From IMG/VR virus record IMGVR_UViG_3300020219_000001: a DNA stretch of 64,000 bases, one strand, 5' to 3'. The notes under the pieces were generated by a model. The model was not told the origin of the DNA and did not search any database. It worked only from the letters and a program-made list of their open reading frames with translations. Shown one piece after another: positions 1 to 64,000 of this stretch (the first letter of the stretch is position 1; every line of letters begins with the position of its first letter). Source of the DNA: an uncultured virus (IMG/VR IMGVR_UViG_3300020219_000001) (taxonomy: Duplodnaviria > Heunggongvirae > Uroviricota > Caudoviricetes). The translations under genes were made by a program, and so were the position numbers.

Positions 1-588
1 GTGAGCACCTCGACCGTCGCGGGAAGATCGGCAGCGACTCGCGACCAGGGCGCAGCACCTCGACCAGGTGAGCGCCGACGGCCGCGACCAGGTGAGCACC
101 TCGACCAGCGACGGCCGCTGATCTTCCGCACCTCGACCAGCGACGGCCGCTGATCTTCCCTCGACCGTCGCGAGCACCTCGACCAGGGCGCAGCACCTCG
201 ACCAGGTGAGCGCCGACCGTCGCGGGAAGATCGGCCGCGACCAGGTGAGCGCCGACGGCCGCTGATCTTCCCTCGACCAGGGCGCAGCACCTCGACCGTC
301 GCGGGAAGATCGGCAGCGACTCGCGAGCGCCGACGGCCGCGACCAGGTGAGCACCTCGACCAGGGCGCAGCACCTCGACCAGCGACGGCCGCTGATCTTC
401 CCTCGACCGTCGCGAGCACCTCGACCAGGGCGCAGCACCTCGACCGTCGCGGGAAGATCGGCAGCGACTCGCGAGCGCCGACGGCCGCGACCAGGGCGCA
501 GCACCTCGACCAGCGACGGCCGCTGATCTTCCCTCGACCGTCGCGGGGGAAGATCGGCAGCAAGCGCCGACGGCCGCGACCAGGGCGC
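1..588. repeat. Modular GC-rich repeat array 1 (runs off the window start)
   Basis: Built from GCACCTCGACC followed by AGGTGA, AGGGCGCA, AGCGACGGCCGCTGATCTTCC or GTCGCGGG(G)AAGATCGGCAGC in variable order; no unique spacers. Confidence 0.95.
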
Positions 589-624
589 AAACGAAAACGG
601 CCGCCGCTAGATGCGACGGCCGTT
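589..624 (-). terminator. Intrinsic terminator closing the 1696-589 cassette
   Basis: Minus strand AACGGCCGTCGC-ATCTA-GCGGCGGCCGTTTTCGTTT, 25 nt after the stop of 649..1188; identical copy at 2171-2206. Confidence 0.8.
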
Positions 625-648
625 GTGCGTTGTTGGTTGCGTTGCGCC

Positions 649-1188
649 CTAGTTAGTGCGATAGATGAAATAATCGCCCGACTCGTTTTCTTCGTGATCG
701 TAGGAAGCCAAGAAATGACCCCTACCATCGGTACTGGTCGCCGATTTGACAAAATCGTCAAAGCCGCACGTTCCCTTAATGATGGACATAATCGCATCAT
801 TCGCGCCTTCGCACTTATCGGCAAGCGCCTCAAAGACGGTATCGTCGATACCAGTCTCACCACTGAGAAAGCTGGCATTGAACGCAAAAAGCGACTGTTC
901 GACCTGATCCTTACAAAGCGCATCCGCCTCATCATCGGTGCAGATGAGATATTCGGCGCGACCCTCAGTGATGCGATAACCGGTGCCGCCGTAGTTCTCC
1001 TCAATTTCGACACCATCAGGCGCACCGGAATTGCCGTTCTCAATGTCCCAGAGCAGAAAGGCCGCACGAGCCTTATCTTCGTCATCTTCCGCACTTCCGC
1101 GGATTCCGCGCAGAACGGCCTGGTAGGTGTCACCGGAAAGAACGGAAGAATCGAACAATGTGGTCAAGGCGTCAAAGATGTCACTCAT
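649..1188 (-). CDS. Acidic phage hypothetical protein (179 aa)
   Basis: AGGAG RBS; ends DGRGHFLASYDHEENESGDYFIYRTN; followed by a terminator. Confidence 0.85.
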   Translation of the reverse strand: MSDIFDALTTLFDSSVLSGDTYQAVLRGIRGSAEDDEDKARAAFLLWDIENGNSGAPDGVEIEENYGGTGYRITEGRAEYLICTDDEADALCKDQVEQSLFAFNASFLSGETGIDDTVFEALADKCEGANDAIMSIIKGTCGFDDFVKSATSTDGRGHFLASYDHEENESGDYFIYRTN

Positions 1189-1252
1189 TGCATATCACTC
1201 CTAAGCAGGAACATGAAACCAACCCAGAGAATCGAACCAACCAGCACAGTCG

Positions 1253-1405
1253 TCATTTCGCGACCTCCCACCGGAAAATCGCTGCGACCCACATTCCGCA
1301 AAAAAGCCGCTCGACCTTCACAACCCGCCAACCGTCAAAGGCGGACAATTGCTCACGAACCTCAAATTCCGACTCGCCGAAAAATTCCTTGAAAACGCGC
1401 ACCAT
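1253..1405 (-). CDS. Small hypothetical protein (50 aa, MVRVFKEFFG...)
   Basis: Translated by hand; AGGAGG RBS upstream; below the ORF-track cutoff. Confidence 0.6.
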   Translation of the reverse strand: MVRVFKEFFGESEFEVREQLSAFDGWRVVKVERLFCGMWVAAIFRWEVAK

Positions 1406-1409
1406 TGCA

Positions 1410-1520
1410 TCATCCTCCTAATCCGAAGCGTCGATTGAATCGGATGGTGCGCCACAATGCGTACCACCGTGCTTGAGCGTCATTACCGTTGCGACGTTTG
1501 CGTTTGTACCCGTCCGGCAT
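1410..1520 (-). CDS. Small basic peptide (36 aa, MPDGYKRKRR...)
   Basis: Translated by hand; GGGAG RBS upstream. Confidence 0.5.
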   Translation of the reverse strand: MPDGYKRKRRNGNDAQARWYALWRTIRFNRRFGLGG

Positions 1521-1536
1521 GATCGTTACTCCCGGC

Positions 1537-1620
1537 TTAGAAGGTGCGGACCGCGAAAACCTGCGTTTGCAGGAAGGCCAGAACAATCACTCCAACCATG
1601 AATCCCGTTAAGATCATCAT
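1537..1620 (-). CDS. Small hydrophobic peptide (27 aa, MMILTGFMVGVIVLAFLQ...)
   Basis: Directly follows the conserved CAACGGGAGTCGC leader; single TM-like stretch. Confidence 0.55.
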   Translation of the reverse strand: MMILTGFMVGVIVLAFLQTQVFAVRTF

Positions 1621-1668
1621 TTTGCGACTCCCGTTGTTTGCGTTGCGTTGTTGTTCCCTCGACAATCA

Positions 1669-1696
1669 AACATAGAGCGCATTTAGTTACTTGCAA
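1669..1696 (-). promoter_or_regulatory. Cassette promoter TTGCAA-N16-TATGTT
   Basis: Same geometry as 2516-2543 and 3574-3601; upstream of the conserved leader. Confidence 0.65.
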
Positions 1697-1834
1697 GAAA
1701 CTAGGCGAAAGATTCTAGCTAGATACTACCTAAGTCTATGCGCCGTAAGGAAATAAAACTTCCGAAAAACTTCCTGCGAGCGCCGGAATTGCGACGGAAA
1801 AGCGCCGGAATAACGGCCGCTAGATAGGTGAATG

Positions 1835-2170
1835 GTCGCGAGCACCTCGACCAGCGACGGCCGCTGATCTTCCGCACCTCGACCAGGGCGCAGCACCTCG
1901 ACCGTCGCGGGGAAGATCGGCAGCAAGCGCCGACGGCCGCGACCAGGGCGCAGCACCTCGACCGTCGCGGGAAGATCGGCAGCGACTCGCGACCAGGTGA
2001 GCACCTCGACCAGCGACGGCCGCTGATCTTCCCTCGACTCGCGACCAGGTGAGCGCCGACGGCCGCTGATCTTCCGCACCTCGACCAGGTGAGCACCTCG
2101 ACCAGGGCGCAGCACCTCGACCGTCGCGGGGAAGATCGGCAGCAAGCGCCGACGGCCGCGACCAGGGCGC
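1835..2170. repeat. Modular repeat array 2
   Basis: Same modules as array 1. Confidence 0.95.
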
Positions 2171-2206
2171 AAACGAAAACGGCCGCCGCTAGATGCGACG
2201 GCCGTT
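2171..2206 (-). terminator. Intrinsic terminator
   Basis: Identical to 589-624. Confidence 0.8.
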
Positions 2207-2228
2207 GTGCGTTGTTGTGCGTTGTGCG

Positions 2229-2468
2229 TTATTCGTCCGAATCCTCGCAATCCTCGCAATCCTCGCAATCCTCATCGTCCAGACAATCGTCACCGGTGAG
2301 CGAGTCGATATAGTCGCAATATCCGCGGCAAAGCGCCCGACTCAGTTTGGCGGTATGTTTGACATCTTCCCCCAGATTGATTGCCGGCGGCTTCGGGACA
2401 TCGAACCCGCGAGCGACGGCCGCATTGAAAACTTCCGACATCGTGCGTTCACTGACACCGTCTAACAT
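2229..2468 (-). CDS. Small protein with acidic (DCE)n tail (79 aa)
   Basis: ATG follows the conserved GGGAG leader; the ORF-track extension into the repeat array is spurious. Confidence 0.7.
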   Translation of the reverse strand: MLDGVSERTMSEVFNAAVARGFDVPKPPAINLGEDVKHTAKLSRALCRGYCDYIDSLTGDDCLDDEDCEDCEDCEDSDE

Positions 2469-2515
2469 GGTTGCGACTCCCGTTGTGCGTTGCGTTGATT
2501 CCCTCGACACAATCA

Positions 2516-2543
2516 ACTCTAGGTCGCATCTAGTAACTTGCAA
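2516..2543 (-). promoter_or_regulatory. Cassette promoter TTGCAA-N16-TAGAGT overlapped by a 26-bp palindrome
   Basis: ATCTAGTAACTTGCAAGTTACTAGAT at 2528-2553 is centred on the -35. Confidence 0.7.
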
Positions 2544-2588
2544 GTTACTAGATAAAGAATTCCAAAGATTGCGCATATGCCGGTCGTA

Positions 2589-2812
2589 TCGACCGCGACT
2601 CGCGACCAGGGCGCAGCACCTCGACCAGCGACGGCCGCTGATCTTCCGCACCTCGACCAGGTGAGCACCTCGACCAGGTGAGCACCTCGACCAGGTGAGC
2701 ACCTCGACCAGGTGAGCACCTCGACCAGGTGAGCACCTCGACCAGGGCGCAGCACCTCGACCGTCGCGGGAAGATCGGCAGCAAGCGCCGACGGCCGCGA
2801 CCAGGTGAGCGC
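2589..2812. repeat. Modular repeat array 3
   Basis: Includes five perfect tandem GCACCTCGACCAGGTGA 17-mers at 2648-2732. Confidence 0.95.
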
Positions 2813-2815
2813 ATG

Positions 2816-2846
2816 AAAACGGCCGCCGCATTGAGCGACGGCCGTT
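2816..2846 (-). terminator. Intrinsic terminator, variant loop
   Basis: Same stem as 589-624 with a different loop, followed by TTTT. Confidence 0.75.
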
Positions 2847-2876
2847 GTGCGTTGTTGTGCGTTATGCGTTGTTGCG

Positions 2877-3098
2877 TTACTCTTCCGCGACATCATCGGC
2901 GAATTCAAGCAAGCGCCGTAACTCTTCCCGATTCGCGAGAATGTACTCTGTCAGGCACATATTCGCGCGATGGTGCGCGTGAACACCTAACGCGCGCACC
3001 GCGAATTCATTAACCAGCGACTCGCGATAGTCGATAGCGCGCGCCAGCGTATCGAATTCTTTCCCCTCCGTCACATACACCGTTTTCGTTGTAATCAT
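2877..3098 (-). CDS. Small hypothetical protein (73 aa, MITTKTVYVTEGKEF...)
   Basis: Conserved leader at 3104-3116. Confidence 0.75.
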   Translation of the reverse strand: MITTKTVYVTEGKEFDTLARAIDYRESLVNEFAVRALGVHAHHRANMCLTEYILANREELRRLLEFADDVAEE

Positions 3099-3130
3099 CG
3101 GCCGCGACTCCCGTTGTGCGTTGTGCGTTG

Positions 3131-3271
3131 TTAGTTGGTCAAATCTTCCGCATTCTTGCAAAGCGCCTGCGCGATCTTCAGCGCGTCGCTATGATCTTCA
3201 ATTTCCAGAATCGCGACTCCGTCGCGATAGATGATATAAAATCCGTTGCCTGCGCCTAATTGAATCAACAT
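3131..3271 (-). CDS. Small hypothetical protein (46 aa, MLIQLGAGNGF...)
   Basis: Conserved leader at 3277-3289. Confidence 0.7.
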   Translation of the reverse strand: MLIQLGAGNGFYIIYRDGVAILEIEDHSDALKIAQALCKNAEDLTN

Positions 3272-3348
3272 TGTGAGCGACTCCCGTTGTGCGTTGTTGT
3301 GCGTTGTTGTGCGGCCGGCCGGAAGATCGGCCGGCCGTTGCGTTGTTG

Positions 3349-3531
3349 CTAGATTCCACAAGCTTCAAAAAAGCGCGTTTCGTCGAAAGCGCCATTTTGT
3401 GATTTGAGCGACTGCGCCAGCGCCTTTACCATCTGGACGGCCGCCGCATAGGACATCTCGCCGATGGTGCGCTGATAGTTCAACTCGATTCGCATGGCTT
3501 CGGCAATGGCTTTGTAATTCTTGCGACTCAT
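3349..3531 (-). CDS. Small phage early protein (60 aa)
   Basis: MSRKNYKAIA...FDETRFFEACG pattern resembles a recurrent small phage protein type; conserved leader at 3537-3549. Confidence 0.8.
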   Translation of the reverse strand: MSRKNYKAIAEAMRIELNYQRTIGEMSYAAAVQMVKALAQSLKSQNGAFDETRFFEACGI

Positions 3532-3573
3532 TGTGAGCGACTCCCGTTGCGTTGTTGTTTCCCGAACAATTAA

Positions 3574-3601
3574 ACTCTAGTTCGCTTTTAGTAACTTGCA
3601 A
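3574..3601 (-). promoter_or_regulatory. Cassette promoter TTGCAA-N16-TAGAGT with a 20-bp palindrome
   Basis: TAGTAACTTGCAAGTTACTA at 3589-3608. Confidence 0.7.
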
Positions 3602-3637
3602 GTTACTAGCTAGAAAATAATTGCTAGATAGGTGAAT

Positions 3638-4090
3638 GGTCGCGACCAGGTGAGCGCCGCTGATCGGCCGCGACCAGGTGAGCACCTCGACCAGGGCGCA
3701 GCACCTCGACCAGGGCGCAGCACCGCGACCAGGTGAGCGCCGACGGCCGCTGATCTTCCGCACCTCGACCAGGGCGCAGCACCTCGACCGTCGCGGGGAA
3801 GATCGGCAGCAAGCGCCGACGGCCGCGACCAGGTGAGCACCTCGACCAGCGACGGCCGCTGATCTTCCGCACCTCGACCAGGGCGCAGCACCTCGACCGT
3901 CGCGGGGAAGATCGGCAGCGACTCGCGACCAGGTGAGCGCCGCTGATCTTCCCTCGACCGTCGCGAGCACCTCGACCAGGTGAGCACCTCGACCAGGTGA
4001 GCGCCGCTGAAGATCGGCCGCGACTCGCGACCATGGCGCAGCACCTCGACCAGCGACGGCCGCTGATCTTCCGCACCTCGACCAGGTGAG
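3638..4090. repeat. Modular repeat array 4
   Basis: Same modules as arrays 1-3. Confidence 0.95.
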
Positions 4091-4223
4091 CGCCCGTAGG
4101 TGAGCGCCCGTAGGTGAGCGCCCGTAGGTGAGCGACTAGGCTAAGATCGGCCGCGACTAGGTGAGCTATGCGCCCTAGTTGCTAGCTTGTGCGTTGCTAG
4201 TTGCTAGTTGCTAGTTGCTAGTT
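4084..4223. repeat. Short tandem repeats (AGGTGAGCGCCCGT)x3 and (GCTAGTT)x4
   Basis: Directly visible; the array decays into CTAG-rich sequence. Confidence 0.85.
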
Positions 4224-5270
4224 CCCTCGACCAGGTGAGCTAGTCGCGAGTAGCAAAGCTAGGTGAATGGTCGCGACCAGGAAGCAAAGCTAGGTGAATG
4301 GTAGCCTAGCTAGAATTGACGTAAGTCTAGCAGTCTCAATATGAGACAAGATACATTACTAAGTTAGTGATGATTCGCAAGTCGTTGCTATCAAACGAGT
4401 TACATTGTGGACGCGCGCGTCCACATTCAGCGACTCCCTCGCGCACGGTTAGAGCGCATCTACCACCTGTAGTCATTATGACTACAGTCCTGCCCTACAA
4501 CCGGCACATCCGGCACAACCCCACCCACCCGCACAGGTGATACCATCCACCTATCTAGTGTACATGGTACACCCCACCCAGGTGGCATAGCTACTACAAT
4601 CCCACCCCACCTGTATGGGTAGTGCAGGATGCAGGGGATTCTCTCGTTGTTCGTCAAGAGATTCAGATGTAGTGAATGTAATGATTATGATGTAACATAT
4701 TGATACTACAATACTTACATTCATTAGAATGCACACATTCCTCACCTTCCTCACATTCCTCACAACCGAGGGGGAGGGTCAAATCGGAGCATCCGACCCA
4801 GCCGGTATAACCCCTCCAACCCCCAGCCGTTTCCTCGCGCGGCGCTCCACTCCGCGGGAGGGACCCACGCGGTACGGCGAGCGGGGACAATCACCGCAGG
4901 AACCGCGGCGAATCGGAGCTTCAATCACCGCATGAGCGGGCGGCGCGCGGCGGCCGCGGGCGAATGCGCAGCGGCGTGCGCCCAGAAGCTCGATCCGACC
5001 GGCAAGGCTCTCGATCGTGCGCGATGACGGGAGGTGGATGGTACCGCGTTTGTATCAACGGGGACCCGGTCAAGGAGAGGGGAGGGTCAAACTGGAGGGT
5101 GTCCCAAGGGGACCCACGTGTCAGGAGACGCACGAGGATGGCTCAGGATCGCTTCCGAGCGACACCCTGGTGTGGTGAGACCTATCGAGGCGTTTGAAGC
5201 GATCCTGGAGGCTCACGGGAGCTAAGTGACTTCCAAGTGACTAGGAAGTCACTTGCCGCCGCGTCCGGAG

Positions 5271-5408
5271 AGTTAGGTAGGTAGCGAGTTAAACCAGCCC
5301 GCATCCGTGTGAAGCGATTGAAATGAATTTTCTTCCTATACGTATTATTCATGCAAGCCTACCTACCTACCTACTTTTCAAATCAATAATATAGGGGTGT
5401 ATAACACG
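5271..5408 (+). promoter_or_regulatory. 138-bp TAGG/CCTA iteron element, copy A
   Basis: Colinear with the reverse complement of 58439-58577; function unproven. Confidence 0.6.
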
Positions 5409-5857
5409 CCTCAAGTCCTTATGTGGCAATGACTTACATAACTTTTTGACCAGTCAAAATCTCCGATTTCGGCCGAGGTGGTCAAAAATGTTCCTACCTA
5501 AAATCCCTCTGGTGGGTGGGTCGCGCCGGCAGCCTCACCACCCATCCGTGGGTGGCTAACACTAACGGGTGGTAACACCTATGGGTGGTGCGCACCTACG
5601 GCCAGTCGAACGGCTGGCCGGTCACGCCCGCGGCGTCGGCGTTCTCCAGCCGATCCATGACCTCCTCCTTGCTTGGATAGCCGCGGGCGACCATGAGCGC
5701 CGCCAGGCGGTCCTGGTCGTCGCGTTCGGTCAGGTCCCTGAACTCGACCACTTCCCCTGGCTCCGTCGCGGAATAGGAACTCGACTTCACCAGGGTTCAA
5801 GATCGTGAGCTTCTTAATCATGGCTTTGGTTCTCCAAGGGATTCTACAACACGAAAC

Positions 5858-5885
5858 TTGACTTGCAAGTTTCTTGGTACATACT
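5858..5885 (+). promoter_or_regulatory. Early promoter TTGACT-N16-CATACT, copy 1
   Basis: AGTTTCTTGGTACATACT identical in four intergenic copies. Confidence 0.8.
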
Positions 5886-5921
5886 TGTCTTGTCGGACCA
5901 ACAAGACTTCAGGATAAAACG

Positions 5922-6611
5922 ATGCTCTACGTCACGTATTTGCGGGTTAGCACACAGAAGCAGGGTGAATCGGGCCTGGGCGTGGACGCCCAACGCACGG
6001 CGGTGACCAAGTTCACTGCGGATGGTAGCGTGCTCGCCGAGTTCGTCGAGGTCGAGAGCGGCAAGAAGGCCGCCCGGCCGCAGCTAAAAGCCGCGTTGGC
6101 ACTCTGCCGGCAGCGCGGAGCTACGCTCGTGGTCGCAAAACTCGACCGCCTCGCGCGAAACGTGCTCTTCACGGCCACGCTCATGGAAGCCGGCGTCGAT
6201 TTCATCTGCTGCGACATGCCTTCAGCCACTCGGCTGACGATCCACCTGCTCGCGGCGATCGCCGAGGACGAGGCTCGACGTATCAGCGCCCGTACCAAGG
6301 CTGCTTTGTCGGAATTGAAGGCGAAGGGAGCACAACTTGGCTCCGCGCGGCCGGGCCATTGGGACGGACGAGAGCATCGACGTGGCTGGAACGGCATTCC
6401 CGCTGCTCGCAAGCTCGCAATGAAGCGAGAAAAGTTGAATCTGAGCTACGCCGAGTCACTTCCCGTGATCCGGGTGCTGAAAGAACGTGCTGCCACCTAC
6501 TTGGAGATCGCTTCGGCGCTCAACGCCCAGGGCATCAAGACACCACGAGGTCACATCTTTACCGCCAGTGCCGTTTGTGAGGTCATCCAACGTCTCGAAG
6601 CCGTTGCCTAA
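5922..6611 (+). CDS. Serine recombinase (resolvase/invertase family)
   Basis: YLRVSTQKQ catalytic Ser motif, ESG..RPQL, AKLDRLAR, E...IS.RTKAAL, short C-terminal helical domain. Confidence 0.93.
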   Translation: MLYVTYLRVSTQKQGESGLGVDAQRTAVTKFTADGSVLAEFVEVESGKKAARPQLKAALALCRQRGATLVVAKLDRLARNVLFTATLMEAGVDFICCDMPSATRLTIHLLAAIAEDEARRISARTKAALSELKAKGAQLGSARPGHWDGREHRRGWNGIPAARKLAMKREKLNLSYAESLPVIRVLKERAATYLEIASALNAQGIKTPRGHIFTASAVCEVIQRLEAVA

Positions 6612-6625
6612 GCAAAGAATTCGCG

Positions 6626-6653
6626 TTGACTACCTAGTTTCTTGGTACATACT
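6626..6653 (+). promoter_or_regulatory. Early promoter, copy 2 (likely leaderless transcript)
   Basis: ATG at 6660 lies 6 nt after CATACT; no SD. Confidence 0.8.
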
Positions 6654-6659
6654 AGATAC

Positions 6660-7931
6660 ATGAACAACAACGACGCTACCTACGACATCCCGAAAGCCAA
6701 TCTTCCTGCCCTTCGTGAGCAGTTCGAGAAGATGGTCCGCAAAGCGAACCGTCTCGGCGCGGAAGTGCCGACGTTGAACATCCATGAGGAGTTCCAACAG
6801 GAGCGCGTTTCGCCGTCCGGCGTCAAGTACATGGCGACGTTCTGCAAGGTCTCGATCGTGGGAGAGGCTCCCAAGCTCGCCGGCTGGAGTCTGGTGGCTG
6901 TGATCGAACCGTTGGGCGACGAAGTGATCGTCCGCACTGTCCCGAATGAAGTCTGCCCGGAAGCGTACCGCAAGACGACCTTCCACTGCGATCACTGCTC
7001 CACGCAGCGTCGTCGCAAGGAAGTCTTCGTCCTCCGGCACGACGAAGGTACTCACAAGCAGGTGGGGCGTCAATGCCTTTCCAACTTTCTCGGCGGCCTG
7101 TCGCCGGAGCGTCTGCTGTCCTGGTATTCGTTCTTCTCATCGGCGGAAACGCTGCTCGGCGAAGCCGGCAACGAGGATTGGGGCAGCGCCGGCGAGAAGA
7201 CTTTCAACCTGGAACTGCTGTTGAAGACGACGGCGATCGTCATCCGCAAGCTCGGTTGGCTGAGCGCCACGAAGGCGCGTGAGATCGCGGAGTCCGGCCG
7301 GCCGCAGATGAGCACTCGCGACATCGTCGTGATGGTGTTGAACCCGCGGAGCCGTCACGATCACGAGTTCATCAAGGAAAACGCTCTCGTTCCTGAAGAA
7401 CGGGACGCGGCCGACACCGCGGCGGCCATCGAATGGGCCGCTAAGCTCGAAGGCGGCACGGATTACGAACACAATCTCGGTGCGATCGCTCGTACCGGGT
7501 TCGCCGAATGGAACCAACTCGGGATCGCGGTAAGTTTGCTCCCGAGCTACCTCCGTCACGTCGAGCGACAGGCCGAGTTCGAGCGTGAACGGGCCAACAA
7601 GGTCCGCGGATACGTCGGAACCGTAGGCGAACGCCGCGGATTCGAGAAGCTCACCGTGCTCGGCACCCACAACTTCGATAGCGACTTCGGAGTTCGCACT
7701 CTTGTCCGCTTCGAGGACGAAGTGGGCAACATTCTGACCTGGTGGACCGGTGAGGTCGGTGAATGGCTCGACAAAGGCAACGTCGTGGACGTTACCGGCA
7801 CCGTCAAGAAGCATGACGACTACAAGGGCACCAAGCAGACCGTGCTCACTCGTGTAGCTAAAGGTCTGCCCAAACCCAAAGGAAAGAAGAAATGTGCCAA
7901 CAAGGATGCCCAAAAGGACATCGCGGCGTAA
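6660..7931 (+). CDS. Phage protein with a Zn-binding motif and C-terminal OB-fold-like domain
   Basis: CDHC...VGRQC; C-terminal GNILTWWT...VTGTVKKHDDYKGTKQTVLTRV. Confidence 0.8.
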   Translation: MNNNDATYDIPKANLPALREQFEKMVRKANRLGAEVPTLNIHEEFQQERVSPSGVKYMATFCKVSIVGEAPKLAGWSLVAVIEPLGDEVIVRTVPNEVCPEAYRKTTFHCDHCSTQRRRKEVFVLRHDEGTHKQVGRQCLSNFLGGLSPERLLSWYSFFSSAETLLGEAGNEDWGSAGEKTFNLELLLKTTAIVIRKLGWLSATKAREIAESGRPQMSTRDIVVMVLNPRSRHDHEFIKENALVPEERDAADTAAAIEWAAKLEGGTDYEHNLGAIARTGFAEWNQLGIAVSLLPSYLRHVERQAEFERERANKVRGYVGTVGERRGFEKLTVLGTHNFDSDFGVRTLVRFEDEVGNILTWWTGEVGEWLDKGNVVDVTGTVKKHDDYKGTKQTVLTRVAKGLPKPKGKKKCANKDAQKDIAA

Positions 7932-8377
7932 GTTTCCCGACTCGTGACACGGAACCCGGCAAGTATGGCTGGGCCGTGGCGATCCACGACTCGGCCGGCT
8001 TGCACCTGATGACGTTGACGAGAGCGACTGAGGAGAAGCTCGCAGATCGAGAGGTCGTTCCTGGCAGGTTCTACAACCCTGGAGGACCTCTCGCGTTGCT
8101 CGGCGTCGTGTGGCCGGATGCTCGCATGGTACCGATGAACTCCCCACGCGACGTGTTCAACCCTGTTGGACCGCGGGCGTGGTCGGATGTGATCCTGAAC
8201 GGTCCAGGACCGTGGGGCTTCGAGGTTCACGACTCCGGCGGCCGGCATCTGTTCACGCTCACCGAGAAGTCATGGATCACGCTGGGGTTGTACATCCCCG
8301 CGACCGTCTGGCCGAAGATCAAGCTCGTCATCCTTGACGAGGACGACGACTACTTTCATTCGACGGAGGACATGTAG
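7892..8377 (+). CDS. Hypothetical protein with an internal repeat (start uncertain)
   Basis: IHDSAGLHLMTLT and VHDSGGRHLFTLT. Confidence 0.6.
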   Translation: MCQQGCPKGHRGVSFPTRDTEPGKYGWAVAIHDSAGLHLMTLTRATEEKLADREVVPGRFYNPGGPLALLGVVWPDARMVPMNSPRDVFNPVGPRAWSDVILNGPGPWGFEVHDSGGRHLFTLTEKSWITLGLYIPATVWPKIKLVILDEDDDYFHSTEDM

Positions 8378-8685
8378 TGCAAACACGCTACGTCTGCGTT
8401 TGGGATTGGTACGAGAGCAAGTTCAAAGTCTTCCAGGTCGTTGGTGAGGAGAGCGGCGGCTTCTTCGTCGGCAACTTCGACGACCGAGTCAAGACGCTGT
8501 TCAACTGTGGCCACTACGGTAGCCGACCCGGCATCGAGATGCAGTGGGTCGCGATCACTCGCAAGGGCGCGGTCGGAAAACGGCGGAAGGATCAAAAGAG
8601 GATCGTGAAGGATTACGAGCAGGAAGTGGCCGCGGCGAGAACCGACCTAGCACTACTCGACAAGCTACACGGAGCACCACTTTGA
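8377..8685 (+). CDS. Hypothetical protein
   Basis: Coupled to neighbours, GGAG RBS. Confidence 0.65.
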   Translation: MQTRYVCVWDWYESKFKVFQVVGEESGGFFVGNFDDRVKTLFNCGHYGSRPGIEMQWVAITRKGAVGKRRKDQKRIVKDYEQEVAAARTDLALLDKLHGAPL

Positions 8686-8990
8686 GCAAGCAAGTCACCA
8701 AGTGGGTCTGCGAGCGGTACTTCGTCAACGAGACCCAGACGTACTTCTACAGAGCCGTGCAAGTCACGGTCACGGAGACGGCGAAGCAGTTTGTGTTCGC
8801 CGCTCGGGAAAGTTGTGTCGGCTACTCGAAGACAGTCAGCAAGAGCGACGATCGTCTTCACGACACTCGCGAGGCCGCCATCATGGCTGAGCACAAACGT
8901 GTCGAGGATCACATCCAGGAGTGCGCCGAGGCCATGCGGGAGCTTGTCTCGGACGCCAACAAGCTCAGAGCCTTGAAGGAGGCGGCGTGA
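8682..8990 (+). CDS. Hypothetical protein (probable TTG start)
   Basis: TTGA stop/start overlap, GGAG RBS. Confidence 0.6.
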   Translation: MSKQVTKWVCERYFVNETQTYFYRAVQVTVTETAKQFVFAARESCVGYSKTVSKSDDRLHDTREAAIMAEHKRVEDHIQECAEAMRELVSDANKLRALKEAA

Positions 8991-9168
8991 ACGACGAGAG
9001 ATACGAGCGCGAGGTGGCGTGGATCGAGAAGCATCCACATCTGGTGAAGTTCATCCGCAAGCACGAGCACCCGGTCACCATCGTTTGGGTGATCTGGCAG
9101 ACCGTCAAATTCTTCGCCTTGCTGCCATTCACCTTGGCGATGGGCATCTACTACAGCATGAGGGACCA

Positions 9169-9447
9169 ATGAGAGACGAGATCACACTGTGGGCCGTGAA
9201 GATTGACGCTGACGACAACGTCTCCGTCCACCAGCTAGTCGGCGTGTTGTACGGGGACTACTTCCAACCCGATCGCAATCCCCATGTCAACGGGAAGTGC
9301 TACTTGCCAGGATCGACCTTGCGTCTCACACGCGAAGAAGCGATCCAGTCGAACATCGCGTGCTTCAAGGATCGAGGGAGCAACATCCAGAAGCAACTCG
9401 ACGAGAACAACGCTTTCTTGGCCAAGTTCGAGGCGTTGCTCGCATGA
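9169..9447 (+). CDS. Hypothetical protein, paralogue of the next gene
   Basis: FQPDRNPH..CYLP..LTREEAI. Confidence 0.7.
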   Translation: MRDEITLWAVKIDADDNVSVHQLVGVLYGDYFQPDRNPHVNGKCYLPGSTLRLTREEAIQSNIACFKDRGSNIQKQLDENNAFLAKFEALLA

Positions 9448-9719
9448 GTAGTGCAACTTTCTGGTGGATCGGTCACAAACCGGACGGGCAAGTGGTCGTA
9501 ACGCCGATCCACGGCCGGCAGGAGTGGGAGTGGTTCTATCCCGAACCTAACCCGCACTTCAAGCCACAAATCTACTTACCGAATCACTGCTACCTGAAGC
9601 ACACGCGGAAGGAAGCGATCAACGATTCGATCGCGATCTACAAGGGGCGTAAGGCTGGTCTCCTGAAACAAATCGAAGATTGCGATCTCATCCTCAAGAA
9701 CCTGGAAGCATTGCTGTGA
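9444..9719 (+). CDS. Hypothetical protein, paralogue of the previous gene
   Basis: FYPEPNPH..IYLP..HTRKEAI; ATGA overlap. Confidence 0.7.
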   Translation: MSSATFWWIGHKPDGQVVVTPIHGRQEWEWFYPEPNPHFKPQIYLPNHCYLKHTRKEAINDSIAIYKGRKAGLLKQIEDCDLILKNLEALL

Positions 9720-10094
9720 AGACACTCAAACTCAATCAGAAGACTGCGTCGTTCTTCTTGGACGGTGTAGACATCGGCGACTACCTGGAAGTGGAGATTC
9801 TGGAGCGTCTTGGAGAGCTTCGTTCAGTCGCCGTCTCGTTTGAACCCTTCAATCTGCCCGTAATTGGGTACCGATTGAAGATTCTATTCTCTTGCGATGT
9901 GGATTCCGAGGAAGAGGTCGTCTTTGAAACGTCTTCGGTCGCTACGCAATTCCTGATGCGGGGGTGTCACTTGAGTGTGAAGCACCGAATGTCGGTGTAT
10001 CAGCGCGAGTGGGTTGGCCGAGCAGTTTCCCACGTGACCATGAATGGCAGGGCCATTCCACCAACTTTGGTATAGCAAACAAGAGAAACATACG

Positions 10095-10424
10095 ATGAAG
10101 AAATTCCACGCAGACGAAATGAAGAGGGCCGGCTGGACGATCGACAACCACGCCCACATCGCCTACACCGGTGAGCGGTTCGGGTCTCCCAGCTTCCACC
10201 ACGTTTACACCGAGCTTGAATCAGCGTACCGCCGGTGGATCAAGGGGATCGCGATCAGGTGTGGCGCAGCACTCGACTACGGCCACGACAGCCTCCTGGA
10301 GGACATCTACCGCAAGGCGATGGCGATTCTGGACGCTCCAACCAGTGTCACCGGTAGAAGCCGCAAGGGAGCAGCCGAAATGGTGGATTCCGGTCCTTAT
10401 CCTGTACCACTGAGAGTTGACTAG
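10095..10424 (+). CDS. Hypothetical protein
   Basis: MKKFHADEMK start within ORF 10044..10424. Confidence 0.55.
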   Translation: MKKFHADEMKRAGWTIDNHAHIAYTGERFGSPSFHHVYTELESAYRRWIKGIAIRCGAALDYGHDSLLEDIYRKAMAILDAPTSVTGRSRKGAAEMVDSGPYPVPLRVD

Positions 10425-10444
10425 CTAGTTTCTTGGTACATACT
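10417..10444 (+). promoter_or_regulatory. Early promoter, copy 3 (likely leaderless)
   Basis: ATG at 10451 lies 6 nt after CATACT. Confidence 0.8.
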
Positions 10445-10450
10445 ACAAGT

Positions 10451-11089
10451 ATGAACACAACCAAGACCAAGCCCGACTCGTTCAAAGAAACCCTGACCCG
10501 AATCTTCGAGTCGGTGGAAGACAAGTTCCGCGCCGACGCCGTCGCCCGCTACGTGGCGATGGCTCAGCGGCAGTACGAAGCCTTCACCAAGTTCGCCGCG
10601 GGCCAGGAGCCGGAGCGGGATCGCTACTACCACGATTCGATGCGGGTCCCGGAGTACGTCGGCAACAAGAAGGGCTGCTGGCAGTCCGGCTGGGCCGGCA
10701 TCGTCGCCGCCCACCAGAACGGAGAATGGTTCTGCGACGAAGCCAAGGCGATCAAGGACGCCAACCACCAGGTGGACATGGTCAAGCTCCAGTTCATCTC
10801 GAAGCACGTGAAGAAGCTGGAGAACGCGACCAAGTCGCACAAGGGCAAGCCGAACCACGTGTCCGGCGAACTCGCCCACACGGTACTGGTTGAAGGACAC
10901 CTGAAGGTCGCGTACAAGAACGGCGATTCGTTCGTCCTGACGCTGAGCATGATTGTCAATCACCGCTACTCGCGAGGCTGCACGAGCTTCTACCAGTTCC
11001 CGTCCCGCTTCAAGGACGTGATGCTGAAGGGGAAGCCGGTCACGGGTACCAAGGTTTCGGAAAAGTGGATGGGAGAGCACTTCCAATGA
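10451..11089 (+). CDS. Hypothetical phage protein
   Basis: Strong GC3 codon bias; FYQFPSRF motif. Confidence 0.8.
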   Translation: MNTTKTKPDSFKETLTRIFESVEDKFRADAVARYVAMAQRQYEAFTKFAAGQEPERDRYYHDSMRVPEYVGNKKGCWQSGWAGIVAAHQNGEWFCDEAKAIKDANHQVDMVKLQFISKHVKKLENATKSHKGKPNHVSGELAHTVLVEGHLKVAYKNGDSFVLTLSMIVNHRYSRGCTSFYQFPSRFKDVMLKGKPVTGTKVSEKWMGEHFQ

Positions 11090-11358
11090 AGAACGGCGAC
11101 ACGGGCTTCGAGGTCGAGTGGTGCAAAGAGATTCCCAAGGACGAGCATGGAGACGCTGACCTTGACCAAGCAAAGATGGTCATCAAGGATTTCCCGACGC
11201 ACGAACTCGCAATGAAGTACGCGAAGGAAGTCCACCCGCAGAACCAGTTCCTTGACACGAGGATCACGCCTTGGGAAGTGCGGCCGGTTGCCGACTACCC
11301 CGAGTTGCTGGATTGTCACTACGGTGAATCAGAGTTCTATCGAGGCGAGCAACTATGA
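11086..11358 (+). CDS. Hypothetical protein
   Basis: ATGA overlap. Confidence 0.65.
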   Translation: MKNGDTGFEVEWCKEIPKDEHGDADLDQAKMVIKDFPTHELAMKYAKEVHPQNQFLDTRITPWEVRPVADYPELLDCHYGESEFYRGEQL

Positions 11359-11897
11359 GCATCCCGAAGTGGCGAGTGGTCGAGTACACCGACGACGGGT
11401 GCTCGATCTTCCAGTGCTTGAACTGCTACGACACCTGGGAAGGGCGCACGCCGGCCGGCTACAGCGACTTCGACGGAACGTACACGGCACTCTGGAGGTT
11501 CTGCCCGTGCTGCGGCATCCAGTGGGAGGGATCGGCACGCGAGCAGACGGATGAGTACGGGCCGCGGCGAACACGGATTCTCAAGGCAGTCGATGACTAT
11601 CGGCACGCCAACTGGGATCGGTACTACAACAAGGTCCCGCCGAGGTACTGGTGGGTCATCGAACACAAGTACACGTTCCGCTTCATGCCGACGATGGAGA
11701 GGTGGGAACCGCAGGTTCGATACACGAACTTCAAGTACGGTGCGAAGGAGATGCTCGCGAGGAAGAACGAGGCCCACGCCGAGGCCCTCCGCGACTGCGT
11801 GGAAGATTCAACCGTTGAGACAAGGCTGGTGATGGTGCGAGACCTAGAAGCACACTACGGCCGTTTCCAGTCCACAGGACACGAAGGGTACCGATGA
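11355..11897 (+). CDS. Zn-ribbon protein
   Basis: CLNC...FCPCCG; ATGA overlaps. Confidence 0.75.
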   Translation: MSIPKWRVVEYTDDGCSIFQCLNCYDTWEGRTPAGYSDFDGTYTALWRFCPCCGIQWEGSAREQTDEYGPRRTRILKAVDDYRHANWDRYYNKVPPRYWWVIEHKYTFRFMPTMERWEPQVRYTNFKYGAKEMLARKNEAHAEALRDCVEDSTVETRLVMVRDLEAHYGRFQSTGHEGYR

Positions 11898-12145
11898 ACG
11901 CAGCAGAAGCCTGGGACCTAACGACGAAGAACCGCGAGAGCACCAACGATACACATCGCAGGCTCCTGCGGAAGATCAGAAAGGCAGCCAAGCGAGGGTA
12001 CTACTACGTCCAGGTGTCTTACGAAGATGTGCATAACGGTAACCAAGGCGATGATGCCATCCAACGACTGACTGACGCAGGCTATAGCGTCCGGCGAGAC
12101 GCCTTCGAGGAATCAAAGTACACGATCCGCTGGGAGATCAGATGA
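11894..12145 (+). CDS. Hypothetical protein
   Basis: ATGA-coupled chain. Confidence 0.7.
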   Translation: MNAAEAWDLTTKNRESTNDTHRRLLRKIRKAAKRGYYYVQVSYEDVHNGNQGDDAIQRLTDAGYSVRRDAFEESKYTIRWEIR

Positions 12146-12393
12146 GCGACGACTTCGCATCCGCATCAGACCTGCAAAACACCCAGTGGGAGGTTCAAGA
12201 CCTGTACCAATGGAAGAACGAAGTCGAAAACCGCATCTTCGACTTGCAGTCCAAGGTTCAGCAACTTGAAAACGACCGCGACACGCTGGAACTCAAGGTG
12301 GCGCACCTGGAGAACCAAGAACGAGTTCACGGATCACGGATCGACGACCATCGCATCTCACTCGACCAACTTCGGAGGCACTGCCGGCTATGA
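12142..12393 (+). CDS. Coiled-coil protein
   Basis: Heptad pattern; ATGA-coupled. Confidence 0.7.
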   Translation: MSDDFASASDLQNTQWEVQDLYQWKNEVENRIFDLQSKVQQLENDRDTLELKVAHLENQERVHGSRIDDHRISLDQLRRHCRL

Positions 12394-12620
12394 CCATCTC
12401 GCAAATTGCGAACCTGATGAACGATGCGACCGAGTACCCACTCGTGGACCGCATTGCGGCCAGAATCATACTCGAAGGCTACACGGAGGAGGATTTCTGG
12501 AAGACTTTCCTTCCTGACGGCGACCCGATCAGAATCAACGTCCATAACAAAATCCGGGACTTTACCCGGAACGGCAAAGAGATCACGCCAAAGCTGAAGA
12601 AACTCGCGGAGCAACTGTGA
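12390..12620 (+). CDS. Hypothetical protein
   Basis: ATGA-coupled. Confidence 0.7.
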   Translation: MTISQIANLMNDATEYPLVDRIAARIILEGYTEEDFWKTFLPDGDPIRINVHNKIRDFTRNGKEITPKLKKLAEQL

Positions 12621-13081
12621 CCGACTGGATGCGGGCCTTCTGGCCCGGAAACAACCCAATGAAGGAACTGAACATGGAATTCGCAGACGTGAAGGAAGGT
12701 GACACGCTCATCATGCACCGTGACGCCGACGATCTCATCGGCTCCATCGTCGTGGTCGAGCGACGGACGGCTCAACGCATCCGGACCGACAAGAACACCG
12801 TGTTCAATCTCGCCGGTAAGGAGGTCGGCGGCCTGGGCAAACGTCGCTTGCAGAAGCCGACGCCTTCAGACATCAAGCGGATCAAGGCCGCCCAAGTCAA
12901 GAAGGACTTGGAACGGAAGCGAATCGAACGAGAGAACGAGGCGCGCCGGGCGCGACCTGGTTACCAAGCGGCCGACTTCCTCACAGGGCTGGGAGCCTTG
13001 ACCACGGAAGAGCTTCTTGACCGACATCACCCAGACAAAATCATCAAAGCAGCGAGATTACTTGGCTATGAGCAGTCCTGA
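12617..13081 (+). CDS. Hypothetical protein
   Basis: GTGA-coupled. Confidence 0.7.
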   Translation: MTDWMRAFWPGNNPMKELNMEFADVKEGDTLIMHRDADDLIGSIVVVERRTAQRIRTDKNTVFNLAGKEVGGLGKRRLQKPTPSDIKRIKAAQVKKDLERKRIERENEARRARPGYQAADFLTGLGALTTEELLDRHHPDKIIKAARLLGYEQS

Positions 13082-13322
13082 CTTCTACCTCTGCGACGTG
13101 TGCGGCGATCGCACGAAGCACCGGTTCAATCCGTCCACGCAGCGCGTCACGGATGAGGCCGGGTCGATGGATGATCTTGGTGTGCAGATCGACCTGTGCG
13201 GTAAGCACATGGAAGCGTTACTCCATCGCCTGTTGATGGACCCGGAGTACCACAACCGCCCTGACTACGTCAACGGAAGACGCTTCGTGCAGAGCTTCGA
13301 CAAGGTGAAGCGGGACCCATGA
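13068..13322 (+). CDS. Zn-binding small protein
   Basis: CDVCG...DLCGKH. Confidence 0.7.
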   Translation: MSSPDFYLCDVCGDRTKHRFNPSTQRVTDEAGSMDDLGVQIDLCGKHMEALLHRLLMDPEYHNRPDYVNGRRFVQSFDKVKRDP

Positions 13323-13828
13323 AGCAAGAAATCGCAACACACGACCGTCCACCGTCACCGAACACCGGGAGGTCAACTGGTCACGGAGAAGGGATTGAGT
13401 ACGAGGGGCGCACGTACTACTACCGCACTCCGCACTGGATTCCGAAGGATCGCATCTCGTTCGCCATGCGGGAGTACAGCTACCGCAGTCGGCAGCGAGG
13501 AGACAAAGAGTACGTCGTCATCGCGCCCGAGGGCGACCATTACATCGTCCTGGATGTCGTCGCGGACGGCATCCTGGACGTGATGAAGTTCTACAAGGAC
13601 AAGACACCGCAGGAAGCGATCGCCGAGGACCTGGAACTGAGACGGCAAATTCAGATCGGGCTTGACGCCCATCCGAAGTGTAAGTGTGAGAACCTACTAA
13701 TTCGCTTCGAGCAAGAACAACGTGATGATGAGTGCCTGGAATGCTTTCTGAGACGCTCGAAGCCGAGTACATCGGCGGGCCGTGGGACGGGAAAAGAGAA
13801 ACGATCAGCCACGGGACGCTCGAAGTAG
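13319..13828 (+). CDS. Hypothetical protein
   Basis: ATGA-coupled. Confidence 0.6.
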   Translation: MKQEIATHDRPPSPNTGRSTGHGEGIEYEGRTYYYRTPHWIPKDRISFAMREYSYRSRQRGDKEYVVIAPEGDHYIVLDVVADGILDVMKFYKDKTPQEAIAEDLELRRQIQIGLDAHPKCKCENLLIRFEQEQRDDECLECFLRRSKPSTSAGRGTGKEKRSATGRSK

Positions 13829-13943
13829 CCGTCCCATTGAGTCCTGAGTATCAAATCCCGGGATCACGAGCGTTGAACTGCCGCCACCTTTACTACCGAC
13901 TCACCGGGGCCGGTAAGACCACTCTGAAGTACCAAGGAATCCG

Positions 13944-14837
13944 ATGAGCAGCGTTGTTGCAAAACTAACCCGCATGAACCTGTTGAAGCCACCAGGCTTC
14001 TTAGAGCACAACGTCCACTACGAGACGATCACCGGATCACAATCGTATGGCGTGTCGGACGAGAACTCCGACATGGACGTGATCGGCTTCTGCATCCCGC
14101 CCAAAGACATGATTTTCCCACACCTCCGCGGCGAAATCCCTGGCTTCGGGACGCAGGTTCAGCGGTTCGAGCAGTTCATCGGCAATGCCACCGAGGTGGA
14201 CCGCAAGTACGACGTGACGATCTACTCGATCGTGAAGTTCTTCCAACTTTGCATGGAGAACAACCCGAACATGATCGACTCGCTCTTCACCGCTCAAGAC
14301 TGCGTCGTGCATTGCACGAAGGTCGGCAACATGGTGCGTGAGAAGCGCCGCATGTTCCTCCACAAGGGCGCGTGGCACAAGTTCAAGGGCTACGCCTACT
14401 CGCAGTTGCACAAAATGGACGGCAAGGGAGTCCAAACAGGCTCCAAGCGGTCTGAATTGCGAGAGAAGTTCGGCTACGACGTGAAGTTCGCCTACCACGT
14501 GGTGCGTTTGCTCGATGAGATCGAGCAGATTCTCACCGAGGGCGACATCGACCTGCGGCGCAACCGCGAGCAGATGAAAGCCATCCGCCGCGGCGATGTA
14601 CCCAAGGAAGACATCGTCAACTTCTTCAACGAGAAGGAGAAGGCGTTGGAAAGCCTCTACGACAAATGCACGCTGCCGTGGGGACCGCCGGTGGACCAAA
14701 TCAGGCAACTCCTCCTGAACTGCTTGGAAGAGCACTACGGGAACCTGGCGGACGCCGTTGTGGAGCCGGAAGCGGCCCTCAAAGCACTCCGCGAGGTCAG
14801 CGAAACACTCGAAAGGCACAGGTTACTGCTCGTATGA
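13944..14837 (+). CDS. Pol-beta superfamily nucleotidyltransferase (RlaP/YcgL-like)
   Basis: GSQSYG...SDMD, NNPNMID, YDVKFAYHVVRL, AIRRG. Confidence 0.88.
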   Translation: MSSVVAKLTRMNLLKPPGFLEHNVHYETITGSQSYGVSDENSDMDVIGFCIPPKDMIFPHLRGEIPGFGTQVQRFEQFIGNATEVDRKYDVTIYSIVKFFQLCMENNPNMIDSLFTAQDCVVHCTKVGNMVREKRRMFLHKGAWHKFKGYAYSQLHKMDGKGVQTGSKRSELREKFGYDVKFAYHVVRLLDEIEQILTEGDIDLRRNREQMKAIRRGDVPKEDIVNFFNEKEKALESLYDKCTLPWGPPVDQIRQLLLNCLEEHYGNLADAVVEPEAALKALREVSETLERHRLLLV

Positions 14838-15085
14838 ACCGATTTGACGCCGCCGTCGAACCACCGAAGACGCAGCAGAAGACCCTGATGCTTCTCGTCG
14901 AAGTCAACGTGCCTGGGGAGGGCTGGACGCCGTTCGCCTTACGCAACGGCACCTTGGACGCCGCCATGACGGACGTGAAGTCCGTGAGCAGTAAGCGAGA
15001 GCTTCGCGACACGCGCATCCGCCGGCTTTACACGCAAGCGGAAGTGGTCGAGGCGAACGAACAGATGGAGAGCTTCTGGGCGTGA
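14834..15085 (+). CDS. Hypothetical protein
   Basis: ATGA-coupled; stop codon overlaps the 5' end of the tmRNA-like RNA. Confidence 0.7.
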   Translation: MNRFDAAVEPPKTQQKTLMLLVEVNVPGEGWTPFALRNGTLDAAMTDVKSVSSKRELRDTRIRRLYTQAEVVEANEQMESFWA

Positions 15086-15217
15086 TGGGTTTCGACGACA
15101 TAGCCAAGTGATCTCGCTCGCCGTGGTAGGCAAGCAGGGAAACATGCGTTTATCACAAGTCCCTGTGTGAATCAGCAACTTGCTCGGACGCCGGTTCGAC
15201 TCCGGCCACGTCCACTA
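15078..15217 (+). ncRNA. Miniature tmRNA-like RNA (tRNA-like domain, 140 nt)
   Basis: Acceptor GGGCGTG/CACGTCC with G3-U, discriminator A, stemless D-loop ending TTCGAC, GGAC then T-arm GCCGG-TTCGACT-CCGGC. Confidence 0.8.
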
Positions 15218-15233
15218 ACACGAAAGGTACCGA

Positions 15234-15536
15234 ATGAGCAGAGAAGCAGTCTACTTCGACCCGTGTGACCTCCAAGAGGCCAAGAACGTGCTTAAAGAGC
15301 ACACTGTGAGCGTCATGGTCGAGCCTGAGGTCGCACGAGTGTGTCCAGAGCACTGGAGTGTTGTCTGGGCGCACGGGAGCATGAGTTTGCTCTCCACGGG
15401 TAGCTGTGGACCGAACACGGCCGTGGGCACGGCGGCGTTGTACGTCCGCCTGTGGCTCCAGGGCATCGACTGTGGCCTCGCGCGTGACTTGGCCTGTTCC
15501 TACTTCGATCGACGCATTGCGAGGACCATGAAGTGA
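15234..15536 (+). CDS. Hypothetical protein
   Basis: AAAGG RBS. Confidence 0.65.
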   Translation: MSREAVYFDPCDLQEAKNVLKEHTVSVMVEPEVARVCPEHWSVVWAHGSMSLLSTGSCGPNTAVGTAALYVRLWLQGIDCGLARDLACSYFDRRIARTMK

Positions 15537-15698
15537 TTACGACCAAGTACACCTGGTGGACGACGCCGCAGGAGCTTCGCGAGGCCGCCGACCAGCTTGA
15601 AAAGATGGCAAAAACGGTCCAAGTGGGCGAGAGAGTGCCCGAAATCGTCGTCGGAGGCCAAGATCACGTCGAATTGAGCCTGAAATTCGCCATGTAGC

Positions 15699-15726
15699 TT
15701 GACTATCTAGTTTCTTGGTACATACT
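15699..15726 (+). promoter_or_regulatory. Early promoter, copy 4
   Basis: TTGACTATCTAGTTTCTTGGTACATACT. Confidence 0.8.
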
Positions 15727-15756
15727 TCAGATGTACCAAACAACTGGAGTCGAGCA

Positions 15757-16272
15757 ATGCACCAAGACGACATCGGCAACCTCCGTCAACTCACCCGCGA
15801 AGACGTGAGCCACCTCCGCAAGGCCGGCTCGATCTCGTTCTACCACTCGGACGGTAAGGGTGAGATCGTTGCCAGACGCAACGAGACCAATCCCGGCTCC
15901 GATGATCCGAAGAACTGGAACTACGAAGTTCCGGTCTACAGCAGGGTGAGCGCCGGCTACAAGGAGCCGACCGGGCTGAAGGAAGTCGCCTCCTGCCACG
16001 TGCTCATCACGATGGCCAACAACGTCCACGAGGTCTGGAGCACGATCGCTCGCTTCTTGAAGCTCGGTGATCGCATCTGGCTCGACTGGCGTCGTGACTC
16101 CATGACGAACGGCTACATGGAGAAGCACAACCTCCACGGAGATCGCCTGAAGCTCTACGTCCACCGCAGGAAGGGAGATCGCTTCGAGCAGTTCATGTTC
16201 GTGGTCGAGGTCCAGTGCTGCGAGAACAACACGGCCCGCATGATCCGCCGCGGCCCCTACAACATGGAGTAA
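15757..16272 (+). CDS. Hypothetical phage protein
   Basis: GGAG RBS; ends CCENNTARMIRR. Confidence 0.75.
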   Translation: MHQDDIGNLRQLTREDVSHLRKAGSISFYHSDGKGEIVARRNETNPGSDDPKNWNYEVPVYSRVSAGYKEPTGLKEVASCHVLITMANNVHEVWSTIARFLKLGDRIWLDWRRDSMTNGYMEKHNLHGDRLKLYVHRRKGDRFEQFMFVVEVQCCENNTARMIRRGPYNME

Positions 16273-16516
16273 CCATGATTTTCGGCATCGCGATTGGCGT
16301 CATTTTGGCTGTTTACACAACTTCAGCACGCTCGAAGGGTGGAAAACGAGGTCTTCACAGAGAAGTTGGACCTCTCGGCGTCTTTTTCATGGGGATTCTC
16401 TGATGTTCGACCTTCTGTTCGACGTGCTGTCCAACGTGGTTGTCTTCGCGGTGGTGGTAATCTTCCTCATCGTGGTGCTTCTCCCTTAACCGTCACTTTG
16501 CACTCCCAGGGAACCA

Positions 16517-16858
16517 ATGAAGATGTACGCAGCAATTCTGTCGCTAGTGTTCTTAGTCTCGGCCGCCTACGTGAACGTGACCAAGAAACAGCAAGCGATC
16601 GCCGAGGCGACGAAGTGCGCCGCGAAGGATGCCTTCTCGACCAGGTTCGAGCAGGCCATGCCGATCGACGAAGTTGAACTCCGCGCGCTGGTCGCCGAGA
16701 AGCTGAAAACGACCGATTTTGACCTGAAAATCGGCCAAAAAGTCGTTCCGCGGCCGACTGGCGGCCCCGGCCCCGGCTCCCAGGTCACTGTTTCAGTGAC
16801 CGTGGACGTTCCCTGGTACACCGACCTGTCGTGTGAGAGCACGATCGGCCTTGAATAA
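16517..16858 (+). CDS. Membrane-anchored or secreted small protein
   Basis: N-terminal hydrophobic helix. Confidence 0.65.
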   Translation: MKMYAAILSLVFLVSAAYVNVTKKQQAIAEATKCAAKDAFSTRFEQAMPIDEVELRALVAEKLKTTDFDLKIGQKVVPRPTGGPGPGSQVTVSVTVDVPWYTDLSCESTIGLE

Positions 16859-16990
16859 GGTAGGCTTCCACATGGGAGACTTTTGGAAAACCGTCCTCAT
16901 CCTGATGTTCCTAATCCCGTGGTGGCTCATCGCCTACTACAACATGAAGACCGGGAACACCCGCTATCGCCCAATGCGAAGGAGAAGAAA

Positions 16991-17203
16991 ATGAATCGAG
17001 ACAACACCTTCATCGTCTGCGCCTTCGTGTTGACGATGCTGCTAGGGTTCGGCATGAACTACGTGTTCGTCGTCGTGCCCGAACAGCGCGACCGAGAGGC
17101 GACCAAGGCGGCATTCCGATCCTTCATCCTCGGTGAGAAGGGCCAAGCGGCCATGCACCTCTCGGGCAACGCCATCGACCTCTTCCAACCGGTAGGAGAA
17201 TAA
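16991..17203 (+). CDS. Small membrane protein
   Basis: AAGGAG RBS; TM segment. Confidence 0.6.
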   Translation: MNRDNTFIVCAFVLTMLLGFGMNYVFVVVPEQRDREATKAAFRSFILGEKGQAAMHLSGNAIDLFQPVGE

Positions 17204-17247
17204 CCTTGCTCGTTATCGTCCACCCGTTCATCGACTTCGTCGTCGGC

Positions 17248-17526
17248 CTAATGCTGGCCGGCGTGTTCTGGTACGGCCTGGGGACGCCGAATGGACGCCG
17301 CTACTAGCACAGCTAGGTCGCGGATGTACTCCCAGTGCTCGTCGATCTCTTTGCCTATGATGCGTGCGTGCATCGGTAGGTTGGCTTCCTTCGCGTAGTT
17401 GACGAGTACCTTCTTCACGACTGCGTGAGGCGGTCGGAACTTCTCGTCACCTTCGAGGGAGTAGCGGACCAGTGTTAAGTCCGGCATGGCAGAGAAAACG
17501 TCCACGAGAGCTTGTGTAACGTCCAT
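17248..17526 (-). CDS. Hypothetical protein
   Basis: AAAGGAG RBS. Confidence 0.7.
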   Translation of the reverse strand: MDVTQALVDVFSAMPDLTLVRYSLEGDEKFRPPHAVVKKVLVNYAKEANLPMHARIIGKEIDEHWEYIRDLAVLVAASIRRPQAVPEHAGQH

Positions 17527-17797
17527 AGCAATCTCCTTTGATGGGAGATTCTAACCGCGCAAAGAGCCGCGGTCAAACATGTGACCAGAAAGGGTCAGTA
17601 GTGCCGAAGGCTTCGATCCCCTTCAGCATGTTCTCGAAGGCTTCTTCGAGCGTTGCGCCGCCACGAGTGATTACCTTACGGTAGACCATCATGCGGCGTT
17701 CGTCGCGGTACGGCTTGCAGCCGACCCAAGCCGTGGCTTCGATCCCACACTCGTGGAGACCGAGCGTCCATCGCCACGGCTTAGGCACGCGATCGAG

Positions 17798-17872
17798 CAT
17801 GGGTGACAGGACTTGAACCTGCAACGACTGGTTTTGGAGACCATCGCTCTTGTCCAGTTGAGCTACACCCAT
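17798..17872 (-). tRNA. tRNA-Trp (CCA anticodon), 3' CCA not encoded
   Basis: Acceptor ATGGGTG/CACCCAT, D-arm GCTC/GAGC, loop CTCCAAA, T-arm GCAGG-TTCAAGT-CCTGT, discriminator G. Confidence 0.9.
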
Positions 17873-17875
17873 GTG

Positions 17876-18013
17876 TTAGTCCTCCGTGATCCCCTTCTTG
17901 AATTCCGTGATCCCCTTGCCGAGGGATCGCGCGACATCGGGCAGCCGCGAGCCAAATAACAGCAACCCGATGCCGGCAATCACAATGAGTTCAGGAATGC
18001 CGAGACCAAACAT
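17876..18013 (-). CDS. tatA: Twin-arginine translocase TatA/E subunit (45 aa)
   Basis: MFGLGIPELIVIAGIGLLLFGSRLPDVARSLGKGITEFKKGITED: TM helix, FG hinge, LP, LG..I.EFK amphipathic helix; not in the ORF track. Confidence 0.92.
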   Translation of the reverse strand: MFGLGIPELIVIAGIGLLLFGSRLPDVARSLGKGITEFKKGITED

Positions 18014-18420
18014 TACTTGGTCCCCGGTGCGAAGCGGTAACCGCTCGCTCGCAAGTCCTCGATCTTAGCGTCGATGTCCGTGTCCGCGGGAACGATTCCA
18101 CGATCTTTGAACACCTCGAACACCTCCCTCGCCCAGAATTCAGGGACCCCTGTGTGCTCCCGCAGCCGCACGTCGGGTACCACGTCGATCCCACTGGCCT
18201 GGCCGAGCAAATCAACTTCGTAGCCGGCGTCGATGGCCTTGCGGAAGGCGTGCATGATGCCAACTCGTAGTTGGTACTCGCTAACGGCTTCTTTGACTTC
18301 GTGTTGCATGGCTTGTCGTGCCTTCTTGGATGCGTTGCGTTTGGATCGCTTCGTGGCCTTGTGGCACGTGGCGTCGTTGCTCTGCGTGATCGAACGGGCT
18401 TTGATTTCCTTACGTCTCAC
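18013..18420 (-). CDS. Hypothetical protein (start uncertain)
   Basis: Coupled to tatA and the upstream gene. Confidence 0.5.
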   Translation of the reverse strand: MRRKEIKARSITQSNDATCHKATKRSKRNASKKARQAMQHEVKEAVSEYQLRVGIMHAFRKAIDAGYEVDLLGQASGIDVVPDVRLREHTGVPEFWAREVFEVFKDRGIVPADTDIDAKIEDLRASGYRFAPGTK

Positions 18421-18746
18421 CAGTCGTACTCCACTTTCGTCGGCTGAGCGCCCAAGGACTGAAGGAACGGCTCGACCTTCTCCATGAAGCACTTCGGACA
18501 GACGTGGTACTCGGTGCGGTTGAGATCACCGCCCCCGTCGTAGCCGTAGCCCGATGACTTGAATTGGAGGAAGATCGCCGTCCGCGCGGTGTCGTATTCG
18601 TCCTGTCGCCACTCAATTGACCCCTCAGGGTCGAGCGGGCGACGGTACTTGATTTCCAGCTTGCAGATGTCGCACTGGGCGGACTTCTCGCGCAGAACTT
18701 CACGTGCGGGAATTGCTGGTATGATGTGTTTCTCTTGAAGGATCAT
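18417..18746 (-). CDS. Zn-binding protein
   Basis: CDIC...HVCPKC. Confidence 0.7.
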   Translation of the reverse strand: MILQEKHIIPAIPAREVLREKSAQCDICKLEIKYRRPLDPEGSIEWRQDEYDTARTAIFLQFKSSGYGYDGGGDLNRTEYHVCPKCFMEKVEPFLQSLGAQPTKVEYDW

Positions 18747-19009
18747 TACTTCCTCGGCGACGTGTAGTGACAGACGGGGTAGATGCTGCAACCGATGAAC
18801 GGCAACCCCGTCAGCCGGTTGCGCCGCTTCTCCAGCGGACTCTCGCACACCGGGCAGGGTTCGCCCTTCCGTGTGTCACAGTAACCTTCGAGCTTCCGCT
18901 TGTACCGGAAGCTCGTGATCCAGTTCCAACCCTTCGCGAGCAAGAACGCCAGGAAGCCGGCCGCGGCGACTTCGCCGACGCCGCCGCAAAGTCCACAGGC
19001 TAGGATCAT
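18746..19009 (-). CDS. Protein with a topoisomerase-type C4 zinc finger and hydrophobic N-terminus
   Basis: CPVCESPL..R......FIGCSIYPVCHYT. Confidence 0.75.
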   Translation of the reverse strand: MILACGLCGGVGEVAAAGFLAFLLAKGWNWITSFRYKRKLEGYCDTRKGEPCPVCESPLEKRRNRLTGLPFIGCSIYPVCHYTSPRK

Positions 19010-19482
19010 ACTTTCTTCTCCCGTAGATCGGCGAAGATGCCGCAGGCGTACCAGGTCTTGTTCTGAGGGCGATAGACCATCGCGTAGCCGTAGGAGTCGC
19101 ACTTCCCGTTCACGGCTCCCCAGTGACCTGGGGACTGCCGCCAGGAGTTGTACATCTCCTTGGCGGCGTCACCCAAATCTTGGTCGGGCCATGATTCGTT
19201 GGCGACCTCGCGGAATTCGTGAGAATCGGGCATCTGCTTGAAGAGGACAGCGACACGCTGGTCCCACTTCTGATGCCCTTGGACGCCACGCGCGGCCTGG
19301 TATTGAGCGTGGGCTTCCGCGGCAGCCTGAAGGATCGGATTCAACTTCCCTGTTGTCAGGCTGCGGACCTTGAGGCGAATGCCTTCGTCGATAAGAGCTT
19401 GATGCTCTTTCGCTATGGCCGGCTTCTTCTCCGGCTGCGGCTTCTTCTCCGGCTTCTTATCAATGAAATTGTAGTCGGTCAT
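19006..19482 (-). CDS. CAP/SCP domain protein
   Basis: LQAAAEAHAQY..GH, EVANES, SWRQSPGHW, WYACGIFA. Confidence 0.8.
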   Translation of the reverse strand: MTDYNFIDKKPEKKPQPEKKPAIAKEHQALIDEGIRLKVRSLTTGKLNPILQAAAEAHAQYQAARGVQGHQKWDQRVAVLFKQMPDSHEFREVANESWPDQDLGDAAKEMYNSWRQSPGHWGAVNGKCDSYGYAMVYRPQNKTWYACGIFADLREKKV

Positions 19483-19928
19483 TTCGCCTTTCTTTGAAGC
19501 TCCTCCTTCACGAGATCGTAAGTCTCTTGACGGGTCGGCTTCTTCTTGTTTTTCACTTCGAGTTGAAGCGCTTTTTTCCGCATGAGCGACCTTGCCTCGC
19601 TCTTGTGGATGTCGAACTCTTTGGCGAGCATCTCAGGATGCCGCCAGCTTTTCTTCTGGCCGGCCGCCTGAGCCTTCTGGGTATCCGTCTTCTCTTCTTC
19701 GGTGGGCCGGACGGCTCCAAGCGAGACGACCGTCGCCGCGGCAGACTCGACCGAGGGACACTCGATCCGTGCCTTGTCCACCGTGACCGTGATCGGCCCC
19801 TTGGACATTTCCAGGACGTGCTTGGCAGTCGGCTTCTTCAGCACCGAGCAGCTAGCCGCGAATGCGGCAGCGTGCTCCGGCGAGTCACAACCGACCTTGA
19901 TGCCGAAAATCTCGACTTCGATGGACAT
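19479..19928 (-). CDS. Hypothetical protein
   Basis: ATGA-coupled to the CAP gene. Confidence 0.7.
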   Translation of the reverse strand: MSIEVEIFGIKVGCDSPEHAAAFAASCSVLKKPTAKHVLEMSKGPITVTVDKARIECPSVESAAATVVSLGAVRPTEEEKTDTQKAQAAGQKKSWRHPEMLAKEFDIHKSEARSLMRKKALQLEVKNKKKPTRQETYDLVKEELQRKAK

Positions 19929-20022
19929 GAGTAGTTCCTAGGCTGGGGGAGTAAAAGCAACGTACTACCCAAGTGTAGCACGTTGCTTCTAGCTGTCAAC
20001 TTCGGAGTTACTTGCGAACTAA

Positions 20023-20337
20023 CTACTCGTCGTCGTCGTCGTCGTCGTCCTCGTCCTCGTCGTAGTAGTCGTCATCGTCATCGTCGTCATCTTCGTCCCA
20101 GTCGTCATCGTCCCAGTCGTCGTCTAGGTCGTCGTCGAGGTCTTCCTCGTCGTCGTAGAGGTCGTCATCGTCGTCCCAGTCGTCGTCTTCGTCCTCGTCG
20201 TCTTCGTCCTCGTCGTCCTCGTCGTAGAGGTCGTCGTCCTCGAAGTCGTCATCGTCGGCGAGCGCATTCACGGGGGTGAATACGTGGTGGCCGCGGCCGG
20301 TAATGGACGGAATCACGAACGGAGCGGTCACACGCAT
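20023..20337 (-). CDS. Extremely acidic low-complexity protein (start uncertain)
   Basis: About 75 residues nearly all D/E, with interspersed W, Y, L, F. Confidence 0.65.
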   Translation of the reverse strand: MRVTAPFVIPSITGRGHHVFTPVNALADDDDFEDDDLYDEDDEDEDDEDEDDDWDDDDDLYDDEEDLDDDLDDDWDDDDWDEDDDDDDDDYYDEDEDDDDDDDE

Positions 20338-20672
20338 GGAATCAAACCCTCGGAAAGTGGAAAAGCGTTGGGCGCAAGAGCTTCCTGGTCGAAGCGGGAG
20401 ATGTTGAACAGGTCCCCCTCATGGCGGACCACCACGGCTTCAATCACCGGGTCCCGGATCGCCTCCAGCCCGCGATCCACGGCGGGAACGCGGTACAACG
20501 TGGCGTGCGCCCCGGGTTCCAGCACGGCCCACTTCTCGGACCCCTGCCGGCGGTAAAGAATCTTGTACTGCAACATGTGGTTCTCCTTTCGACAGAACAC
20601 TATGACTACACGCGACTTGCGATCGTGTTCAAACAAAACGGATTAACTATTTTGAGGATTTTTCGGATTGCG

Positions 20673-20709
20673 CCGGATAAAAGGGTCGAAACGGGATATG
20701 ATAAGTATG
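20673..20709 (+). promoter_or_regulatory. Second promoter class CCGGRT-N13-CGGGAYATGATAAGTRTG, head of the late operon
   Basis: Three copies with identical spacing (also 58345-58381 minus and 58613-58649). Confidence 0.7.
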
Positions 20710-20740
20710 TAAGTAAGTTGTGACCTGAGAAGCTAGTATC

Positions 20741-21310
20741 ATGGAAGTTGTTACATACCCGGAGGACCCGCGGCGGTGCCGAGCGGCCGACAAGCACGGA
20801 CAGTGCTGGAACGTCGCCCTAACCGGTACCTTCTGCCCTACTCACCGGGTGCCTGGCCAGTTGACGCCGGAAGCCGACCGACGCCGCGTGTATAACTTGA
20901 CCAAGGCTCGCTTCAAGGAGCGGCTGGAAGACAAGATGAGCATGGGGCCTCCGGGCAACCTCGACGAGCTAATCCGTATTACGGAGTTGCTTCACGAGGA
21001 CACGCTTAACGACCCCGCGATCAAGGATCAGGTTGTCATCAACCGAGAGCATCACGCTTTCGTTCAATCCATCACGCGACTAAACAAGGCCGCGAGAGAA
21101 TTGAAAGAGCAGTCGGATGAGCTTCTCGGCCGTCCGGCGATTGTCTTCTACAGCCAGCAAGTCATCCAACTCATCATTGACGAGTTGCAAGGCGTGGACG
21201 GCTGGGAAGCTAAGATCGACCGTATTACTGGAAGAATGCTCGAAACGATCGAGCTTACTACTAATTCCCCAAAGGAGGACTCTCATGGAGTTCCTGACCA
21301 AGCTGGCTAA
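20741..21310 (+). CDS. Putative terminase small subunit
   Basis: First late gene; N-terminal C..C..C..H finger then helical region; positional inference. Confidence 0.5.
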   Translation: MEVVTYPEDPRRCRAADKHGQCWNVALTGTFCPTHRVPGQLTPEADRRRVYNLTKARFKERLEDKMSMGPPGNLDELIRITELLHEDTLNDPAIKDQVVINREHHAFVQSITRLNKAARELKEQSDELLGRPAIVFYSQQVIQLIIDELQGVDGWEAKIDRITGRMLETIELTTNSPKEDSHGVPDQAG

Positions 21311-21485
21311 GTCGAAGACGATGATCGTCAACGTCCTGTTCGTGGCCGCTGGCGTCCTAGGTTACCTTGCTGGTGACCAGGTTATCGCTCAGCACCCGGA
21401 ATGGGCCGCTGCGTTCGTCTCGGCCGCGGGCGTCGTGAACATGCTCTTGCGTGTTGTCACGAAGCTGCCGCTGTCTGAGAAGTAA
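21285..21485 (+). CDS. Putative holin (66 aa, two TM segments)
   Basis: AAGGAGG RBS; KSKT..N...N.LLR..T..P pattern. Confidence 0.7.
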   Translation: MEFLTKLAKSKTMIVNVLFVAAGVLGYLAGDQVIAQHPEWAAAFVSAAGVVNMLLRVVTKLPLSEK

Positions 21486-21873
21486 ACACCCCCGTGGATA
21501 GTATCCACGGACCGACGCCGTAAGGCGTTTCTCAGCGAACCTGTCGGGCCTCTCACGGCTATCTCTCGACAGGTGTTTCATGCCTCTCGGCGGCTTTGTA
21601 GCCGAGGCAAGCGCGGACGATCGCCGCGCGTTTCTGACGGTCACAGGCTGGAAACCTGGTCGAGCTACTCTCGCCTCGTCGCAAAGGCCGTCCAATACAC
21701 AAGGGGTCGTATGTCCGACGCTGAAAATCCGCCCTGTGAGTGCGGCAACGTGATTCGCTACCCGAACCACGAGAGATGCGAGGACTGCTGGGCATTCGAT
21801 CAACATCGTTGGCCAGGACACAGCCAGAGAGTCAAAACAACGTCCTGTCCAGACACATCAACCGAGGGAAGAA

Positions 21874-22581
21874 ATGAACAAGCAAAGTCTCCTAACAGCA
21901 ATCGTCCTCGCAGTCGTCGCCCTGTGCGCAGCGGTGCCCTTCCTCCAAAGAGTCCCTACACCCGCTGTATTCACCGATGGTGATACCGCGAAGGTTGTCC
22001 TGAAAGCACCGGACAAGGTCAAGGTCGGCCAACTGGTGACACTGGACGTTTCGGCGAGCACGGCCAACACGTACTCGTGGAAGGTGATCCCGCCCACTGA
22101 GAACTTCCGAGTGATCGAGGGCGGCAAGGAGGCTGTGTTCAGCAGCCAAACCGGCGGCGATTACGTGTTTGTGATCGCTGTCGCGAAAGACGACACGGTG
22201 GACGTTCATGTCCACACGATCAAAGTCACCGGTGGGCAACCGCAACCAGGCGATGACCTGGTGACGAAAGTTGCCTCCTGGTGTGAGAAAGTCGAATCGC
22301 CGACGAAGCGTGACGACGCCCTGAAGCTCGCACAGAGCTTTTCCAGCGTCTCCGCTGTTATCAGTGAAACGATGACGCCTGCCGACATTGTTGAAGCGAC
22401 AAAGAAGTCGAACCGAGACGCTCTCGGTGACAACGTCGAGCAGTGGGTTCCGTTCTTGGAAGGTCTCCAAGCTGAATTGAAGACCTTGGCGGAAGCCGGA
22501 AAGTTAGAAGACACCGCGGCTCATGCAGCCATGTGGCGATCCATCGCGGATGGCCTCAAGGCATACGCTGAGACCTTGTAA
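21874..22581 (+). CDS. Exported protein with an Ig/PKD-like region and helical C-terminus
   Basis: Signal-like N-terminus; VTLDVSAS..YSW. Confidence 0.75.
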   Translation: MNKQSLLTAIVLAVVALCAAVPFLQRVPTPAVFTDGDTAKVVLKAPDKVKVGQLVTLDVSASTANTYSWKVIPPTENFRVIEGGKEAVFSSQTGGDYVFVIAVAKDDTVDVHVHTIKVTGGQPQPGDDLVTKVASWCEKVESPTKRDDALKLAQSFSSVSAVISETMTPADIVEATKKSNRDALGDNVEQWVPFLEGLQAELKTLAEAGKLEDTAAHAAMWRSIADGLKAYAETL

Positions 22582-22598
22582 GAACGGAACGCCCTACC

Positions 22599-23591
22599 AT
22601 GTCGATTAGCCGCCGTAACCTGTTGCTCGCTGGTGGCGCTGCTTTCCTTAGCAGCGCCATGTTTAGGGAAGCCCTAGCCAAAGGCGATCAACCGATATAC
22701 GGCGGCTGGATTGATGATCCTGCTGCTCGACGCACCTTCATTGAGACGCATGAGAAGCCGCTCCTTCGCAACCACGACACCAACATCTTTGGGTCGAGCG
22801 AAGGTAAGTCGGTTCTCCTGTTGCCGTACTACGAGAAGGTGACGGGTAGAAAGTTCAAGCCGTACTTCCAAGACATCGGCGACTGCTGTGGCCAAGCCGG
22901 CACAACGGCCGCTCAAGTCCTCGCTGCGACTCAGATCGTGAAGACGGGTCGCGAGCAGTGGAAGGGTGAGTTCAGCGTCGAGTACACCTACGCCGCCAGC
23001 CGAGTTGAAGTCGGCGGTGGTAAGATTCGTCGCGGCGACGGTTCGACCGGTTCCTGGACGGCTGAGGCGCTCCACAAGTATGGAGTGCTGCTACGAGGGA
23101 AGTACGGGAAGCTCGACCTGACGAAGTACCGCCCTGACCTGGGTAAGTCCTGGGGCAAGAGTGGTGTGGGTGTTCCCGATGAGCTTGAGAAGATCGCGAA
23201 GCTCCACCCGGTCAAGACGATCAGTAAGGTAGAAAGCTGGGATCAAGCCGCGGACTGCGTAGCGAATGGCTACCCCGTCCTGCTGTGCTCCAGCGTTGGC
23301 TACCGACAGACCACGGATAGCGAAGGGTTCCTTCGCCGTAGTGGTACGTGGAACCACGCTCTGTTCCTCGCCGGCATCGACCGACGCAAGGGCAAACGAG
23401 AAGGTGGACTGATCCCGAACTCGTGGGGTGAGAACTGGGTGTCCGGCCCGGCGCACGAACTGGGCACACCTGCTGGATGCTTCTGGGCCGATGCCAAGAA
23501 CATCAACGCCATGATCGAAGAGGGCGACTGCTACGCCTTTTCCAACTACGTCGGTTACCCGTCGCAGAAGCTCGACTACCGACTCTTCTAA
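22599..23591 (+). CDS. Papain-like (C1) cysteine peptidase with a twin-arginine signal peptide
   Basis: SRRNLL + hydrophobic core + ALA; QDIGDCC (Gln/Cys), NHA (His), PNSWG (Asn). Confidence 0.85.
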   Translation: MSISRRNLLLAGGAAFLSSAMFREALAKGDQPIYGGWIDDPAARRTFIETHEKPLLRNHDTNIFGSSEGKSVLLLPYYEKVTGRKFKPYFQDIGDCCGQAGTTAAQVLAATQIVKTGREQWKGEFSVEYTYAASRVEVGGGKIRRGDGSTGSWTAEALHKYGVLLRGKYGKLDLTKYRPDLGKSWGKSGVGVPDELEKIAKLHPVKTISKVESWDQAADCVANGYPVLLCSSVGYRQTTDSEGFLRRSGTWNHALFLAGIDRRKGKREGGLIPNSWGENWVSGPAHELGTPAGCFWADAKNINAMIEEGDCYAFSNYVGYPSQKLDYRLF

Positions 23592-23701
23592 GGAGATCGT
23601 GATGGTCGCCTTTGCACGAGATCACAACCGAGACGAACTCGTCCGAGATGAGTTCCAACTGCAACGGATGCTGAACAAGCTGAGTCCGGATAAGCGAGAG
23701 A

Positions 23702-24361
23702 ATGATGAACCGTCTGATTCTGTTACTAGTGTTGGGGGTGATGAATGTTCTCCCTGTGGCTGTCGCTCAAGAGGTGGCTCAGAAGCCTGCTAACGAGCAA
23801 GGGACCTACCGACTGGCAAGCGAAGATCAACGAACTGGTGGCAATCGTCAACCGGTGGCTGGACCTTCAAAGCGGGCCAAGCGGTACGTCAGCAAACCCG
23901 AGTTCTACACCATCATCCCCGCCGACCACAGAGCGTCGGCGAAGGATCAGGTGGCTGATTCGTCGAAGACGCAGGATGTAGACGACTGCCCCTGCGGTCC
24001 TGACTGCAAATGTCCCAGTGAGGAGATTTGCAAGAGCGGCGACTGTCAGAAGAACTACATCGTCATGTACTCCGCGAAGTGGTGCTCACAGTGCCCGCGG
24101 ATGAAGCGGACGCTGGCCAAGCTCGAAGAGCAGGGCTACATCGTCTACTACGTGGACACAGACGAAAACCCCGAGAGCGCCGAGACCTACAACGTCACGA
24201 AGCTCCCCACGACCATCATCATGGATAAGGGTGAAGAGGTCACACGGTTCGAGGGCGCGGTGCCCGCGGCCAGCGTCACGGAAGGTGTCAAGAAACGAGA
24301 CGAACAAGACGACGAGCCGGCTCCGGTTGATACCGACACCGACTACGACTTCACTGATTGA
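23702..24361 (+). CDS. Exported thioredoxin-domain protein
   Basis: Sec signal (AVA-Q); Cys-rich linker; AKWCSQC, LPT cis-Pro. Confidence 0.85.
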   Translation: MMNRLILLLVLGVMNVLPVAVAQEVAQKPANEQGTYRLASEDQRTGGNRQPVAGPSKRAKRYVSKPEFYTIIPADHRASAKDQVADSSKTQDVDDCPCGPDCKCPSEEICKSGDCQKNYIVMYSAKWCSQCPRMKRTLAKLEEQGYIVYYVDTDENPESAETYNVTKLPTTIIMDKGEEVTRFEGAVPAASVTEGVKKRDEQDDEPAPVDTDTDYDFTD

Positions 24362-24675
24362 GGTTTGAGATGTTGACCAGTTTCGCAGAAGCCATTGAGA
24401 TCGTTCGTTTGCAGCTTAACGACGACGGTAAGATCGCCAAGAGTGACGACGAAGCTGTCCGCCGGGTCCTAAAGAACCCGATGCTGCAACTGCCGAGCGG
24501 CGAACGAGTCCTGGCACTCCCGCGAATCCACTATCGGGTTCGCCGGCTGTACGCCCGCCTTGAGAAGGCCATTCTGCCTCTCACCTTTGACTGGACCACG
24601 CTCGTCGAATGGATCAAAGAGCACTGGGATGAAATCCTCCGATTCATCCTGATGGTCCTTCCATTCATCATCTAG
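24358..24675 (+). CDS. Hypothetical protein with a hydrophobic C-terminus
   Basis: FDWTTLVEWIKEHWDEILRFILMVLPFII. Confidence 0.7.
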   Translation: MRFEMLTSFAEAIEIVRLQLNDDGKIAKSDDEAVRRVLKNPMLQLPSGERVLALPRIHYRVRRLYARLEKAILPLTFDWTTLVEWIKEHWDEILRFILMVLPFII

Positions 24676-24677
24676 CG

Positions 24678-24998
24678 ATGCGTCGTCGCAAACGGTGCCG
24701 AGGCTGCACTGATGACAAGCCTCCCACGCCGACGCCCGTCAAGGACGCGACCGTCAAGGTCTACAACAAATACTCCGGCCGCAAGCTCGATGAAGCACTC
24801 CTCACCCGTAGTGGAGAGTCCGCCGCACTGTGGAACCACATCCTGTTTGGGACTGGTACGTGCGTCGGGATGATCGAAGGCTACACACGGCTCGGACTCC
24901 CCGGCAACCCGGCCCCTCAGCTTCGCGACTTGATTGCGAGGTTGGAAGGGGTCGCTGCGTTATACGAAAGCAAACATGAAGATTCAGTTTCCCCATAG
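24678..24998 (+). CDS. Hypothetical protein
   Basis: In operon. Confidence 0.6.
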   Translation: MRRRKRCRGCTDDKPPTPTPVKDATVKVYNKYSGRKLDEALLTRSGESAALWNHILFGTGTCVGMIEGYTRLGLPGNPAPQLRDLIARLEGVAALYESKHEDSVSP

Positions 24999-25350
24999 TC
25001 AGTGGCCCATCACCCGCCTCGTAATCACCGGCCCCGGTGTTGAACTCAAAGCGAATGCTGAACACAGCGTCCCGAGCTTCGAGTTCGATCTGCCGGGAGG
25101 TGTCGATGAGAGCGAACTCAGCATCGTTGCCCAGCACATCAGTTCTGGCGGCCAAGTTGTCGGCGAGTCGCTGGTACAGGTGGCCGTCGAGAAGAAGATC
25201 GAAGACGCCCTCGAACAGGTCCCGGCCGACGTGGACATGGACGCTGTCGTCGAGCACCTGGAATCGGGTGAAACGATCGAGTTGACCAGCAACGACGAAG
25301 ACGAACTCGACGAAGACTTCGACGACGAAGACCTCGAAGACGCCGAGTAA
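24976..25350 (+). CDS. Hypothetical protein with an acidic tail
   Basis: MKIQFPHSQW start within ORF 24934..25350. Confidence 0.65.
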   Translation: MKIQFPHSQWPITRLVITGPGVELKANAEHSVPSFEFDLPGGVDESELSIVAQHISSGGQVVGESLVQVAVEKKIEDALEQVPADVDMDAVVEHLESGETIELTSNDEDELDEDFDDEDLEDAE

Positions 25351-25479
25351 CAAGTCAAGAGACCACCCGGGGAGAACGCCTACGCCAACTCTTTGAGCCA
25401 CCCTAAGCGAACCCGGCCTGCTGGTCTCTCCTACAACGCCCACTCAGCGGCTTCATAGCTGAGGGTAAGAGAGCGCCGA

Positions 25480-27150
25480 ATGAACCCGCTAGCAAAGGAG
25501 ATGCAACGGTCTATCGCCGAAGGCTTGATGGGTCGAACGCTCGCAGGTAGTTGCTCCCGCTGGGCGACCAAGCGGCGCGTGATGGGTGGTGACTTTCCCG
25601 GACCTTACTCCTGGAAGTACCACCCGTGGTGCAAAGAGCTTCACGACACGCAAGCGCCTGAAAACTACGCGATGAAGGGTGCCCAGCTTGGCGTCACGGA
25701 AGTGGCGATCAACCGGGCCTTCTACACGATCGACCAGTTGAAGAGGGATGTGCTCTACGTCCTCCCGACCGCTCAAACAGCGTCGGACTTCTCGAAGGGT
25801 CGATTCACCGTTGCGTTGAAGCACAGCGAATACTTGGCCAGTATCTTCACGGACACCAACACGGTGAACATGAAGCAGGCCGGTACCTGCAACTTGTACA
25901 TCCGCGGCTCACGAGGTGAAAGTAACCTCGTGTCGTTGCCGATCTCCGAGTTGATCCTGGACGAATTGGACAGGATGGCTCAGAAGGAGATCGCGGAAGC
26001 GAAGGAGCGCGTCACCGGTCAGAAGAAGCATCACATCTGGGGGTTATCGACGCCAACGATTCCGAACTACGGAATCCACAAGCTCTATAACCAAGGTACG
26101 CAGGAGCACTACACGTTTAAGTGCCCGCACTGCTCGCGTCACACCGAGCTTATCTACCCGGAATGCTTAGAGATCGTCGGCGACTCGGTACATGACATCA
26201 GGTGCAAAGAGTCCTTCCTAAAGTGTAAGGAATGCAAGCATCGCCTGGAGCACGAGCTAAAGCCTGACTGGCTAGCTGACGGTTCTTGGCACAGCATGGC
26301 CCCGAACGCAAACCCGGACAAACGAACCTTTCATATCAGCCAGATGTACTCCTTCACGGTGACACCTGGCGACCTCGCGGTTGCTTACTTCGCCGGCCTC
26401 GGCGACGAAGCGATGGCGAAAGAGTTCCACAACTCAAAGCTCGGCCTCCCGTTCATCGGTGAAGGTGCCCAAGTCACTGACGACCTGATCGAACAGGCCA
26501 TCGGTCGCTACACGATGAATGACGAACGTCCACGAATTGGTGGCGAGCGACTCATCACGATGGGTATCGACCAAGGACAGATCGTCTCGCACTGGGTTGT
26601 CTGTGAGTGGTTCGTTGACCAGATGTCCTCGGACATCAACATCGCCGCGAAGTGCAAGGTTCTTGCACACGGCAAATTCATGGGTGAGGACTGGCACGTT
26701 GCCGAGGACCTCATGGCTGAATGGCAGGTCTTAGCGTGTGTTGTTGACGCTGATCCTCAGATCGCTGAGGCACGTCGCTTCGCTAAGAAGTTCCCACGCT
26801 ACGTCACACTGTGCCGCTACCGCAGAGGCAAAGTCGCTCGCGAGATTTCCATCGCGGACGACGAGTCCGGCGTGGAGATGGCGACAGTAGACCGAACCAA
26901 CTGGCTAACCACATCGCTCGGACGGTTCCGCAACAAGCGGATCATGCTTCCCGCGGACGTGTCGGTTGAGTATCGGGAAATGATGAAGGCCCTAGTTCGC
27001 ACCTACGTCAAAGACGAGGACGGGAACTACATGGCCACGTTTGTTGAAACCGCACCTGACCACTACGCACACGCCTTCAACTATGCCGAGATCGCCCTGC
27101 CGTTGGCAGCTTCGATCACGACAGGGAAGGACGTTAGTAAGTTCTTGTAA
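25480..27150 (+). CDS. terL: Terminase large subunit (lambda GpA-like)
   Basis: MKGAQLGVTE Walker A, LILDELD Walker B, STPT, CPHC, MGIDQG nuclease, PDHYAHA. Confidence 0.93.
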   Translation: MNPLAKEMQRSIAEGLMGRTLAGSCSRWATKRRVMGGDFPGPYSWKYHPWCKELHDTQAPENYAMKGAQLGVTEVAINRAFYTIDQLKRDVLYVLPTAQTASDFSKGRFTVALKHSEYLASIFTDTNTVNMKQAGTCNLYIRGSRGESNLVSLPISELILDELDRMAQKEIAEAKERVTGQKKHHIWGLSTPTIPNYGIHKLYNQGTQEHYTFKCPHCSRHTELIYPECLEIVGDSVHDIRCKESFLKCKECKHRLEHELKPDWLADGSWHSMAPNANPDKRTFHISQMYSFTVTPGDLAVAYFAGLGDEAMAKEFHNSKLGLPFIGEGAQVTDDLIEQAIGRYTMNDERPRIGGERLITMGIDQGQIVSHWVVCEWFVDQMSSDINIAAKCKVLAHGKFMGEDWHVAEDLMAEWQVLACVVDADPQIAEARRFAKKFPRYVTLCRYRRGKVAREISIADDESGVEMATVDRTNWLTTSLGRFRNKRIMLPADVSVEYREMMKALVRTYVKDEDGNYMATFVETAPDHYAHAFNYAEIALPLAASITTGKDVSKFL

Positions 27151-27167
27151 CGAATGGAGAGGGAGAT

Positions 27168-28961
27168 ATGGCTGACGGATTGCCCAAGCTTGTTGATAGT
27201 CGGCACCCCTACTTCTTCGAGAATTGCGGCGACTGGCATAAGTGGCGCACGTGCTACTCAGGTGGGGACCGCTTCAAGGACAACTACCTAGTCCAGTTCA
27301 GTAATCGCGAAGACGCGGATGACTTCCGCGACCGCAAGTTCTTCACTCCGACCACGGTCTTCGCGAAGTCCGCGGTCAACAAGATTCGCAACTCCATCTT
27401 CCAACGGTTGGGTGACGTAACACGACAGGGTGGTAGCTCTGATTACCATCGAGCTATCGCGGGTGAGAAGCAAGGCGTGGACCGACGTGGTGCCACGATG
27501 AACTTCTTCCTGGGTAATAAGGTCTTGACGGAATTGTTGGTGATGGGTCGTGTCGGCGTCTACGTCGATATGCCCGAAATCCAACAGACCTCGACGATCG
27601 CCAGTGCTAAGGACTTAGCTCCTTACCTGTACAGCTACCCTGTCGAGAACATCCTCAACTACACCTGCACGAAGCCTGAAGCTCCTAGCGAGTTCCAATC
27701 CATCCTGCTGAAGGACTCAATCCTGAGGCACGATGCGATCAGCTTCATGCCGGTTGCCTACAACGACCGCTATCGGTACGTCTGGATCAGCCAGGACACC
27801 GGACTCGTGAACATCCAGTTCTACGACTCCAACGGTGAACCTGTTGATCGCGACGGTAACCCCGGCGGTCCAATCGAGTTGGGCCTGACTCGCATCCCGT
27901 TCGTCCTGATGGACATCGGTGACAGCCTGTTGAAGGACATCTGCGATCACCAGATCGCTCTGCTCAACCTCGAATCCAGCAACGTCAACTACGCCTTGAA
28001 GGCCAACTTCCCGTTCTACACCGAGCAGCGTGACATGCGTGCTGTCGGTGGACACTTGAAGAAAGTCAACACGGACGGCACTGCCACCACGGGTGGACAG
28101 GGCAACACGGACGAGAAGGTCAGCGTTGGTGTGACCCAAGGTCGTTACTACGACAAGGACACCGAACGCCCCAGCTTCATTGCACCTCCAGCCGAGCCTC
28201 TTGAGGCCACGATGAAGTTGCAGGACAAGCTGGAGAGCGACATCAACAAGATCGTCAACCTCGCAGTCACAAGCATGGGCGGCCGAGTGTCGGCTGAGTC
28301 CAAGAAGATGGACAACCAGGGCTTAGAAGCCGGGTTGTCGTTCATCGGGCTGGTCCTCGAAGGTGGTGAGCGACTCATCGCTGACTACTGGAGCAGCTAC
28401 GAAGAGAAGGTCGAGTCGAAACGCAAGACCGCCACGATCAAGTACCCGGATCGCTACAGCCTCAAGACCGACCTCGATCGAATCGAGGAGGCCGAGAAGT
28501 TGTCCGAACTGATGTACAAGGTTCCCAGCCCTCTCGCCAAGCGTGAGATCGCGAAGAACATCGTGAACGCTCTGTTCGGCGGCAAGGTCAGTGTCACCCA
28601 ACTGGAAGCAATCCAGAAGGAGATCGACACGACGCCTTACACGACCAGCGACCCGAAGACGATCATCGACGCGAAAGACGCCGGCCTTGTCGGCGAGAAG
28701 ACAGCTTCGATGGCCCTCGGCTTCAATGAGGACGAGTACCTCACGGCACGGAAGGATCACATCCGCCGCGCCACAGAGATCGCCAAGGTTCAAGGCATCG
28801 CCAAAGGCGGTGACGATCCGGGTGCCCGCGGAGTGTCTGACTTGTCGTCCAACCCGAAAGCCGGGAAGGACGAGAAGGAAGCAAGCCGTAACACGGACTT
28901 GAACACAACCACCAAGAAGCCGGTTCGAGGCGCAGGCCAAGAAACCGCTGAAGAGGAATAG
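27168..28961 (+). CDS. Portal protein
   Basis: Follows TerL; 597 aa; GRVGVYVDMP, IPFV, SAESKKMD. Confidence 0.85.
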   Translation: MADGLPKLVDSRHPYFFENCGDWHKWRTCYSGGDRFKDNYLVQFSNREDADDFRDRKFFTPTTVFAKSAVNKIRNSIFQRLGDVTRQGGSSDYHRAIAGEKQGVDRRGATMNFFLGNKVLTELLVMGRVGVYVDMPEIQQTSTIASAKDLAPYLYSYPVENILNYTCTKPEAPSEFQSILLKDSILRHDAISFMPVAYNDRYRYVWISQDTGLVNIQFYDSNGEPVDRDGNPGGPIELGLTRIPFVLMDIGDSLLKDICDHQIALLNLESSNVNYALKANFPFYTEQRDMRAVGGHLKKVNTDGTATTGGQGNTDEKVSVGVTQGRYYDKDTERPSFIAPPAEPLEATMKLQDKLESDINKIVNLAVTSMGGRVSAESKKMDNQGLEAGLSFIGLVLEGGERLIADYWSSYEEKVESKRKTATIKYPDRYSLKTDLDRIEEAEKLSELMYKVPSPLAKREIAKNIVNALFGGKVSVTQLEAIQKEIDTTPYTTSDPKTIIDAKDAGLVGEKTASMALGFNEDEYLTARKDHIRRATEIAKVQGIAKGGDDPGARGVSDLSSNPKAGKDEKEASRNTDLNTTTKKPVRGAGQETAEEE

Positions 28962-28964
28962 TCG

Positions 28965-29261
28965 ATGGACATTGAACAGATCACAGTACCGGAGTTTTTC
29001 TTCGGGCACGGAACTGTCGGCACGACTCGTGAGCAGATCACGACCGCCGCGCACGTCGCTAGGAAGTACGTGAAAGTCAAAGCCGATCTGGGCAATGGCG
29101 ACAACGTCTTCGTCGGCGGCGTCGGTGTCGCCAACACGGGCGACACGCAGGGCTACACGCTCGACGCCGGTGAAGAAGTTGAAATCCCGGTGGACCGTGC
29201 CAACAAGGTATGGGTCATCGGAGGTGACGCCGATCAAGGTTACTCCTGGCTCGTTATCTAA
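28965..29261 (+). CDS. Small beta-rich virion protein, paralogue 1
   Basis: EFFFGHGTVG...IPVDRANKVWVI...DQ..SW. Confidence 0.75.
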   Translation: MDIEQITVPEFFFGHGTVGTTREQITTAAHVARKYVKVKADLGNGDNVFVGGVGVANTGDTQGYTLDAGEEVEIPVDRANKVWVIGGDADQGYSWLVI

Positions 29262-29271
29262 GGAGTAACTG

Positions 29272-29592
29272 ATGGATGTCACGAAAGAGTCCGTTGAGGA
29301 ATTCTACAACGGGCACGCGACGGTCGGACTGACCAGAGTAAAACTGACTGGCACTCTAAGCTTCCCGCTAAACAAGGGAATCTTACTTCGCTGTCCTGGT
29401 GGGACTGACCCCAACCCTAACTCCGATCCCATCTGGGTCGGTGGGGCTGGTGTAACTGCTGACAGCGCCGCCGGCTCTGGTGGTATGCCAATGATCCCGG
29501 GTGATGTGCTTTTCATCCCCATCGACCGGTCAGACAAGCTGTGGGTTATTTCCACGGACACTGACCAAGACATTGCTTGGATGGGAATCTAA
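29272..29592 (+). CDS. Small beta-rich virion protein, paralogue 2
   Basis: [10 protein letters not shown]...[12 protein letters not shown]...DQ..AW. Confidence 0.75.
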
Positions 29593-29594
29593 CT

Positions 29595-32102
29595 ATGGGC
29601 GGTATCTTCTTCGCACGCAGCGGCGGCCCGACAGGTCCGCAAGGCCCTCCCGGGGACGTTGGTCCTCCGGGTAGCGGCGTAATCAACTGGCTAGGCTTGT
29701 GGGATGAAGAGACCGAGTATGTTGCAAACGATGCCGTCAACTTAGACGGATCAAGTTTCATCTGCATACTAACCCATACCAACCAGCAGCCGCCGAACGC
29801 GACCTACTGGGATGTGCTCTCAAGCAAGGGCGATACCGGCAGCACCGGTAGCACGGGAGCCACAGGTCCCGCTGGCCCGGCGGGTCCGCAAGGGAACCAA
29901 GGCCCGGCAGGTCCGCAAGGTACGCAAGGAGCCACGGGTTCGACAGGATCGCAAGGTCCGGTCGGCAACACGGGGTCCACGGGTCCCACTGGTCCGACGG
30001 GTCCCATTGGTCTCGTCTGGCGCAACGCTTGGAACAGCGGCACGGCCTACGTGGCGAATGACGGTGTCGTCTCTGACGGCTCCTCATACATCTGCATCCT
30101 GGGCCACACCAATCATCAACCGCCGAACGCAACCTACTGGACTCTGTTGGCGGCCGAGGGCGAACAAGGCCCAACCGGCTCACAAGGTCCACAAGGCGAG
30201 CAAGGCGATGCCGGCCCCGAAGGTCCTGAAGGACCTGAAGGCCCTACCGGCGGTACGGGCAGCACGGGACCCACGGGTCCCGCTGGCTTGAACTGGTTAG
30301 GGACCTGGAACAGCGGCACGGCTTACGTCGTTGACGACGCCGTGGTCCGCAGCGGTACGTCCTACGTCTGCATTCTCAATCACACCAATCATCAACCGCC
30401 GAACGCAACCTACTGGGATGTGCTCGCGGCGAAGGGTGACACGGGCGACCAAGGTCCTCCGGGCACCGGTATCGTTTGGGAAGGTGCTTGGGATAACGGA
30501 ACCGCATACACCGAGAACGACGCCGTCTTCCACGAAGGCTCGTCTTACGTCTGCGTCTCCGATCACACCAATCAAGAGCCGCCGAATATCACTTACTGGG
30601 AACTCTTCGCACAGAAGGGTGACACCGGTGAACAAGGTATCCAAGGTGAACAAGGTGAGCAGGGAGAACAAGGCGAGCAAGGTGAGCAGGGTGACACCGG
30701 CGCGACAGGCTCCACTGGTTCGACCGGTGCCACAGGCCCGGGTTACTTCACAACGAGCACGACCAGCTTAGCCATCGGCACGGGGACGAAAGTCTTCACT
30801 GTACAGACGGGGCTAGCTTGGAGCATCGGTGCTCGCGCAAGGGCAACCTCCGCGGGATCGCCGAGCAACTGGATGGAAGGCGTCGTGTCGAGCTACTCCG
30901 GTAGCACGCTCACGATCGAGATGGATCGAACCCTTGGGGCCGGCACATTCGCTGACTGGAACATCCATGTCGCTGGCCAACCTGGTGACACCGGCTCCAC
31001 TGGTGCCACGGGCGACGAAGGCCCGCAAGGCGACCCTGGTGATCCTGGTGATCCTGGCGACGACGGAGACGATGGTCTCGACGCCATGTCGGAGCCGAAC
31101 TGCCGCTTGTCGCTCGCGACTGGTGATCCACTCGGCAGCGGCACAGCACAGAGCACATTGTATTTGGTCCCCTTCAAGGGTAACCGAATTTCGTTGTACG
31201 ACGGTGCAAACTGGGTAACACATTTCCTCACGAGTCAGTTGTCTCTGGCGGTACCTTCGACAATCTTCCAGTTGTTCGACATCTTTGTCTACGACAACGG
31301 TGGCACACTAACGCTTGAGACACAGAACTGGAGTCTAACGTCCGGGGCAATCAGTGCGGCGACGAACGCTTCACCGATTGTCATCACAGCGATCACGACC
31401 GGTCTCAGCAATGGTGACTTGGTCGGCATCGCGGGTGTGACTGGTAACACTGCGGCGAACGGAATCTGGCAGGTCACTGGTCTGTCAGGCGGCAACTTCA
31501 GTCTGCTCGGCTCGACCGGTAACGGTGCCTACGCCGGTAACGGTGTTTGGTACAAGTTGAACGGTAACACTAACTCGGGTCTCACAACCCAAGATGGTGT
31601 GATCGTGAAAACCGGCTCAACAGGTAAGCGATACTTAGGCGTCGGCATGACGATCGGGACTTCCGGTCAATGCACGTCAAGCCTCGCACGCTCGTGGCTG
31701 GCGAATTTGTACAACCCGATCCGTCACGTGATGACGTATTTCGATACGACAAGTCACACCTACGCTTCGAGTACGACTCGGCCTTGGGCAAACTTAGGTG
31801 CTGCCCATCTGACGCATCTCGTACCGAGAGGAATGATGGTCGTCCAGAACGGTATTATCGCACCCCTCTTCACAGGAGATGGTAGCTCCATCCCCACAGT
31901 GGGTATGGGCAACGGCAATATCAACGCGATGAACATGTACGTGGCGGCAACCGCCTCCAGCGGTTCACAGCGTTTTGCCGCGACGGGTGTGACGGAAGTC
32001 AGCAACGAAGGTTTCAACTACTACGGCATCTGCGAAGAACGGCAAGGCTCCGGCACTGCCAACTTCACACAGGTTGTCGCACAGTTAGATGTGGTGAGGT
32101 AA
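29595..32102 (+). CDS. Collagen-like fibre with four CBM5/12-like modules
   Basis: G-X-Y runs alternating with W.G.W...T.Y..ND.V...GSSY.C...HTN..PPN.TYW. Confidence 0.88.
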
Positions 32103-32446
32103 TGATGGACATCTTCGTTGCACACCACAAGTTGGACGCCTTGGGCATTCCCGTCCTTGGCGTCTACGCCGACGGGCGCATCGACTTCGCACCTGAAGCA
32201 ACGGCTCAACAAAAGGATGAGGCGACAAACCTCCTCCGTGAGTTGATCGACGCCAAGCCGATGGAACGAAAGACGACCACGGAAGTCAGTGTGGAAATCG
32301 CGTTACTAACCCGCGAGGATCGTGACTCTTTAATCAACTTGATGCTGGCCCAGTTTCTCGTCGATCAACCTCACCTTGCTGAGAAGCTACAGCTTCCGGT
32401 GAAATCAGAGAAGGAAGCGGCGATCGCCATCGAAGTGAAGAAGTAG
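32102..32446 (+). CDS. Hypothetical protein, possible fibre chaperone
   Basis: Coupled to the fibre gene. Confidence 0.65.
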   Translation: MMDIFVAHHKLDALGIPVLGVYADGRIDFAPEATAQQKDEATNLLRELIDAKPMERKTTTEVSVEIALLTREDRDSLINLMLAQFLVDQPHLAEKLQLPVKSEKEAAIAIEVKK

Positions 32447-32453
32447 GTTCCCT

Positions 32454-32900
32454 ATGACTCACTTCCTGGATGGCGACGACTGGGACACGATAGTCAAAGA
32501 CCTCGTGCAGCCGATACGGCGGCTTGAGGTTGACCGTGCTGAAGCGATTGACGCTTTCTATGGCACGGCCGTACAGACGATCGGCAGGGGGCAGCCGGTC
32601 CGATTGCTCAGCGGAGGATTAGCACTCGCGTCATCTGACCTCGGTCAGGTATGCGGGATCGCTTTGAACGACGCGCCCCTCGGCAGCCGTTGTGACTACG
32701 TGACGAGAGGCTCAGTCCTCTTGGAAGGTTGGCACAACGCAGTGGGCACTCCCAGACTAACGTCTGGAGCCTACTACTTTCTCAACGGCGTCGGGAGCTT
32801 TTCCTACACGCCGCCGCAAACAGGTTACTTGATCTCGCTGGGGTACGCCCACAGTCCACTGATACTGGACTTGAACATCGGGATCAAGATCAAGCTTTAA
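32454..32900 (+). CDS. Capsid cement/decoration-like protein, paralogue 1
   Basis: LTSGAYYFL..G...TPP..G....LG.A; ends IGIKIKL. Confidence 0.65.
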   Translation: MTHFLDGDDWDTIVKDLVQPIRRLEVDRAEAIDAFYGTAVQTIGRGQPVRLLSGGLALASSDLGQVCGIALNDAPLGSRCDYVTRGSVLLEGWHNAVGTPRLTSGAYYFLNGVGSFSYTPPQTGYLISLGYAHSPLILDLNIGIKIKL

Positions 32901-32911
32901 GGAAACTTCGC

Positions 32912-33391
32912 ATGGCAGCACGCCGACCTTTGGTTGTCAACTTGACGACTGGTGAACTGGAACAACTCTCCGCGAGCGACTACCTCGACGAGCGGGACAT
33001 CATCCAAGCCCAGAATGAAACCGGTGGCGCACTCGCCATCTGTACGCCGGTCTATCAAACCGCGACCGCCGGGGAAGTGGCGAAGGCTGACGCCGACGAC
33101 ATCGCGACTGCGAAGGTCTCGGGCCTGGTGCTCGACGCTTCGATCGCTGACGGTGCCGCCGGCTCGGTCCTGACGGACGGTCGCTTGACGGCGACGACGG
33201 GTCAGTGGGACGCAGTCACCGGACAAGTCGGTGGCCTGACGCCTGGCTCACGCTACTTCCTGAGTGCCGGCACTGCTGGGATGCTTTCGACGACGCCCCC
33301 GTCCGCGGATGGCCACGTGATCGCTCCCATCGGTGAAGCCCGCAGCGCGACTGAGTTTGAGATTTCGATCGGGACCCGCATTAAGTTGTAG
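32912..33391 (+). CDS. Capsid cement/decoration-like protein, paralogue 2
   Basis: LTPGSRYFL...G...TPP..G....IG.A; ends IGTRIKL. Confidence 0.7.
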   Translation: MAARRPLVVNLTTGELEQLSASDYLDERDIIQAQNETGGALAICTPVYQTATAGEVAKADADDIATAKVSGLVLDASIADGAAGSVLTDGRLTATTGQWDAVTGQVGGLTPGSRYFLSAGTAGMLSTTPPSADGHVIAPIGEARSATEFEISIGTRIKL

Positions 33392-33393
33392 TC

Positions 33394-33792
33394 ATGGCTT
33401 ACCGCAAACCTCTCGTCCACCTCGTAGGGAATGATCTGCAACAGCTACCTGTTGCAGATCGTCTCAACCTGGGTGTGCTCAGCGTGGGACCGATAGGCCC
33501 GACGCTAACCGTGACGGGTAATGCGGTCACCATCACGACTTCTTTCCATGCGGTCAACTCGACATCATCTACCGCTTCAGTCCGGCAGATTCACAATGTC
33601 CTTGGTGGCCAAGCAGGTGACATCGTCATCTTCAAAGTTGCAACAGGCTCGAACACGGTCGTCCTCGTGGATAACACAGGCAACCTGAAGCTCGCCGGCA
33701 ACTTCAGCTTGGACGCCCTCTACGACTCCATCGTACTGCTGTTCGATGGTACCAAGTGGATCGAGCTTTGCAGAAGTAACAACGGAGATTAG
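33394..33792 (+). CDS. Beta-rich virion protein
   Basis: Ends LLFDGTKWIELCRS. Confidence 0.7.
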   Translation: MAYRKPLVHLVGNDLQQLPVADRLNLGVLSVGPIGPTLTVTGNAVTITTSFHAVNSTSSTASVRQIHNVLGGQAGDIVIFKVATGSNTVVLVDNTGNLKLAGNFSLDALYDSIVLLFDGTKWIELCRSNNGD

Positions 33793-33920
33793 TACGGAGT
33801 ACCTCACGGGTAGCTGGGACAAAACCTGATGCCTAACAGGACAAAGCCAGCGGTGTGGGTTTAGGCATCCACAACATCGCACGCCGAAACGGGTGGCGAC
33901 GTACTTTTTTGGAGACACTG

Positions 33921-34436
33921 ATGGACTTCATCTACTATGGCACGCTGCTGGAAGCGAACGATTACTTCGACCATCGCTTACACGAGCGTGCATGGTACGG
34001 AGCCATTCCAGCCGATCGGCCGAAAGCCCTCTGGGCTGCTACGCTGATTATTGACGCACTCTGCTTCAAAGGGGATAAGGCCGCGGTCTACACCCTCTTG
34101 GAAGCCGACTCTGACGCTGAGGATGCAGACATCCGAGCGGCAGAAGCCTCGCAGGCGCGAGAGTTCCCGCGAGGTTCCGACACGGTAGTGCCGGAGGCAA
34201 TTCGATTAGCTTGCTACGAGATCGCACATTCGCTTCTCGATGGCAAAGACCCTGAGATGGAACTTGAAAATCTCGGGATTGTTTCGCAGGGGTACGAGTC
34301 CGTTCGGACCACGTACTCACGACACCAGGTACCGATCGAGCACTTAATCAACTGTGTGCCGAACGCCCTGGCATGGCGTTACATCCGTCCGTTCTTACGC
34401 GACGAAGACGCCGTGAAGCTGGTCCGTGTGTCGTAA
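33921..34436 (+). CDS. Head-tail adaptor (DnaT-like family)
   Basis: YGTLLEANDYF, AL..AT..ID, FKG.K, EFPR, VPEAI..ACYEIA. Confidence 0.75.
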   Translation: MDFIYYGTLLEANDYFDHRLHERAWYGAIPADRPKALWAATLIIDALCFKGDKAAVYTLLEADSDAEDADIRAAEASQAREFPRGSDTVVPEAIRLACYEIAHSLLDGKDPEMELENLGIVSQGYESVRTTYSRHQVPIEHLINCVPNALAWRYIRPFLRDEDAVKLVRVS

Positions 34437-34535
34437 ACACACGGCAGCATCAATAACCGACTTGTTGTCGGGTGGACTCACAAAACCCTTAACGTGAGTT
34501 CGTAATGTTTCATAGGGGTTTGAAGGACTGTTACG

Positions 34536-35303
34536 ATGTTTGTTGATTTGTACGTTTCCGCTGCTGTCTTGACTTGCTACGACGAAGTGCTCCCGGGCGA
34601 GACGCCGCCGGGTGAGACGCCGCCGGCCGAGACCAAGACGTTCACCCAGGACGAGGTGAACAAAATCCTCGCTGAGGACAAGCGGAAGCACCAGGCGAAT
34701 GCCGTGAAGCTGGAGAAGCAGCTTCAGGAGACGCTCACGTCGGCCAAGCTGACGACCGAGGAACGATCGAAGCTCGAAGAATCTTTGGAGGACTTGCGTA
34801 AGCAGTCCCGCACCAAGGAGGAGCAGGCCAAGATCGAGAAGAAGAACCTCGAAGACCAGTTCCAACGCCAGATCGCCGAGTTGTCAGCGCGTGCTGATTC
34901 GGCCGAGAAGCGTTACGTGGATTCGACGATCTCCCGTTCGCTGTTGGACGCCGCCGTGAATGGCGATTCGTACAACCCGCAGACTGTCGTAACCGTTCTT
35001 CGCCCTATGGTGAAGATGGTTGACAACAGCCCGATGATTGACTTCCCCGATGTCTCGTCCGAGACCGGTGACCCGATCATCAAGCAAATGACCCCACTTG
35101 AAGCCATCGAACGGATGAAGCAGTTGCCCGATCAATACGGCAACCTGTTCCGATCCGGAGTTGTTGGCGGCCTCGGGGGCACTTCGGTTACCGGTGGCCA
35201 TGCACCGGGTTCCAACGGTCGCGTGGATGTGAAGAAGCTGACGCACGAACAGTACGTCGAACTTCGCAAGAAGAATCCGAACGCGATCTTCGGCGCACGA
35301 TAA
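34536..35303 (+). CDS. Capsid scaffolding protein
   Basis: KTFTQDEVNKI, coiled coil, NLF...G-rich, Y..LRK; directly upstream of the capsid gene. Confidence 0.8.
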   Translation: MFVDLYVSAAVLTCYDEVLPGETPPGETPPAETKTFTQDEVNKILAEDKRKHQANAVKLEKQLQETLTSAKLTTEERSKLEESLEDLRKQSRTKEEQAKIEKKNLEDQFQRQIAELSARADSAEKRYVDSTISRSLLDAAVNGDSYNPQTVVTVLRPMVKMVDNSPMIDFPDVSSETGDPIIKQMTPLEAIERMKQLPDQYGNLFRSGVVGGLGGTSVTGGHAPGSNGRVDVKKLTHEQYVELRKKNPNAIFGAR

Positions 35304-35499
35304 TTTGAAGTTGCGGGATTGTAGGCGATCCTACCCGCAACAGGAACACAGCACGGTCGTTCTCTAACGACCGTGCTTGATCGTCCGCTACCGGAGCAGT
35401 ATCCGGGTCCAAAACCCACGGCAGGGTTACGCCGGGTCCGTTTGAACTTTCTGCGATCGCACTACGCGCTCGTAACCAATCTAAGAAGAAGGATTTGCA

Positions 35500-36915
35500 A
35501 TGTACGACATGTACATCTCCCCGGCGAGCCTCGTGTGCTTCGCCAACGACAACGACGCCCTGATCCCGGAGATTTGGGCCAACGAAGCTTTGATGCTTCT
35601 GAATCAGACCTCGGTCATGGCCGGCTTGGTCCACCGTGACTTCTCGAACGCTGTCGCCAACTTCGGTGACGTGGTCAACACCCGCCGGCCCCGCGCCATG
35701 CGACTGACCCGTAAGACCGACGCTGACGATGTGGTGACCCAGGACGCGATCGTGGACAACGTCCGCGTTCCGCTGGATCAGCACGGTGTCATCTCGTTCG
35801 TCATCCGTGACGGCGAAGCCACCAAGTCGATGCAGGAACTCGTGGACATCCACGTCGTCCCGGCGATCCAGGCCCTCGGCCGTGGTGTCGATCGTGGCCT
35901 CGCGGGCATGATCCACAAGTATTTCTCGACCAGCGACAAGCGCGCCGGCCGGCTCTCCAATCTCACGTCGAGCAACTCGAAGGATTTCCTCTTCGAGGCT
36001 CGCGAGATTATGAACCGCAACCTGTGCCCGCTCGACGGTCGTAACCTCGTGCTCGGCCCGACCAGCGAAACCCCGATCGTGAAGACCGACCTGTTCTTGG
36101 CTGCGGACACCCGCGGCGACGGCGGCAGCACGTTGGAGAACGCTCGCCTCGGCCGTGTGGTCGGTTTCAACACCTTCCTGAGCCAGAACGTCCCGTCGCT
36201 CACGACCGCTGCGGCGGACATCGCGACCGGTACGATCACGAACGCCTTGGCGGCGGGTGGTTCAGGTTCGCAAGCTTGCACCATCACCGGCTACGAAGTG
36301 AGCGTCGGTGAGTTCATCACCGTCGCTGGCAACGACCAGCCGACTCGGGCCACGGCGGTCACCGCCTCGACCCACACCACGGCGCTGACGTTGGATGAAG
36401 CCAACAAGTACGCCACGCTTAGCTCGGCGGCCGTGACGGCTTACAAGTCCTGCGACGTGAACGGTGCCTACGACGCTGGTTACACCAAGGAAATCGTGTT
36501 GGACGGCTGGACCGCCAACAAGGCTCCTCAGGTCGGCCAGTTGCTCGCGTTCGGTACGACCACGCGACACACCTACACGATCATCGAAAGCCGCCTGTCG
36601 GCCTCCGGTGAGCAGTCGGTGATGCTGGACCGTCCGCTGGAATACTCGCTCTCGAACAACGACCTGGCCTTCCCCGGCCCGGCCGGCACCTTCAACTTCG
36701 CGTTCCACAAGAATGCGTTGGCTCTCGTCTCCCGTCCGGTCGCGGCTCCCCGCGCCAACTCGGGTGTGATGAGCGCGGTGGCTTCGAGCGAGAACCTCGG
36801 TATGCGAGTCACGATGCAGTACGACACGGTCAAGATGGGCACGCGAGTGAACATGGACTTGCTGTACGGCTACGCCGTTCTCGACACCAACCTCGCTGTG
36901 GCGTTCTTGGGCTAA
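35500..36915 (+). CDS. Major capsid protein (P22 gp5-like) with an inserted beta domain
   Basis: IPEIWA.EAL, LVHRDF, GDVVN, NFAFHKNALALVSRP, DLLYG. Confidence 0.9.
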   Translation: MYDMYISPASLVCFANDNDALIPEIWANEALMLLNQTSVMAGLVHRDFSNAVANFGDVVNTRRPRAMRLTRKTDADDVVTQDAIVDNVRVPLDQHGVISFVIRDGEATKSMQELVDIHVVPAIQALGRGVDRGLAGMIHKYFSTSDKRAGRLSNLTSSNSKDFLFEAREIMNRNLCPLDGRNLVLGPTSETPIVKTDLFLAADTRGDGGSTLENARLGRVVGFNTFLSQNVPSLTTAAADIATGTITNALAAGGSGSQACTITGYEVSVGEFITVAGNDQPTRATAVTASTHTTALTLDEANKYATLSSAAVTAYKSCDVNGAYDAGYTKEIVLDGWTANKAPQVGQLLAFGTTTRHTYTIIESRLSASGEQSVMLDRPLEYSLSNNDLAFPGPAGTFNFAFHKNALALVSRPVAAPRANSGVMSAVASSENLGMRVTMQYDTVKMGTRVNMDLLYGYAVLDTNLAVAFLG

Positions 36916-36947
36916 GCCCAAGAAACCACAACGGTTTCAACGAAACG

Positions 36948-36980
36948 ACACCCTGCCCGCTTCGGGCAGGGTGTTTCTTT
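36948..36980 (+). terminator. Intrinsic terminator after the capsid gene
   Basis: ACACCCTGCCCG-CTT-CGGGCAGGGTGT-TTCTTT. Confidence 0.88.
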
Positions 36981-37002
36981 CTAACTCTCAGGGAGGTCGG
37001 GA

Positions 37003-37254
37003 ATGGAATTCATCTCGGTTCTACAGGAATTCGGCCCTCTGGCTGGAGTCGTTCTCTGGTTCATTTGGAGGGACTGGCAGCGTGAAGATCGTCTGACTAG
37101 CCGTATCGAGAAACTCGAAGACGAGCAGCGATCCATTCTGTGGCCGCTCATTGAGAAGGCGACGACTGTCATTGCCCAGAACACCGAGGTCATGGAGCGT
37201 CTGGAAAGCTCGTTGACGAGGGTGTCAAGCAATGCAAATCAATCGCAGTCTTAA
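37003..37254 (+). CDS. Single-TM coiled-coil protein (BhlA-like holin candidate)
   Basis: FGPLAGVVLWFIW..WQREDRL. Confidence 0.6.
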   Translation: MEFISVLQEFGPLAGVVLWFIWRDWQREDRLTSRIEKLEDEQRSILWPLIEKATTVIAQNTEVMERLESSLTRVSSNANQSQS

Positions 37255-37735
37255 TCAACGAATCAAGGCCGCATTGTACTCCTTGGAGAAGGACTATGGT
37301 GGCGGACCTTTGCACATCTACACCTTGAGCGCCGCCTCGGTTCACGCCGAGACCGGAGTCAAGACCATCGTCAAGGATGTCACCGTAATCAACAGAGTGA
37401 TTGTGCTACCGGCAAAGATCAGCCGGGACATCGTTCAATCCATCTCTCAGATCAGTGCCAACAAAGCATTCGTGTACGGCGGGTCCTACGACTCGCGAAC
37501 CCGCACCTTCATCATCGACCGCCGCAAGTGTCCCTCGATTAGCGAACTCAAGAACGACGACTGGTTCGTCTTCAACGGCCGCAAGTACGAGATCAAGGAC
37601 ATCCAGGAGTTCGAGTTTGACACGGCGTGGGTCGTCACGGCGCGGCACCAACTAGGAGATGTGTTTGAAGAGATTTTCCGTCTGTCTTCCGACCATCTGT
37701 TGGATTTGACGCAGTCTGCCACCGCCACATTGTAA
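37232..37735 (+). CDS. Head closure/stopper-like protein
   Basis: Position; DDWFVFNGRKYEIK. Confidence 0.65.
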   Translation: MQINRSLNQRIKAALYSLEKDYGGGPLHIYTLSAASVHAETGVKTIVKDVTVINRVIVLPAKISRDIVQSISQISANKAFVYGGSYDSRTRTFIIDRRKCPSISELKNDDWFVFNGRKYEIKDIQEFEFDTAWVVTARHQLGDVFEEIFRLSSDHLLDLTQSATATL

Positions 37736-37744
37736 GGAGTAGGA

Positions 37745-38239
37745 ATGCCTGCTAACCCACATTGGGCACGTTGGATTCATGCGTCAGTAGCGAAGATTCT
37801 CCGAGCAGAAGCAGTAACGATCGGCGTGCCTTGCTTGATTGAAGGCATTGACGAACACACTGCTACCTTCCAAGAGAGTCCAGATCGCATTGAGGTAAGA
37901 GTCAACGGACCCTTCACTCAAGAACTCAGCGCTGGATACCACCGAGTGCTCGTCGGCGTGAACGTCTTGGTCACCAGTCAAATGGGACCGAGCACGAAGA
38001 TCGCTTACAAGCTCGACGAAATCCTCGGCCAATTCCATGAAGTCATGGATGGGGCCTTAGCTGTCTATCGTTTCGGCACCGGTCCCGCTGACGCTAGCAC
38101 TTCTCTTCTTGGGTGTCTCACACCCCGACCGGGCAAGAACAACAACATCCGTGTGATTCACTTCGGGCAAATCGACCGCACTGACCGAATCCGGCAGGGC
38201 ATGGTTGACGCTCAGTATGTGATGTACCTCAGCGAATAG
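37745..38239 (+). CDS. Tail terminator-like protein
   Basis: Position before the tail tube genes; size. Confidence 0.6.
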   Translation: MPANPHWARWIHASVAKILRAEAVTIGVPCLIEGIDEHTATFQESPDRIEVRVNGPFTQELSAGYHRVLVGVNVLVTSQMGPSTKIAYKLDEILGQFHEVMDGALAVYRFGTGPADASTSLLGCLTPRPGKNNNIRVIHFGQIDRTDRIRQGMVDAQYVMYLSE

Positions 38240-38255
38240 TAGGAGACTCTTTCAT

Positions 38256-38978
38256 ATGGCTCGTATTGAATTGCGAGACGCCACCATCCTGATTCAGGAC
38301 GGTCTGGCGGGCACCGCGGCTGTCGAGGACATGTCCATCATGGCTGGCGACAGCGGACTGTCGGTTGACACCGTAGTGCTTAACACCACCGACACTGACG
38401 TAATCCCCGTCGGTGCTCGGTTCACGATCGCGGGTGAGACCGGCTTGCCGATCCACACCGTGCTCACTTCGACGGGTAACCCGACGACGGCTATCACGTT
38501 CTCCCCGGTCTTGGCCGCGGGCGTGATGGACGAAGCAGTAATCACGTTCTTGCCACAGCAGATCGAAATCAAGATCGGCGAAGGCAACTTAACGTACACC
38601 GAGAACAAGGAGTATGAATATCTCCTCGATCGCGGTGACCTAGACACGGTACGCGAAGGTAACGAAGTCCCGATGGACGTTTCGTTAGAGTTCGTTTACG
38701 AGTTCATCCGGACCGGCACCGGCGAAGCCATCACGCCCGTAGACGCCCTCAAGGGTATCGGCGGCGCGGCTAGCTGGGTCAGTGCTTCGGATGACCTCTG
38801 CGAACCGTACTGCGTCGATGTTCTGATTCAGCACGATCCCCCGTGCGGGACGGCTCAGGATGAGGTTACGACCTTCCCTGAGTTCCGTCACGACTCGCTG
38901 GAGTTCGACCTCTCTGCCGCCACGATTGCCGTGCAAGGCCGCTGCAATGCGACCGAGCCGACGATCGCGCGGTCGTAA
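38256..38978 (+). CDS. Major tail tube protein, copy 1
   Basis: IKIGEGNLTYTENKEYEYLLDRGDLDTVREG; position. Confidence 0.75.
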   Translation: MARIELRDATILIQDGLAGTAAVEDMSIMAGDSGLSVDTVVLNTTDTDVIPVGARFTIAGETGLPIHTVLTSTGNPTTAITFSPVLAAGVMDEAVITFLPQQIEIKIGEGNLTYTENKEYEYLLDRGDLDTVREGNEVPMDVSLEFVYEFIRTGTGEAITPVDALKGIGGAASWVSASDDLCEPYCVDVLIQHDPPCGTAQDEVTTFPEFRHDSLEFDLSAATIAVQGRCNATEPTIARS

Positions 38979-38988
38979 GGGGTGACGC

Positions 38989-40014
38989 ATGGCACGTCTT
39001 GAATTGCGTGATGCCACCATCTACATCCGCGACGGCTTCGGCGGCACTGCCGCTGTTGACGACGCTTTGATTGCCGGTGGCAACACGACCTTGGAGATCG
39101 ACACGCTTGCCGGTTTCCCGAATGCTCGGACCACGGTACCCATCGGTGCCCGCTTCACCATCGCTGGTGTGGCGGTCCCGGAGGAGTTCACCGTCACGGC
39201 CCAGAACGCGAACGAGAAGCAGCAGGTTGTGGTTGACGCTTCGAGCGGCAACTTCACCCTGACGTTCGACGGCGAGGAAACTGCCAGCATCGCGTATGAC
39301 GCGAATGCTGCGGCGGTCCTGGCTGCCTTGGAGGGCTTGAGCAACATCGCTCCCGGCGATGTCGTTGTCACGTCCCCCGTTGCGAGCACGTGGATCATCG
39401 AGTTCCGTGGTGTGTACCTCGGACTGGGTGTCTCAGTGTTGGTCGGCACGGATGTGGACTTGATGGGCGGTGGAGATTCCATCACCATCTCCACGCCTCG
39501 TCCGGGCGGCACCACGTGGGAGTTGACGTTCACGCCGGCATTGGATGGTTCCGACCTTCCGGCCGACACCAACGTCATCACGTTCCTGCCGGTCCAGGTG
39601 GAGATCAAGATCGGTGAGGGCAACCTCACCTACACCGAGAACAAGGAGTATGAGTACCTCTTGGATCGCGGCGATCTCGACACGGTCCGTGAAGGCAACG
39701 AAGTCCCGATGGATGTCTCGTGCGAGTTCGTCTACGAATTCGTCCGGACTGGGACAAGCGAAGCGATCACTCCGGTGGACGCATTGAAGGGTATCGGGGG
39801 CGCGTCGGACTGGACCAGTTCGTCTGAAGACCCCTGCGAACCTTACTGCGTCGATCTCGTGATCGAACATGATCCTCCGTGCGGAACCGCGGAGAATGAG
39901 ATCACCACGTTCCCGACCTTCCGGCATGATTCGCTGGAGTTCGATCTGTCTGCCGCAACGATCGCTGTGCAAGGCCGCTGTAACGCGACCGAGCCGACCA
40001 TCGTCCGCGAATAA
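38989..40014 (+). CDS. Major tail tube protein, copy 2, with an extra inserted domain
   Basis: Near-identical C-terminal 140 aa; insert NEKQQV..GNFTLTFDGEETASIAYDA. Confidence 0.75.
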   Translation: MARLELRDATIYIRDGFGGTAAVDDALIAGGNTTLEIDTLAGFPNARTTVPIGARFTIAGVAVPEEFTVTAQNANEKQQVVVDASSGNFTLTFDGEETASIAYDANAAAVLAALEGLSNIAPGDVVVTSPVASTWIIEFRGVYLGLGVSVLVGTDVDLMGGGDSITISTPRPGGTTWELTFTPALDGSDLPADTNVITFLPVQVEIKIGEGNLTYTENKEYEYLLDRGDLDTVREGNEVPMDVSCEFVYEFVRTGTSEAITPVDALKGIGGASDWTSSSEDPCEPYCVDLVIEHDPPCGTAENEITTFPTFRHDSLEFDLSAATIAVQGRCNATEPTIVRE

Positions 40015-40025
40015 CCTGTAACCAA

Positions 40026-40059
40026 AACCGGTCGGGGTGGCTCCCGACCGGTTTCTTTT
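40026..40059 (+). terminator. Intrinsic terminator
   Basis: AAACCGGTCGGGG-TGG-CTCCCGACCGGTTTCTTTT. Confidence 0.8.
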
Positions 40060-40073
40060 CGAGGGAGAACAAA

Positions 40074-40604
40074 ATGAAGATTGGTGGCGTTCAAGTAACT
40101 GAACCGGTTGATGAGTACCTGGTGCTTAGCCGTGGTACGAACAAACTGGTGTTCATCGCAAAGTCGCTGAAGGATTGGAAGGAGTTCAACGAAAGTTGCC
40201 CTCGTCCTCAAGCGCCGGTCCGCTTTACCAAAGACGGTAAGGTTGAAGAGACCGACAACAAGAGCTACCAGGACGTGTTGAAGATTTACTTCGACCGCCA
40301 CCTGGCGTACATGGTCATCCGATCGTTGGAACCATCCAACATCGAATGGGACACCGTGGACCCGGCGAATCCGAAGACGTGGCTGAACTGGCTCAACGAC
40401 TTCAAGAACGCCGGCCTGACCGAGACGGAGTGCAATCACGTTATCAACTTCGTGTCTGACGTGAACACGCTGTCCGAGAAGAAGCTGAAAGAGTCCCGCG
40501 AGTCTTTTCTACTTGGTCAAGCGCTGGTGCAGGCCGCGTCCTCTGGCCTCCGTACCGAACCGGAAAGTACGCAATCTGGCGAGCCTGTGGCCGCTTCGGA
40601 GTAA
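40074..40604 (+). CDS. Tail assembly chaperone (G)
   Basis: Between tail tube and tape measure; open -1 frame continues to 40819. Confidence 0.75.
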   Translation: MKIGGVQVTEPVDEYLVLSRGTNKLVFIAKSLKDWKEFNESCPRPQAPVRFTKDGKVEETDNKSYQDVLKIYFDRHLAYMVIRSLEPSNIEWDTVDPANPKTWLNWLNDFKNAGLTETECNHVINFVSDVNTLSEKKLKESRESFLLGQALVQAASSGLRTEPESTQSGEPVAASE

Positions 40605-40833
40605 AGCCTCCAGGAGTAGCGGACTCTTGGGAAGAGTGTGGCTTGGATGCCCAGGCCGACTTGATCGCTTTCGATCAGCACATGACTCACGACGAAGACG
40701 AGCGGGATGCTCAACTTGCCGGGGCACGGAAGCCCCTTGGCTCTGGCCTACCGCCTTCGTCCAAGTCGCAATCGCGACCGATGAATCGGTCTGCTGCTGC
40801 TCCAGCCAAACGTCGGTAACCCGAGACTCGACC

Positions 40834-41343
40834 ATGAAGATGTCAGCCGTCTTTCAAAAGCCTAGCTTTGACCTCGGCAAGTACCGCACGGTGCTCGCCG
40901 AGGAACTAAGCGGGGCAATCGCCGCAGGTGCCTTCGCCTGGATCGGAGCCGCAACGGCTCAAATCCCTGTGTGGAGTGGAGCGTCCCATGCGACGTTCTT
41001 ACACGTCGCGCGAGACATCGGTTTTCAACTCTCCATCTCGGCCAAGTCCAACGCACCAAATCGAACCGCTCTCGGACAAGGGTCCAGCAGTGGCGGTGTG
41101 GACGCCGACGCATCAGACGGGCGAGTGTCCTTCCATTACGAGACGCATCTGAAGCATCTCGTCTACAACGAATACAACAACGCAAACGCGACTCCGGACC
41201 CGGGCCTCTTCGCCCAACTCTTAACTCCGGGTCCCTACGACTTCCAGACGGTAGCAACGGAAGCGTACTTGCAAGCTACGCGCGGCGTGAGTCTTCCAGA
41301 CCCACGCCGCTTCATAAAGATCAAGGTCACTAAGGTGGGGTAA
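40834..41343 (+). CDS. Neck/tail completion protein (HK97 gp10-like)
   Basis: IPVWSGAS motif; position. Confidence 0.6.
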   Translation: MKMSAVFQKPSFDLGKYRTVLAEELSGAIAAGAFAWIGAATAQIPVWSGASHATFLHVARDIGFQLSISAKSNAPNRTALGQGSSSGGVDADASDGRVSFHYETHLKHLVYNEYNNANATPDPGLFAQLLTPGPYDFQTVATEAYLQATRGVSLPDPRRFIKIKVTKVG

Positions 41344-41344
41344 A

Positions 41345-44300
41345 ATGGCTGACGAAATTAAGCAGACATTTACGATTGATGCTTCCCAAGCCTTAGACGC
41401 TTTGCGGCAGCTAGATCAAGGGTACACCAGCTTATCTGGCAAGCTCGACGCGACCGCCAAGGCGATCTCTTCTTTCAACCGTCGAGCGGGCAACTCCGGT
41501 AAGGCTTTCGACAAAGCCATCAAGAGTGCCGACGCTTACAACCAGACGCTCCAGACGCTCGCCACCGGTGGGCTGACGAACGTCGCGAATCAATCTCAGC
41601 AGCTTAGCGGCGCACTGAAGCAGTTCGGCCGCTCCTCGCAGCAGAGCATGAACGCCGCCGCGAAGTCTACGCAGAACTTCGTCATCTCTTGGGAAACGCT
41701 CAGCCGTGTCGTGATGACTCAGTTCATCGTGCGAGCGATGAGCCAGTTCCGTGACGCTGTTAGTGCGGCGACCGAAGAGGCCATCGACTTCCAGCGGCAA
41801 GTCGCGCTCATCACCACGATCGCGTCGGACACCGGCTTCGATCAAATCGCTACCTCGGTCCGCAACATCTCCGACAGCTTCAACTTGCCCCTGCTCGACA
41901 CCGCGAAGGGTGTCTACCAGGCGTTGAGCAACCAGGTCGGAAACTTCGCGGACAGTCTCCGCTTCACAGAGGAGGCCGCTAAGTTCGCCCGCTCGACGAA
42001 TTCGTCGCTGGCGGACTCGGTAGACCTTCTCTCCGGTGCCCTTCGCTCCTACGGATTGAACGTGGAGGACACCGGACGAGTTGCAGGTATCTTCTTCACC
42101 GCGATCGACAAGGGCCGTGTTACGGCCGACCAGTTGGCGAATGCCTTTGGTCGTGTCGGCCCTGGTGCGGAAGCCATCGGTATCAGCTTAGAGGAACTCG
42201 CGGCTGCGGCGGCGACGATCTCCGATAAGGGTATCGCAACTGCTGAAACCTTGACGCAATTCCGCGGCATCATCACGGCTTTAACCAAGCCGACCGATGC
42301 CATGAAGGAACGCCTGCGTGAGTTGGGCTTCTCCAGCACGGAAGCCGCCATCGCCACGTTGCGATTGGATGGTGTGTTGGACGCCTTGGCTGGCACGACG
42401 GATGGCTCTCAAGCTGCGTTCGCGAAGTTGTTCCCCAACATTCGTGGTATCGGCGGTGCGACCGCCTTGACTGGCGACAACCTGAAGACGTTCGCGGATA
42501 ACATCCGTGAGGCGCAAGCCAACGGTGAGGAGTTCGCGAACTCGAAGTTCTTGCTCGCGACGGCCACGGATGGTGAAGTCCTCACGAAGGCAATCAACCA
42601 GATCAAGAATGCCTTTACGATCGAGTTGGGGCAAGCACTGGTGAAGACCGGTGCCGACCTGCTCGGCACGAAGGGCAGCGTCGAAGCGATCACGCAAGTC
42701 ATCAAGATCATGGCACAGACGATCCCCGCCCTTACGGGTGCGGCGATCGCACTGGCTGGAGCGTTGGGGACCGTCAAGATCGCGACGTTGGCTCTGGCCA
42801 GTCCGGTCAACCTGGTGGTCACTGCCTTGGCAGCCCTCGCTGTCGCCATCCCGGCGTCACTGAATGCCATCAAGGATGCACGGACGAAGAACGCCCTGAA
42901 GGGCATCACTGGACTTGAAGAGGCGAACGCCGCCGAGTTCGAGAGCTTTACCAGCACTCAGAACAACATTCTGAACCTCCAGAAGAAGATCGACCAGGAG
43001 TTGGTCGCCGGTGCCTTCACGAAGATCACGGAGATCAACAAGGCTTACCTGAAGGATGTGGACAACGCCAAGAACGCCAACGACGCAGTTGTGGCGAACA
43101 CTGAGGCGTCCCTCGACAAGATTCTAAGCGCCCGGACTAAGTTCGTGTCCGCGATCGAATCAGCCATCACGGAAAGCCAGCAGCAAGTTAAAGACTCGGT
43201 CGCTCGAATCGCAGACCTGCGAATCAAACAGGACGACCGACAGTTCGATACGAAGACCAAGGACTTCGACGATGCTCAGAAGGTGTTCGCGCTCAACCAG
43301 CGTGCCGCCCAGATCGCGTCGAAGGCCACGGCTGATCTGAAGGCTGCCTTTGCCTCAGGTGACGACGATGCACGCAACCGCGCGTTGGGCCAGTTCCAAC
43401 GTGCCGACGCTGCCGCGGCCGAAGCCCAGAGCATTGGCGAGCGTGCCGGCAACCGTGTGTTGGAAGCACAGTCGGCCAAGCAGTTGGAGTCCATCACGAA
43501 TCAACAGATTCGTGCTGAGGAGGAGATCAATCGACTCCAGGCCCAACGGCAGAAGGCATTAGCGTCGGAACGCGATCGCCAGGAAGGCATCGTCAAGCAG
43601 CTTCGTGAACAGACCAAGCTCGTCCTCGACAACACCGGCCAGTTCGATAAGAACGGTCAGTTGCTTGACCCGGATGAACTTGCGAAACGCTCGCAGGCAC
43701 GTGCCGAAGGTTTGAAGAAGATCGCCGAACTCGCGTTCAGCGGTAAGGACTTCAAGGCCGCGGACGCACTGGGGTTGGCGGACTTCGTGTCCACCATTGA
43801 GAACGATCTCTCGCAGCGGCCGATCAAGCTGGTGTTCGATGTCGAGTCTTCCATCCAGAAAGTCCAGGCCGAGATTCAGAAGTCCCTCGGCAACCTCGAT
43901 GTCCAGCTACCGTTTCTGAAGGATGCAGAAAAGCTCTCTGGTCGGAGTCTACGCGATTCTCCTGACGATATTCGGAAGGGTATCCAGGACTTGCAGACCG
44001 AGGGCAGCAACCTAAGGCAGCAGCGATTCCAACGTGCAAGCGCGGAGTTGAAGATCGAGCAGAAGCGAGCGGAGGTTCTCAAGGGAATCGCCGATCTTGA
44101 AGCACGACTTCCTCAGCGAGAAGCGTTGGGTCCGGAGTCGCAGCCCGCGAGGGACGCCACTCAAAGTGCCATCGAGCAGTTGAAGTCGGATGCAGCAGCG
44201 GGCGACATCAGTGTCGCCAACCTGAACCTGACGCTCAACAAGCTCAAGGAGATTGATTTCGGTAGCCAGTTCGGTGTCTTGAAAACGGACGCCGACCTGA

Positions 44301-44908
44301 TTCAGAAGTCATTCCAGAGCACGGCGGAACTGGCTCAGAACTTGAACCAGTTATCGGCTACTCCTCAGATTGACGAAGCTCGGCTGGCCGCGATTGAAAA
44401 CGTGCTGAACAAGGTCGGAGAAACCGACTTCACAGCCGTCTCGAATCTCGGAACCGGACTTTCCAACGCTGTGGAGCCGTCAAGCTTTGTCGCTACGAAT
44501 GCCACTACGACGGCGACCGCATACGAGCGGGCAGCCGCGGCCATCCAAAGCGTGCAAGGTGCGACCCTACCTGTGATCCCGTCGTCTACTCTGCCCGAAG
44601 GGAATCAGTTCGGTCGGGTCCGTTACTTCGCTGACGGCGGTATGGCCAGAGGTGTTGATACGATCCCCGCCATGCTTCGTGCTGGCGAGACCGTCATCAA
44701 CCCGAAGTCCTCGTCCCGGTTCTTCTCTCAGTTGCAAGCCATCAACGCCGGACAAAACCCTGTCTTCCGACAGGACGGCGGGACGGTAAACAACACCAAC
44801 GTCGGTGACATCCATATTCATGGTGCCACCAATCCCAAGGCTTCCGGCAAGGCAGTGGTTGACCAAATCAACCGACTGAAGCGCCGGGGTGCCGCACAGA
44901 TTCGATAA
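41345..44908 (+). CDS. Tape measure protein
   Basis: 1187 aa, Ala-rich helical, TP901-type core, C-terminal FADGG..DTIPAML..GE.V. Confidence 0.92.
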   Translation: MADEIKQTFTIDASQALDALRQLDQGYTSLSGKLDATAKAISSFNRRAGNSGKAFDKAIKSADAYNQTLQTLATGGLTNVANQSQQLSGALKQFGRSSQQSMNAAAKSTQNFVISWETLSRVVMTQFIVRAMSQFRDAVSAATEEAIDFQRQVALITTIASDTGFDQIATSVRNISDSFNLPLLDTAKGVYQALSNQVGNFADSLRFTEEAAKFARSTNSSLADSVDLLSGALRSYGLNVEDTGRVAGIFFTAIDKGRVTADQLANAFGRVGPGAEAIGISLEELAAAAATISDKGIATAETLTQFRGIITALTKPTDAMKERLRELGFSSTEAAIATLRLDGVLDALAGTTDGSQAAFAKLFPNIRGIGGATALTGDNLKTFADNIREAQANGEEFANSKFLLATATDGEVLTKAINQIKNAFTIELGQALVKTGADLLGTKGSVEAITQVIKIMAQTIPALTGAAIALAGALGTVKIATLALASPVNLVVTALAALAVAIPASLNAIKDARTKNALKGITGLEEANAAEFESFTSTQNNILNLQKKIDQELVAGAFTKITEINKAYLKDVDNAKNANDAVVANTEASLDKILSARTKFVSAIESAITESQQQVKDSVARIADLRIKQDDRQFDTKTKDFDDAQKVFALNQRAAQIASKATADLKAAFASGDDDARNRALGQFQRADAAAAEAQSIGERAGNRVLEAQSAKQLESITNQQIRAEEEINRLQAQRQKALASERDRQEGIVKQLREQTKLVLDNTGQFDKNGQLLDPDELAKRSQARAEGLKKIAELAFSGKDFKAADALGLADFVSTIENDLSQRPIKLVFDVESSIQKVQAEIQKSLGNLDVQLPFLKDAEKLSGRSLRDSPDDIRKGIQDLQTEGSNLRQQRFQRASAELKIEQKRAEVLKGIADLEARLPQREALGPESQPARDATQSAIEQLKSDAAAGDISVANLNLTLNKLKEIDFGSQFGVLKTDADLIQKSFQSTAELAQNLNQLSATPQIDEARLAAIENVLNKVGETDFTAVSNLGTGLSNAVEPSSFVATNATTTATAYERAAAAIQSVQGATLPVIPSSTLPEGNQFGRVRYFADGGMARGVDTIPAMLRAGETVINPKSSSRFFSQLQAINAGQNPVFRQDGGTVNNTNVGDIHIHGATNPKASGKAVVDQINRLKRRGAAQIR

Positions 44909-44911
44909 CCC

Positions 44912-44944
44912 GCGGGCTGGCGTGTTGCCAGCCCGCTTTTCTTC
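44912..44944 (+). terminator. Intrinsic terminator
   Basis: GCGGGCTGGC-GTGTT-GCCAGCCCGC-TTTTCTT. Confidence 0.8.
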
Positions 44945-44985
44945 TCACGCCTGATCTGGCGTGGCTTTCCATTAGGAGATTCTTT

Positions 44986-45603
44986 ATGAATCAATTGGAC
45001 TTTCGCCAGGCGGCCGGCTGTGAGCTTGTTCGGGCCGCGGACATTCAAAAACTCGGCGGCCCGTCGTCCGAGATTACTCTTCGAGGTCACTACAAGGTCG
45101 AGCTTGTCCGCAACGGCAAGACGATCCGGACCATCGAAGGTAAGAACGGTATCGTCAACGAAGGCAAGAACAAGCTGTTGGACGTGATGTTCCATGCGAC
45201 CACGCAAATCAGTACGTGGTACCTGGGCCTAATCGACAACAGCGGATACACTGCCCTCGCCAACGACGACATCTACGACGACATCAACCAGGCCGGTAAC
45301 GGCTGGGATGAATTCGCGAACTACACCGACGACGCGAACGCCGACAGCACCACGACTCGTCCGACCTGGACGGAAGGTGCGGCGTCTGGTCAGTCGATCA
45401 CGAACTCGTCCGTGGTCATCTTCGATGTCACCGGCTCCGGCACGGTGAAAGGTCTGTTCGTCGTGGGTGGCACGAACGCTCAGACGAAGAGCGATCACAC
45501 CGCTTCGGGTAACTTCTTGTGGGCGACCGCCCTGTTTACGGGCGGCGACGTGGCCGTCACGAACGGTGACCAATTGAAGGTCACGTACACGGTCAGCGCC
45601 TAA
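44986..45603 (+). CDS. Minor tail/virion protein
   Basis: NGIVNEGKNKLLDVMF, WYLGL, GDQLKVTYTVS. Confidence 0.75.
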   Translation: MNQLDFRQAAGCELVRAADIQKLGGPSSEITLRGHYKVELVRNGKTIRTIEGKNGIVNEGKNKLLDVMFHATTQISTWYLGLIDNSGYTALANDDIYDDINQAGNGWDEFANYTDDANADSTTTRPTWTEGAASGQSITNSSVVIFDVTGSGTVKGLFVVGGTNAQTKSDHTASGNFLWATALFTGGDVAVTNGDQLKVTYTVSA

Positions 45604-45682
45604 TCGTTCTCTCCCTCGCCTCGGCTGGGGCTGGACCTTCGGGGCTGGCCTCAGCCGATTTTTTCTTTGAATGGAGGACAAC

Positions 45683-46726
45683 ATGGCAATGCTTTGGCTT
45701 GAAAGTTTCGATGCTGCCTTCGGCACGTCACCTGGAGCACCGACGCAACTTGCGTCCAAGTACACCGTCTCAGGGAGCACGACGAACACCGCATTAGTTA
45801 CCGGCAGGGTGGGCGGTCTCGGACTCAAGATTCACAATGCTACGGGTAGCGGAGCCTACATCTCGCCGCCCTCGAATGGTAACCAGCAAGACTGGGTTGT
45901 CGGCTTCGGCTTGCAGACAGGAATCCTGATTGATTCCCGCATCTTCTCGATGTACGACGGCGGTTCGGAGCAATTCGCGCTCCGCATGACTGCCTCCGGG
46001 GCTTTGGCTGTGTACCGGGGTACTTCTGCCATCACACTCGGAGAATCGGCCGCGGCTGTATTGACTGCTAGTTCTTGGCACTACGTCGAAGTCAAAGTAC
46101 GTGTCGGGAACGCCGGTGTCGGATTCTACGAAGTCCGTGTGAACGGTGTCAACGTAGTCAGTGACGCCAACGAAGATACGCAAGCAAGCGCCAACGCCTA
46201 CGCGAACACGATCCGGTTCTGGGGCGTGTTTGATTCATCGTCTACGTTCCAGTTTGCCTTCGACGATCTCTACATCTTTGACATGTCGGGGGCGGACAAC
46301 AACGACTTTCTAGGTAGCCAAAAGATCGACTGCATCCGCTCCAACGGGGCGGGTGACTCCACGCAGCTTACACCGAACACCGGCAGCAACTACCAAGCGG
46401 TCGATGATACTGGGCACGACGGAGATAGCACCTACGTTGAGTCTGGTACGGTCGGGCATCAAGACCTGTATGCGTTCGCCAGCACGACCTTGTCTGACAT
46501 CAAGGGTATGCAGATCAATGCCGTGTGCAAAGAAACGGACATGACCCCGTTCGACGTGAAGCTCGTTTGCAAGAGCGGTAGCACGGTTGATGAAGGTTCG
46601 TCCCAACCAATCGGCAGTACCACGTACCTTACTAGGCACCGCATCCTTGAAGAAGACCCGGACACCACGGCGCAGTGGGACGCAGCGGGCGTCAGCGCCG
46701 CTCAGTTTGGGATTGAGGTAGATTAA
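45683..46726 (+). CDS. Virion protein with a lectin/LamG-like region
   Basis: WHYVEVKV..G..EVRVNG, FDDLYI. Confidence 0.75.
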   Translation: MAMLWLESFDAAFGTSPGAPTQLASKYTVSGSTTNTALVTGRVGGLGLKIHNATGSGAYISPPSNGNQQDWVVGFGLQTGILIDSRIFSMYDGGSEQFALRMTASGALAVYRGTSAITLGESAAAVLTASSWHYVEVKVRVGNAGVGFYEVRVNGVNVVSDANEDTQASANAYANTIRFWGVFDSSSTFQFAFDDLYIFDMSGADNNDFLGSQKIDCIRSNGAGDSTQLTPNTGSNYQAVDDTGHDGDSTYVESGTVGHQDLYAFASTTLSDIKGMQINAVCKETDMTPFDVKLVCKSGSTVDEGSSQPIGSTTYLTRHRILEEDPDTTAQWDAAGVSAAQFGIEVD

Positions 46727-46728
46727 CC

Positions 46729-48501
46729 ATGAGTCTTCGCGTAACGCAACAATATGTCGATGTAATCGGAGAGAATACTGGCGGTAAGCTCCGAGCTACT
46801 CAACTGTACGTTGACGTTATCGGAACTCCAACGATCGAGCACCTTGCAGACGCCACGAGCACGCTGTCGCTCACATCTACGGCGGAGAATCAAGGTACTG
46901 TGCTGGGTGATGCAACCAGTACGCTATCCCTTACCCAGGAGGCGGTGTCAAACATCAAGAGTGTTAGTGCTACTAACACACTGACGCTGACGCAGTCTGC
47001 TGAGGGTATGGCGGCGAACTTGAATGCGGCGGCGGTCAGTACGCTGACCTTGACGCAATCGGCGAACAACAGTTCGCTGACAGTCCAAGCTGCATCAAGC
47101 GCCATCACGTTCACGCAGTTTGCGACGAGCGGCCATCTTGTTGCAGCCGCCGGCTCGGTTATCGAACTCGACCACTTAGCTTACTCTGCTAACGAATACC
47201 CCGTGGCTGGGAGCCATCTGGCGTCGTTGACCCATTCGGCTGTGTGCATGAACCTTCATGTGTACGCCGAGAGTGAGCTTGAACTTGTATCACTTGGCGA
47301 TCACAGTGTCAAGGCTCGGTCGGCGACCAGCGAACTGAGCTTGACTCAGTCTGCTTTTGCCGAGCGTGTCTTCGTCGTTACCAGCGTGTTGAATCTGACT
47401 CAGTCAGCAACACAGGGTATCCTGACGGCTGCGGCCGAGGATCAGTTAGAACTGTCGCAGGAGGCGCGTGTCACCAACATCAATGTGGTGGCAAGCTCGA
47501 CTGACCTGACCCTGACTCAGGAAGCCACGTCGAACATCAAGATGCTGTCGGTCACGAGCACGCTCGTGCTCGAACAGTCCGTCACGGTGCTTCGTCCGTT
47601 CTACGTCTCGGCGATCAGTGAGTTGCAGACGGTGGAGTCGGTGTTCGACCTGGACACCTTCACCTTCGTCGATGTCATCACAGGTCTTACCGACGCTGCT
47701 AGTGCCCAGTTGGACGGGCCGCGATCGCTGTCACACATCATCTCGTTCTCGCAGACGGCCACGGCCAGTCTGGTGAGTGTCGATGCGATTGCTGCTGACG
47801 CCGAGAGCGTGTTGAGCCTGACGCAAGAAGCTCGGATCAGCATTCAGGAAGCAGCGATCTCGGCGATCGTCTTCACTCAGGTGGCCACAGCCGTCGTGAG
47901 TGAAGTCGCGACGAGCACGTTGTCCTTGTCGCAGTCCGCCAGCTTCAACATTGTTCGGGGTGCGATCGCTGCGGCGAGCACGCTGGACATCAAGCAGGCG
48001 GTGGCCTTCGTCCTGGACCGAACGGACACGCTCTGTTCGTACAGCCCGTTCGTTGGTAGCTCCAGCGATCCCGATGCACCAACGCCGCCTCCCTCGACCT
48101 ACCCGGCCGCGGGCGGCACTCCTGGCTTCCGGCTTCAATACCCGGAGACTGGGTCAGTCACAGACGAGCTAATTCTCCGAGCACCCAACCTCGGGAACAT
48201 CGACCGTCTGTCAATGGTGAGGATCAACCGAGAGACCCGTGGTGGGACGCTCATTATCTACGCCGATCCAATCTGGCCGAAGGTGGAAACGCTCCTGCTG
48301 ACGTTCTCCGGCTTGTCAGAGGATGAAGCACAAGACCTGCTCGATTGGATGGAGACTTATCTCGGACAGGAGATTCGATTGATCGACTGGGAGGACCGTG
48401 TGTGGAAGGGCGTGATCGTCAACCCGCAGGACCCAGTCGTGCAGGATGGAAAGGGCTGCCAGTTCACGGCCAGCTTCGAGTTTGAAGGGAGCAAGGTATG
48501 A
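46729..48501 (+). CDS. Repetitive tail protein with a distal-tail-like C-terminus
   Basis: More than 15 repeats of about 20 aa, A.S.L.LTQ.A. Confidence 0.75.
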   Translation: MSLRVTQQYVDVIGENTGGKLRATQLYVDVIGTPTIEHLADATSTLSLTSTAENQGTVLGDATSTLSLTQEAVSNIKSVSATNTLTLTQSAEGMAANLNAAAVSTLTLTQSANNSSLTVQAASSAITFTQFATSGHLVAAAGSVIELDHLAYSANEYPVAGSHLASLTHSAVCMNLHVYAESELELVSLGDHSVKARSATSELSLTQSAFAERVFVVTSVLNLTQSATQGILTAAAEDQLELSQEARVTNINVVASSTDLTLTQEATSNIKMLSVTSTLVLEQSVTVLRPFYVSAISELQTVESVFDLDTFTFVDVITGLTDAASAQLDGPRSLSHIISFSQTATASLVSVDAIAADAESVLSLTQEARISIQEAAISAIVFTQVATAVVSEVATSTLSLSQSASFNIVRGAIAAASTLDIKQAVAFVLDRTDTLCSYSPFVGSSSDPDAPTPPPSTYPAAGGTPGFRLQYPETGSVTDELILRAPNLGNIDRLSMVRINRETRGGTLIIYADPIWPKVETLLLTFSGLSEDEAQDLLDWMETYLGQEIRLIDWEDRVWKGVIVNPQDPVVQDGKGCQFTASFEFEGSKV

Positions 48502-48896
48502 GCTTTCAATTAGAGGCCCCTTACCCGGGCATCCAGACGACTTCGATTCTTGCGAACCCACAGTTCAGCAACGGCGAAGGTCTGGCGGACTCAGTAGCTT
48601 CCAAGCGTGCCACGGATGGCACGCTCTACACCTACGTGAAGCGGAGGAACGGTCGGCGAAAGCTGAACTGGACCTTCCTCCTCGTGCGCCCCAAGGCACT
48701 CGAACTTCGCGCCTTCTTGACTTCTTACTTCGCATCCGATGTCCGTGTAACTGACCATAGTGGTCGCGTGTGGATCGGTAACTTCACGAACAACCCGTTC
48801 GAGTTTACTACTGATCGTCGCGCGGCTCCTGACCGTGGTGATCTGCGAGGCGAGTTGCAGACCATCACTCTTGAATTCGAGGGAGTAGAACAATGA
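48498..48896 (+). CDS. Distal-tail-like protein
   Basis: Resembles the C-terminal domain of the previous gene (L.NP..., GTL..Y, W.G...NP, FEG). Confidence 0.7.
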   Translation: MSFQLEAPYPGIQTTSILANPQFSNGEGLADSVASKRATDGTLYTYVKRRNGRRKLNWTFLLVRPKALELRAFLTSYFASDVRVTDHSGRVWIGNFTNNPFEFTTDRRAAPDRGDLRGELQTITLEFEGVEQ

Positions 48897-51637
48897 GGAC
48901 CATTTCCGCGGGTGGCTTAGCTAAGCTAGCCCAGCAGAAAGGTACCGAGCCGATCGTCATCATTGAAGTGGACTGGGGCGGCAGCGCCCCGGTCTCCTAT
49001 GCTGACCGGACCATCGGTGCCATCAAGGGTAAGATCATTCAACTGGGTGATCTCGATAACGTAATCGACATCCTTAACAGTAACAGTTCGCAATCTTTGG
49101 AGGTAGTGCTGGATGACACCGACGGAGCCATTAAAGGCATCATGGACACCCAGGACATCCACCAACGGACTGTTCGTGTATACCAGTGGTTTGACGGGTT
49201 GGCGTTGTCCGACAAGTTCCTGCTCTTCGCAGGAAAGCTCAGCAGTCCAGTCCTCTGGTCCGAAGCCGACCGAACTGTCAAGTTCACCGTCGTCTCCCAA
49301 CTCGAAGACAAGGAATTCGGCTTCAGCGCCGAAGAAGGACAGTTCCCGTTCATTCCCAAGGACATGGTAGGGAAGCCGTGGCCGGTGATCTTCGGGAAGT
49401 GTCTCGACGTGCCGGCACTCCAGGTGAACAAAGCCGTGAGCGGCTCCACCTTGTGTGGCCTCGGGATCATCAGTGGAAAGGAACTCCACGGACAGATTGG
49501 GATCGGTGGCCAAGACTGCGGTCTCGGCATGTCGATCGCGATGATGAGCGCCCAGATCAGCTTCCTCAACATCACCTCGGCGGCATGGGAGGACGAGGAC
49601 CCAGTCAAGTCGCTCCAACTGTTTGACCAGGCGAACGCGATCCGTGCTCAGATGGCTGCCTCCGCTGGTAGCCAGAATGACCAGCAAGCGTGCGCCAGTA
49701 ACCTTCGCACTCGCAAGATGGAAGAAGCGGAAGAGCAAGGTCTTGGCTGTAACCCGGTCCGCATCCTCGGCGGTGAGGACTTCCCACAGAACACGCCTAT
49801 CACGTTGAACATCAACGGCGGCTTGTTCACCGGGGTCATGGCGAACGACTCGTTCACGATCTCCACCCGTCAGCACTTGGAGAATGATGCCAAGGCCGAG
49901 TCGATCTTTAGTGGTGTCGAGGAGTCCCAATGCGAGACACCTACGGCCAACCAGAACTTCGACTTCAGCATGGAAGTCCCTCCCGGTAAGGGCGACCTGG
50001 GTGGCTCGACGATCCGGCGAGAAGGCATCATCATCTGTACCATCAACGCGAAGTCGCGACCCGCGACTCCGCAAGTGGCACAACACTTCTGGGCCGACGC
50101 CGGTAGCCGAGTGGTGCTCCATTCGGATGAGCCGATCACCTACATCGTCAGCATCACCCCGGGCACCGTCCTAGCTGTCAAGGCGTTCAAGACGCTCAAC
50201 AGCGAGCGGAAGCTCGTGAACGTACCGAACGACCTGTGGTACGTCGAGACAAAAACTTACGGAACGATCACGGCCGTCCAGGTTGTGGTGCGTAAGCCAC
50301 TCTCGACGATTGTCGATCAGGGATGGGACGATGACCTGTACATCACGTTCGAGTCCACCATCGGGCCGAACACGGTGGACATCATGGAGTACATCATCGA
50401 CAACTGGACCGACCTCGGTTGGGACACAGCGAGCTTCAACGCCGTCAAGGCGAAGCTCGTCAACAAGCCGATGAACTTCCCCGTCCTGGAGCGTAAGAAC
50501 ACGCTAGAGATTTTGAACGAGATGGCCTACCAAGCGTGCTGCGCCCTGTGGCTCAGCAACGGCATCTTCTTCATCAAGTATCTGGCGGAAGAGCCGACAT
50601 CAGATCAGACGATCACCGTCGCGGACATTGAGTCCGGCTCGGTGGAAGTCGGCCTGACGCCGACCGAAGACATTGTGACCTCGTGGGTTATCACGTGGTG
50701 GCTGAGCTATGCGGCTGAAGAGCCGGAGAAGATTCTGCTCAAGCACAATGTCAACAAGTACGGCACCAAGAAGGGCGAGTACGAGTTTTACTGCTACAAC
50801 CAGCCCGACATCATCTACAAGAACGCCACGTTCTGGATGATCCGGAAGGCCCACACGTTCAAGAAGCTCCGATTCAAGGGCTTCCTCAACTTGCTGAAGC
50901 TGGAGACCTACGACACGATCACGCTCAACCTGCCGTCCTACGTGGCCGCGGGCAACGTGAAGGGCGTCGTGGAGCAAGCCAGCTACGACTCGGAATCGAA
51001 CACGATGCAGTTCGAGGTCTGGGTCCCGGTGGAAGTCGGGACCATGACCAAGCTGGACGAAGCCTGGCCGGCAAGTCTCGCCGCGTCGTTCCAGTTCCCC
51101 ACGGCTCACGACGTGGCTAATGGCCACGCTGGAGGGGCTGGGATCGGCATTGGAGCGATCGGAGAACTACCCATCGGATACACGGATGGACTGCCGGATG
51201 GCGGCACCGTGATCGTGGGTGGCCCCAACGTGGCGTTCCGCCAGAAGGCCGACTGGGGCGACCGGACTCCTAGCGATTCCGGCTTCACGCCACAGACGAT
51301 CATCCCCGGCGACGTGTTCGCCGAGGTGAACAGCCAGCAGAATCCGAACCCCGACCTGTCGCTGAACTACATCGACCCGCTGCCGGCCGCGCAAGTGACC
51401 GACATCCCCAGCGGGACGGTCACGATCGACATCCGGAAGACGAGGATCATCGACTCGGACAATCCTGGTGTGGAGGCGAAGCTCGACACGATCATCAGGA
51501 AGATCGCGGACGAAGAGTTGTTCCTGGACACGGAGTCCAAGTTCAGCGATGGTACGAACGACGAGACCTTTGCGTTCGAGTTCGACGACGAGGAGTCGAA
51601 GTTCGGTGCCAAGATCGCATTCTTGAAGGACACCTAA
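48893..51637 (+). CDS. Tail tip/baseplate hub protein
   Basis: 914 aa; GKPWPVIFG motif; position. Confidence 0.75.
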   Translation: MRTISAGGLAKLAQQKGTEPIVIIEVDWGGSAPVSYADRTIGAIKGKIIQLGDLDNVIDILNSNSSQSLEVVLDDTDGAIKGIMDTQDIHQRTVRVYQWFDGLALSDKFLLFAGKLSSPVLWSEADRTVKFTVVSQLEDKEFGFSAEEGQFPFIPKDMVGKPWPVIFGKCLDVPALQVNKAVSGSTLCGLGIISGKELHGQIGIGGQDCGLGMSIAMMSAQISFLNITSAAWEDEDPVKSLQLFDQANAIRAQMAASAGSQNDQQACASNLRTRKMEEAEEQGLGCNPVRILGGEDFPQNTPITLNINGGLFTGVMANDSFTISTRQHLENDAKAESIFSGVEESQCETPTANQNFDFSMEVPPGKGDLGGSTIRREGIIICTINAKSRPATPQVAQHFWADAGSRVVLHSDEPITYIVSITPGTVLAVKAFKTLNSERKLVNVPNDLWYVETKTYGTITAVQVVVRKPLSTIVDQGWDDDLYITFESTIGPNTVDIMEYIIDNWTDLGWDTASFNAVKAKLVNKPMNFPVLERKNTLEILNEMAYQACCALWLSNGIFFIKYLAEEPTSDQTITVADIESGSVEVGLTPTEDIVTSWVITWWLSYAAEEPEKILLKHNVNKYGTKKGEYEFYCYNQPDIIYKNATFWMIRKAHTFKKLRFKGFLNLLKLETYDTITLNLPSYVAAGNVKGVVEQASYDSESNTMQFEVWVPVEVGTMTKLDEAWPASLAASFQFPTAHDVANGHAGGAGIGIGAIGELPIGYTDGLPDGGTVIVGGPNVAFRQKADWGDRTPSDSGFTPQTIIPGDVFAEVNSQQNPNPDLSLNYIDPLPAAQVTDIPSGTVTIDIRKTRIIDSDNPGVEAKLDTIIRKIADEELFLDTESKFSDGTNDETFAFEFDDEESKFGAKIAFLKDT

Positions 51638-52203
51638 TGAGACTTTCGAGGGAGAGCGTTGACCGCTTCTTCGATCATAACATCCACATCGAAAGTCGCA
51701 CGATCTTCATCGGCGATGGTGGGGACGACGAGATCGACGGAGTGATTGCTAATGGAGTCATCAAGGCGTTTCATCTCCTTGGTGAGTCCACTGACAAGCC
51801 GATCAAAGTGTTCATCAACAGCTTTGGCGGCTGCTGGTTTGGAGGGATGGCCATCTACGATGCCATCAAGCATTGCCCGTGCGAAGTGAATGCCTACGTG
51901 ATAGGCTCCGCGATGAGTATGGGCAGCGTGATCCTCCAGGCGGCGGACACAAGAGTGATCTACCCAAACGCGACTCTGATGATCCATGATGGATACGAGA
52001 CGCGAGTGGGTGACACTCCGCAGACATTCGCGAACTGGGCTGAGTTCAGCAAGAAGGGTCGCGAGATGATGTACCGAATCTACTCAGGAAGATCGGGTAA
52101 GCCGGTTGCCTTTTGGCGCAAGAAGTGCGGGTCGGACTTCATCCTAACGTCGCAGGAAGCAAAAGAGTTAGGACTGGTCGATTCCATCTATGGAGAGACA
52201 TAG
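51637..52203 (+). CDS. ClpP-family serine protease
   Basis: INSFGG, AIYDAI, AMSMGS (Ser), MIHD (His), EAKELGLVD. Confidence 0.88.
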   Translation: MRLSRESVDRFFDHNIHIESRTIFIGDGGDDEIDGVIANGVIKAFHLLGESTDKPIKVFINSFGGCWFGGMAIYDAIKHCPCEVNAYVIGSAMSMGSVILQAADTRVIYPNATLMIHDGYETRVGDTPQTFANWAEFSKKGREMMYRIYSGRSGKPVAFWRKKCGSDFILTSQEAKELGLVDSIYGET

Positions 52204-52730
52204 CAACCGTTTCGATAGGCCCCGGGCAGCTTAGGCTGCACCGGGGCTTTTTCGTTTGGAAAATTCAGCCAGGCGAACTCGCCCCACCAATCTACGGCAA
52301 CCGCATCATACGCTCGGGCAGCAGTTACCGGATCGTCGAACTGACCAATCGCGTAATTGTACCCACTGACGTAGATTTGTGATAACCATTTTCCATTAGT
52401 CTTGATGAACGACACACCCTTGTATCCAGACGTGTTGTTTTCCGGTAGACCTCTGTTGGCCGCGTTCTGGACTGCGGTGGCTAGCCTCAGGTTTTCTCGC
52501 TGGTTGTTGAGTGTGTTCCGATCCTTGTGGTCAATTCGTCTTCCGTCCGTCTCAACGCCAGCCATCGCCATGATGGCCTTGCTGAGGCGAATGAATTTCA
52601 CTTTCCCGTCGATTCGCACCGACCGATGAGGATAGCCATTGTTGTACGACCACTTGAACTGGTTTAGTTGTTCAAAGAACTCGTCATCAACAAGGGCTTC
52701 CTCATTCTGTGAAAGTGGAAGCTTCTTCAT
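52188..52730 (-). CDS. HNH-AP2 homing endonuclease
   Basis: IDHKDRNTLNNQRENLR, NTSGYKGVS, AARAYD..A...GEFA.LNF. Confidence 0.9.
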   Translation of the reverse strand: MKKLPLSQNEEALVDDEFFEQLNQFKWSYNNGYPHRSVRIDGKVKFIRLSKAIMAMAGVETDGRRIDHKDRNTLNNQRENLRLATAVQNAANRGLPENNTSGYKGVSFIKTNGKWLSQIYVSGYNYAIGQFDDPVTAARAYDAVAVDWWGEFAWLNFPNEKAPVQPKLPGAYRNGCYVSP

Positions 52731-53155
52731 TGCCCATCCTTGAACGGACAACCAAGACACGTCTCGACCAGGACCTTCTTCTGGTAGGTCTCGGCTTGCG
52801 AGCAGTTGCACACGACGTTCACGTCAACGGCCCCGTCGAGGTTCGCCTTGAGACCGTACATTCCCTTCCGGCACGCCGGCCACAAAGGTCGGAACAGGAA
52901 GGGATTCTCAGCGTCTCGCTGGTAGCCGCTGATCTCCGGCGGCTGGGCGTCGGCCTTCTCGTACTCGATGCTGCCGTCCTCGTGGACCTTGGGCGGCTTG
53001 AACAGCCGGCCGGCCACGCGAGGAACAGCATTCATCAAGACCTGCAACGGGTTCTTGAACTGCTTGGCACCATAGACGATCTGGATGCCAGGCGCATCCG
53101 AAGGAGTCACGCTACCAATTCCGGTCAAGGGGCCACTACCATTACAACAGCCCAT
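52727..53155 (-). CDS. Cys-containing hypothetical protein
   Basis: AGGAG RBS; ATGA-coupled. Confidence 0.7.
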   Translation of the reverse strand: MGCCNGSGPLTGIGSVTPSDAPGIQIVYGAKQFKNPLQVLMNAVPRVAGRLFKPPKVHEDGSIEYEKADAQPPEISGYQRDAENPFLFRPLWPACRKGMYGLKANLDGAVDVNVVCNCSQAETYQKKVLVETCLGCPFKDGQ

Positions 53156-53164
53156 ACAATTCTC

Positions 53165-54253
53165 CTATGGTGGGGGTGGGTCGTCATCTTCTTCGGGTTC
53201 AATCAAGCAACACTTCGTGATGATTCGTTGGTTGGCGAACGCCTGTCGCTCCTGGGCGTCTTCCAAGTCTTCTTCCAAGTCATCCTTCTCGTTTTCCATG
53301 TCAGAGAGCGAGCCTTCAAGATCACTGACCGCAGCAAGGTAGGCGTTATTGGCCGCGTTCTCCGCTGCCTCGTAGGCGGCGTGAGCGGCGTCCTCTTCCT
53401 CCGGCGTCGTGGCGGCGGCGAGTGCTGACTCCAGGGCAGCGGCCGCGGAGTCGAGTGCGGCTTCAAGGTTAGCGTTTGCCGATTCAAGGGCGGCAATGTC
53501 TTCCTCCAAGTCAGCGATCCTCTCTGTCGTGTCCGCAATGAAGTCGGTGAAGTCGTCGCCGATACCCGCGCACGACAACCGCAACCGGAAGATGTGGTAG
53601 TCCCTCTTGAACAACATCCCGTTGTTACCCGATGTGTCCGTCTCCATCTGGCCTACCGTTCCATCACAGAGCGCCACGACCGCGGGGTCCTCGCTGTCGT
53701 TTCCTGTCCCGATCGCCCCGCCGGCCACGACCGTTGTTGCCTCCGTCTCAATGACGACACGGTACAACAACCAGTTCATAAACTTGAAGCCGGGAGGCCC
53801 GAGCACACCGAGGCTATTGACATACGCGCCGTAGTCGAAGTAGCACCAATCAATCATTTCGCCACCCCAGTAGGGCGAACGATAGTCGCAAGGAGCTTCA
53901 AATTCGATGATGGTGTACGGCGTCCCGAATGGGCAGGGGAACAGTTCCGAGGGGTCGCAATCGGGTTCGTCGTCTTCGCAGTCACACCACGCTTGGCCAA
54001 GCTTGCCTAGAATCTCACCGATGATGCTTTCTTTCCATGTCTCAGGAATCTCATCAAAGGTGATGTCTGGGCACGTCTGCTTGAGCTTGTCGTGGACAGC
54101 ACGGATGTCGCCCTTGCCCCACCGGTACTCCGGTGGAACGTGAGGGATCGTGGAGACTGGATCGCAGTCTGTGTCTTCGGGTGGGTCCTCCAAGATGCCG
54201 TTGACGGCATCAAGGAGGCTGTTCCATTCTTCTCGTCGGTAGCCACTAGCCAT
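53165..54253 (-). CDS. Acidic protein with a C-terminal coiled coil
   Basis: 362 aa; heptads flanked by Cys motifs. Confidence 0.75.
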   Translation of the reverse strand: MASGYRREEWNSLLDAVNGILEDPPEDTDCDPVSTIPHVPPEYRWGKGDIRAVHDKLKQTCPDITFDEIPETWKESIIGEILGKLGQAWCDCEDDEPDCDPSELFPCPFGTPYTIIEFEAPCDYRSPYWGGEMIDWCYFDYGAYVNSLGVLGPPGFKFMNWLLYRVVIETEATTVVAGGAIGTGNDSEDPAVVALCDGTVGQMETDTSGNNGMLFKRDYHIFRLRLSCAGIGDDFTDFIADTTERIADLEEDIAALESANANLEAALDSAAAALESALAAATTPEEEDAAHAAYEAAENAANNAYLAAVSDLEGSLSDMENEKDDLEEDLEDAQERQAFANQRIITKCCLIEPEEDDDPPPP

Positions 54254-54872
54254 TGAGCATGTCCAACTTCAAGAGGGCACGATAGACTTCGGCCTCCGTG
54301 TAGCAGTCCTGGAGGGCGTCGTGCGCCGTGGGATTCGTAATGTGGAAGTGCTCACACAGATCACGAAGGCGGACTCGCTTGAACGGAATCCGTTCACCGG
54401 CGTAGAACGCACGATCGTTGATCGCGAGGGCATACGACATGGCATCCCGCGCGTGAGCGTGGAAGATGCGGTGTGTCAACTCGTGGCCGATCCACGCCTT
54501 CAGGAAACCGTTCTCGAAGGAGTAGTTGTGCGCCAGTGGGCACAGCACCATCGACTTGGGTAGATCGAACTTCTCGAACCATTCGAGGAACAAGTCCTCC
54601 ACCTCCTTCTGTGGAAGAGCGTTGGCCATCAACCAGTCGAGGCTGAAGCCGTGGACCCGCATGGCATCCTTCGTGGCTCTGTCCGGATTCTTCGGCTGGA
54701 TGAACCGATTGAAGGGTGTGACCCCTTCCATCGGTTGCAGATTCCCGTCGAGCGGGACGGCGGCGAACTGGATCGGATCATGGTAGAACGGATCGAGACC
54801 CGTGGTCTCGAAGTCGATCGCACACATGATCGAGCCGTTCAGATGTGGCATCTGCTTGTACAGCTTAATCAT
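54246..54872 (-). CDS. DEDDh 3'-5' exonuclease
   Basis: IDFETTG, AHNYSFE, AHDALQD. Confidence 0.9.
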   Translation of the reverse strand: MIKLYKQMPHLNGSIMCAIDFETTGLDPFYHDPIQFAAVPLDGNLQPMEGVTPFNRFIQPKNPDRATKDAMRVHGFSLDWLMANALPQKEVEDLFLEWFEKFDLPKSMVLCPLAHNYSFENGFLKAWIGHELTHRIFHAHARDAMSYALAINDRAFYAGERIPFKRVRLRDLCEHFHITNPTAHDALQDCYTEAEVYRALLKLDMLNG

Positions 54873-55516
54873 TAGGCCGCCACCCCGGCCGGGAGGACTT
54901 CGACGGCGAGAGCCTCTTGCTTCTGCCTCTCAGACTGCCGGTACCATGACTTCAGCCCCAATGCGGCATCTGCCATGTGTCTCGCGTCGTAGCGAAGATG
55001 CTCGATGTCCCCGGACTCACCAAGGACGAGGTCCCAATCGGTGAAGCCGAGTAGCGCCTTGTCCGCCACCGTGTTCCGCGGACCGTAGCCCGGGCGGACG
55101 ATCTTGATGAGCTTGCCGCCCGCCGCTCGGATGGCTTCCACCTCGTTCGGGAAGCGGACATCCGGGATCACGAGCACCTCGCACTGGTGATCCGTCTTCA
55201 GCACGTAGTCGATCCACGTGTTCTGGTAGACGTTCTGCCGCACGGCCGGCGTACCCATCGCAACCCAGATTTCAACAGGCGTCATGCCTAGGGCTTCAAT
55301 GACTACATCTCGTAGGTGCTCGTTCGCCTTGTCGTCGTAAAACTCCATGTCTTGGAGTCCGGCCCAACCGTAAAGCTCGTGGCAAACCTGTTTGAGCTTC
55401 TTAGCGAACGGAATCTTCTTGGCGGTGCCTTCCCTGGCAATTACCTGTGCTACCAAAGCGTTGGCGAAGGTGTCCTTACCTGTTCGCGAATAGTGGCCTA
55501 GTCCGATGACTTGCAT
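54872..55516 (-). CDS. Deoxynucleoside monophosphate kinase
   Basis: GHYSRTGKDT, FAKKLK, IPDVRFPNE. Confidence 0.9.
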   Translation of the reverse strand: MQVIGLGHYSRTGKDTFANALVAQVIAREGTAKKIPFAKKLKQVCHELYGWAGLQDMEFYDDKANEHLRDVVIEALGMTPVEIWVAMGTPAVRQNVYQNTWIDYVLKTDHQCEVLVIPDVRFPNEVEAIRAAGGKLIKIVRPGYGPRNTVADKALLGFTDWDLVLGESGDIEHLRYDARHMADAALGLKSWYRQSERQKQEALAVEVLPAGVAA

Positions 55517-58311
55517 TCATTCCCCTCTCGTTTGATACGGTTGTTAAGGATGTAGTACGGAGCAGCGTCGGGGTTGCCCGGCGTCTTGCCCCACACGGCG
55601 TTGATGATGTAGGTGCGGTTCGCATTCCCGGTCCCCGACTGGAACGTCGCCGGGAGTTCCTTGCTGACACGCCCACGACTCCAGTTACCCTTCTCTTCAT
55701 TAGGCAACCAAGCAACGAACTTCTCGAAGAACTCCGAGTACGCAATCAACTCACCAGGTGCGGATGAAATCTCCTCCGCGATGAACGACTCCAGGAAGCT
55801 CTTGTTCCGTTGGGCGGATGCTTCCTTGAACTGTGTCTCGACGATGGGCACCCGCAAACGACCGGTGGCCGGTGGCAGCGTGAGGTCGAGCAGGGTCCGC
55901 ATGAAGTGCGGAGCCTCTTCTTCAAGCCGCTTGAACAACACAGTCTTCGGGACTTCCGTTCCTTCCGGCAGGGCGGGCACGAAGATCATCGTGATGCGGG
56001 TGTCGCCCTCCTGGATCAAGCAGGCGTTCTCCTCGTTGGAGCATTGAATCCAATGCGTGAGGTTGTCGGCCATGTAGCTGTTCTGCCGCATCTTGCGGAT
56101 CGACAACCGCGGACTCGTGACTGCCGCCTTGATCTTCGCGAGCGCCCCTGGCGTCTTCGAGATGTTCTTCTCTTCCACGACGCAGAGGATGGCCCCTTCG
56201 AGTTCACCATTGAAGTCGGACTGACTGGTCAACGCGCGATCGGCCATGACGACACCACCCGTGACCAACAACGAGAACGCCTCGTGGATGATCGACTTGC
56301 CGGAGTTCTCAGGACCAAACAAGAACAGGTAGGGCGTCTTCTCTTTCGGCTCGCGGAGGATCACAGCGAAGATCGAGCGGAGATAATCACCGCCGGTCCG
56401 GATGCCATACGTGATCGCCCAGTCCAAGTCCTTCAGGTACTTGGTCAGATCGGAGCCGATGTGATTCAGTACCAGGTCCCAGTGTGGATGCCGCGAGGTC
56501 TCAGCGTCGTCTGAGATGGACTCACTTCGCGGAGCCGGCGGGTACTTGTATTGAGGTGCGTTCAAGTTCCAATGCCTCCCTCTCGGGTATTCAGGTTGAA
56601 AGGGTTCGCTCACGAGCTTCCAAGAGTTCCGCTCGTATCGACCCATGATCTGTTCAGCTTCCGGCTTCGCATGTCCGAGGTCCTGGAGGACCGTCTTCAC
56701 ACTCCCCGCCATGCGGCGACCCCACTCCCCATCCAGTTTCTTGACGGCCCAACCAGCCGAGTGACTATCAGGAGTCTCAAGGCACCGGATGAGGGCGTCG
56801 TAGTCGCTGACTTCGAGCTTTTCCGGTTGAGCCGCGATTTCAAAAACCTGCGTCCACATTCCCTTCTTGTCGGAGTTGTTCCAGTTGCCGACATCCTGGT
56901 CCTTCATCACGGCGTCGTCGTGCTTCTCCTTGGGAATCTCCATCGCGATCTGTCCATCCTTGGAGCGATCAATGATCGTCTTGCGATCCTTGATGTGGTC
57001 GGGGAGCGTCATCTCGAAGTTGGGCTTCAGTAGCTTCACGACCTCGGCCGCCTTCTCGGCGTTGTCGAACTCGTAGCCGCCCTTCTTCATCTTGCGGCCA
57101 CCTAGAGCGCGGGCCGCCATTTCCAAGCTGGGCTTGACGTTGAACCAGCAGGTTGTTCGCCCCTGGTTGTCCTGCTCCCAAGCCGCGGCCTCAGTGATCT
57201 TGCCGCCGGAACCGAAGCGGTAAATCTTCCAACCGCCGTTGTCGGTGGGGAATGCAAAGCAGTTCGCTTCGCCAAGTTCCGTACCTCGCGACTTCGTGTC
57301 ATACACTCCTTGGATTTCAAACTCTTCCTCGTTACCGGCGGCCGTCGTGTACCGGAGCGTCTTCTGCTCGAAGACTTTCTGGAACCCCGTGGTGTGCGTT
57401 TGCAGGAGGTGATGGTCGGTAACCCAGTGGCAGGCAATGCCGAGCTTCTGGATGTACTCGATGATCGCGAGATGCTTACCGTCCCGCTTCACTTGACGGT
57501 GCGCGGATGCAAGCTGGTTGAAGATGTCCTCCTCCTCTTCACCCATGTCGTTCACGAGTACCTTCGGCCGCTTGCGTTCGACGACTGGGAGATGGTTCCG
57601 CCAGTCATCCATCAACTGGTCAGCCTTGAACAACTCACCGGTCTTCTCCAGCTTCAGACCATCCGTGCCGGCACTCTTACGGTGCCAAATCCACATGTTG
57701 CCACCGCAGCCGTCGATGGTGGATTGGAAGTCAAAGCCGGCATCGCGGCTCATCACTTCCAACACGCACCTCGCGAGCGCGGCGTGCTCAGTGTGGTTGT
57801 CGGTGTCGAAGGCTGGATCGTCCTCGAAGAGGACGTAAAGATGCACGCCGCCGCCGCTCGTTGACAGTCGGACAGTTGCGTAGGGGAGACCCCTCGCCGC
57901 GGCTTTCACCCGATCCATCTCGGCCTTGGTGAGGCCCACGGCGTGGTCGGTGAGGGAGTCGAAGTCGAAGCCCACCCAGCGGGACCGCCGTGCCACCCAG
58001 TCCCAGCCCGTACAACCGATACCATCGGCATGTAGGTCGAGCGGATACCGCATCTCGAAGTCGCGGAACTCAGGATCGGAGTCGGCCTTCTTCGGACAGC
58101 GGAAGGAGAACCACTGGTCAATGCCGTCCGTGTAGGTGGAACGCTTACCAGCCACGGGTTCGCCCTTACCGGCGGCCACGTTGACCTGCGTCTCCATGTT
58201 GCACCCGTACTTCAAGTACAGGTCGATCAGGTCAGGTCCTTTGTGGCTCGCCTTGCGGGCCGTCAGGAAGCTGACGATTGCTTGTGTTGCTGTTACTTTC
58301 GCGGGGACCAT
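55498..58311 (-). CDS. Primase-helicase (prim-pol-like N-terminus, D5/SF3-type helicase)
   Basis: FDFD, STSGGGVHLY; GPENSGKS, VVEE, CSN. Confidence 0.85.
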   Translation of the reverse strand: MVPAKVTATQAIVSFLTARKASHKGPDLIDLYLKYGCNMETQVNVAAGKGEPVAGKRSTYTDGIDQWFSFRCPKKADSDPEFRDFEMRYPLDLHADGIGCTGWDWVARRSRWVGFDFDSLTDHAVGLTKAEMDRVKAAARGLPYATVRLSTSGGGVHLYVLFEDDPAFDTDNHTEHAALARCVLEVMSRDAGFDFQSTIDGCGGNMWIWHRKSAGTDGLKLEKTGELFKADQLMDDWRNHLPVVERKRPKVLVNDMGEEEEDIFNQLASAHRQVKRDGKHLAIIEYIQKLGIACHWVTDHHLLQTHTTGFQKVFEQKTLRYTTAAGNEEEFEIQGVYDTKSRGTELGEANCFAFPTDNGGWKIYRFGSGGKITEAAAWEQDNQGRTTCWFNVKPSLEMAARALGGRKMKKGGYEFDNAEKAAEVVKLLKPNFEMTLPDHIKDRKTIIDRSKDGQIAMEIPKEKHDDAVMKDQDVGNWNNSDKKGMWTQVFEIAAQPEKLEVSDYDALIRCLETPDSHSAGWAVKKLDGEWGRRMAGSVKTVLQDLGHAKPEAEQIMGRYERNSWKLVSEPFQPEYPRGRHWNLNAPQYKYPPAPRSESISDDAETSRHPHWDLVLNHIGSDLTKYLKDLDWAITYGIRTGGDYLRSIFAVILREPKEKTPYLFLFGPENSGKSIIHEAFSLLVTGGVVMADRALTSQSDFNGELEGAILCVVEEKNISKTPGALAKIKAAVTSPRLSIRKMRQNSYMADNLTHWIQCSNEENACLIQEGDTRITMIFVPALPEGTEVPKTVLFKRLEEEAPHFMRTLLDLTLPPATGRLRVPIVETQFKEASAQRNKSFLESFIAEEISSAPGELIAYSEFFEKFVAWLPNEEKGNWSRGRVSKELPATFQSGTGNANRTYIINAVWGKTPGNPDAAPYYILNNRIKREGNECKSSD

Positions 58312-58344
58312 GCGGCTGCGTTCCTCGGTGAGCAGTTTCTAGGG

Positions 58345-58381
58345 CATACTTATCATGTCCCGATTCGATCCCCGTACCCGG
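58345..58381 (-). promoter_or_regulatory. Second promoter class, upstream of the primase-helicase
   Basis: CCGGGT-N13-CGGGACATGATAAGTATG on the minus strand. Confidence 0.7.
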
Positions 58382-58438
58382 ACGCGCCGAGAAGATTTCC
58401 GAAGTTGGTAGGCCCCTACAATCCCACCTTTTCCGTAA

Positions 58439-58577
58439 CGTGTTATCCTGTTAGGGTTTACCATATTAGTTATCTAGGTAGGTAGGTAGGTAGAAAGCTT
58501 GAAGAATCATATAGAAGTGTGTTACCAGTTACCTATCACTGCGATGTGGGCACACTTAACTGGATACCTACCTAACT
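58439..58577 (-). promoter_or_regulatory. TAGG/CCTA iteron element, copy B; candidate replication origin
   Basis: AT-rich, between divergent primase-helicase and ParB-like genes; homologous to 5271-5408. Confidence 0.6.
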
Positions 58578-58612
58578 ACTAGCAAGAAACTTTCGTAAAT
58601 CTTTGCGATGCT

Positions 58613-58649
58613 CCGGATTCTTGCACTGGAACGGGACATGATAAGTGTG
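58613..58649 (+). promoter_or_regulatory. Second promoter class, upstream of the ParB-like gene
   Basis: CCGGAT-N13-CGGGACATGATAAGTGTG, ATG 2 nt later. Confidence 0.7.
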
Positions 58650-58651
58650 TA

Positions 58652-59554
58652 ATGGAAATCGTCGCCACACTTGATCTCGACCAACTTCTCGAACCGAAGT
58701 ACATCCTCCGCGAACTGAATCGACAGTCCGCCGAGTATCTGGAACTCCGAGATGGGATTCGCGAACTGGGCCTGACGAACTGCGGGTGCGCTCGCTACAC
58801 GGAGGACCCGGACAAGTTCGAGATCGTAGACGGGTGGTTTCGATTCAATGCGATCAAGGACCTCGGCCACAAGTCGATGCCCTTCATCCTGCAACATCTC
58901 ACAGACTCGCAAGCACTGGCTAAGCAGGTCTCGGCTCAGGCACACCGCCCAGAGACGACGCCCGTTCAGATGGCCAGACACTTGAAGCTGTTGCAACTCC
59001 ACTCGCCGGAGATGCGGTTGAGTGACCTGGCGGCTTCCATCCAGAAGTCGCCCGACTGGGTGTCACGGACGCTCGGACTGTTGAACCTCCTCCCTGGAAT
59101 CCAGGAGTTGGTTGACGGCGACAGGATGGCCACGCTCAACGCCTACATGCTCGCCAAGCTGCCCCCGTCGTGGCAAGGGAACTACATCGAGCACGCGAAG
59201 CACATGAACACCAGGGAGTTCAGCGCCCTGATGCGAACGGTGCTAAGAGACATGCGACTCGATCACCGTGCCGGACGCTTGAAGGCCAAGTTCAAATCCT
59301 TCGAGGCCATCCCGCACTTACGGACAGTCAACGAAATCTTAGCGGAGCTTGCAAGTAGCGAGGCGGCTAACACTGAGGTTAATCGGAAGCGAGACCCAAG
59401 AGATGCCTGGGACGCCGCCCTGAAGTGGGTCCTGCATCTGGATGACAAGAGCAAAGAGAAGCAGCGTCGGTTAGCTGAAGACCGTAACCAAAAACACGAG
59501 ATCGAAAGGAAAGCCTATGTCGAAGCGATTGACTCAGTAGTCCCAGACCCTTAA
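58652..59554 (+). CDS. ParB/Spo0J-like protein
   Basis: L..GIRELGL, EIVDGWFRFNA, HTH LSDLAASIQKSPDWVSRTLGLL. Confidence 0.8.
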   Translation: MEIVATLDLDQLLEPKYILRELNRQSAEYLELRDGIRELGLTNCGCARYTEDPDKFEIVDGWFRFNAIKDLGHKSMPFILQHLTDSQALAKQVSAQAHRPETTPVQMARHLKLLQLHSPEMRLSDLAASIQKSPDWVSRTLGLLNLLPGIQELVDGDRMATLNAYMLAKLPPSWQGNYIEHAKHMNTREFSALMRTVLRDMRLDHRAGRLKAKFKSFEAIPHLRTVNEILAELASSEAANTEVNRKRDPRDAWDAALKWVLHLDDKSKEKQRRLAEDRNQKHEIERKAYVEAIDSVVPDP

Positions 59555-59591
59555 CCCCGTTTCTTTTTTCTGTTTCTTTCTTGAGGTAGTA

Positions 59592-60335
59592 ATGTCTGAC
59601 AACTCGTTAATGACTCTTGGCAACCGTCTTCCGTCCACGCAACTCGGTGGGGATGAGATTTACGGTGATCTCGCCAAGGGTTCGGATTTCTTGGGCCGTT
59701 TGCAATTGTTCACGAAGGGCAACGCCATCAACCGCCGGTTGATCGCCCCTGGTGAATACGGCATTCCGGTGTCGGAGGATGAAGTCATCGTTCTCGGTGA
59801 CAGTGTCGATGTCATGCCGCTTGCTCGTCGCCCCAAAGCGATCGACATGAGCGACAAGGACGCGATCATCACGAACTACGACGCCCACTCGGAAGTCTTC
59901 AAGGGCATCGCCGCGCGATCTGGAGAGCAAGACTCCGGGTGCATGTACGGTATCTCGTTCCTCGTGATCGAGCGCACCACCGGCCGCTTCCTGGAGTTCT
60001 TCGCTGGTACCAAGACCGCCCGCACCGAAGCGGGGAAGATTTTCGGCTTCTTGCCAATCAACCAGGAGGCGATCGACGCCTTGGCCGCACGAGGCCAGGA
60101 CGTGTCCAAGTTGGAGCCGCATGGCCCGCTTGCGATGACGCTGAAGGTCCGATTGATCGAGAAGGGTTCTTTCTCGTGGCACGGCCCCGTGGTCCTGAAG
60201 TGCTCGACTCCGTTCCTGAACCTCCCCACGGAGGAGAAGGCCATCGCGGAGATCGAGAAGTTCTTGACCGTCAAGGACGAAGGCGTCGAGAAGGTCGAAG
60301 AGCCGGCGAATAAGAAGAGCAAACGCTCTCGGTAA
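59592..60335 (+). CDS. Putative ssDNA-binding/replication protein
   Basis: Position in the replication operon; FLGRLQL, WHGP. Confidence 0.5.
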   Translation: MSDNSLMTLGNRLPSTQLGGDEIYGDLAKGSDFLGRLQLFTKGNAINRRLIAPGEYGIPVSEDEVIVLGDSVDVMPLARRPKAIDMSDKDAIITNYDAHSEVFKGIAARSGEQDSGCMYGISFLVIERTTGRFLEFFAGTKTARTEAGKIFGFLPINQEAIDALAARGQDVSKLEPHGPLAMTLKVRLIEKGSFSWHGPVVLKCSTPFLNLPTEEKAIAEIEKFLTVKDEGVEKVEEPANKKSKRSR

Positions 60336-60411
60336 TTGAACAGTCGCCGGTGTTGAGTGTAATAACTAAGGACGAGCAGCCGGGCGGTCAACCCGCCCGG
60401 CTTTCAAACCA

Positions 60412-60924
60412 ATGAAGCCAGTCGCGATCCTCATCACCGAACCATCGGTGAACTTCTCCAAGCTGGTGTCGATCTCACACCAAGCGTTGGGCTACTCAGT
60501 CGCGGCGTCCAGTGACGCCAGCAACAAGACGCAGCACGCTGCGGAGAAGTTTCTGTCCTGTCTGGCTGCCCTGAGAGACCAACACGCAACCGTGGGTCTC
60601 TCCCCGAGCCTGCTGGCTCACGTGTCCTTCTCGATCCTCGTGGTCGCCGAAGAGTTGGACACCATCGAAGTCCTCGAATGCACCGGCGGGATGCCACTGG
60701 TGAGCACGGAGACTGTCGCACGAGGAGTTCAGTTGACGGTCCTGACAGGAACACTCGCCCAGTGGCGAGACGCCGTGGTAACCGGTAGTCGCAGGACAGG
60801 GGCAGTGCAAGCGTTGTACTGCCAGATCATGGGCGAGTTTGAAGCTCGCAATCTGAACGTCTGGCAAGACTTCAGTAAGAAACCATCCGGGACCATCTTC
60901 CTACTTGAGGATAAGCGCAAATGA
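60412..60924 (+). CDS. Degenerate ThyX-like protein
   Basis: LLAHVSFSILV and VLTGTLAQWR resemble ThyX ends; RHR signature absent. Confidence 0.4.
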   Translation: MKPVAILITEPSVNFSKLVSISHQALGYSVAASSDASNKTQHAAEKFLSCLAALRDQHATVGLSPSLLAHVSFSILVVAEELDTIEVLECTGGMPLVSTETVARGVQLTVLTGTLAQWRDAVVTGSRRTGAVQALYCQIMGEFEARNLNVWQDFSKKPSGTIFLLEDKRK

Positions 60925-62888
60925 CTGAAGTGATGGATTGTAAGCTGATTACGGAGACTGCTAAGGGCACCCGTATTAAGTCCGCCGCGCAGCTTGCTTT
61001 TAACGACGGCCGCATCGAGTTCATCAAGTCGCCCTTCTCGTTGAAGAACGAGATCAAGGCGATGAAGGGGAGCAAGTGGCACGGCTTCGACGAGAAGCCC
61101 CGCAAGATTTGGTCAGTCGAAGACTGCCCGCGGAACCGCTTCCAGCTTTCAGCGTTGATGGGCAACGACCCCTACGAGTGGTTCGATCGCGACCTTGAGA
61201 AGCAGAAGTACGAACGCCCGTTGATGGATCACCAATGTGATCTCGCGGACGCTGGCCTAACGTACCACTACCAGATTTGGGCGGCCGAGATGGGCGTCGG
61301 TAAGACGCTCGCGGCCATCGAAGTCATCGAGCGATCTGGTGTGAAGGAATGGTTCTACGTCGCTCCTAAGGCGGTGCTGAAAGCAATCGCCCGCGAGTTT
61401 AAGAAGTGGGGCCTCGACCCGTCCATCAAGGTGGAGCTTATCACCTACGAAGGGCTAAACACCCTAATCGACAGTTGGCCCAAAGACAAGGTCCCGCCGC
61501 AAGGTGTGATCTACGACGAGTCCAGCCGTCTGAAGACGGAAGGATCGCAACGCACACGAGCAGCCCAGAAGCTCGCGGACATGATCCGCGCCCACTTCAA
61601 CTACGACGGCTTCGTGATCCTGATGAGCGGCACGCCGTCGCCGAAGACACCGGTGGACTGGTGGAGCCAAGCCGAGATCGCCTGGCCGGGCTTCCTACGA
61701 GAAGGCAGCCCGAAGGCTCTCGAACAACGGCTCGCCTTCATGGTCAAGGAGGAGTTCGACTCCGGACCGTTCATGCGACGGATCGGCTGGAAGGACGACG
61801 AGTTCAAGTGTAACACGTGTGGTGCTCGCTATGAGGATGGCCCGCACGACATGGAACAGATGCTCGAAGAGGGGCAACAGTTTCACCAGTTCGAGGGAAG
61901 CAAGAACGAAGTCGAACTCATGTTCGACCGCCTCATCGGCCTGGTCATCGTCAAGCGGAAGAAGGAGTGCTTGAGCCTGCCAGACAAACGGTATCGCAAG
62001 ATCGTCTGCAAGCCCAACAAGTCGGTGATGCGAGTCGCGCAAGCGATCGTCAACTCCGCAGAGAGTGCGATGCAGGGCAACCTCCAGCTTCGCGAACTCT
62101 CGGATGGCTTCCAGTACCGCGAAGTCGAAGACGGTAAGGTCCCCTGCCGACACTGTGCTGCCACCGGTGAAGTCGCTGAGTGGTACGACCGCGAAGACAA
62201 GGAGCGAACCTTCTCTGCGATCGACATGCTCAGCGCCGAGAAGGTACAGCGACTTGAGAAGCACATGATCGAATGTCCCGCCTGCGAGGGGACGAAGGAA
62301 GTCAAGAAGCTCAAGCGGGTAACGAAGGAAGTGCCCTGCCCGAAGGATGACGCGCTCAATCAACTCCTGGAGGAGAACGACGAGCACGGCCGCATTGTGA
62401 TCTTCGCCGGGTTCACCGGCTCCGTTGATCGCTGTGTGCGGCTATGCACCAAGAAGAACTGGGATGTCGTGCGATGCGACGGCCGCGGCTTCGAGGTGTT
62501 CAAGTGCGACTCCAACGGTGATGTCAAGATTCTCAGCGGTGTGGATGCCCTGGACTACTGGGCAGATCGCGAGAACTTGCGAGTCGCGTTCGTCGCTCAC
62601 CCGGAGTCCGGGGGAATGGGACTGACGCTGACCGAAGCCTGCATGGCCGTGTTCTGGTCGAACTCGTTCAAGCCGGAGTACCGGACGCAGTCTGAAGATC
62701 GTATTCACCGGCCGGGTATCGACGAGAACCTCGGTGCCACGATCGTAGACCTCATCCATCTACCGTCTGACGACCGAGTCCTCCAGGTCATCCAGCAGGA
62801 TCGCCATCTGGAACTGATGACGATGGGTGAGTTCAAGGATGTGCTCGACATCGAAGTCGAAGGCGAAGAGTTGACGCTAGCAGCATAA
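60921..62888 (+). CDS. SNF2-type SF2 helicase with Zn-finger inserts
   Basis: EMGVGKT, YDESS, SGTP, GGMGLTLT, QSEDRIHRPG; CNTC, CRHC, CPAC. Confidence 0.9.
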   Translation: MTEVMDCKLITETAKGTRIKSAAQLAFNDGRIEFIKSPFSLKNEIKAMKGSKWHGFDEKPRKIWSVEDCPRNRFQLSALMGNDPYEWFDRDLEKQKYERPLMDHQCDLADAGLTYHYQIWAAEMGVGKTLAAIEVIERSGVKEWFYVAPKAVLKAIAREFKKWGLDPSIKVELITYEGLNTLIDSWPKDKVPPQGVIYDESSRLKTEGSQRTRAAQKLADMIRAHFNYDGFVILMSGTPSPKTPVDWWSQAEIAWPGFLREGSPKALEQRLAFMVKEEFDSGPFMRRIGWKDDEFKCNTCGARYEDGPHDMEQMLEEGQQFHQFEGSKNEVELMFDRLIGLVIVKRKKECLSLPDKRYRKIVCKPNKSVMRVAQAIVNSAESAMQGNLQLRELSDGFQYREVEDGKVPCRHCAATGEVAEWYDREDKERTFSAIDMLSAEKVQRLEKHMIECPACEGTKEVKKLKRVTKEVPCPKDDALNQLLEENDEHGRIVIFAGFTGSVDRCVRLCTKKNWDVVRCDGRGFEVFKCDSNGDVKILSGVDALDYWADRENLRVAFVAHPESGGMGLTLTEACMAVFWSNSFKPEYRTQSEDRIHRPGIDENLGATIVDLIHLPSDDRVLQVIQQDRHLELMTMGEFKDVLDIEVEGEELTLAA

Positions 62889-62926
62889 CACCACTTTCAC
62901 CATCAACCAAGGTCCGAGTTCTGAGT

Positions 62927-64000
62927 ATGAAGTTGAACGACAAGAAGGTCACCGAGATTAAGCGGGACCTGGCTGATAATAAGCCGCAACCTGAGATCGC
63001 TAAGAAGTTCAAGATCAGCCGCTCGACGGTGTCCGACATCGCGACAGGTCGCATCCATAAGAAGGTCCCTTGGCCGGACGGCGATCAACCGATCAAACGA
63101 GCGGGTGGCCAGCGCAAAGCTGTTCCTGGCTTTGATCCGACCGACGAGCGAGTACGCGAGCTAGAAGCCGACAACCTGCATCTTCGCGAGGAACGGGATC
63201 ACGCACGCAAGTCCTTGCGGATGTCGAACAAGGAGCACGGTGTCTTCAAGGCAATCGTGAAGGAGATGGATGCCCGCATCCACCCCTTCAAGGCTCTGCC
63301 GCCGGCTCGACCAACGCGGGTGACCAAGGACACGATCGACGAACACGTGGTGCTCCATCTCAGCGACGGCCACCACGATCAGATCGTGACGCCCGAAGAG
63401 AGTGGTGGGTTGGAGGATTACAACTTCCCCATCTCGTGTCGCCGCGCCGAGGTGCTGGTTGACACGCTGCTGGACTGGACCCAGAAGACACTGAGTCCGC
63501 GGTTCAAGTTCCGGGTCTGTACGGTGTTCGCTTACGGTGACCACACCAGCGGCGAGATTCACGGTGCTGTTCAGCGATCGTACTTCCGCAACCAGTTCAA
63601 GAACTGCTTCGCGATCGGTCAGCTTCACGGCCTGATGTACCGAGACTTGGCCGCCTCGTTCGACCAGGTGAATGTGGTCTACCTCGCAGGTAACCACGGC
63701 CGCCGCTCGGTCAAGAAGGACTACCACGGTGCTCACGACAACTGGGACTACCTCGTCGGTGAGACGGCCCGGATGCACTGCCGGGATATGCCGAACATCA
63801 ACTTCCTGATCCCGAACGCCTTCAGCGTCAACGTGGACGTGAACGGTGTTGGCTTCAACCTGAGTCACGGCGACGACGTGCAAGGGAGCAGCGGGATTCC
63901 ATTCTACGGAATGGTCCGCCGCCAGAAGGGTTTGATCGCCCTCAACTCGATCAATGGTAAGCAACGGATTCGCTACTTCTGCATGGGCCACCATCACGTT
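62927..64000 (+). CDS. HTH-fused calcineurin-like metallophosphoesterase (truncated at window end)
   Basis: Translated by hand: EIAKKFKISRSTVSDI; LSDGH, GD, GNHGR, HGD, GHHH. Confidence 0.85.
   Translation, partial: MKLNDKKVTEIKRDLADNKPQPEIAKKFKISRSTVSDIATGRIHKKVPWPDGDQPIKRAGGQRKAVPGFDPTDERVRELEADNLHLREERDHARKSLRMSNKEHGVFKAIVKEMDARIHPFKALPPARPTRVTKDTIDEHVVLHLSDGHHDQIVTPEESGGLEDYNFPISCRRAEVLVDTLLDWTQKTLSPRFKFRVCTVFAYGDHTSGEIHGAVQRSYFRNQFKNCFAIGQLHGLMYRDLAASFDQVNVVYLAGNHGRRSVKKDYHGAHDNWDYLVGETARMHCRDMPNINFLIPNAFSVNVDVNGVGFNLSHGDDVQGSSGIPFYGMVRRQKGLIALNSINGKQRIRYFCMGHHHV

Follow-up and report, generated by a model that had tools for sequence, protein, structure and literature searches.

What kind of phage locus sets small genes between long non-coding repeat arrays, and how would such arrays arise? 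The question is raised by the left end of a 64-kb stretch of DNA, analyzed whole and called the window here, which belongs to an uncultured tailed phage from microbial-mat metagenomes. Pfam and PHROG identified a gpA-type large terminase, portal, P22-type coat, tape measure, collagen/CBM5_12 fibre, and primase-helicase; the Pfam scan covered 79 ORFs of the window, with one further ORF added later. Judging from the tape-measure protein and the P22-type coat, the phage is probably long-tailed; it is unrelated to T4-type phages. The nearest record to the window was an IMG/VR contig, and 87–90% of sampled window words were present in eight microbial-mat runs; no RNA run containing the stretch was found among the runs searched. 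Positions 1–4330 hold three minus-strand transcription units, with four arrays between and around them. None of the collections searched yielded relatives with the same arrays that were close enough for a comparison of cargo, or the repeat grammar of the arrays itself, and distant relatives reached through a neighboring 429-aa gene (33–34% identity) were devoid of arrays.

The first-pass annotation had described three units built on one plan of promoter, leader, and terminator, and these elements were located at or near where it placed them, far above chance. TTGCAA boxes at 3601–3596, 2543–2538, and 1696–1691 are followed after 16 nt by TAGAGT (3579–3574), TAGAGT (2521–2516), and TATGTT (1674–1669), respectively, in the minus-strand promoter-leader regions P1 (3537–3608), P2 (2473–2550), and P3 (1624–1703). 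A 20-nt palindrome over the −35 box, TAGTAACTTGCAAGTTACTA, gave three matches against 0.00 expected, exact at 3589–3608 and 2531–2550 and with three mismatches at 1684–1703, and P1–P3 align as copies of one module. The ribosome-site leader CAACGGGAGTCGC occurs in five exact copies against 0.15 expected, all on the minus strand (3549, 3289, 3116, 2485, and 1636). It occupies 3537–3549, 2473–2485, and 1624–1636 in P1–P3 and stands ahead of five ORFs, not merely the first of each unit. A 34-nt terminator pattern matched three times against 0 expected, all on the minus strand: T1 (2815–2848), T2 (2175–2208), and T3 (593–626), the last ending cassette 3 with a 12-pair stem and a T run. A simple stem scan returned 12-pair stems for two of the three. 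The TTGCAA promoters and stem terminators are functional predictions, made from consensus. Collectively, these features support the three units as self-contained expression cassettes, with one regulatory module and unrelated cargo. Elsewhere on the minus strand, an apparent decayed promoter-leader copy that aligns with P1–P3 lies at 4400–4500, with an 8-codon ORF and then a hairpin behind it. Within 5597–5868, a fourth predicted promoter with the ACTTGCAAGT core (−35 at 5868–5863, −10 TAGAAT) would drive a small ORF that is frameshifted in the window and forms one 74-aa protein in contigs of three runs; contigs of runs X1, X4, and X9 have one letter fewer at 5754. The promoter-to-terminator layout of small early genes varies a pattern already known from phages, and the large arrays are its new part.

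Cassette 1 (2877–3531, minus strand) carries ORFs of 60 aa (3349–3531), 46 aa (3131–3271), and 73 aa (2877–3098), each with its own leader copy and with coding scores of +0.60, +0.56, and +0.38; a hairpin, GGCCGGCC-GATCTTCC-GGCCGGCC, lies between the first two at 3336–3313. In cassette 2, a 79-aa protein with an acidic Cys/Asp/Glu tail (2229–2468, minus strand; coding score +0.34) had no family match in Pfam, PHROG, or PADLOC. Cassette 3 encodes a 179-aa acidic protein (649–1188, minus strand; coding score +0.60) from a phage-only family of unknown function. Its homologs on 11 other IMG/VR contigs share 36–55% identity and it falls in Atlas clusters of viral hypothetical proteins; no match was found in Pfam, PHROG, or PADLOC, nor any fold match in the PDB. 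Four small ORFs also belong to this cassette (1185–1620, minus strand), of 27 aa (1537–1620), 36 aa (1410–1520), 50 aa (1253–1405), and 23 aa (1185–1256), each with a Shine-Dalgarno-like box upstream. The 27- and 23-aa products are hydrophobic; of the four, the 27- and 50-aa ORFs had positive coding scores, and the scores of the other two were ambiguous. No fitting Pfam, PHROG, or PADLOC family was found for the cargo across cassettes, the sole match of the 60-aa ORF being a weak one to phrog_34049. The cargo ORFs look like real genes because the frame-specific codon score is positive (+0.34 to +0.60) in seven of nine, against about −0.1 in every frame of the arrays. The annotated small, unrelated ORFs were present in each unit; its count of one to four was too low for cassette 3, which has up to five.

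The arrays are non-coding. They are variant-repeat minisatellites comprising 66 head-to-tail units in one orientation when split at GGTCG, distributed as 20, 11, 12, and 23 over A0, A1, A2, and A3. A0 (3640–4330, minus strand) shares its words with A1–A3 from 3640 to 4090 (18 units) and consists of other words from 4090 to 4330, among them a 14-mer present 3.6 times, CTAGCAA present seven times, and a duplicated 19-mer. A1 (2594–2814, minus strand) includes five consecutive 17-mers, and A2 occupies 1835–2170 of the same strand. A3 (1–592, minus strand), with its 23 GGTCG-headed units and a coding score near −0.1 in three frames, is cut by the window edge, and its 590 bp are a minimum, since the array runs past that edge. 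The four arrays of the earlier annotation were confirmed, with its size range of 220–590 bp revised on account of this truncation and of the continuation of A0 to about 4330. GGTCG-headed units span 13–149 nt, most of them 17–47, and 46 of the 66 are exact copies of nine unit types. Unit spacings cluster at 17 nt (12 times), 19 nt (16 times), 32 nt (6 times), and 40–42 nt (7 times). Variable tails are joined to a conserved core, CCTGGTCGAGGTGCT, some 14 nt long. The GGTCGAGGTGC core occurs in 39 exact copies against 0.07 expected, all on the minus strand within 5–4083 and none elsewhere in the 64 kb. The tails are composed of about ten syllables that also appear in the terminator arm, leader, and 5′ UTR; one shared with the terminator, CGACGGCC, has 20 copies in the arrays and 4 in the remaining 59.6 kb. 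Exact blocks of 93 bp (1855–1947 = 3741–3833) and 90 bp (546–635 = 2128–2217) link different arrays, and blocks of 76–77 bp repeat inside A3. T3 equals T2 inside the 90-bp block, which extends into the array start. Repeats total 1,601 bp within narrow array bounds, and more with 4090–4330 and the sequence left of the window.

Array lengths and internal order as printed come from one assembly, and an assembler could have inflated or scrambled a short real repeat. Short-read contigs cover the arrays only as pieces of 58–118 nt, 52 of 89 placed X1 contigs fit two places, a near-identical IMG/VR contig begins inside A0 at window position 4031, and the one-letter difference from three runs at 5754 breaks an ORF. 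However, in runs X1 and X4, each cassette was recovered as its own short-read contig (606–1842, 2188–2624, and 2783–3692), and these contigs reached all six cassette-array junctions, throughout with 0 differences. Summed contig depth over array words was several-fold that of the backbone (300 versus 51.5 in bin 1–267 of X1), as for multi-copy words, and collapse alone would hardly produce four separate arrays, each with its distinct sentence and unique ends. It is highly improbable that the arrays are largely artefactual. It was judged unlikely that the arrays are selected as tracts for recombination, in the manner of antibody switch regions or gene accordions, with the nearby serine recombinase possibly operating the locus as an integron-like cassette exchanger. 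In its favor are the exact inter-array tracts of up to 93 bp and the 90-bp identity of T2, T3, and their array starts despite unrelated cargo. Weaker hints are a cassette 2 contig that is shallower than the backbone (depth 29.8 versus 51.5 for X1 and 13.6 versus 18.2 for X4, contig depth being unable to rank genes), one word junction in X4 that is missing from the window sequence, and the same leader in X9 followed by different sequence, which may be another cassette outside the window. Integrons are likewise rows of small accessory cassettes with unrelated content, and the locus had initially been called integron-like. That identity was rejected: no tyrosine or integron integrase was found among the 79 window ORFs (Pfam), attC-like ends were not found, as had been noted at the outset, and the cassettes are not promoterless, each having its own promoter and terminator in place of a common Pc promoter. 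A small serine recombinase of the resolvase/invertase type (5874–6611, plus strand; PF00239, E 1.8e-27; phrog_125) is transcribed away from the early units, under its own promoter type, common to two other plus-strand genes. No recombinase site pairs, inverted or direct, were found flanking cassettes, and no link between the enzyme and the locus was found, matching the first-pass annotation, in which none was shown. The contigs of the runs showed no cassette loss, gain, reordering, or circle, so of the proposal that the arrays are homology tracts for cassette turnover, the homology is supported and the turnover is not; selection for evolvability is, moreover, hard to tell from a by-product.

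A dedicated protein-binding platform is a possible, though doubtful, alternative. A DNA-binding protein of the phage or its host would bind cooperatively to about 63 oriented 14-nt cores; it might gate the adjacent early promoters (by shut-off, insulation, or activation), or the arrays might be the iterons or centromere of a plasmid-like prophage. Iteron and centromere arrays such as F sopC, R1 parC, the pSM19035 omega heptads, and P1 incA consist of short repeats in tandem and in one orientation, with dyads inside them; they often lie upstream of promoters and total 0.1–0.5 kb. The phage arrays resemble iterons in their invariant GGTCG, conserved flanks, and variable spacing, and an array ends 40–135 nt upstream of the −35 box at each of the three promoters. 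The dyad CACCT-N5-AGGTG, which many cores form, has 11 copies in the arrays and none in the remaining 62 kb, and the arrays have excess self-complementarity (z −4.0, −2.6, and −2.3, the first two being RNA-fold values for A1 and A2). The phage encodes the resolvase-type recombinase, a sub-threshold ParB_N-like protein, and a P4/D5-type primase-helicase. On at least one of the 11 contigs with the 179-aa gene family, from an unrelated AT-rich phage (L012), small ORFs and a terminator accompany an array of 17 bp × 10.7 and a promoter; the array, just upstream of the promoter, is built from one 11-nt word that is found again in two mini-arrays flanking another gene, the pattern expected of regulator sites. 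Conversely, no DNA-binding domain was recognized by Pfam in the 79 window ORFs, cargo included, and neither a partition ATPase nor a binding protein cognate to the arrays was found beside them. ParA, ParM, and TubZ were not found, and the ParB_N-like gene lies 54 kb away, below the Pfam cut-off. Spacings of 17, 19, 32, and 41 nt are out of helical phase, more than 60 sites far exceed the needs of an operator, and the core has no single dispersed copies elsewhere in the window. Four arrays of mixed unit types with irregular spacing, totaling at least 1.6 kb, also differ from iteron and centromere sets. A genome-end device, whether it stops injection as in T5 or signals packaging or end protection beside the first-entering genes, is very unlikely. 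As described by Davison (bioRxiv 10.1101/866236), the pre-early genes of the T5 left terminal repeat are interspersed with untranslated repeat regions 1–3 (629, 188, and about 1200 bp); these include the injection stop signal, are conserved, also in their order among relatives, and are regarded as functional. The likeness is that non-coding repeats, several hundred to about 1200 bp long, lie among small genes that are expressed first; those of T5 include a 9-copy direct repeat. The phage words all run in one direction, as for an orientation-dependent signal, and the large terminase is closest to those of SPO1-like phages, at only 24% identity. SPO1-like phages package genomes with long terminal repeats. 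The SPO1 host-takeover genes sit in a 12.4-kb terminal region (PMC6873191). In contrast, cassette contigs were at or below backbone depth rather than at the 2× of a collapsed terminal repeat (a weak measure, being contig depth). Furthermore, the T5 regions are described as mosaics in which paired DnaA boxes stand among palindromes and inverted repeats, whereas the phage arrays are one-orientation tandem words, nearly all direct repeats, and contain no DnaA box, the single TTWTNCACA match in 64 kb being at 12028.

The cassette-shuffling precedent from T4-type phages invoked in the first-pass annotation is real. PeSLs (promoter-early stem-loop) are regulatory cassettes in hyperplastic regions of these genomes, and their recombination, with cassette shuffling and mini-circles, was shown experimentally (Arbiol et al. 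2010, PMC2839356). In that account, PeSLs share with the phage locus strong, sigma-70-like early promoters that recur and have an AT-rich stretch upstream, and a stem-loop terminator and Shine-Dalgarno site around small ORFs, which in PeSLs are non-essential and of unknown function; in both, repeats supply homology for modular shuffling. PeSLs are compact, with the stem-loop within or adjoining the promoter, whereas the terminator-promoter gap here is 0.2–0.7 kb and filled with minisatellite. The host-takeover module of Bacillus phage SPO1 similarly clusters small early genes in several operons with strong promoters and ribosome sites, of the kind found at highly expressed genes, and its products act on host processes (PMC6873191, citing Stewart et al. 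1998). No inter-operon repeat arrays are described for SPO1 in the portions of PMC6873191 drawn on here, and there is no sequence similarity. The reading preferred, at a probability of roughly 45%, is that positions 1–4330 form a PeSL-like early or host-takeover battery in which terminator-promoter spacers have grown into variant-repeat minisatellites that could allow homologous exchange.

In such a battery, which would continue past the left window edge, the repeated control module would run in the order terminator, repeat array, AT-rich spacer, promoter, and leader. At the start of infection, host sigma-70-type RNA polymerase would fire each TTGCAA-N16-TAGAGT/TATGTT promoter, judging from its consensus, and the palindrome over the −35 box is probably the operator through which the promoter is later shut off. 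The leader, CA-rich and ending in CAACGGGAGTCGC, would act as a strong ribosome site, each unit yielding one to five small phage-specific proteins before ending at a 12-pair hairpin and T run, and the arrays beyond are probably transcribed by read-through only. They may have begun as partially duplicated modules that slippage and unequal exchange enlarged, and the predominance of exact copies of nine unit types suggests that continuing exchange keeps them uniform. Some 1.6 kb of repeat is much for a phage to carry without function, and the T5 repeats are conserved, which favors a binding platform; additional selection of the arrays as protein-binding sites is conceivable but tentative. Under the PeSL-like reading, the modules are homologous over 0.2–0.7 kb, in places exactly for as much as 93 bp, and therefore homologous recombination could delete, duplicate, or swap cassettes, as experiments have shown for the PeSLs of T4-type phages. 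Such exchange would need ordinary homologous recombination alone and no site-specific enzyme.

The first-pass annotation described three minus-strand units built on one plan at the left end of the phage DNA, and this was borne out by promoter, leader, and terminator elements that recur far above expectation. A 20-nt palindrome that includes the −35 box TTGCAA, TAGTAACTTGCAAGTTACTA, has exact copies at 3589–3608 and 2531–2550 and a copy with three mismatches at 1684–1703 (three found vs. 0.00 expected), and TAGAGT or TATGTT lies 16 nt downstream of every TTGCAA −35 box of the three units. The leader CAACGGGAGTCGC is present in five exact copies, on the minus strand only and each 3–8 nt ahead of an ATG (0.15 expected). 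A 34-nt terminator pattern has three copies (593–626, 2175–2208, and 2815–2848; 0 expected), two of which were scored in a simple scan as a 12-pair stem followed by a T run; Rfam searches of window 1–6000 (E ≤ 1) returned nothing beyond sub-threshold matches on these terminators. Alignment of the three promoter-leader stretches revealed about 70 positions in common, with a degenerate fourth copy at 4400–4500, and an AT-rich 40-nt stretch lies upstream of P1 and P2, the promoters of cassettes 1 and 2. The core ACTTGCAAGT is also found at 5861, a promoter-like site of a small ORF divergent from the serine recombinase gene. Window position 5754 carries one letter more than the contigs of three metagenome sequencing runs (X1, X4, and X9), reflecting either an assembly error or a strain variant; without this letter, two overlapping frames of the ORF at 5821–5597 (minus strand) join to give one 74-aa protein behind the fourth TTGCAA promoter.

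The cassettes contain nine ORFs of 23–179 aa, each with a Shine-Dalgarno-like box upstream, and seven of the nine gave coding scores of +0.34 to +0.60 in frame and negative scores out of frame. No Pfam (even at E up to 10), PHROG, or PADLOC family was found for them, the sole exception being a weak match of the 60-aa ORF to phrog_34049, and the 73-aa and 60-aa proteins have no usable relatives in IMG/VR. The 179-aa acidic protein is a member of a phage-only family: relatives are encoded on 11 IMG/VR contigs (36–55% identity over the C-terminal 100 residues), and its ESM Atlas clusters contain viral hypothetical proteins only. An AF2 model of this protein (pLDDT 65) gave no Foldseek match in the PDB at E ≤ 0.001. 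A stathmin-like identity for the cargo, raised by a PDB profile search, was rejected as the matches were chance ones only.

In their layout, the cassettes follow an organization already known from phage early regions. Arbiol et al. (2010, PMC2839356) describe promoter-early stem-loop cassettes (PeSLs) of T4-type phages, in which a strong σ70-like promoter, a stem-loop terminator, and a ribosome site are arranged around small, non-essential ORFs of unknown function, and whose recombination shuffles genes and makes mini-circles. A report on phage SPO1 (PMC6873191) describes a host-takeover module of several operons with small early genes, strong promoters, and ribosome sites. The phage locus resembles PeSLs in its repeated, putatively σ70-like promoters (three near-identical and a fourth with the same core), its AT-rich upstream stretch, and the flanking of small ORFs without a known family, nine here, by such motifs. 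In PeSLs the stem-loop lies within or beside the promoter in a compact motif, whereas in the phage locus the terminator and the next promoter are split by a large array of variant repeats; about 270–480 nt separate a terminator from the next −35 box, of which about 220–335 nt are repeat array (A1 and A2). The cassette battery itself is of a known kind, and what is new here is the expansion of the terminator-promoter joint into minisatellite spacers of 0.2–0.7 kb that follow a strict grammar.

There are four such arrays, A0 (3640–4330), A1 (2594–2814), A2 (1835–2170), and A3 (1–592), with assembled lengths of about 450–690, 220, 335, and more than 590 bp, respectively. The word GGTCGAGGTGC occurs in 39 exact copies, on the minus strand only and all within 5–4083 (0.07 expected). 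Cutting at every GGTCG yields 66 units, with 20 in A0 (4330–3610), 11 in A1, 12 in A2, and 23 in the in-window part of A3, which continues past the window edge. Exact copies of nine unit types account for 46 of the 66 units and singletons for 20; the commonest types are a 19-mer (n = 14), a 17-mer (n = 12), and a 32-mer (n = 5). Alignment of 63 units on GGTCG revealed a conserved core of ~14 nt with the invariant GGTCG, conserved flanks, and variable tails. Unit spacings include 17 nt (12 cases), 19 nt (16), 18 nt (3), 28 nt (4), 32 nt (6), 40–42 nt (7), and 47 nt (2), and a reading of the unit list showed the 19-mer as the next unit after 8 of the 11 units bearing GCCGATCTTCC. GCCGATCTTCC and GGAAGATCAGCGGC are near-complements of one another, and the arrays have 11 copies of the dyad CACCT-N5-AGGTG, which is absent from the remaining 62 kb. 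Accordingly, array folding is stronger than that of shuffled sequences (A1, z = −4.0; A2, z = −2.6 on one strand and −2.3 on the other). In CRISPR loci, identical repeats alternate with unique spacers of similar length, whereas the units here abut head to tail and have no unique spacers. Among known examples of long untranslated repeats interspersed with the genes expressed first, the closest is the T5 terminal repeat, whose untranslated repeat regions measure 629, 188, and about 1200 bp (Davison, bioRxiv 10.1101/866236). The T5 regions, which include the injection stop signal, belong to the long terminal repeat, upstream of the point at which first-step transfer halts. They are inverted-repeat mosaics with paired DnaA boxes, but the arrays show neither of these two features: 1–4400 contains no inverted repeat of ≥60 nt, and the DnaA box TTWTNCACA, with a single match in the 64 kb (at 12028), does not occur in 1–4400.

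GCGC was observed 159 times in 4401–64000 versus 303 expected from a Markov model, whereas it is frequent in the arrays, with 34 copies in 1.6 kb; it alone is under-represented outside the arrays, other 4-nt palindromes being close to expectation. A restriction-decoy reading of this contrast was considered, but codon effects could account for it. Two further interpretations of the arrays, an exonuclease-barrier motif array and an SD/anti-SD-like RNA sponge, drew on short-motif resemblance only and were set aside. Window 4500–5596 is a separate stretch of ~1.1 kb without a convincing ORF or an Rfam match; short repeats are scattered through it (a pair of 19-nt copies at a distance of 308 nt, CCTA ×4, and a 9-mer ×3.4), and folding of the non-coding segment 4740–5140 is no better than that of shuffles (z = −0.7 and −1.2).

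Independent assemblies support part of this architecture. In Logan contigs from X1 and X4, each cassette is found on one contig (606–1842, 2188–2624, and 2783–3692) with 0 differences, extending into the array edges, so the cassettes and their array junctions are real in independent data. The array interiors appear in contigs only as pieces of 58–118 nt, and 52 of the 89 placed X1 contigs have two possible positions, so that for the length and order of the arrays the assembly of the window is the sole source. Contig depths of the three cassettes were 41.9, 29.8, and 44.5 in X1 (backbone 51.5) and 18.2, 13.6, and 17.7 in X4 (backbone 18.2), which is not the doubling that a collapsed terminal repeat would give, although contig depth makes this a weak argument. 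At most, the lower depth of cassette 2 hints at polymorphism, contig depth being unsuited to ranking. One X9 contig has the same leader followed by different sequence, and X4 has one word junction not present in the window; both could come from additional cassettes or arrays that this genome carries beyond the left edge of the window.

The 64 kb derive from a tailed phage, given the gpA-type large terminase, portal, P22-type coat protein, tape-measure protein, collagen/CBM5_12 fiber, ClpP-like protease, primase-helicase, SNF2-type helicase, and small serine recombinase identified in profile searches. The terminase is closest to those of SPO1-like Bacillus phages and some Thermus phages (24% identity), and blastn of window 1–8000 found no DNA match among isolated phages. 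Sampled words of 1–6000 are present at 87–90% in eight microbial-mat metagenome runs and at about a tenth in two soil runs, where a relative matches 1121–1613 at 98% identity; there are no RNA runs among the sequencing runs containing the stretch. The closest record, IMG/VR contig G001 (41,452 bp, rated 33% complete), matches the window at 100% identity starting from position 4031 and so ends inside the first array. Elsewhere in the window, an HNH endonuclease with an AP2 DNA-binding domain, likely a homing endonuclease, is encoded at 52188–52811 (minus strand), with the ClpP-like protease gene on one side and the replication genes on the other. An Rfam tmRNA match at 15078–15217 (plus strand; 52.7 bits vs. 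a gathering score of 47) spans model positions 1–374 in only 140 nt and could represent a tmRNA-like fragment carried by the phage or what is left of an attachment site. The ORF at 20023–20337 (minus strand) contains a 230-nt run of TCG/GTC-type repeats of 15–18 nt, which on the coding strand specifies an Asp-rich acidic repeat.

No close relatives suited to a comparison of the same arrays with different cargo were found in the collections searched. IMG/VR had 0 matches to an exact array 24-mer and 0 to the promoter palindrome, and the single IMG/VR locus with the gapped core pattern (L020) proved to be an unrelated 18-bp repeat. Scans of metagenome and genome contigs, which like the IMG/VR scan may leave out the window's own record, gave 52 and 36 loci, respectively, all but two with a single match and mostly in high-GC DNA; the exceptions were L028 (three matches at 36-bp spacing, like L020) and L035 (two matches), and all of them are read as putative chance matches. 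In six loci with homologs of the neighboring 429-aa gene (phrog_2319, 33–34% identity), a k-mer test, TRF, and a repeat search detected no arrays. No account of such arrays between phage early units was found in the non-subscription literature searched. L012, an AT-rich and otherwise unrelated contig encoding a member of the 179-aa family, offers a parallel in layout: its small ORFs have strong ribosome sites, and after them come a terminator, a tandem array (17 bp ×10.7; 1693–1870), and then a promoter. It also contains two mini-arrays of the same 11-nt word (3474–3502 and 4160–4195), one on each side of a 220-aa gene for which no Pfam family was found. On L009, another contig with a homolog of the 179-aa protein, a non-coding stretch upstream of early genes (8300–8640) contains DnaA-box-like words and a 28-bp ×3.3 repeat and is reminiscent of the T5 repeat regions.

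In the preferred reading, the arrays would have grown from partial duplications of the control module, with slippage and unequal exchange keeping their units uniform. The terminator-arm syllable CGACGGCC has 20 copies in the arrays versus 4 in 59.6 kb, the arrays also have GAGTCGC (leader) and TCGAGGGAA (5′ UTR) in common with the control module, and their coding score is about −0.1 in every frame. The main rival explanation is a dedicated protein-binding platform, a role that may be reflected in the conserved core of the units, the dyads, the array upstream of every promoter, and the parallel in L012, although the unit spacing is irregular and the copy number very high. Tandem oriented repeats, with 63 cores sharing the invariant GGTCG and conserved flanks, recall iteron or centromere arrays and would supply a putative binding core, but no DNA-binding protein was recognized: no Rep, ParB, omega-type, or ParA domain was found within 50 kb of the arrays, and a ParB_N-like match at 58652–59554 scored 23.2 bits, below the 26.3 cut-off. 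A binding role is also favored by the burden that at least 1.6 kb of repeat places on the phage. We consider it unlikely that the arrays are an undescribed cis-acting early-region device, in which a small phage or host protein would coat the more than 60 oriented 14-nt cores that separate each terminator from the early promoter after it, so as to turn the whole early battery on or off or to hold or protect entering DNA, and in which the arrays would also serve as "switch regions" for cassette amplification or loss with host change.

The proposal that the arrays act as homology tracts for cassette turnover is partly supported. Exact homology reaches 93 bp (1855–1947 = 3741–3833), with further tracts of 90 bp (546–635 = 2128–2217) and 76–77 bp (within A3), which makes cassette loss, duplication, and exchange by general recombination physically plausible, but no loss, duplication, or exchange was seen. 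For recombination of the PeSL type, no close relative was found in the collections searched, and the contigs of four runs gave weak hints only. The comparison with an integron fails on integrase, attC, and promoterless cassettes. Integrons have an IntI tyrosine recombinase beside promoterless cassettes with attC ends and one Pc promoter, whereas each phage unit has its own promoter, leader, and intrinsic terminator and the locus lacks such an enzyme; no tyrosine recombinase (Phage_integrase-type) was found in the 79 window ORFs scanned with Pfam, to which one more window ORF was added, and the only recombinase is the serine resolvase (PF00239). Nothing ties that gene to the locus: no site pairs surround the cassettes, and a repeat search revealed no convincing inverted pair near the recombinase gene or around them. 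The recombinase stretch occurs with other flanks in X1 and X4 contigs, so the gene is also present in other contexts in the same samples. A second promoter-like element, TTGACT-N16-CATACT, lies in a conserved 42-nt block at 5857–5898, 6625–6666, and 10416–10457 (plus strand), preceding the recombinase gene, the 429-aa gene, and a third site.

The array structure is striking and specific to this phage lineage. Batteries of small, self-promoted early genes are where phages keep host-takeover and anti-defense functions, and gene gain and loss in phage early regions is an active question. If the arrays are only tolerated products of slippage, the locus would be an ordinary early region with odd spacers; if they are real at full length, they would serve either as a strong substrate for recombination or as a large platform for binding. 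The 17-bp array before an early promoter in L012 is a hint that this arrangement may be more widespread than has been noticed.

Follow-up and report, generated by a model that had tools for sequence, protein, structure and literature searches.

The locus at 15078-15217 raises the question of what a tmRNA gene represents, and what it may do for a phage, when its tRNA-like domain (TLD) is complete within 140 nt and no tag is encoded. The window analysed here is the whole stretch of 64,000 nt, from an uncultured virus (IMG/VR record IMGVR_UViG_3300020219_000001). A preliminary description of this DNA had reported all hallmarks of a TLD in these 140 nt, and each of them is present in the sequence and in the cmscan alignment:

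15078..15217, + strand: the mini-tmRNA gene as a whole, matched by Rfam family RF00023, with 137 nt up to the discriminator
15078..15084, + strand: 5' strand of the acceptor stem, 7 bp with 15207-15213 including G3-U70, read from the sequence and cmscan
15085..15096, + strand: stemless D-loop analogue with UUCGAC at its end, from the sequence and the cmscan alignment
15186..15206, + strand: GGAC (15186-15189), followed by the T-arm (15190-15206)
15207..15214, + strand: 3' strand of the acceptor stem and the discriminator A (15214)

None of the 12 base pairs that form the acceptor stem and the stem of the T-arm is disrupted, and the T-arm consists of a 5-bp stem and a 7-nt loop of UUCGACU. The two TLD halves follow each other in the standard order, and not as in a permuted two-piece molecule, as seen from the cmscan result. 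CCA is not encoded, the 3' end being A-CUA, and the base preceding G1 is U, which suits RNase P. The model search by cmscan, a check of the kind named in the preliminary description, gave a match to RF00023 that scored 52.7 bits, the gathering score being 47 (E-value 7e-18), and covered model positions 1-374, with 68 nt of the mini-tmRNA replacing 300 positions of the model; the hit is listed under the tmRNA family. ARAGORN called neither a tRNA nor a tmRNA at 15078-15217. The minimum-free-energy fold of the whole molecule is ordinary, with a z-score of -0.60 and 50 of 200 shuffles equally stable, so that the evidence rests on the family match together with the pseudoknot test. The gene at 15078-15217 is a real member of the tmRNA family and belongs with the tag-less phage tmRNAs, which are already known. 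An identical copy is found in the IMG/VR record G001, a 41-kb fragment, and the DNA of the window occurs in eight microbial-mat metagenome runs, from which it may originate; no RNA run is among the matches listed.

A Pfam scan of the 79 ORFs of the 64-kb window identified it as phage DNA, with terminase, coat and tape measure genes as well as replication genes. The earlier statement that a tmRNA-family gene with an alanine-type TLD and no tag frame lies in a phage holds in each of its parts. The genes that define the setting are as follows:

5874-6611: serine recombinase (Pfam)
13944..14837, + strand: RlaP-type (Pol-beta superfamily) nucleotidyltransferase (PF10127, 1.3e-17; PHROG 388, 7.4e-48)
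14834..15085, + strand: 83-aa ORF upstream of the RNA, its start overlapping the stop of the preceding gene (ATGA)
15234..15536, + strand: 100-aa ORF downstream of the RNA, starting 16 nt past 15217, where the Rfam match ends
17797..17872, - strand: tRNA-Trp(CCA), the sole other RNA gene in the window, its CCA end not encoded
25480-27150: gpA-type terminase (Pfam)
35500-36915: P22-type coat protein (Pfam)
41345-44908: tape measure protein (Pfam)
51637-52203: ClpP-family head-maturation protease (PHROGs)

The mini-tmRNA is tightly packed among genes that all run on the + strand. Neither a promoter-like nor a terminator-like site was found flanking it, so it would need to be processed from a longer transcript. 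The 83-aa and 100-aa flanking ORFs have no match in Pfam or PHROGs and belong to no known family. The stop codon of the 83-aa ORF, UGA at 15083-15085, forms nt 6-8 of the mini-tmRNA, and cleavage by RNase P at 15078 would therefore leave the message of this ORF without a stop. The same UGA at nt 6-8 belongs to the 5' end of the tmRNA consensus (Rfam consensus line), so the overlap may be due to chance. No SmpB was found by Pfam among the 79 ORFs. The ClpP-family ORF at 51637-52203 was considered as a link to the proteolysis of tagged proteins and was dropped, because its PHROG matches are head-maturation protease families.

Several further features of the neighbourhood were recorded. The RlaP-type nucleotidyltransferase is widespread in large uncultured phages, with 82 relatives in IMG/VR and 439 in metagenomes. 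Neither of the two RNA genes of the window encodes CCA, and the enzyme might conceivably repair or complete tRNA 3' ends. The 8-mer ACTAACAC is located at 15214-15221 (+), directly after the acceptor stem of the mini-tmRNA, and again at 17873-17880 (-), directly before tRNA-Trp. The window holds 4 copies of ACTAACAC against 0.95 expected, a number reached by 1 of 100 shuffles. Just upstream of tRNA-Trp, a 45-aa ORF at 17876-18013 (-) resembles by eye a TatA/E-type twin-arginine translocase subunit, and it has no PHROG match.

Between the TLD halves, the preliminary description had noticed a CAAGT/ACTTG pairing and a GCAGGGA/TCCCTGT hairpin. Both are present, the former as the P2 helix and the latter as one of the two stems of a predicted pseudoknot. 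The interior was modelled as follows:

15102..15109, + strand: P2 helix, 5' strand, pairing with 15178-15184 in 7 bp with one bulged C
15123..15131, + strand: 5' strand of stem 1 of the PK1-like pseudoknot, 9 bp with G-U pairs among them (in-house H-type search)
15134..15140, + strand: PK1-like pseudoknot stem 2, 5' strand, 7 bp (in-house H-type search)
15148..15156, + strand: PK1-like pseudoknot stem 1, 3' strand (in-house H-type search)
15160..15166, + strand: PK1-like pseudoknot stem 2, 3' strand (in-house H-type search)
15167..15177, + strand: 8-nt linker with A at -4, then GCA at 15175-15177
15178..15184, + strand: P2 helix, 3' strand (constrained fold)

P2 appears in one of several co-optimal structures from the constrained fold, and the cmscan alignment of this region contains several non-standard pairs. 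The pseudoknot was found with a simple in-house script which adds up stacking energies over two stems that cross each other and is crude in this respect. Its predicted loops are 2, 7 and 3 nt long, and it begins 26 nt past UCGAC. The stacking sum of -27.8 kcal/mol compares with -16.2 ± 4.4 kcal/mol in dinucleotide shuffles, 2 of 300 of which matched it; when a longer interior was used, the shuffles gave -17.7 ± 3.3 kcal/mol and 1 of 200 reached the value of the window. As a positive control, the script detected the 5' pseudoknot in all eight full-length tmRNAs of related phages, at 16-33 nt past UCGAC; between 1 and 24 of 200 shuffles did as well as these control pseudoknots. For four of the relatives (L094, L095, L100 and L101), this pseudoknot starts 26-28 nt past UCGAC, which is the expected place of PK1.

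In a MAFFT alignment with the full-length relatives, the mini-tmRNA falls into two blocks with a single gap of about 270 columns between them. Its 5' interior lines up with P2 of these relatives and with the 5' half of their PK1, the stem-1 strand being placed under PK1 stem 1. Unanchored local alignments of the interior against the relatives were not significant, as 108, 228 and 69 of 500 shuffles did as well, and position-anchored sum scores were equalled by 18 and 26 of 1000 shuffles. Taken as a model, these results suggest that the interior of the mini-tmRNA consists of P2 and a PK1-like pseudoknot at the canonical place of PK1. PK2-PK4 are absent from the mini-tmRNA, given the 68 nt that stand for 300 model positions in cmscan and the MAFFT gap of about 270 columns. 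The earlier remark that no pseudoknot series is visible is thus correct for PK2-4, but it fails for the hairpin 15134-15140/15160-15166, which is predicted to be crossed by the 9-bp stem 15123-15131/15148-15156.

Past the pseudoknot, the linker leads to a GCA codon at 15175-15177 which, judging from its position and surroundings, is probably the remnant of a resume codon. Passages of PMC2481249 on E. coli tmRNA place the resume codon 12 nt after PK1 and describe A86, at -4, as a nearly invariant determinant of frame choice. In three full-length relatives, a hand count gave 10-12 nt between PK1 and the resume codon, compared with 8 nt in the window. No credible tag frame was found in the mini-tmRNA, either by ARAGORN or by inspection of the frames. 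Beyond the pseudoknot, frames 0 and 2 have no stop, frame 2 being that of GCA, while in frame 1 the first codon is the UGA at 15168-15170. The GCA frame extends through the P2 strand to the T-arm and meets no stop before the 3' end. The single closed frame, 15120-15170, spans 16 codons from GCC to UGA, contains an ATG at 15144 and ends in VPV; its segment 15144-15170 is the ...NMRLSQVPV-stop frame read earlier, and the earlier judgement that it has no Ala-Ala end and provides no usable tag stands. We do not regard 15120-15170 as a tag, since it crosses both pseudoknot stems, lacks the A at -4 and ends in VPV. What looks new about this gene is the structured interior as modelled, with P2, the pseudoknot and the resume-codon remnant.

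The nucleotidyltransferase gene at 13944-14837 served as the handle for related phages, and 80 IMG/VR and 80 metagenome loci were examined, among which no relative of the enzyme exceeds 64% identity. Of the 79 non-self IMG/VR records, 45 were searched over their full length for tmRNA. Relatives with a full-length ssrA, which the preliminary description had named as the sign of a recent deletion, were found in part: 8 of the 45 records carry a full-length tmRNA of 297-379 nt, and L021 has its full-length ssrA some 500 nt downstream of the gene for the nucleotidyltransferase. ARAGORN read ordinary tags in five of the eight and was silent on the mini-tmRNA in the same run. Six of the eight do not encode CCA. 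A strict TLD finder returned from the nucleotidyltransferase loci just the copy of the window and that of L021. The flanking ORFs have no homologues in these loci, bar one weak match of L380 to the 100-aa ORF (32% over 50 aa, E-value 4e-4).

An orthologue was also sought by pattern scans and sequence searches. The mini-tmRNA has a spacing of 87-89 nt in the pattern scanned for, and three earlier scans had used spacings that exclude it, the first of which returned 0 matches. The IMG/VR scan at the spacing of the window returned its own record and 6 unrelated loci of 135-137 nt, and no orthologue. Megablast against the phage collection gave no match, and blastn with the 140 nt found as its sole match a 32-nt T-arm stretch in Xanthomonas phage XacN1. 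Contigs of four DNA runs that partially share the window contained one identical fragment and otherwise unrelated short pieces, with no variants.

Two permuted tmRNAs came to light beside these searches. An unannotated stretch of the XacN1 record (37177-37596) matches RF04321 with 123.2 bits and RF01850 with 107.8 bits. In Caulobacter phage RB23, ARAGORN called a permuted tmRNA with a 21-residue tag ending in KLAA beside tRNA genes, at a site that RF00023 scores with just 24.2 bits.

Comparison with known full-length phage tmRNAs, namely those of the mycobacteriophage Bxz1 group (named in passages of PMC4131195), those of L094-L101 and the permuted ones of RB23 and XacN1, revealed both likeness and difference. 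Their PK1 is located where the PK1-like pseudoknot of the mini-tmRNA is predicted, most of them also lack an encoded CCA, and the acceptor stem sequences of L101 and XacN1 are identical to that of the mini-tmRNA. However, they are 297-379 nt long and possess PK2-4 and tag frames, with ends such as LAAA, MAA and LAA, unlike the RNA of the window. Based on P2, the spacing of PK1, the linker with A at -4 and GCA, and the full-length genes of related phages, a single internal deletion in a full-length phage ssrA fits the anatomy best, and the apparent retention of PK1 with a GCA resembling a resume codon points to the same descent. The mini-tmRNA is thus most likely an internally deleted phage ssrA, as far as its sequence tells.

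The preliminary description had considered a one-piece tag-less phage form unusual, which proved not to be the case. The tmRNA of mycobacteriophage DS6A is termed 'TLD only' in passages of PMC4131195 (Hudson et al. 2014) and PMC11915505, and dozens more were met in the IMG/VR scans. In the DS6A record, the element was traced to positions 28478-28560, a stretch without annotation, and its RF00023 score is 43.2 bits. Similar to the mini-tmRNA of the window, it is phage-encoded and in one piece, with an intact alanine-type TLD and no tag frame. It is 83 nt long with little beyond the TLD, whereas the mini-tmRNA of the window, with 140 nt, P2, the PK1-like pseudoknot and the resume remnant, exceeds the 65-85 nt or so of this type. 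Apart from the consensus of the family, the sequences of the two have nothing in common. CDS-less plastid and mitochondrial tmRNAs also appear in passages of the 2025 tmRNA database paper (PMC11915505). Those of jakobid and oomycete mitochondria and the plastid forms of about 65 bp are, according to that source, TLD-reduced and frameless like the RNA of the window, and unlike it they are organellar, much shorter and devoid of a pseudoknot.

In the IMG/VR pattern scan, 83 of 121 loci among the matches listed have a perfect acceptor stem with G3-U70. These 83 represent at least 64 unique sequences, mostly of 75-81 nt; rarer forms measure 95, 118-124 (four of them) and 135-137 nt, the last with 6 loci and four unique sequences in the scan at the spacing of the window. 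Nine mini-tmRNAs from IMG/VR that were scored lie above the Rfam cut-off, with 54.5-70.6 bits; L450 scores 38.9 bits with RF00023. The IMG/VR forms share the TLD hallmarks and the perfect 7-bp acceptor stem with G3-U70 with the window, and none is an orthologue of its mini-tmRNA. All eight mid-size forms tested lack a significant pseudoknot, as 34, 61, 132, 129, 129, 45, 52 and 58 of 200 shuffles reached their best values; the pseudoknot of the window, in contrast, was matched by 1 of 200, against 34-132 of 200 for these eight.

Two groups of mid-size forms show conserved interiors of their own. In L574/L579, L547 and L564, forms of 135-137 nt from three phage contigs, the interiors hold a conserved stretch of about 13 nt, and no significant pseudoknot was detected (129, 52 and 58 of 200 shuffles, respectively). 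This stretch falls in different reading frames and therefore looks like an RNA element and not a tag. The interiors of L144, L146 and L150 (118-124 nt) align with each other and have a closing helix around AGUA and AAGAC-N-UG-RAAA elements, a pattern that by eye resembles a motif of the loop-E or sarcin-ricin type.

A lead to the host was sought with the 3' part of the TLD. Its exact 22-mer has no match in 185,579 species genomes, and the degenerate 22-mer hit mostly tRNA-Ala and tRNA-Val genes among the matches listed. In a scan with the acceptor sequence fixed, the matches listed include L543, a Chloroflexi MAG (G047), with a full-length tmRNA of 393 nt whose acceptor stem and T-stem are the same as those of the mini-tmRNA and which also lacks an encoded CCA. 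This sequence identity provides a weak lead to the host lineage.

Based on the anatomy and on the published TLD-only case, we propose, at roughly even confidence, that a phage ssrA has lost its messenger part by internal deletion and now competes with the tmRNA of the host. The deletion would have left the alanine-type TLD, P2 and PK1, along with the resume codon and the A that precedes it, and removed the rest of the tag frame, the stop and PK2-4. RNase P might free the 5' end of the RNA from a polycistronic transcript of the + strand, with trimming at the 3' end, followed by addition of CCA by a CCA-adding enzyme. AlaRS would charge it through G3-U70 and A73, and SmpB and EF-Tu of the host would bind it; charging and SmpB binding are indeed what the intact alanine identity set and TLD predict. 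The RNA could then compete with host tmRNA either by titrating SmpB or by entering stalled ribosomes and accepting the nascent chain without adding a degradation tag, and either route would weaken trans-translation and ssrA tagging in the host during infection. A molecule of the DS6A type strongly inhibits tmRNA, perhaps via titration of SmpB, according to passages of PMC4131195 and of PMC11915505, both citing Mao et al. 2009, and this published inhibition points to interference with host trans-translation. By analogy, the likeliest role of the mini-tmRNA is interference with, or tag-free use of, the trans-translation of the host. An anticodon-nuclease decoy, which had also been suggested, is unlikely because the mini-tmRNA has no anticodon arm.

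The same anatomy could belong to an inert relic, a phage ssrA recently killed by the internal deletion, functionless and not yet eroded. We consider this a tentative alternative that has to be taken seriously. The PK1-like pseudoknot and the GCA resembling a resume codon are kept with nothing translatable behind them, which an unselected relic accounts for just as well, P2 is imperfect, being a short helix of 7 bp with a bulge, and the mini-tmRNA is a singleton for which no conserved relatives were found. Its score of 52.7 bits is also below those of the nine other mini-tmRNAs, yet DS6A and L450 score lower still. However, the TLD has preserved every identity element and every pair of the acceptor stem and T-arm, and the neighbouring genes are packed so tightly that there is no spare DNA on either side. 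In addition, CDS-less forms turn up again and again across phages, an argument for the retention of such RNAs. If the gene were just a relic, it would be of little wider interest.

It is also conceivable, though unlikely, that the RNA is a purpose-built 'half tmRNA' of TLD, P2, PK1 and resume codon, which would enter the stalled ribosome, take over the nascent chain, undergo the first translocation and then offer neither tag nor stop, so that the products of broken messages escape ssrA-directed proteolysis during infection. A bolder rider on this reading is that excision of the RNA turns the message of the 83-aa ORF into a non-stop one, in which case the fate of the product would be set by the mini-tmRNA versus the host tmRNA. 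Still more doubtful is a tRNA-like processing signal, in which the TLD would mainly serve as a site for RNase P and 3'-end cleavage to cut a polycistronic mRNA. The arrangement of the genes would suit it, since the RNA contains the stop of the ORF 14834-15085 and is followed after 16 nt by another ORF; but the overlapping UGA is part of the general tmRNA consensus and may be fortuitous, and such a signal would have no need for G3-U70, P2 or PK1.

The two remaining explanations are both highly improbable. A working miniature tmRNA with a short unconventional tag could draw on the frame 15120-15170, which begins with an alanine codon and whose stop codon adjoins a stem, but that frame has neither an upstream pseudoknot nor the A at -4 (the A86 requirement in passages of PMC2481249), crosses both pseudoknot stems, has no C-terminus of the Ala-Ala type and drew no call from ARAGORN. 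An attP derived from the tmRNA gene of a host, or else a tRNA-Ala of the ordinary or intron-bearing sort, would agree with the serine recombinase gene at 5874-6611, with tmRNA genes being common integration sites (as stated in passages of PMC10865867) and with an acceptor stem sequence shared with many tRNA-Ala genes among the matches listed, but both TLD halves are present in gene order where attP cores carry the 3' part alone (same passages), D-stem and anticodon arm are both missing, a tRNA was not called by ARAGORN, and the Rfam table, in which the best family of a clan is kept where hits overlap, lists tmRNA.

Returning to the internally deleted phage ssrA, its architecture is unusual and probably transitional. 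Tag-less phage tmRNAs have barely been studied, DS6A being the one case named in the papers cited here, yet they are common in the IMG/VR scans. The mini-tmRNA looks like an intermediate between full-length phage ssrA and the TLD-only forms of 80 nt, and this intermediate-like anatomy supports a repeated origin of TLD-only forms by internal deletion. It also provides a construct made by nature with which to ask what a tmRNA must contain in order to interfere with ribosome rescue or to join it.

What the first reader, a model, noticed from the sequence alone, without database searches (positions are those of the whole stretch)
17876..23591. Phage-encoded TatA plus a twin-arginine papain-like protease in the lysis position
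Seen: a 45-aa TatA and, 4.6 kb away, a C1 peptidase starting MSISRRNLLLAGGAAF..ALA. The peptidase sits between a holin-like gene, an exported Ig-like protein, an exported thioredoxin and TerL. No glycosidase or amidase endolysin is recognisable in the window. Established: TatA forms the translocation element and needs host TatC. Inference: the phage boosts or hijacks Tat to export a folded protease which, with a periplasmic thiol reductase, attacks a protein-rich or disulfide-linked envelope. This would be a non-canonical lysis system.
Basis: partly seen in the sequence, partly recalled or inferred. Interest (0 to 1): 0.78.

Follow-up and report, generated by a model that had tools for sequence, protein, structure and literature searches.

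The report
Tat-exported phage protease cassette
An uncultured phage, probably of planctomycete bacteria, carries next to its DNA-packaging genes a conserved gene set for a papain-like protease with a signal for folded export through the host Tat pathway, plus its own Tat pore subunit; this may be an unusual way of opening the cell envelope.

Summary
A 45-aa TatA (17876-18013, minus) and a 330-aa papain-fold peptidase with a twin-arginine signal (22599-23591) are both real. No known endolysin family is found in the window.

The peptidase belongs to a large, mostly viral family with no Pfam or PHROG match. In at least 45 viral contigs its Tat-signal form sits in a fixed cassette just upstream of TerL. 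The cassette order is:
- a small 2-TM protein;
- a Cys-rich small protein;
- a membrane-anchored PKD/helical protein (p235);
- the peptidase;
- a thioredoxin;
- a tail-anchored membrane protein.

p235 is predicted to hold the peptidase by its C-terminal Y-x-L-aromatic tail, and tail and partner co-occur. Ten complete related genomes lack the five commonest endolysin families.

TatA is not an obligate partner: it is present in 4 of 49 related records. It does track phage-encoded Tat substrates and is planctomycete-like. Thioredoxin is paired with the peptidase even where both lack signals, so it probably serves the enzyme rather than attacking the envelope.

A lysis role is the best reading (about 0.45) but is unproven. 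Half of this phage's genome was not seen.

The parts
17876..18013 (-). Phage TatA, 45 aa: TM helix, F-G hinge and amphipathic helix only, with no C-terminal tail
   Evidence: PF02416 at E 2.4e-14. 62-70% identical to TatA of 6 of 6 Planctomycetota genomes and 39-53% to 6 of 6 genomes of other phyla. A homologue sits at the same relative place in the prophage remnant L107.
17797..17872 (-). tRNA-Trp (CCA) directly downstream of tatA
   Evidence: ARAGORN
20741..21310 (+). p189, conserved protein of unknown function at the head of the cassette
   Evidence: tblastn hits in 22 loci; no Pfam or PHROG hit
21285..21485 (+). Small membrane protein, 66 aa, two hydrophobic helices (holin-like by size and topology only)
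   Evidence: Hydrophobicity scan; conserved in 23 loci; no PHROG hit for this 66-aa form and no Pfam hit at E<=10 for the shorter 53-aa form 21324-21485; the 66-aa form itself was not put to Pfam
21711..21983 (+). Small Cys-rich (zinc-ribbon-like) ORF; the start is my choice of ATG within ORF 21573-21983, and the tail overlaps p235
   Evidence: The Cys-rich core is conserved in 11 loci
21874..22581 (+). p235: N-terminal signal or anchor, PKD-like beta domain, Pro-rich linker and C-terminal helical domain; predicted docking partner of the peptidase
   Evidence: An N-terminal hydrophobic segment is present in 43 of 53 homologues. Alignment A4. Present upstream in 34 of 34 Tat-form loci that have enough flank. 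Complex prediction. PKD is a lead only.
22599..23591 (+). Papain-fold (C1-like) cysteine peptidase: Tat signal (residues 1-27, RR at 5-6, ALA|K), pro-like segment (about 28-65), catalytic Q91/C96/H253/N274, C-terminal tail LDYRLF
23702..24361 (+). Thioredoxin with a Sec-type signal, a Cys-rich linker and a WCSQC active site
   Evidence: PF00085 at 2.9e-13. Downstream of the peptidase in 33 of 41 Tat-form loci. A signal is present in 23 of 46 homologues.
24358..24675 (+). p105: tail-anchored membrane protein (C-terminal TM)
   Evidence: Hydrophobicity scan; conserved in 18 loci
24678..25350 (+). Two small ORFs (24678-24998 and 24934-25350) between the cassette and TerL; one may be the small terminase (inference)
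   Evidence: Conserved in 7 and 4 loci; no family hit
25480..27150 (+). Large terminase (gpA type), marking the start of the packaging and head genes
   Evidence: PF05876 at 2.5e-30, phrog_675 at 1.3e-91

Best explanation
The window is part of a roughly 126-kb tailed phage of an uncultured clade. This GC-rich branch most likely infects Planctomycetia. Directly upstream of its terminase genes lies a conserved, envelope-directed cassette.

The cassette's enzyme is a papain-fold cysteine peptidase. It is made with a twin-arginine signal and a short pro-like N-segment. The proposed sequence of events is as follows.
1. The peptidase folds in the cytoplasm. In some relatives it must also splice out an intein that sits at the catalytic Cys.
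2. The host TatBC machinery exports it.
3. The phage's own minimal TatA adds pore subunit, so that a late burst of this substrate does not saturate the pathway.
4. Outside the cytoplasm, the peptidase is held by its C-terminal Y-x-L-aromatic tail on the helical domain of the membrane-anchored protein p235.
5. The adjacent thioredoxin serves the enzyme's thiol.
6. With the two small membrane proteins as timers, the peptidase then cuts protein or peptide links of the envelope to let the progeny out.

Shown by computation: fold, catalytic residues, signal, synteny, and co-occurrence of the tail with p235. Inferred: Tat dependence, TatA boosting, latency, the substrate, and lysis itself.
For: Enzyme:
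- Papain fold: Foldseek E 2.6e-12; VIA-align Z 22.5, rmsd 2.9, 241 aligned, to xylellain.
- Q91, C96 and H253 are invariant among 28 sequences.
- Zymogens align from model residue about 20 at Z 19-20. Mature enzymes align from residue about 45-68 at Z 17-18. This suggests a pro-like segment.

Signal:
- 44 of 44 distinct N-termini have RR within 12 residues.
- 33 of 44 are RRxFLK-like.
- 41 of 44 have an uncharged run of at least 12 residues.

Cassette, in 45 Tat-form viral loci:
- p235 is upstream in 34 of 34 loci with enough flank, thioredoxin downstream in 33 of 41, and TerL in 34 of 34.
- The 2-TM protein is found in 23 loci and the tail-anchored protein in 18.

Docking:
- The complex model supports binding but does not show it. 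The score is 0.75 and the best control 0.01. That mark was reached by 116 of 157 solved complexes and 2 of 215 mismatched pairs.
- The runs share at least 62% of their contacts, and the partner's pLDDT is at least 83.
- The interface is peptidase residues 325-330 against p235 residues 169-206.
- Of 38 loci with the tail motif, 38 have the p235 helical domain. Of 50 loci without the motif, 46 lack it (not corrected for phylogeny).

No rival lysin:
- 186 ORFs of the complete relative G017 show no endolysin domain.
- PF00959, PF01510, PF01464 and PF01520 are in 0 of 33 related records, 10 of them complete. PF13539 has no hit over its cut-off.
- PF01183, PF01551, PF00877 and PF05257 are in 0 of 5 complete Tat-form genomes.

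TatA link:
- The peptidase is the only convincing Tat-signal ORF in the window and in G017.
- In G056, TatA is flanked by two other Tat-signal ORFs.
- Of 16 viral records with this TatA type, 8 carry the peptidase family; among the complete ones, 4 of 5.
- TatC is absent from 3 phage records and present in 2 planctomycete genomes.

Host:
- 22 of 29 genome hits lie in Planctomycetota.
- L107, on a 7.8-Mb Planctomycetia contig, is a syntenic remnant with TatA, p189, p235 and the peptidase's N-terminal half next to an integrase.
Against: - No activity, export or lysis has been measured.
- C1-type peptidases are not known wall hydrolases.
- Signal-less family members in distant phages sit among glycosyltransferase, sigma-factor, PAS and RNR genes.
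- Copies in Mucilaginibacter and Tundrisphaera lie in non-phage chromosomal contexts. The family is therefore not intrinsically a lysin.
- TatA is absent from 45 of 49 related records and occurs with signal-less peptidases in G056 and G059.
- Half of the thioredoxins (23 of 46) have no signal.
- The 2-TM protein and p105 match no holin family, and no spanin was identified.
- About 62 kb of this phage's own genome was not available, so an ordinary endolysin could lie there.
- An exported protease needs restraint until late in infection. The restraints proposed here (pro-segment, docking, redox) are inferences.
- The co-occurrence counts are not independent, because the loci are related.
- The window's TerL found no relative at E<=1e-30 in 401 sampled Planctomycetota genomes.
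Confidence: 0.45

Rival explanations
1. One reading: TatA and the protease are an obligate pair, and the exported thioredoxin reduces disulfide cross-links of a protein envelope so that the protease can digest it.
For: In this window both the thioredoxin and the protease carry export signals. The likely host phylum was long described as having an SDS-resistant proteinaceous wall (passages in PMC3422733). TatA and the protease are syntenic in the Planctomycetia remnant L107.
Against: TatA is in only 4 of 49 related records. The thioredoxin has no signal in 23 of 46 loci, most of them with Tat-form peptidases. Trx-fold genes also follow signal-less peptidases in 4 of 12 distant loci scanned. That points to a partner of the enzyme rather than of the envelope.
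Confidence: 0.12
2. The cassette is periplasmic but not lytic. The tethered protease trims host surface or periplasmic proteins during infection. Possible purposes are destroying receptors, excluding superinfecting phage, or remodelling the envelope. Lysis is done by something else.
For: Docking to a membrane anchor suits a localised, specific protease. Family members in other phages and in bacteria sit in non-lysis contexts. No holin or spanin family is recognised.
Against: The gene set is present in every Tat-form locus with enough flank. It is placed where late lysis genes often lie, and it is flanked by two small membrane proteins. No other envelope-degrading enzyme was found in complete relatives.
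Confidence: 0.25
3. The protease is an accessory lysis factor for an outer layer, comparable to mycobacteriophage LysB or to spanins. An unrecognised or unseen endolysin handles the peptidoglycan.
For: Planctomycetes do have peptidoglycan (passage in PMC12673574; abstract of PMC4432640 in the listing). About half of this genome was not seen. Many ORFs have no family assignment.
Against: No candidate endolysin was found in the complete relative G017 with Pfam, or with PHROGs run on 45 of its unassigned ORFs. None of the endolysin families tried appeared in complete relatives.
Confidence: 0.15
4. tatA is a host-derived passenger gene with no functional tie to the protease.
For: It lies 4.6 kb away on the other strand. 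In relatives it is 20-70 kb from the protease and is absent from most of them.
Against: The TatA-bearing phages examined encode Tat-signal proteins, and in G056 two of these flank tatA. This TatA type was found in only 16 viral loci, half of them in records that carry the peptidase family. The phage copies resemble each other and are all trimmed to the functional core.
Confidence: 0.2

Closest known systems
Xylellain and the papain (C1) family, including procathepsins
   Same: Same fold (Z 22.5 to 3ois; Z 17-20 to cathepsins and papain). The Gln/Cys/His/Asn residues and the NSWG motif are conserved. An N-terminal segment aligns with pro-regions.
   Different: No PF00112 match at E<=10 and 10-22% identity. 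It carries a Tat signal, a C-terminal docking tail, a phage context, and in some members an intein at the catalytic Cys.
Exported endolysins (SAR and signal-peptide endolysins such as P1 Lyz, phage 21 R, Mu gp22)
   Same: The lytic enzyme would cross the membrane by a host pathway before lysis and be held inactive at the membrane. Small membrane proteins are encoded alongside. Only the listing abstract of PMC9239132 was seen for Mu; the other examples are recalled.
   Different: Those enzymes are muramidases exported by Sec. Here the enzyme is a papain-fold peptidase with a Tat signal. The tether would be a separate protein that binds the C-terminal tail.
PeiP/PeiW pseudomurein endoisopeptidases and CHAP / NlpC-P60 lysins
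   Same: These are papain-clan cysteine peptidases used by viruses to cut wall peptides (passages and reference list of PMC10318531).
   Different: They have the minimal papain-like core and belong to other families. PF05257 and PF00877 were not found in 5 complete relatives. None has a Tat signal, as far as I recall.
Mycobacteriophage LysB
   Same: A second, non-muralytic lysis enzyme aimed at an unusual outer layer (listing abstract of PMC13578437).
   Different: LysB is an esterase, it is not Tat-exported, and it accompanies a normal endolysin.
Bacterial TatA/TatE
   Same: PF02416 match with TM helix, F-G hinge and amphipathic helix; 62-70% identical to planctomycete TatA.
   Different: Virus-encoded and cut down to 45 aa. 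The host matches lie in open frames of 69-204 aa. No TatC is encoded alongside.

Membership tests
Peptidase C1 (papain family, Pfam PF00112) | Two-lobed papain fold | tested here: met
   Foldseek E 2.6e-12. VIA-align Z 22.5, rmsd 2.9, 241 aligned, to 3ois; Z 17-20 to cathepsins and papain. Model pLDDT 89.5.
Peptidase C1 (papain family, Pfam PF00112) | Catalytic Cys-His with oxyanion Gln and orienting Asn | tested here: met
   Q91, C96 and H253 are invariant and N274 is conserved in at least 90% of 28 sequences. The His and NSWG stretch aligns to cathepsin K. Superposition of the side chains was not inspected.
Peptidase C1 (papain family, Pfam PF00112) | Match to the family profile above the curated cut-off | tested here: not met
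   No PF00112 hit at E<=10. In the ESM Atlas, PF00112 is carried by only 20-54% of members of neighbouring clusters.
Peptidase C1 (papain family, Pfam PF00112) | Thiol-dependent proteolysis | not testable with these tools
   Needs an enzyme assay
Tat substrate | Twin-arginine motif (S/T-R-R-x-F-L-K) near the N-terminus | tested here: met
   SRRNLLL in the window. RR is present in 44 of 44 distinct N-termini, and 33 of 44 are RRxFLK-like.
Tat substrate | Weakly hydrophobic h-region and a c-region with A-x-A | tested here: met
   Read from the sequence: NLLLAGGAAFLSSAMF, then R-E-A-L-A|K, with a basic residue in the c-region. 41 of 44 N-termini have an uncharged run of at least 12 residues.
Tat substrate | Match to Pfam TAT_signal (PF10518) above the cut-off | tested here: not met
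   E 1.4, 9.5 bits against a cut-off of 22.7
Tat substrate | Export that depends on TatC and on the RR pair | not testable with these tools
   Needs RR-to-KK and tatC-null tests
TatA/B/E (PF02416) | Profile match above the cut-off | tested here: met
   52.7 bits against a cut-off of 21
TatA/B/E (PF02416) | N-terminal TM helix, F-G hinge and amphipathic helix | tested here: met
   F20, G21 and the downstream RLP...S.G...FK.G positions are invariant in 5 phage copies
TatA/B/E (PF02416) | Works with TatC in translocation | not testable with these tools
   TatC is absent from G001, G017 and G056 and present in the Planctomycetia genomes G062 and G063
Holin-endolysin lysis cassette | Enzyme of a recognised wall-degrading family | tested here: not met
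   None among the window ORFs or among the 186 ORFs of G017
Holin-endolysin lysis cassette | Small membrane protein(s) encoded beside the enzyme | tested here: met
   A 66-aa 2-TM protein and the tail-anchored p105, conserved in 23 and 18 loci. Neither matches a holin family.
Holin-endolysin lysis cassette | Spanin or equivalent for the outer membrane | tested here: inconclusive
   No PHROG lysis-category hit. p235 has an anchored, helical periplasmic layout but also a PKD-like domain.
Holin-endolysin lysis cassette | Causes lysis | not testable with these tools
   Needs expression and knock-out tests
Thioredoxin (PF00085) | Profile match and a CxxC active site | tested here: met
   E 2.9e-13. 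WCSQC in the window. CxxC is present in all 46 homologues listed.

The most novel reading that the evidence does not exclude
A proteolytic, Tat-dependent exit system. A folded papain-type zymogen is exported by the host Tat pathway, with a virus-encoded TatA supplying extra pore subunit. The zymogen is parked on a dedicated membrane anchor through its C-terminal tail and is kept competent or switched on by a dedicated thioredoxin. When released, it digests the envelope of planctomycete-type hosts in place of a muralytic endolysin. On the literature searches run here, this would be the first viral Tat component and the first Tat-routed lysis enzyme to be described.
Probability: 0.3. Interest if true: 0.85.

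Novelty: new variant of a known kind. Interest (0 to 1): 0.64.

Why it matters
- Phage lysis is understood almost wholly from muralytic endolysins that leave the cytoplasm through holins or by Sec. A clade of 80-230-kb phages with none of the common endolysin families tried, but with a conserved exported protease cassette, would widen that picture.
- It would also give a first handle on how viruses leave planctomycete-type cells. The 2025 review of the phylum mentions phage once (find on PMC12673574).
- A virus-encoded TatA would show that phages can tune the folded-protein export pathway. I found no such case in print (a find for 'phage' in the 2026 Tat review PMC13673990 gave no phage Tat component).
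- The tail-to-anchor pairing and the peptidase-thioredoxin pair are concrete, testable partnerships in a family of more than 1,500 sequence clusters that has no curated annotation.

Tried and rejected
- The window's own assembly is not held, so the other half of the genome could not be searched. I used the nearest record G001 and complete relatives instead.
- tblastn of the peptidase against 50,697 GenBank phage records gave no match at E<=1e-5, so no cultured phage gives a host or an annotation.
- PHROGs gave no hit for the peptidase, p235, the 2-TM protein or p105.
- The earlier-findings look-ups returned nothing.
- The window's TerL against 401 sampled Planctomycetota genomes gave nothing at E<=1e-30. 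The host call therefore rests on the remnant L107, the spread of the family and the likeness of TatA. A 61%-identical TerL lies on a 3-kb contig of an Anaerolinea MAG; I read it as a binned phage fragment.
- PF00182 and PF05838 searches were empty, but their controls rang nowhere, so they say nothing.
- My first Tat regex misfiled loci and was redone. Two of the four 'Tat' calls in bacterial genomes (L105, L110) are regex hits in GC-rich upstream frames, and I do not trust them.
- I considered a haloarchaeal host because of their heavy Tat use, and dropped it on inspection: the proteins are not acidic and TatA is bacterial in type (no dedicated test).
- Literature searches for Tat-routed endolysins, phage C1 peptidases and phage tatA found nothing relevant. 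The 'tatA' hits I checked were TATA boxes.

Full report
WHAT IS THERE

The window is phage DNA. It holds:
- a gpA-type large terminase (25480-27150);
- a portal (27168-28961);
- a scaffold protein and a P22-type coat (35500-36915);
- a tape measure (41345-44908);
- a ClpP-like protease and replication genes.

The window's own assembly is not held. The nearest virus record, G001 (41 kb), shares 60% of sampled words. The identical peptidase was seen on a contig of 126,586 bp. So the window is about half of the genome.

TatA. ORF 17876-18013 (minus strand, 45 aa) matches PF02416 at 52.7 bits against a cut-off of 21. It consists of only the TM helix, the F-G hinge and the amphipathic helix. A tRNA-Trp abuts it.

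The peptidase. ORF 22599-23591 has no Pfam or PHROG match. A model built on 28 homologues has pLDDT 89.5. It is a papain fold:
- Foldseek gives E 2.6e-12 to xylellain.
- VIA-align gives Z 22.5 (rmsd 2.9, 241 aligned), followed by cathepsins and papain at Z 17-20.
- Q91, C96 and H253 are invariant and N274-S-W-G is nearly so.
- phmmer aligns the His and NSWGENW stretch to cathepsin K.

Zymogens align from model residue about 20 at Z 19-20. Mature enzymes align from about 45-68 at Z 17-18. Residues 28-65 therefore probably lie where a pro-segment lies. This is an inference, because I could not inspect coordinates.

The N-terminus is a textbook Tat signal: S-R-R-N-L-L-L, a Gly/Ala/Ser-rich core, then R-E-A-L-A|K. 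Among 44 distinct N-termini of the Tat-form relatives:
- 44 have RR within 12 residues;
- 33 are RRxFLK-like;
- 41 have an uncharged run of at least 12 residues.
Pfam's TAT_signal model stays below its cut-off.

THE FAMILY

phmmer against 1.84 billion representatives finds 1,561 proteins at E<=1e-3. The ESM Atlas places the nearest clusters among viruses, 84-100% by cluster. Some of these clusters are auto-named papain family protease, and 20-54% of their members carry PF00112. The family has three forms.

- Tat-signal form: 45 of 80 viral loci.
- Signal-less form, starting just before the conserved G-W: 28 of 80 viral loci. Another 7 of 80 are cut at the 5' end.
- Intein-bearing form: 7 of the 80. 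The intein sits exactly at IGD|C...HN|C, so the catalytic Cys is the +1 residue. Five of these seven also have Tat signals.

The family was not found in GenBank phages.

In bacterial genomes, 22 of 29 hits lie in Planctomycetota, judging by record titles. Some are chromosomal and not in phage context: Mucilaginibacter among glycosyltransferases, and Tundrisphaera among kinases. The Planctomicrobium copy is prophage-borne, upstream of a gpA terminase.

THE CASSETTE

In the Tat-form loci the neighbourhood is fixed. tblastn with the window's proteins gives these counts:
- p235 upstream in 34 of 34 loci with at least 1.5 kb of flank;
- thioredoxin downstream in 33 of 41;
- TerL in 34 of 34.

Further members are also conserved:
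- p189, in 22 loci;
- a 66-aa two-helix membrane protein, in 23 loci;
- a Cys-rich small ORF, in 11 loci;
- the tail-anchored p105, in 18 loci.

p235 has an N-terminal hydrophobic segment in 43 of 53 homologues; most of the rest are cut by locus ends. After that come a PKD-like beta domain (lead only), a Pro-rich linker and a conserved helical domain.

A PREDICTED PARTNERSHIP

I folded the mature peptidase (residues 28-330) with p235 (residues 36-235), each with its own alignment. The model supports binding; it does not show it.
- The score is 0.75 (runs 0.80, 0.75, 0.75) and the best of three controls is 0.01.
- That mark was reached by 116 of 157 solved complexes and 2 of 215 mismatched pairs.
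- The runs agree in at least 62% of contacts, and the partner's pLDDT is at least 83.
- The interface is the last six residues of the peptidase (LDYRLF) in a groove of the p235 helical domain (residues 169-206).

An independent look agrees. A C-terminal Y-x-[LIFMV]-[aromatic/aliphatic] tail is present in 38 loci, and all 38 have a p235 helical-domain homologue. Of 50 loci without the tail, 46 lack one. Four signal-less loci with the tail (L008, L010, L016, L024) are exactly the signal-less ones with the helical domain. Two loci that keep only the PKD part (L009, L017) lack the tail. These loci are related, so the Fisher value overstates the case.

THE THIOREDOXIN

In the window it has a Sec-type signal, a Cys-rich linker and a WCSQC site. 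Across loci, 23 of 46 homologues have a signal or anchor. The other 23 are 86-102-aa proteins without one, most of them beside Tat-form peptidases. In 12 distant signal-less loci scanned with Pfam, a Trx-fold gene follows the peptidase directly in 4: L048, L062, L037 and L071. The pairing is therefore with the enzyme, not with the compartment. Most simply, the thioredoxin keeps or makes the catalytic thiol reduced. Where it lacks a signal it may act before export or ride along; this was not tested.

TatA

Forward count: PF02416 is in 4 of 49 related records and in 2 of the 8 that are at least 90% complete. In those records it lies 20-70 kb from the peptidase.

Reverse count: a pattern scan of 2.9 million viral contigs found only 16 loci with this TatA type. 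It can miss other types. Eight of the 16 records carry the peptidase family. Among the complete ones the count is 4 of 5.

The pairing is not specific to the Tat form:
- G056 and G059 have signal-less peptidases.
- Five records have Tat forms: the window/G001, G007, G010, G017 and G018.

Other observations:
- The peptidase is the only convincing Tat-signal ORF in the window and in complete G017.
- G056 is complete, has 34% GC, and its structural module is syntenic with the window's. There, tatA is flanked within about 1 kb by two other Tat-signal ORFs, and a third lies elsewhere.
- The phage TatAs are alike and all but one are trimmed to 45-55 aa.
- No TatC is present in G001, G017 or G056. 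Two Planctomycetia genomes have TatC and two or more TatA/B copies.

My reading is that TatA is an optional helper which travels with phage-encoded Tat substrates. The idea that it adds pore subunit when a late substrate is made in bulk rests on established Tat biology and was not tested here. DeLisa et al. 2004 on saturation of Tat export was seen only in the reference list of PMC13673990.

HOST

L107 lies on a 7.8-Mb Planctomycetia contig next to an integrase. It carries, in the window's order:
- homologues of the window genes at 6642, 10433 and 15715;
- TatA (62% identical);
- the CAP-domain gene (54%);
- the gene at 20328, then p189;
- p235 (54%);
- the N-terminal half of the peptidase (43%).

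The window's TatA is 62-70% identical to TatA of 6 of 6 Planctomycetota genomes and 39-53% identical to 6 of 6 genomes of other phyla. Relatives with 34-45% GC (G056, G017) must have other hosts. Planctomycete envelopes were long described as SDS-resistant protein walls, and peptidoglycan components were later detected (passages of PMC3422733 and PMC12673574).

IS IT LYSIS?

For:
- The cassette is placed at the head of the late genes.
- It has two small membrane proteins and an exported enzyme.
- It is conserved throughout the clade.
- No alternative enzyme was found. The complete relative G017 has no endolysin domain among 186 ORFs or among 45 unassigned ORFs run against PHROGs.
- PF00959, PF01510, PF01464 and PF01520 are in 0 of 33 related records, 10 of them complete, and PF13539 has no hit over its cut-off.
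- PF01183, PF01551, PF00877 and PF05257 are in 0 of 5 complete Tat-form genomes.

Against:
- Nothing has been measured.
- The family also occurs in non-lysis contexts.
- No holin or spanin family is matched.
- Half of this genome is unseen.

I put lysis at about 0.45, a non-lytic periplasmic role at about 0.25, and an accessory lysis role at about 0.15.

NOVELTY

Nothing comparable turned up in the literature searches, which covered:
- Tat-routed endolysins;
- phage C1 peptidases;
- phage-encoded TatA;
- Tat-signal cysteine proteases in lysis.
The 2026 Tat review mentions phage only for PhiX174 and SlyD (find). I saw passages and listings only, not whole papers, and no supplements.

I file the finding as a new variant of a known kind: a lysis-type cassette with an exported enzyme. 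The new features are the enzyme class, the export route, the docking partner and the virus-encoded TatA.

Noticed in passing
L020, L044, L046, L047, L059, L061, L080 (peptidase homologues): An intein is inserted exactly before the catalytic Cys (IGD|C...HN|C). Five of the seven also carry Tat signals, so splicing and folding must precede export, which fits the Tat route.
   Followed up: partly
G056 (L146-L152): 116488-116733, 117774-117905, 118547-119026: In a complete relative with 34% GC, tatA is flanked by two small ORFs with clear RRxFLK signals. One of them has a lipobox-like ISSC. A third Tat-signal ORF lies at 58569-59063.
   Followed up: partly
window 20023-20337 (-): A 104-aa ORF made up almost wholly of Asp/Glu runs, with a high coding score. 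It might be a DNA mimic or some other decoy; it was not examined.
   Followed up: no
window 29577-32102 (+): An 841-aa tail-fibre-like protein with collagen triple-helix repeats and four CBM_5_12 (chitin-type) carbohydrate-binding modules.
   Followed up: no
window 19006-19482 (-): A CAP/SCP-domain protein (PF00188, E 1.6e-4), conserved at 54% identity in the Planctomycetia remnant L107. This is unusual cargo for a phage.
   Followed up: no
window 5874-6611 (+): A serine recombinase (resolvase/invertase type). Together with the integrated remnant L107, it hints that the lineage is temperate.
   Followed up: no
window 51637-52203 (+): A ClpP-like protease gene placed after the large tail genes rather than next to the portal and coat genes.
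   Followed up: no
G017 (L116-L120): This complete relative encodes an RNA-repair and translation set: Ro60/TROVE, RtcB, two RNA ligases, Thg1, peptide deformylase and an RF-1-domain release factor.
   Followed up: no
L045, L037, L071 (signal-less loci): A trypsin-like serine peptidase gene lies one or two genes upstream of the papain-like peptidase, and a Trx-fold gene lies downstream in two of the three loci.
   Followed up: no
window 38256-38978 and 38989-40014 (+): These two adjacent genes cross-match the same region of G056 in tblastn. They are probably paralogous tail-tube-type proteins.
   Followed up: no

Follow-up and report, generated by a model that had tools for sequence, protein, structure and literature searches.

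As a rule, maturation involves no proteolysis in P22-type coat proteins that have a separate scaffold, and to our knowledge P22-type assembly needs neither an N-terminal leader nor cleavage. In HK97 (delta domain, S78) and lambda (gpC, S49), an N-terminal part of the coat is used in assembly and then removed, and in T4 the capsid targeting sequence (CTS) is an N-terminal tag on internal proteins that is removed by the prohead protease gp21. In the staphylococcal phage 80alpha, according to PMC5744158, the capsid protein (CP) and the scaffold (SP) share an N-terminal leader of 13-14 residues, which is cut between Phe and Ala (F/A) by the host protease Prp; cleavage is dispensable there, whereas assembly requires the scaffold leader (PMC5744158). 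This agrees with the account of 80alpha and Prp in an earlier note on the DNA analyzed here. The L27-type motif is given in PMC9405229 as MLxx(D/N)LQ(F/L)F'A(S/H)KK. In the literature searched, a leader shared by scaffold and coat is in print only for 80alpha-like phages of Firmicutes, in which it imitates the signal of a ribosomal protein of the host, and nothing was found on the leader described below.

The window is a stretch of 64,000 nucleotides (64 kb) from an uncultured virus. It contains a gene for a head scaffolding protein of 255 aa (34536..35303, + strand) directly 5' of the gene for a major capsid (coat) protein of 471 aa (35500..36915, + strand). The scaffold was identified by a match to the phrog_206 profile (E 1.8e-12) and by its AF2 model, which has long helices at residues 38-142, a small alpha/beta domain and a basic C-terminal helix pair at residues 237-252. 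The coat is of the P22/Sf6 type, as indicated by matches to PF11651 (E 1.8e-30; 106.5 bits, with a family cut-off of 24) and phrog_283 (E 8e-58) and by Foldseek matches of its AF2 model to Sf6 gp5 (E 1.5e-13) and P22 gp5 (E 1e-12). These matches place it among coats with the HK97 fold and an insertion domain. Each gene is preceded on the + strand by the ribosome-binding site GAAGGA, read from the DNA, at 34522..34527 (8 nt ahead of the scaffold ATG) and at 35488..35493 (6 nt ahead of the coat ATG), and the coat ATG lies just 5 codons past an in-frame upstream stop. In coat fold and family, in the long helices and basic C-terminal helix pair of the scaffold, and in having a head module without a protease, the locus resembles those of P22 and Sf6; unlike P22, both proteins bear an added leader that leaderless members of the family lack.

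The scaffold ORF begins with MFVDLYVSAAVLTCYDE and the coat ORF with MYDMYISPASLVCFAND, and both open with L-Y-h-S-x-[AP]-x-h-x-C-[FY], the spacing being identical in the two families. The scaffold leader comprises residues 1-15 (M-F-V-D-L-Y-V-S-A-A-V-L-T-C-Y; 34536..34580, + strand), with its final aromatic residue preceding an acidic junction, and the coat leader comprises residues 1-14 (M-Y-D-M-Y-I-S-P-A-S-L-V-C-F; 35500..35541, + strand), as delimited by the motif, the profile described below and the AF2 model. The earlier note had reported this shared motif and had suggested looking for it in related phages; the motif is real, and it was found to recur in both protein families. Among the best 120 of 1386 coat relatives (E<=1e-10; 53-100% identity), 118 could be anchored, the other two being cut N-terminally, and at the matching positions Cys was present in 105 and Phe or Tyr in 108 of these 118, followed by A-N-D-N-D-A. 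C-[FY]-[DE] was present inside the first 35 residues of 86/120 scaffold relatives. In the wider coat family (2323 representatives at E<=0.001), N-terminal extensions were found on most of the best 150 representatives. The conserved Leu, Tyr, Ala, Ser and Cys are encoded by several synonymous codons, and an in-frame ATG lies 2 codons ahead of the leader block in 60/65 coats and 1-6 codons ahead of it in 65/65 scaffolds. The varied codons and the ATG positions indicate that the leader is translated and rule out true starts downstream of it, a possibility that the earlier note had raised. By these sequence comparisons, the leader is conserved at the protein level, far beyond chance. When a 13-column leader profile built from 189 blocks was run against the six-frame translation of the window, the scaffold scored 15.6 bits, the coat 13.4 and the next best match 5.1; on G017, a complete relative of 136.5 kb, the top two scores were 13.3 and 11.0, and the next was 4.4. 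The leader is carried by scaffold and coat only, both in the window and in G017.

The boundary of the leader was further defined by relatives that do not possess it. The near-invariant A-N-D-N-D-A that follows the coat leader (35542..35559, + strand) corresponds to the N-terminus, after Met, of leaderless relatives: about 13 leaderless coats were found among 139 anchored representatives, and these start with M-A-N... at the equivalent of Ala15. The PF11651 (P22 coat) model match begins at coat residue 21, and the coat of Streptomyces phage Galactica begins at about query residue 16. Thus the reading that the coat continues past the motif like an ordinary P22-type coat was borne out. Two leaderless coats had DNA context, and the scaffolds at both loci, which were scanned with single proteins as queries, were also without the leader. 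The scaffold leader is followed by an acidic, low-complexity linker rich in Pro, Glu and Thr (residues 16-34; 34581..34637, + strand), seen in the alignment of relatives to vary in length and composition before a conserved K-T-F-T-Q-D-E-V-N-K. The junction itself, an aromatic residue and then Ala, Asp or Glu, is the sole feature kept universally in the leaders. Both leaders are predicted to be unstructured while the rest of each fold is confident: the coat model has a pLDDT of 82.4, with residues 1-16 below 50 and the leader not packed against the coat body, and the scaffold leader has a pLDDT of about 52 and no secondary structure, with residues 15-27 under 50. A complex prediction of the coat with scaffold residues 1-45 scored 0.00, which counts neither way.

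This arrangement resembles that of 80alpha (PMC5744158) in that the same short leader (14-15 residues here) is present on two head-assembly proteins only, as a separate module before the working protein, with Phe then Ala at its end and a head module without a prohead protease. The differences are that the leader sequence here is unrelated to the L27-type motif (PMC9405229), that the coat here is of the P22/Sf6 type, that the cut is known there and inferred here, and that the leader, instead of being tied to some motif of the host, varies in many dialects that are matched only within a phage. Like the T4 CTS, the leader is a brief tag at the N-terminus with a (here putative) cut site behind it, and it may likewise address proteins to the assembling head. 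Unlike the CTS, which occurs on several unrelated cargo proteins, it was found on scaffold and coat only (window and G017), and the T4 head module contains a phage protease, whereas none was seen here in searches with the ClpP, S78, S49 and Prp families. The HK97 type differs in that its delta domain, of about 100 residues, takes the place of a scaffold, and S78 and S49 were absent from all 16 related phage records in six-frame family searches.

Although more distant clades have quite different leaders, the scaffold leader still matches the coat leader of the same phage. Dialects shared within a phage include GKIW.PVF, ..LVY, VHVF, KKF.LLY, RSWYG, LLAY and ..LAS[FY], and at two loci (L122 and L091) P1 is Arg or Lys in the scaffold as well as in the coat. 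When 65 unique leader pairs were compared with 2000 shuffles of partners, the identity between scaffold and coat of the same phage exceeded that of shuffled partners at P7-P1, the observed values being reached by 0-2 of the 2000 shuffles (0.57 versus 0.24 at P3; 0.32 versus 0.10 at P5; 0.80 versus 0.52 for Phe versus Tyr at P1). In an alignment-free test requiring at least 4 of 6 residues to match, 44/93 own pairs did so, versus 383/8398 foreign comparisons. In phylogenetically independent pairs, a change in the scaffold follows that in the coat and almost never runs opposite to it (same versus opposite: P1=Tyr, 5.6 versus 0.2 of 12; P2=Cys, 4.1 versus 0 of 7; P4=Leu, 4.9 versus 1.0 of 7), none of the single-trait sign tests on these pairs reaching 0.05, and a sister-pair test gave a modest result (75 versus 52, p 0.025; by pairs 10 versus 5, with 15 ties). 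The co-variation is imperfect, as loci L141/L142 and L173-L178 carry Cys in the coat but Ser in the scaffold. Gene conversion was rejected as the cause of the matching, codon identity at identical residues being 0.457 in own and 0.405 in shuffled pairs. Within-phage matching suggests that the leader is read by something specific to the phage and not solely by a protease of the host. One host chromosome (G002) contains three such prophages with two leader dialects, and a host reader alone does not account for this.

The hosts of these phages are Planctomycetota. A true counterpart of 80alpha, in which a host Prp-type protease that matures L27 cuts both leaders, would be in keeping with the similar leader length and the Phe-Ala junction (PMC5744158). 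Peptidase_Prp (PF04327), however, was detected in 0/5 host genomes, in searches that were positive for the controls B. subtilis, T. maritima and L. lactis, and it was found neither among the ORFs of the window nor in any of the 16 related phage records. L27 starts with M-A-H-K-K-G-Q-G, without an N-terminal extension, in 5/5 hosts, and the phyla listed with Prp exclude Planctomycetes in the part of PMC9405229 available. A search of the five host genomes with a degenerate leader DNA pattern, which detects the canonical dialect only, gave 10 matches (reversed-pattern control, 6), of which six were prophage scaffold or coat genes and the other four were not N-terminal, so that no host protein had an N-terminal match. 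The search of host proteins including L27 that the earlier note had proposed thus came out negative, and its description of the leader as analogous to but different from that of 80alpha holds; the probability that Prp itself is involved here is negligible. The same note had named the phage ClpP as a possible cutter. The window does encode a ClpP-like serine protease of 188 aa (51637..52203, + strand; PF00574, E 1.3e-32, 113.6 bits), the only protease family found among its ORFs. The best PHROG matches of this protein are head maturation proteases (phrog_94, E 7.6e-36), and its catalytic Ser, His and Asp are intact and aligned with those of S. aureus ClpP (4emp). One other lineage (G022), itself with a shared short leader, has ClpP too. 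That this enzyme is the head maturation protease removing both leaders in this phage is nevertheless rather unlikely. Its gene is outside the head module, beyond the tail genes and 16 kb downstream of the coat gene, and no homologue was found in the 15 related records scanned, all of which keep the leaders and five of which are at least 90% complete, one of the 15 being a fragment of the same phage that ends ahead of the ClpP gene. As a general cutter ClpP is therefore not supported, and since phage ClpP-like proteins also have other roles, its presence proves little. No known protease family was found between terminase and tape measure, in agreement with the earlier note's remark that the head module contains no prohead protease. 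Two ORFs after the portal gene (28965-29261 and 29272-29592) were considered as a hidden Prp-like protease and rejected, being paralogues of which one has no Cys. In G017, six-frame searches with the ClpP, S78, S49 and Prp families revealed no protease besides a trypsin-like protein. This protein was rejected as a general leader peptidase because it starts with a secretion-type signal and because the window, G001 and G009 do not have it; its homologues occur in 8/15 records, including 4/5 of those at least 90% complete. All five host genomes contain clpP pairs, and host G004 encodes a further ClpP at a distance of 51 kb from the coat gene of its prophage. This one was not accepted as phage-borne, as no other phage gene resembling those of the window was found within 10 kb.

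The explanation that we favor as a whole, with a probability of about one half, is a phage-specific assembly leader that is probably clipped at the junction. Scaffold residues 1-15 and coat residues 1-14 would form one portable module, a short, greasy and unstructured leader placed in front of the N-terminus that each of the two head-assembly proteins had ancestrally. As the procapsid assembles, this leader would be read in a phage-specific manner, through mutual pairing of the two leaders or by one partner that the phage encodes for both; such a reading would keep the leaders alike inside one phage and let them drift between phages. Removal would take place between the aromatic residue and Ala, Asp or Glu, and cleavage behind Phe14 in the coat and Tyr15 in the scaffold, which we judge moderately likely, would give the coat the same A-N-D-N-D-A start that leaderless relatives possess natively. 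The cutting enzyme may be the phage's own ClpP, the sole candidate in this phage, or else some host or phage protease. Alternatively, the shared leader may be an assembly signal that is never cleaved and stays on both proteins, for example with leader strands pairing the N-termini of scaffold and coat inside the procapsid, and the scaffold leaving intact as in P22. The usual maturation of P22-type coats without proteolysis would fit this, no protease is conserved together with the leader in related records, and direct pairing of like with like would predict the matching seen at the variable positions P3-P7. In 80alpha it is the scaffold leader and not its removal that is required (PMC5744158), so that sharing a leader does not imply cutting it; by analogy with that requirement, we infer an assembly role for the leader here as well. 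Since the sharp, universal junction at the point where leaderless relatives start resembles a processing site, and the leader is predicted to be unstructured and unpacked on the coat body, permanent retention is an explanation that we regard as possible but somewhat doubtful. Proteolysis would have a different meaning if the leader were an N-terminal degron, delivering scaffold and coat that have not assembled to Clp-type proteolysis, whether by ClpXP of the host or by the phage ClpP plus a host unfoldase, and thereby balancing their amounts. The clpP pairs of the hosts, the phage ClpP and the predicted exposure and disorder of the leader are compatible with such a role, which is still very improbable, as a conserved host unfoldase would not permit many dialects matched per phage, marking a major structural protein for destruction would be costly, and the window showed no gene for an unfoldase. 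A role in secretion, as a lipoprotein signal or in membrane targeting, suggested at first sight by a greasy stretch ending in x-x-Cys that looks like a lipobox, is extremely improbable, as is an origin by annotation artefact or by chance, the latter being excluded by the conservation and codon data. The features of Sec and lipoprotein signals (n-region, h-region of 7-20 residues, lipobox L-[AS]-[GA]-C) were not found when 118 coats and 105 scaffolds were inspected by eye: a basic n-region is absent (M-N-x in 76/118 coats), the greasy stretch is short, at about 10 residues, the position ahead of Cys is most often Val, and many lineages have Ser, Ala or Val in place of the Cys. Coats, moreover, assemble in the cytoplasm.

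With this leader, the architecture of 80alpha is now seen in a large uncultured group that infects another phylum, and that has no Prp, host look-alike or conserved protease. The leader can drift if the pair stays matched. This suggests a principle of capsid assembly by which two building blocks have a common address that is not bound to one protease. In annotating these phages, the leader can also be used to recognize true start codons and scaffold genes. In a more specific form of the favored reading, which we consider unlikely, like-with-like pairing of the leaders, for instance as in-register strands, would act as a phage-specific handshake by which only cognate scaffold and coat co-assemble. 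If so, the dialects would be an assembly-compatibility code between related phages or prophages sharing a cell, the code would guard against capsid poisoning or piracy by relatives, and the conserved junction of aromatic and acidic residues would be the release point. A search for coat-body columns that turn acidic with a basic P1 gave no clean signal (6 coats with Arg or Lys versus 166 with an aromatic residue); the best such columns are acidic in 5/6 of the basic-P1 coats, versus about one third of the others.

The scaffold protein of the window (34536-35303) begins with MFVDLYVSAAVLTCYDE and the coat protein (35500-36915) with MYDMYISPASLVCFAND, and both genes are preceded by a GAAGGA site. 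The same spacing, L-Y-h-S-x-[AP]-x-h-x-C-[FY], was found in the coat and scaffold families. Leader positions are counted back from the junction, P1 being Phe14 of the coat and Tyr15 of the scaffold. Among the best 120 of 1386 coat relatives at E<=1e-10 (8000 candidates scored), 118 were anchored by the motif I-P-E-x-W, the other two being N-terminally truncated; P2 was Cys in 105 and P1 was Phe or Tyr in 108 of these 118, and the residues after P1 were Ala (94) or Asp (16), Asn (114), Asp (114), Asn (115), Asp (104) and Ala (115). C-[FY]-[DE] lay within the first 35 residues of 86 out of 120 scaffold relatives, and the scaffold leader is followed by a variable-length, low-complexity linker and then by K-T-F-T-Q-D-E-V-N-K. 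The claim of the earlier note that scaffold and capsid have an N-terminal motif in common was thus upheld, and in related phages the motif occurs in both families alike.

Synonymous codons varied at the conserved leader residues (Leu TTG/CTC/CTG/CTT, Tyr TAC/TAT, Ser TCN/AGC, Cys TGC/TGT), and an in-frame ATG was located 2 codons before the leader block in 60 of 65 coats and 1-6 codons before it in all 65 scaffolds; conservation is therefore at the protein level, and the leader is translated. When the window was searched in six frames with a profile made from 189 leader blocks, the scaffold (15.6 bits) and the coat (13.4 bits) alone stood out, with the runner-up at 5.1; in the complete 136.5-kb relative G017 the coat (13.3) and the scaffold (11.0) alone did so, with the runner-up at 4.4. 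In the AF2 models, residues 1-16 of the coat (pLDDT under 50) and the scaffold leader (about 52) were unstructured, with the scaffold linker also under 50.

Leader pairs were taken from 135 related loci, of which 96 had both leaders above 10 bits, giving 65 unique pairs. At each position from P7 to P1, the scaffold and coat leaders of one phage were more often identical than shuffled partners were (P6 0.48 vs 0.30, P5 0.32 vs 0.10, P4 0.46 vs 0.27, P3 0.57 vs 0.24, P2 0.94 vs 0.84, P1 0.80 vs 0.52), and the observed values were reached by just 0-2 of 2000 shuffles. Because the shuffles ignore relatedness, three further controls were added. The effect in the nearest-pair test was modest (own 75 vs sister 52, p 0.025; pairwise 10 vs 5, with 15 ties). 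In an independent-pairs test on the coat-body tree (74 rows), where the coat differed the scaffold shifted in the same direction and very rarely in the opposite one (same/opposite: P1=Tyr 5.6/0.2 of 12; P2=Cys 4.1/0 of 7; aromatic P1 2/0 of 3; P3=Ala 2.6/0.1 of 9; P4=Leu 4.9/1.0 of 7; P5=Gln 2.9/0 of 6; P6=Pro 1.7/0.9 of 5), with none of these traits singly reaching 0.05. An alignment-free test of 93 unique loci found the coat P6-P1 hexamer at least 4/6 identical in the N-region of its own scaffold in 44 of 93, compared with 383 of 8398 comparisons with scaffolds of other phages. Gene conversion was rejected as the cause of the matching, codon identity at identical residues being 0.457 for own and 0.405 for shuffled pairs.

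The clearest evidence of co-variation, which is qualitative, is that unrelated leaders in distant clades are shared within each phage. Leader types, or dialects, present in both proteins are GKIW.PVF (loci L223 and L237), ..LVY (L218, L222), VHVF (L206), KKF.LLY (L277), RSWYG (L282), LLAY (L297), KPVF (L241), ..LAS[FY] (L031, L053, L148) and EL[IV]AF (L002); both proteins likewise have Ser-Tyr in L153, L159 and L169, and Arg or Lys at P1 in L122 and L091. Exceptions are L141/L142 and L173-L178, with Cys in the coat but Ser in the scaffold.

Searching 1.84 billion representatives without a word index gave 2323 coat relatives at E<=0.001; of the best 150, 139 were anchored, and 121 of these were extended by 7 or more residues, mostly 12-14. 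At fixed spacing, P1 was Tyr in 36, Phe in 33 and Trp in 1, and P2', the second residue after the junction, was Asn in 94. Approximately 13 of the 139 were, by reading, leaderless and began right at the Ala15 equivalent with M-A-N.. (or M-G-N, M-P-N, M-S-N); three other short rows were false anchors, and one further leaderless row carried no anchor. Coats of relatives among cultured phages, for example Streptomyces phage Galactica, in whose head module no protease is annotated, begin at the same residue. Coat residues 1-14 are therefore an add-on ahead of the natural N-terminus of the family. In the leaderless loci with DNA available, L203 and L301, the upstream scaffolds open with acidic or low-complexity sequence and have no greasy leader, and this joint absence in two of two loci indicates that leader presence or absence is coupled in the two proteins.

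We conclude that the leader is a real, functional and co-evolving signal (probability over 0.9), best taken as a portable assembly tag that would be read phage-specifically and would probably be clipped at the junction between the aromatic residue and Ala, Asp or Glu. An artefact is hardly credible for a segment that is translated and conserved as protein, and a secretion signal, which a greasy N-terminus might bring to mind, is just as improbable. Removal of the leader is somewhat favoured, and the leaderless coats begin precisely at the junction. The main rival, the same signal operating without any cut, is less likely; it is compatible with the co-variation, and S78, S49 and Prp families were found in 0 of 16 related phage records. 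The earlier note had named the phage ClpP (51637-52203) as a possible cutter. Its Ser, His and Asp align with those of S. aureus ClpP and among PHROGs it best matches head maturation proteases, so its protease character stood, but the family was absent from all 15 related viral records (five at least 90% complete; one a fragment of the same phage that ends before the ClpP gene) and present in one other lineage, G022, whose coat is 50% identical and which has a short shared leader, ..LCF. Cutting by ClpP in the window phage is accordingly unlikely. A trypsin-like protein, present in 8 of the 15 records, was rejected as a general cutter, having a secretion signal and being missing from the window.

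In 80alpha, a Staphylococcus phage, the capsid and scaffold leader is cut by the host protease Prp, and the window leader may work alike. Nine of 12 genome hits fell in MAGs bearing the names Planctomycetota, Pirellulales, Thermoguttaceae or Planctomycetaceae, including two hits in chromosomes 4.2 and 6.6 Mb long, and these phages are therefore prophages of Planctomycetota. Peptidase_Prp was absent from five Planctomycetota host genomes (three known carriers, run as a control, were positive); L27 of the five hosts begins with M-A-H-K-K-G. A true Prp system, for which the leader's length and its Phe|Ala junction would speak, is thus very improbable, and the description of the signal as analogous to but different from that of 80alpha held. 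When the five genomes were scanned with a degenerate DNA pattern for the canonical leader, 10 hits were obtained, against 6 with the reversed control. Six of the 10 fell on scaffold and coat genes of the prophages themselves, and the remaining four were internal, C-terminal or within a secretion signal. The pattern therefore revealed no host look-alike in these genomes, such as L27 is in Firmicutes (PMC9405229, PMC5744158). Three of four defining 80alpha features are missing here (no Prp, no long L27, no host motif), and whereas the 80alpha leader is pinned to a host signal, the window-type leader sequence is not so pinned.

The Thermoguttaceae chromosome G002 contains three prophage coats in two dialects, ..AIACY/..LVVCY and ..CEFVCY/..AEFICY, and a host reader alone would not maintain the P3-P7 matching inside each prophage. 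Two dialects in one host and the distant-clade dialects suggest within-phage matching beyond a host reader alone. The three coat genes lie at C1 1478038, 2199422 and 2692001 (L004, L303 and L302), and two of the coats are ~95% identical over the first 150 residues. In the literature searched, no such leader was described outside the 80alpha group, and a 2025 review of the hosts' phylum mentions phage once.

The window has a G+C content of 57.8% over 64 kb of phage-like sequence, in the order terminase (25480-27150), portal (27168-28961), collagen-like fibre, adaptor-like gene, scaffold, coat, tail genes including the tape measure (41345-44908) and the ClpP-like gene. The scaffold matched phrog_206; in its AF2 model, long helices are followed by a small alpha/beta domain and, at the C-terminus, by a basic pair of helices. 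The coat belongs to the P22/Sf6 type, matching PF11651 with 106.5 bits from residue 21; its AF2 model (mean pLDDT 82.4) matched Sf6 gp5 (E 1.5e-13) and P22 gp5 (E 1e-12) in Foldseek.

A thioredoxin-domain protein gene (23702-24361, +) just upstream of the terminase region is also kept in G017 (L194:11962-12390, -). Directly 3' of the portal gene are small paralogues of 98 and 106 aa (28965-29261 and 29272-29592, +), for which no family match was found. The product of the fibre gene (29577-32102, +) has 841 aa, collagen repeats, three CBM_5_12 carbohydrate-binding modules and matches to tail-fibre PHROGs, and the position of the gene between the portal and scaffold genes is uncommon. The overlapping ORFs 32454-32900 and 32729-33391 (+), in different frames, have similar product ends (..IGIKIKL and ..IGTRIKL) and may be short fibre-like paralogues, the real start of the latter probably being an internal Met. 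The adjoining genes 38256-38978 (240 aa) and 38989-40014 (341 aa), both on the + strand, seem to be tail-tube-like paralogues in tandem: the N- and C-terminal thirds of their products are near-identical, and the second product has an extra middle part inserted and matches major tail proteins weakly (phrog_10909, phrog_117). In the stretch 51637-52811, the ClpP-like gene and the stop of a 914-aa tail-module gene overlap (ATGA), and after the ClpP-like gene comes, on the opposite strand, an HNH endonuclease gene with an AP2 domain. The trypsin-like protease of G017 (L199:8877-9797, -; 306 aa) has a secretion-type signal. G017 also encodes RtcB (L197:3786-4958), a Ro60/TROVE protein with a vWA domain (L197:10757-12481), an RNA ligase (L198:14069-15262) and a peptide deformylase (L197:6065-6466), so that a phage with Planctomycetota hosts carries a set of genes resembling one for RNA repair.
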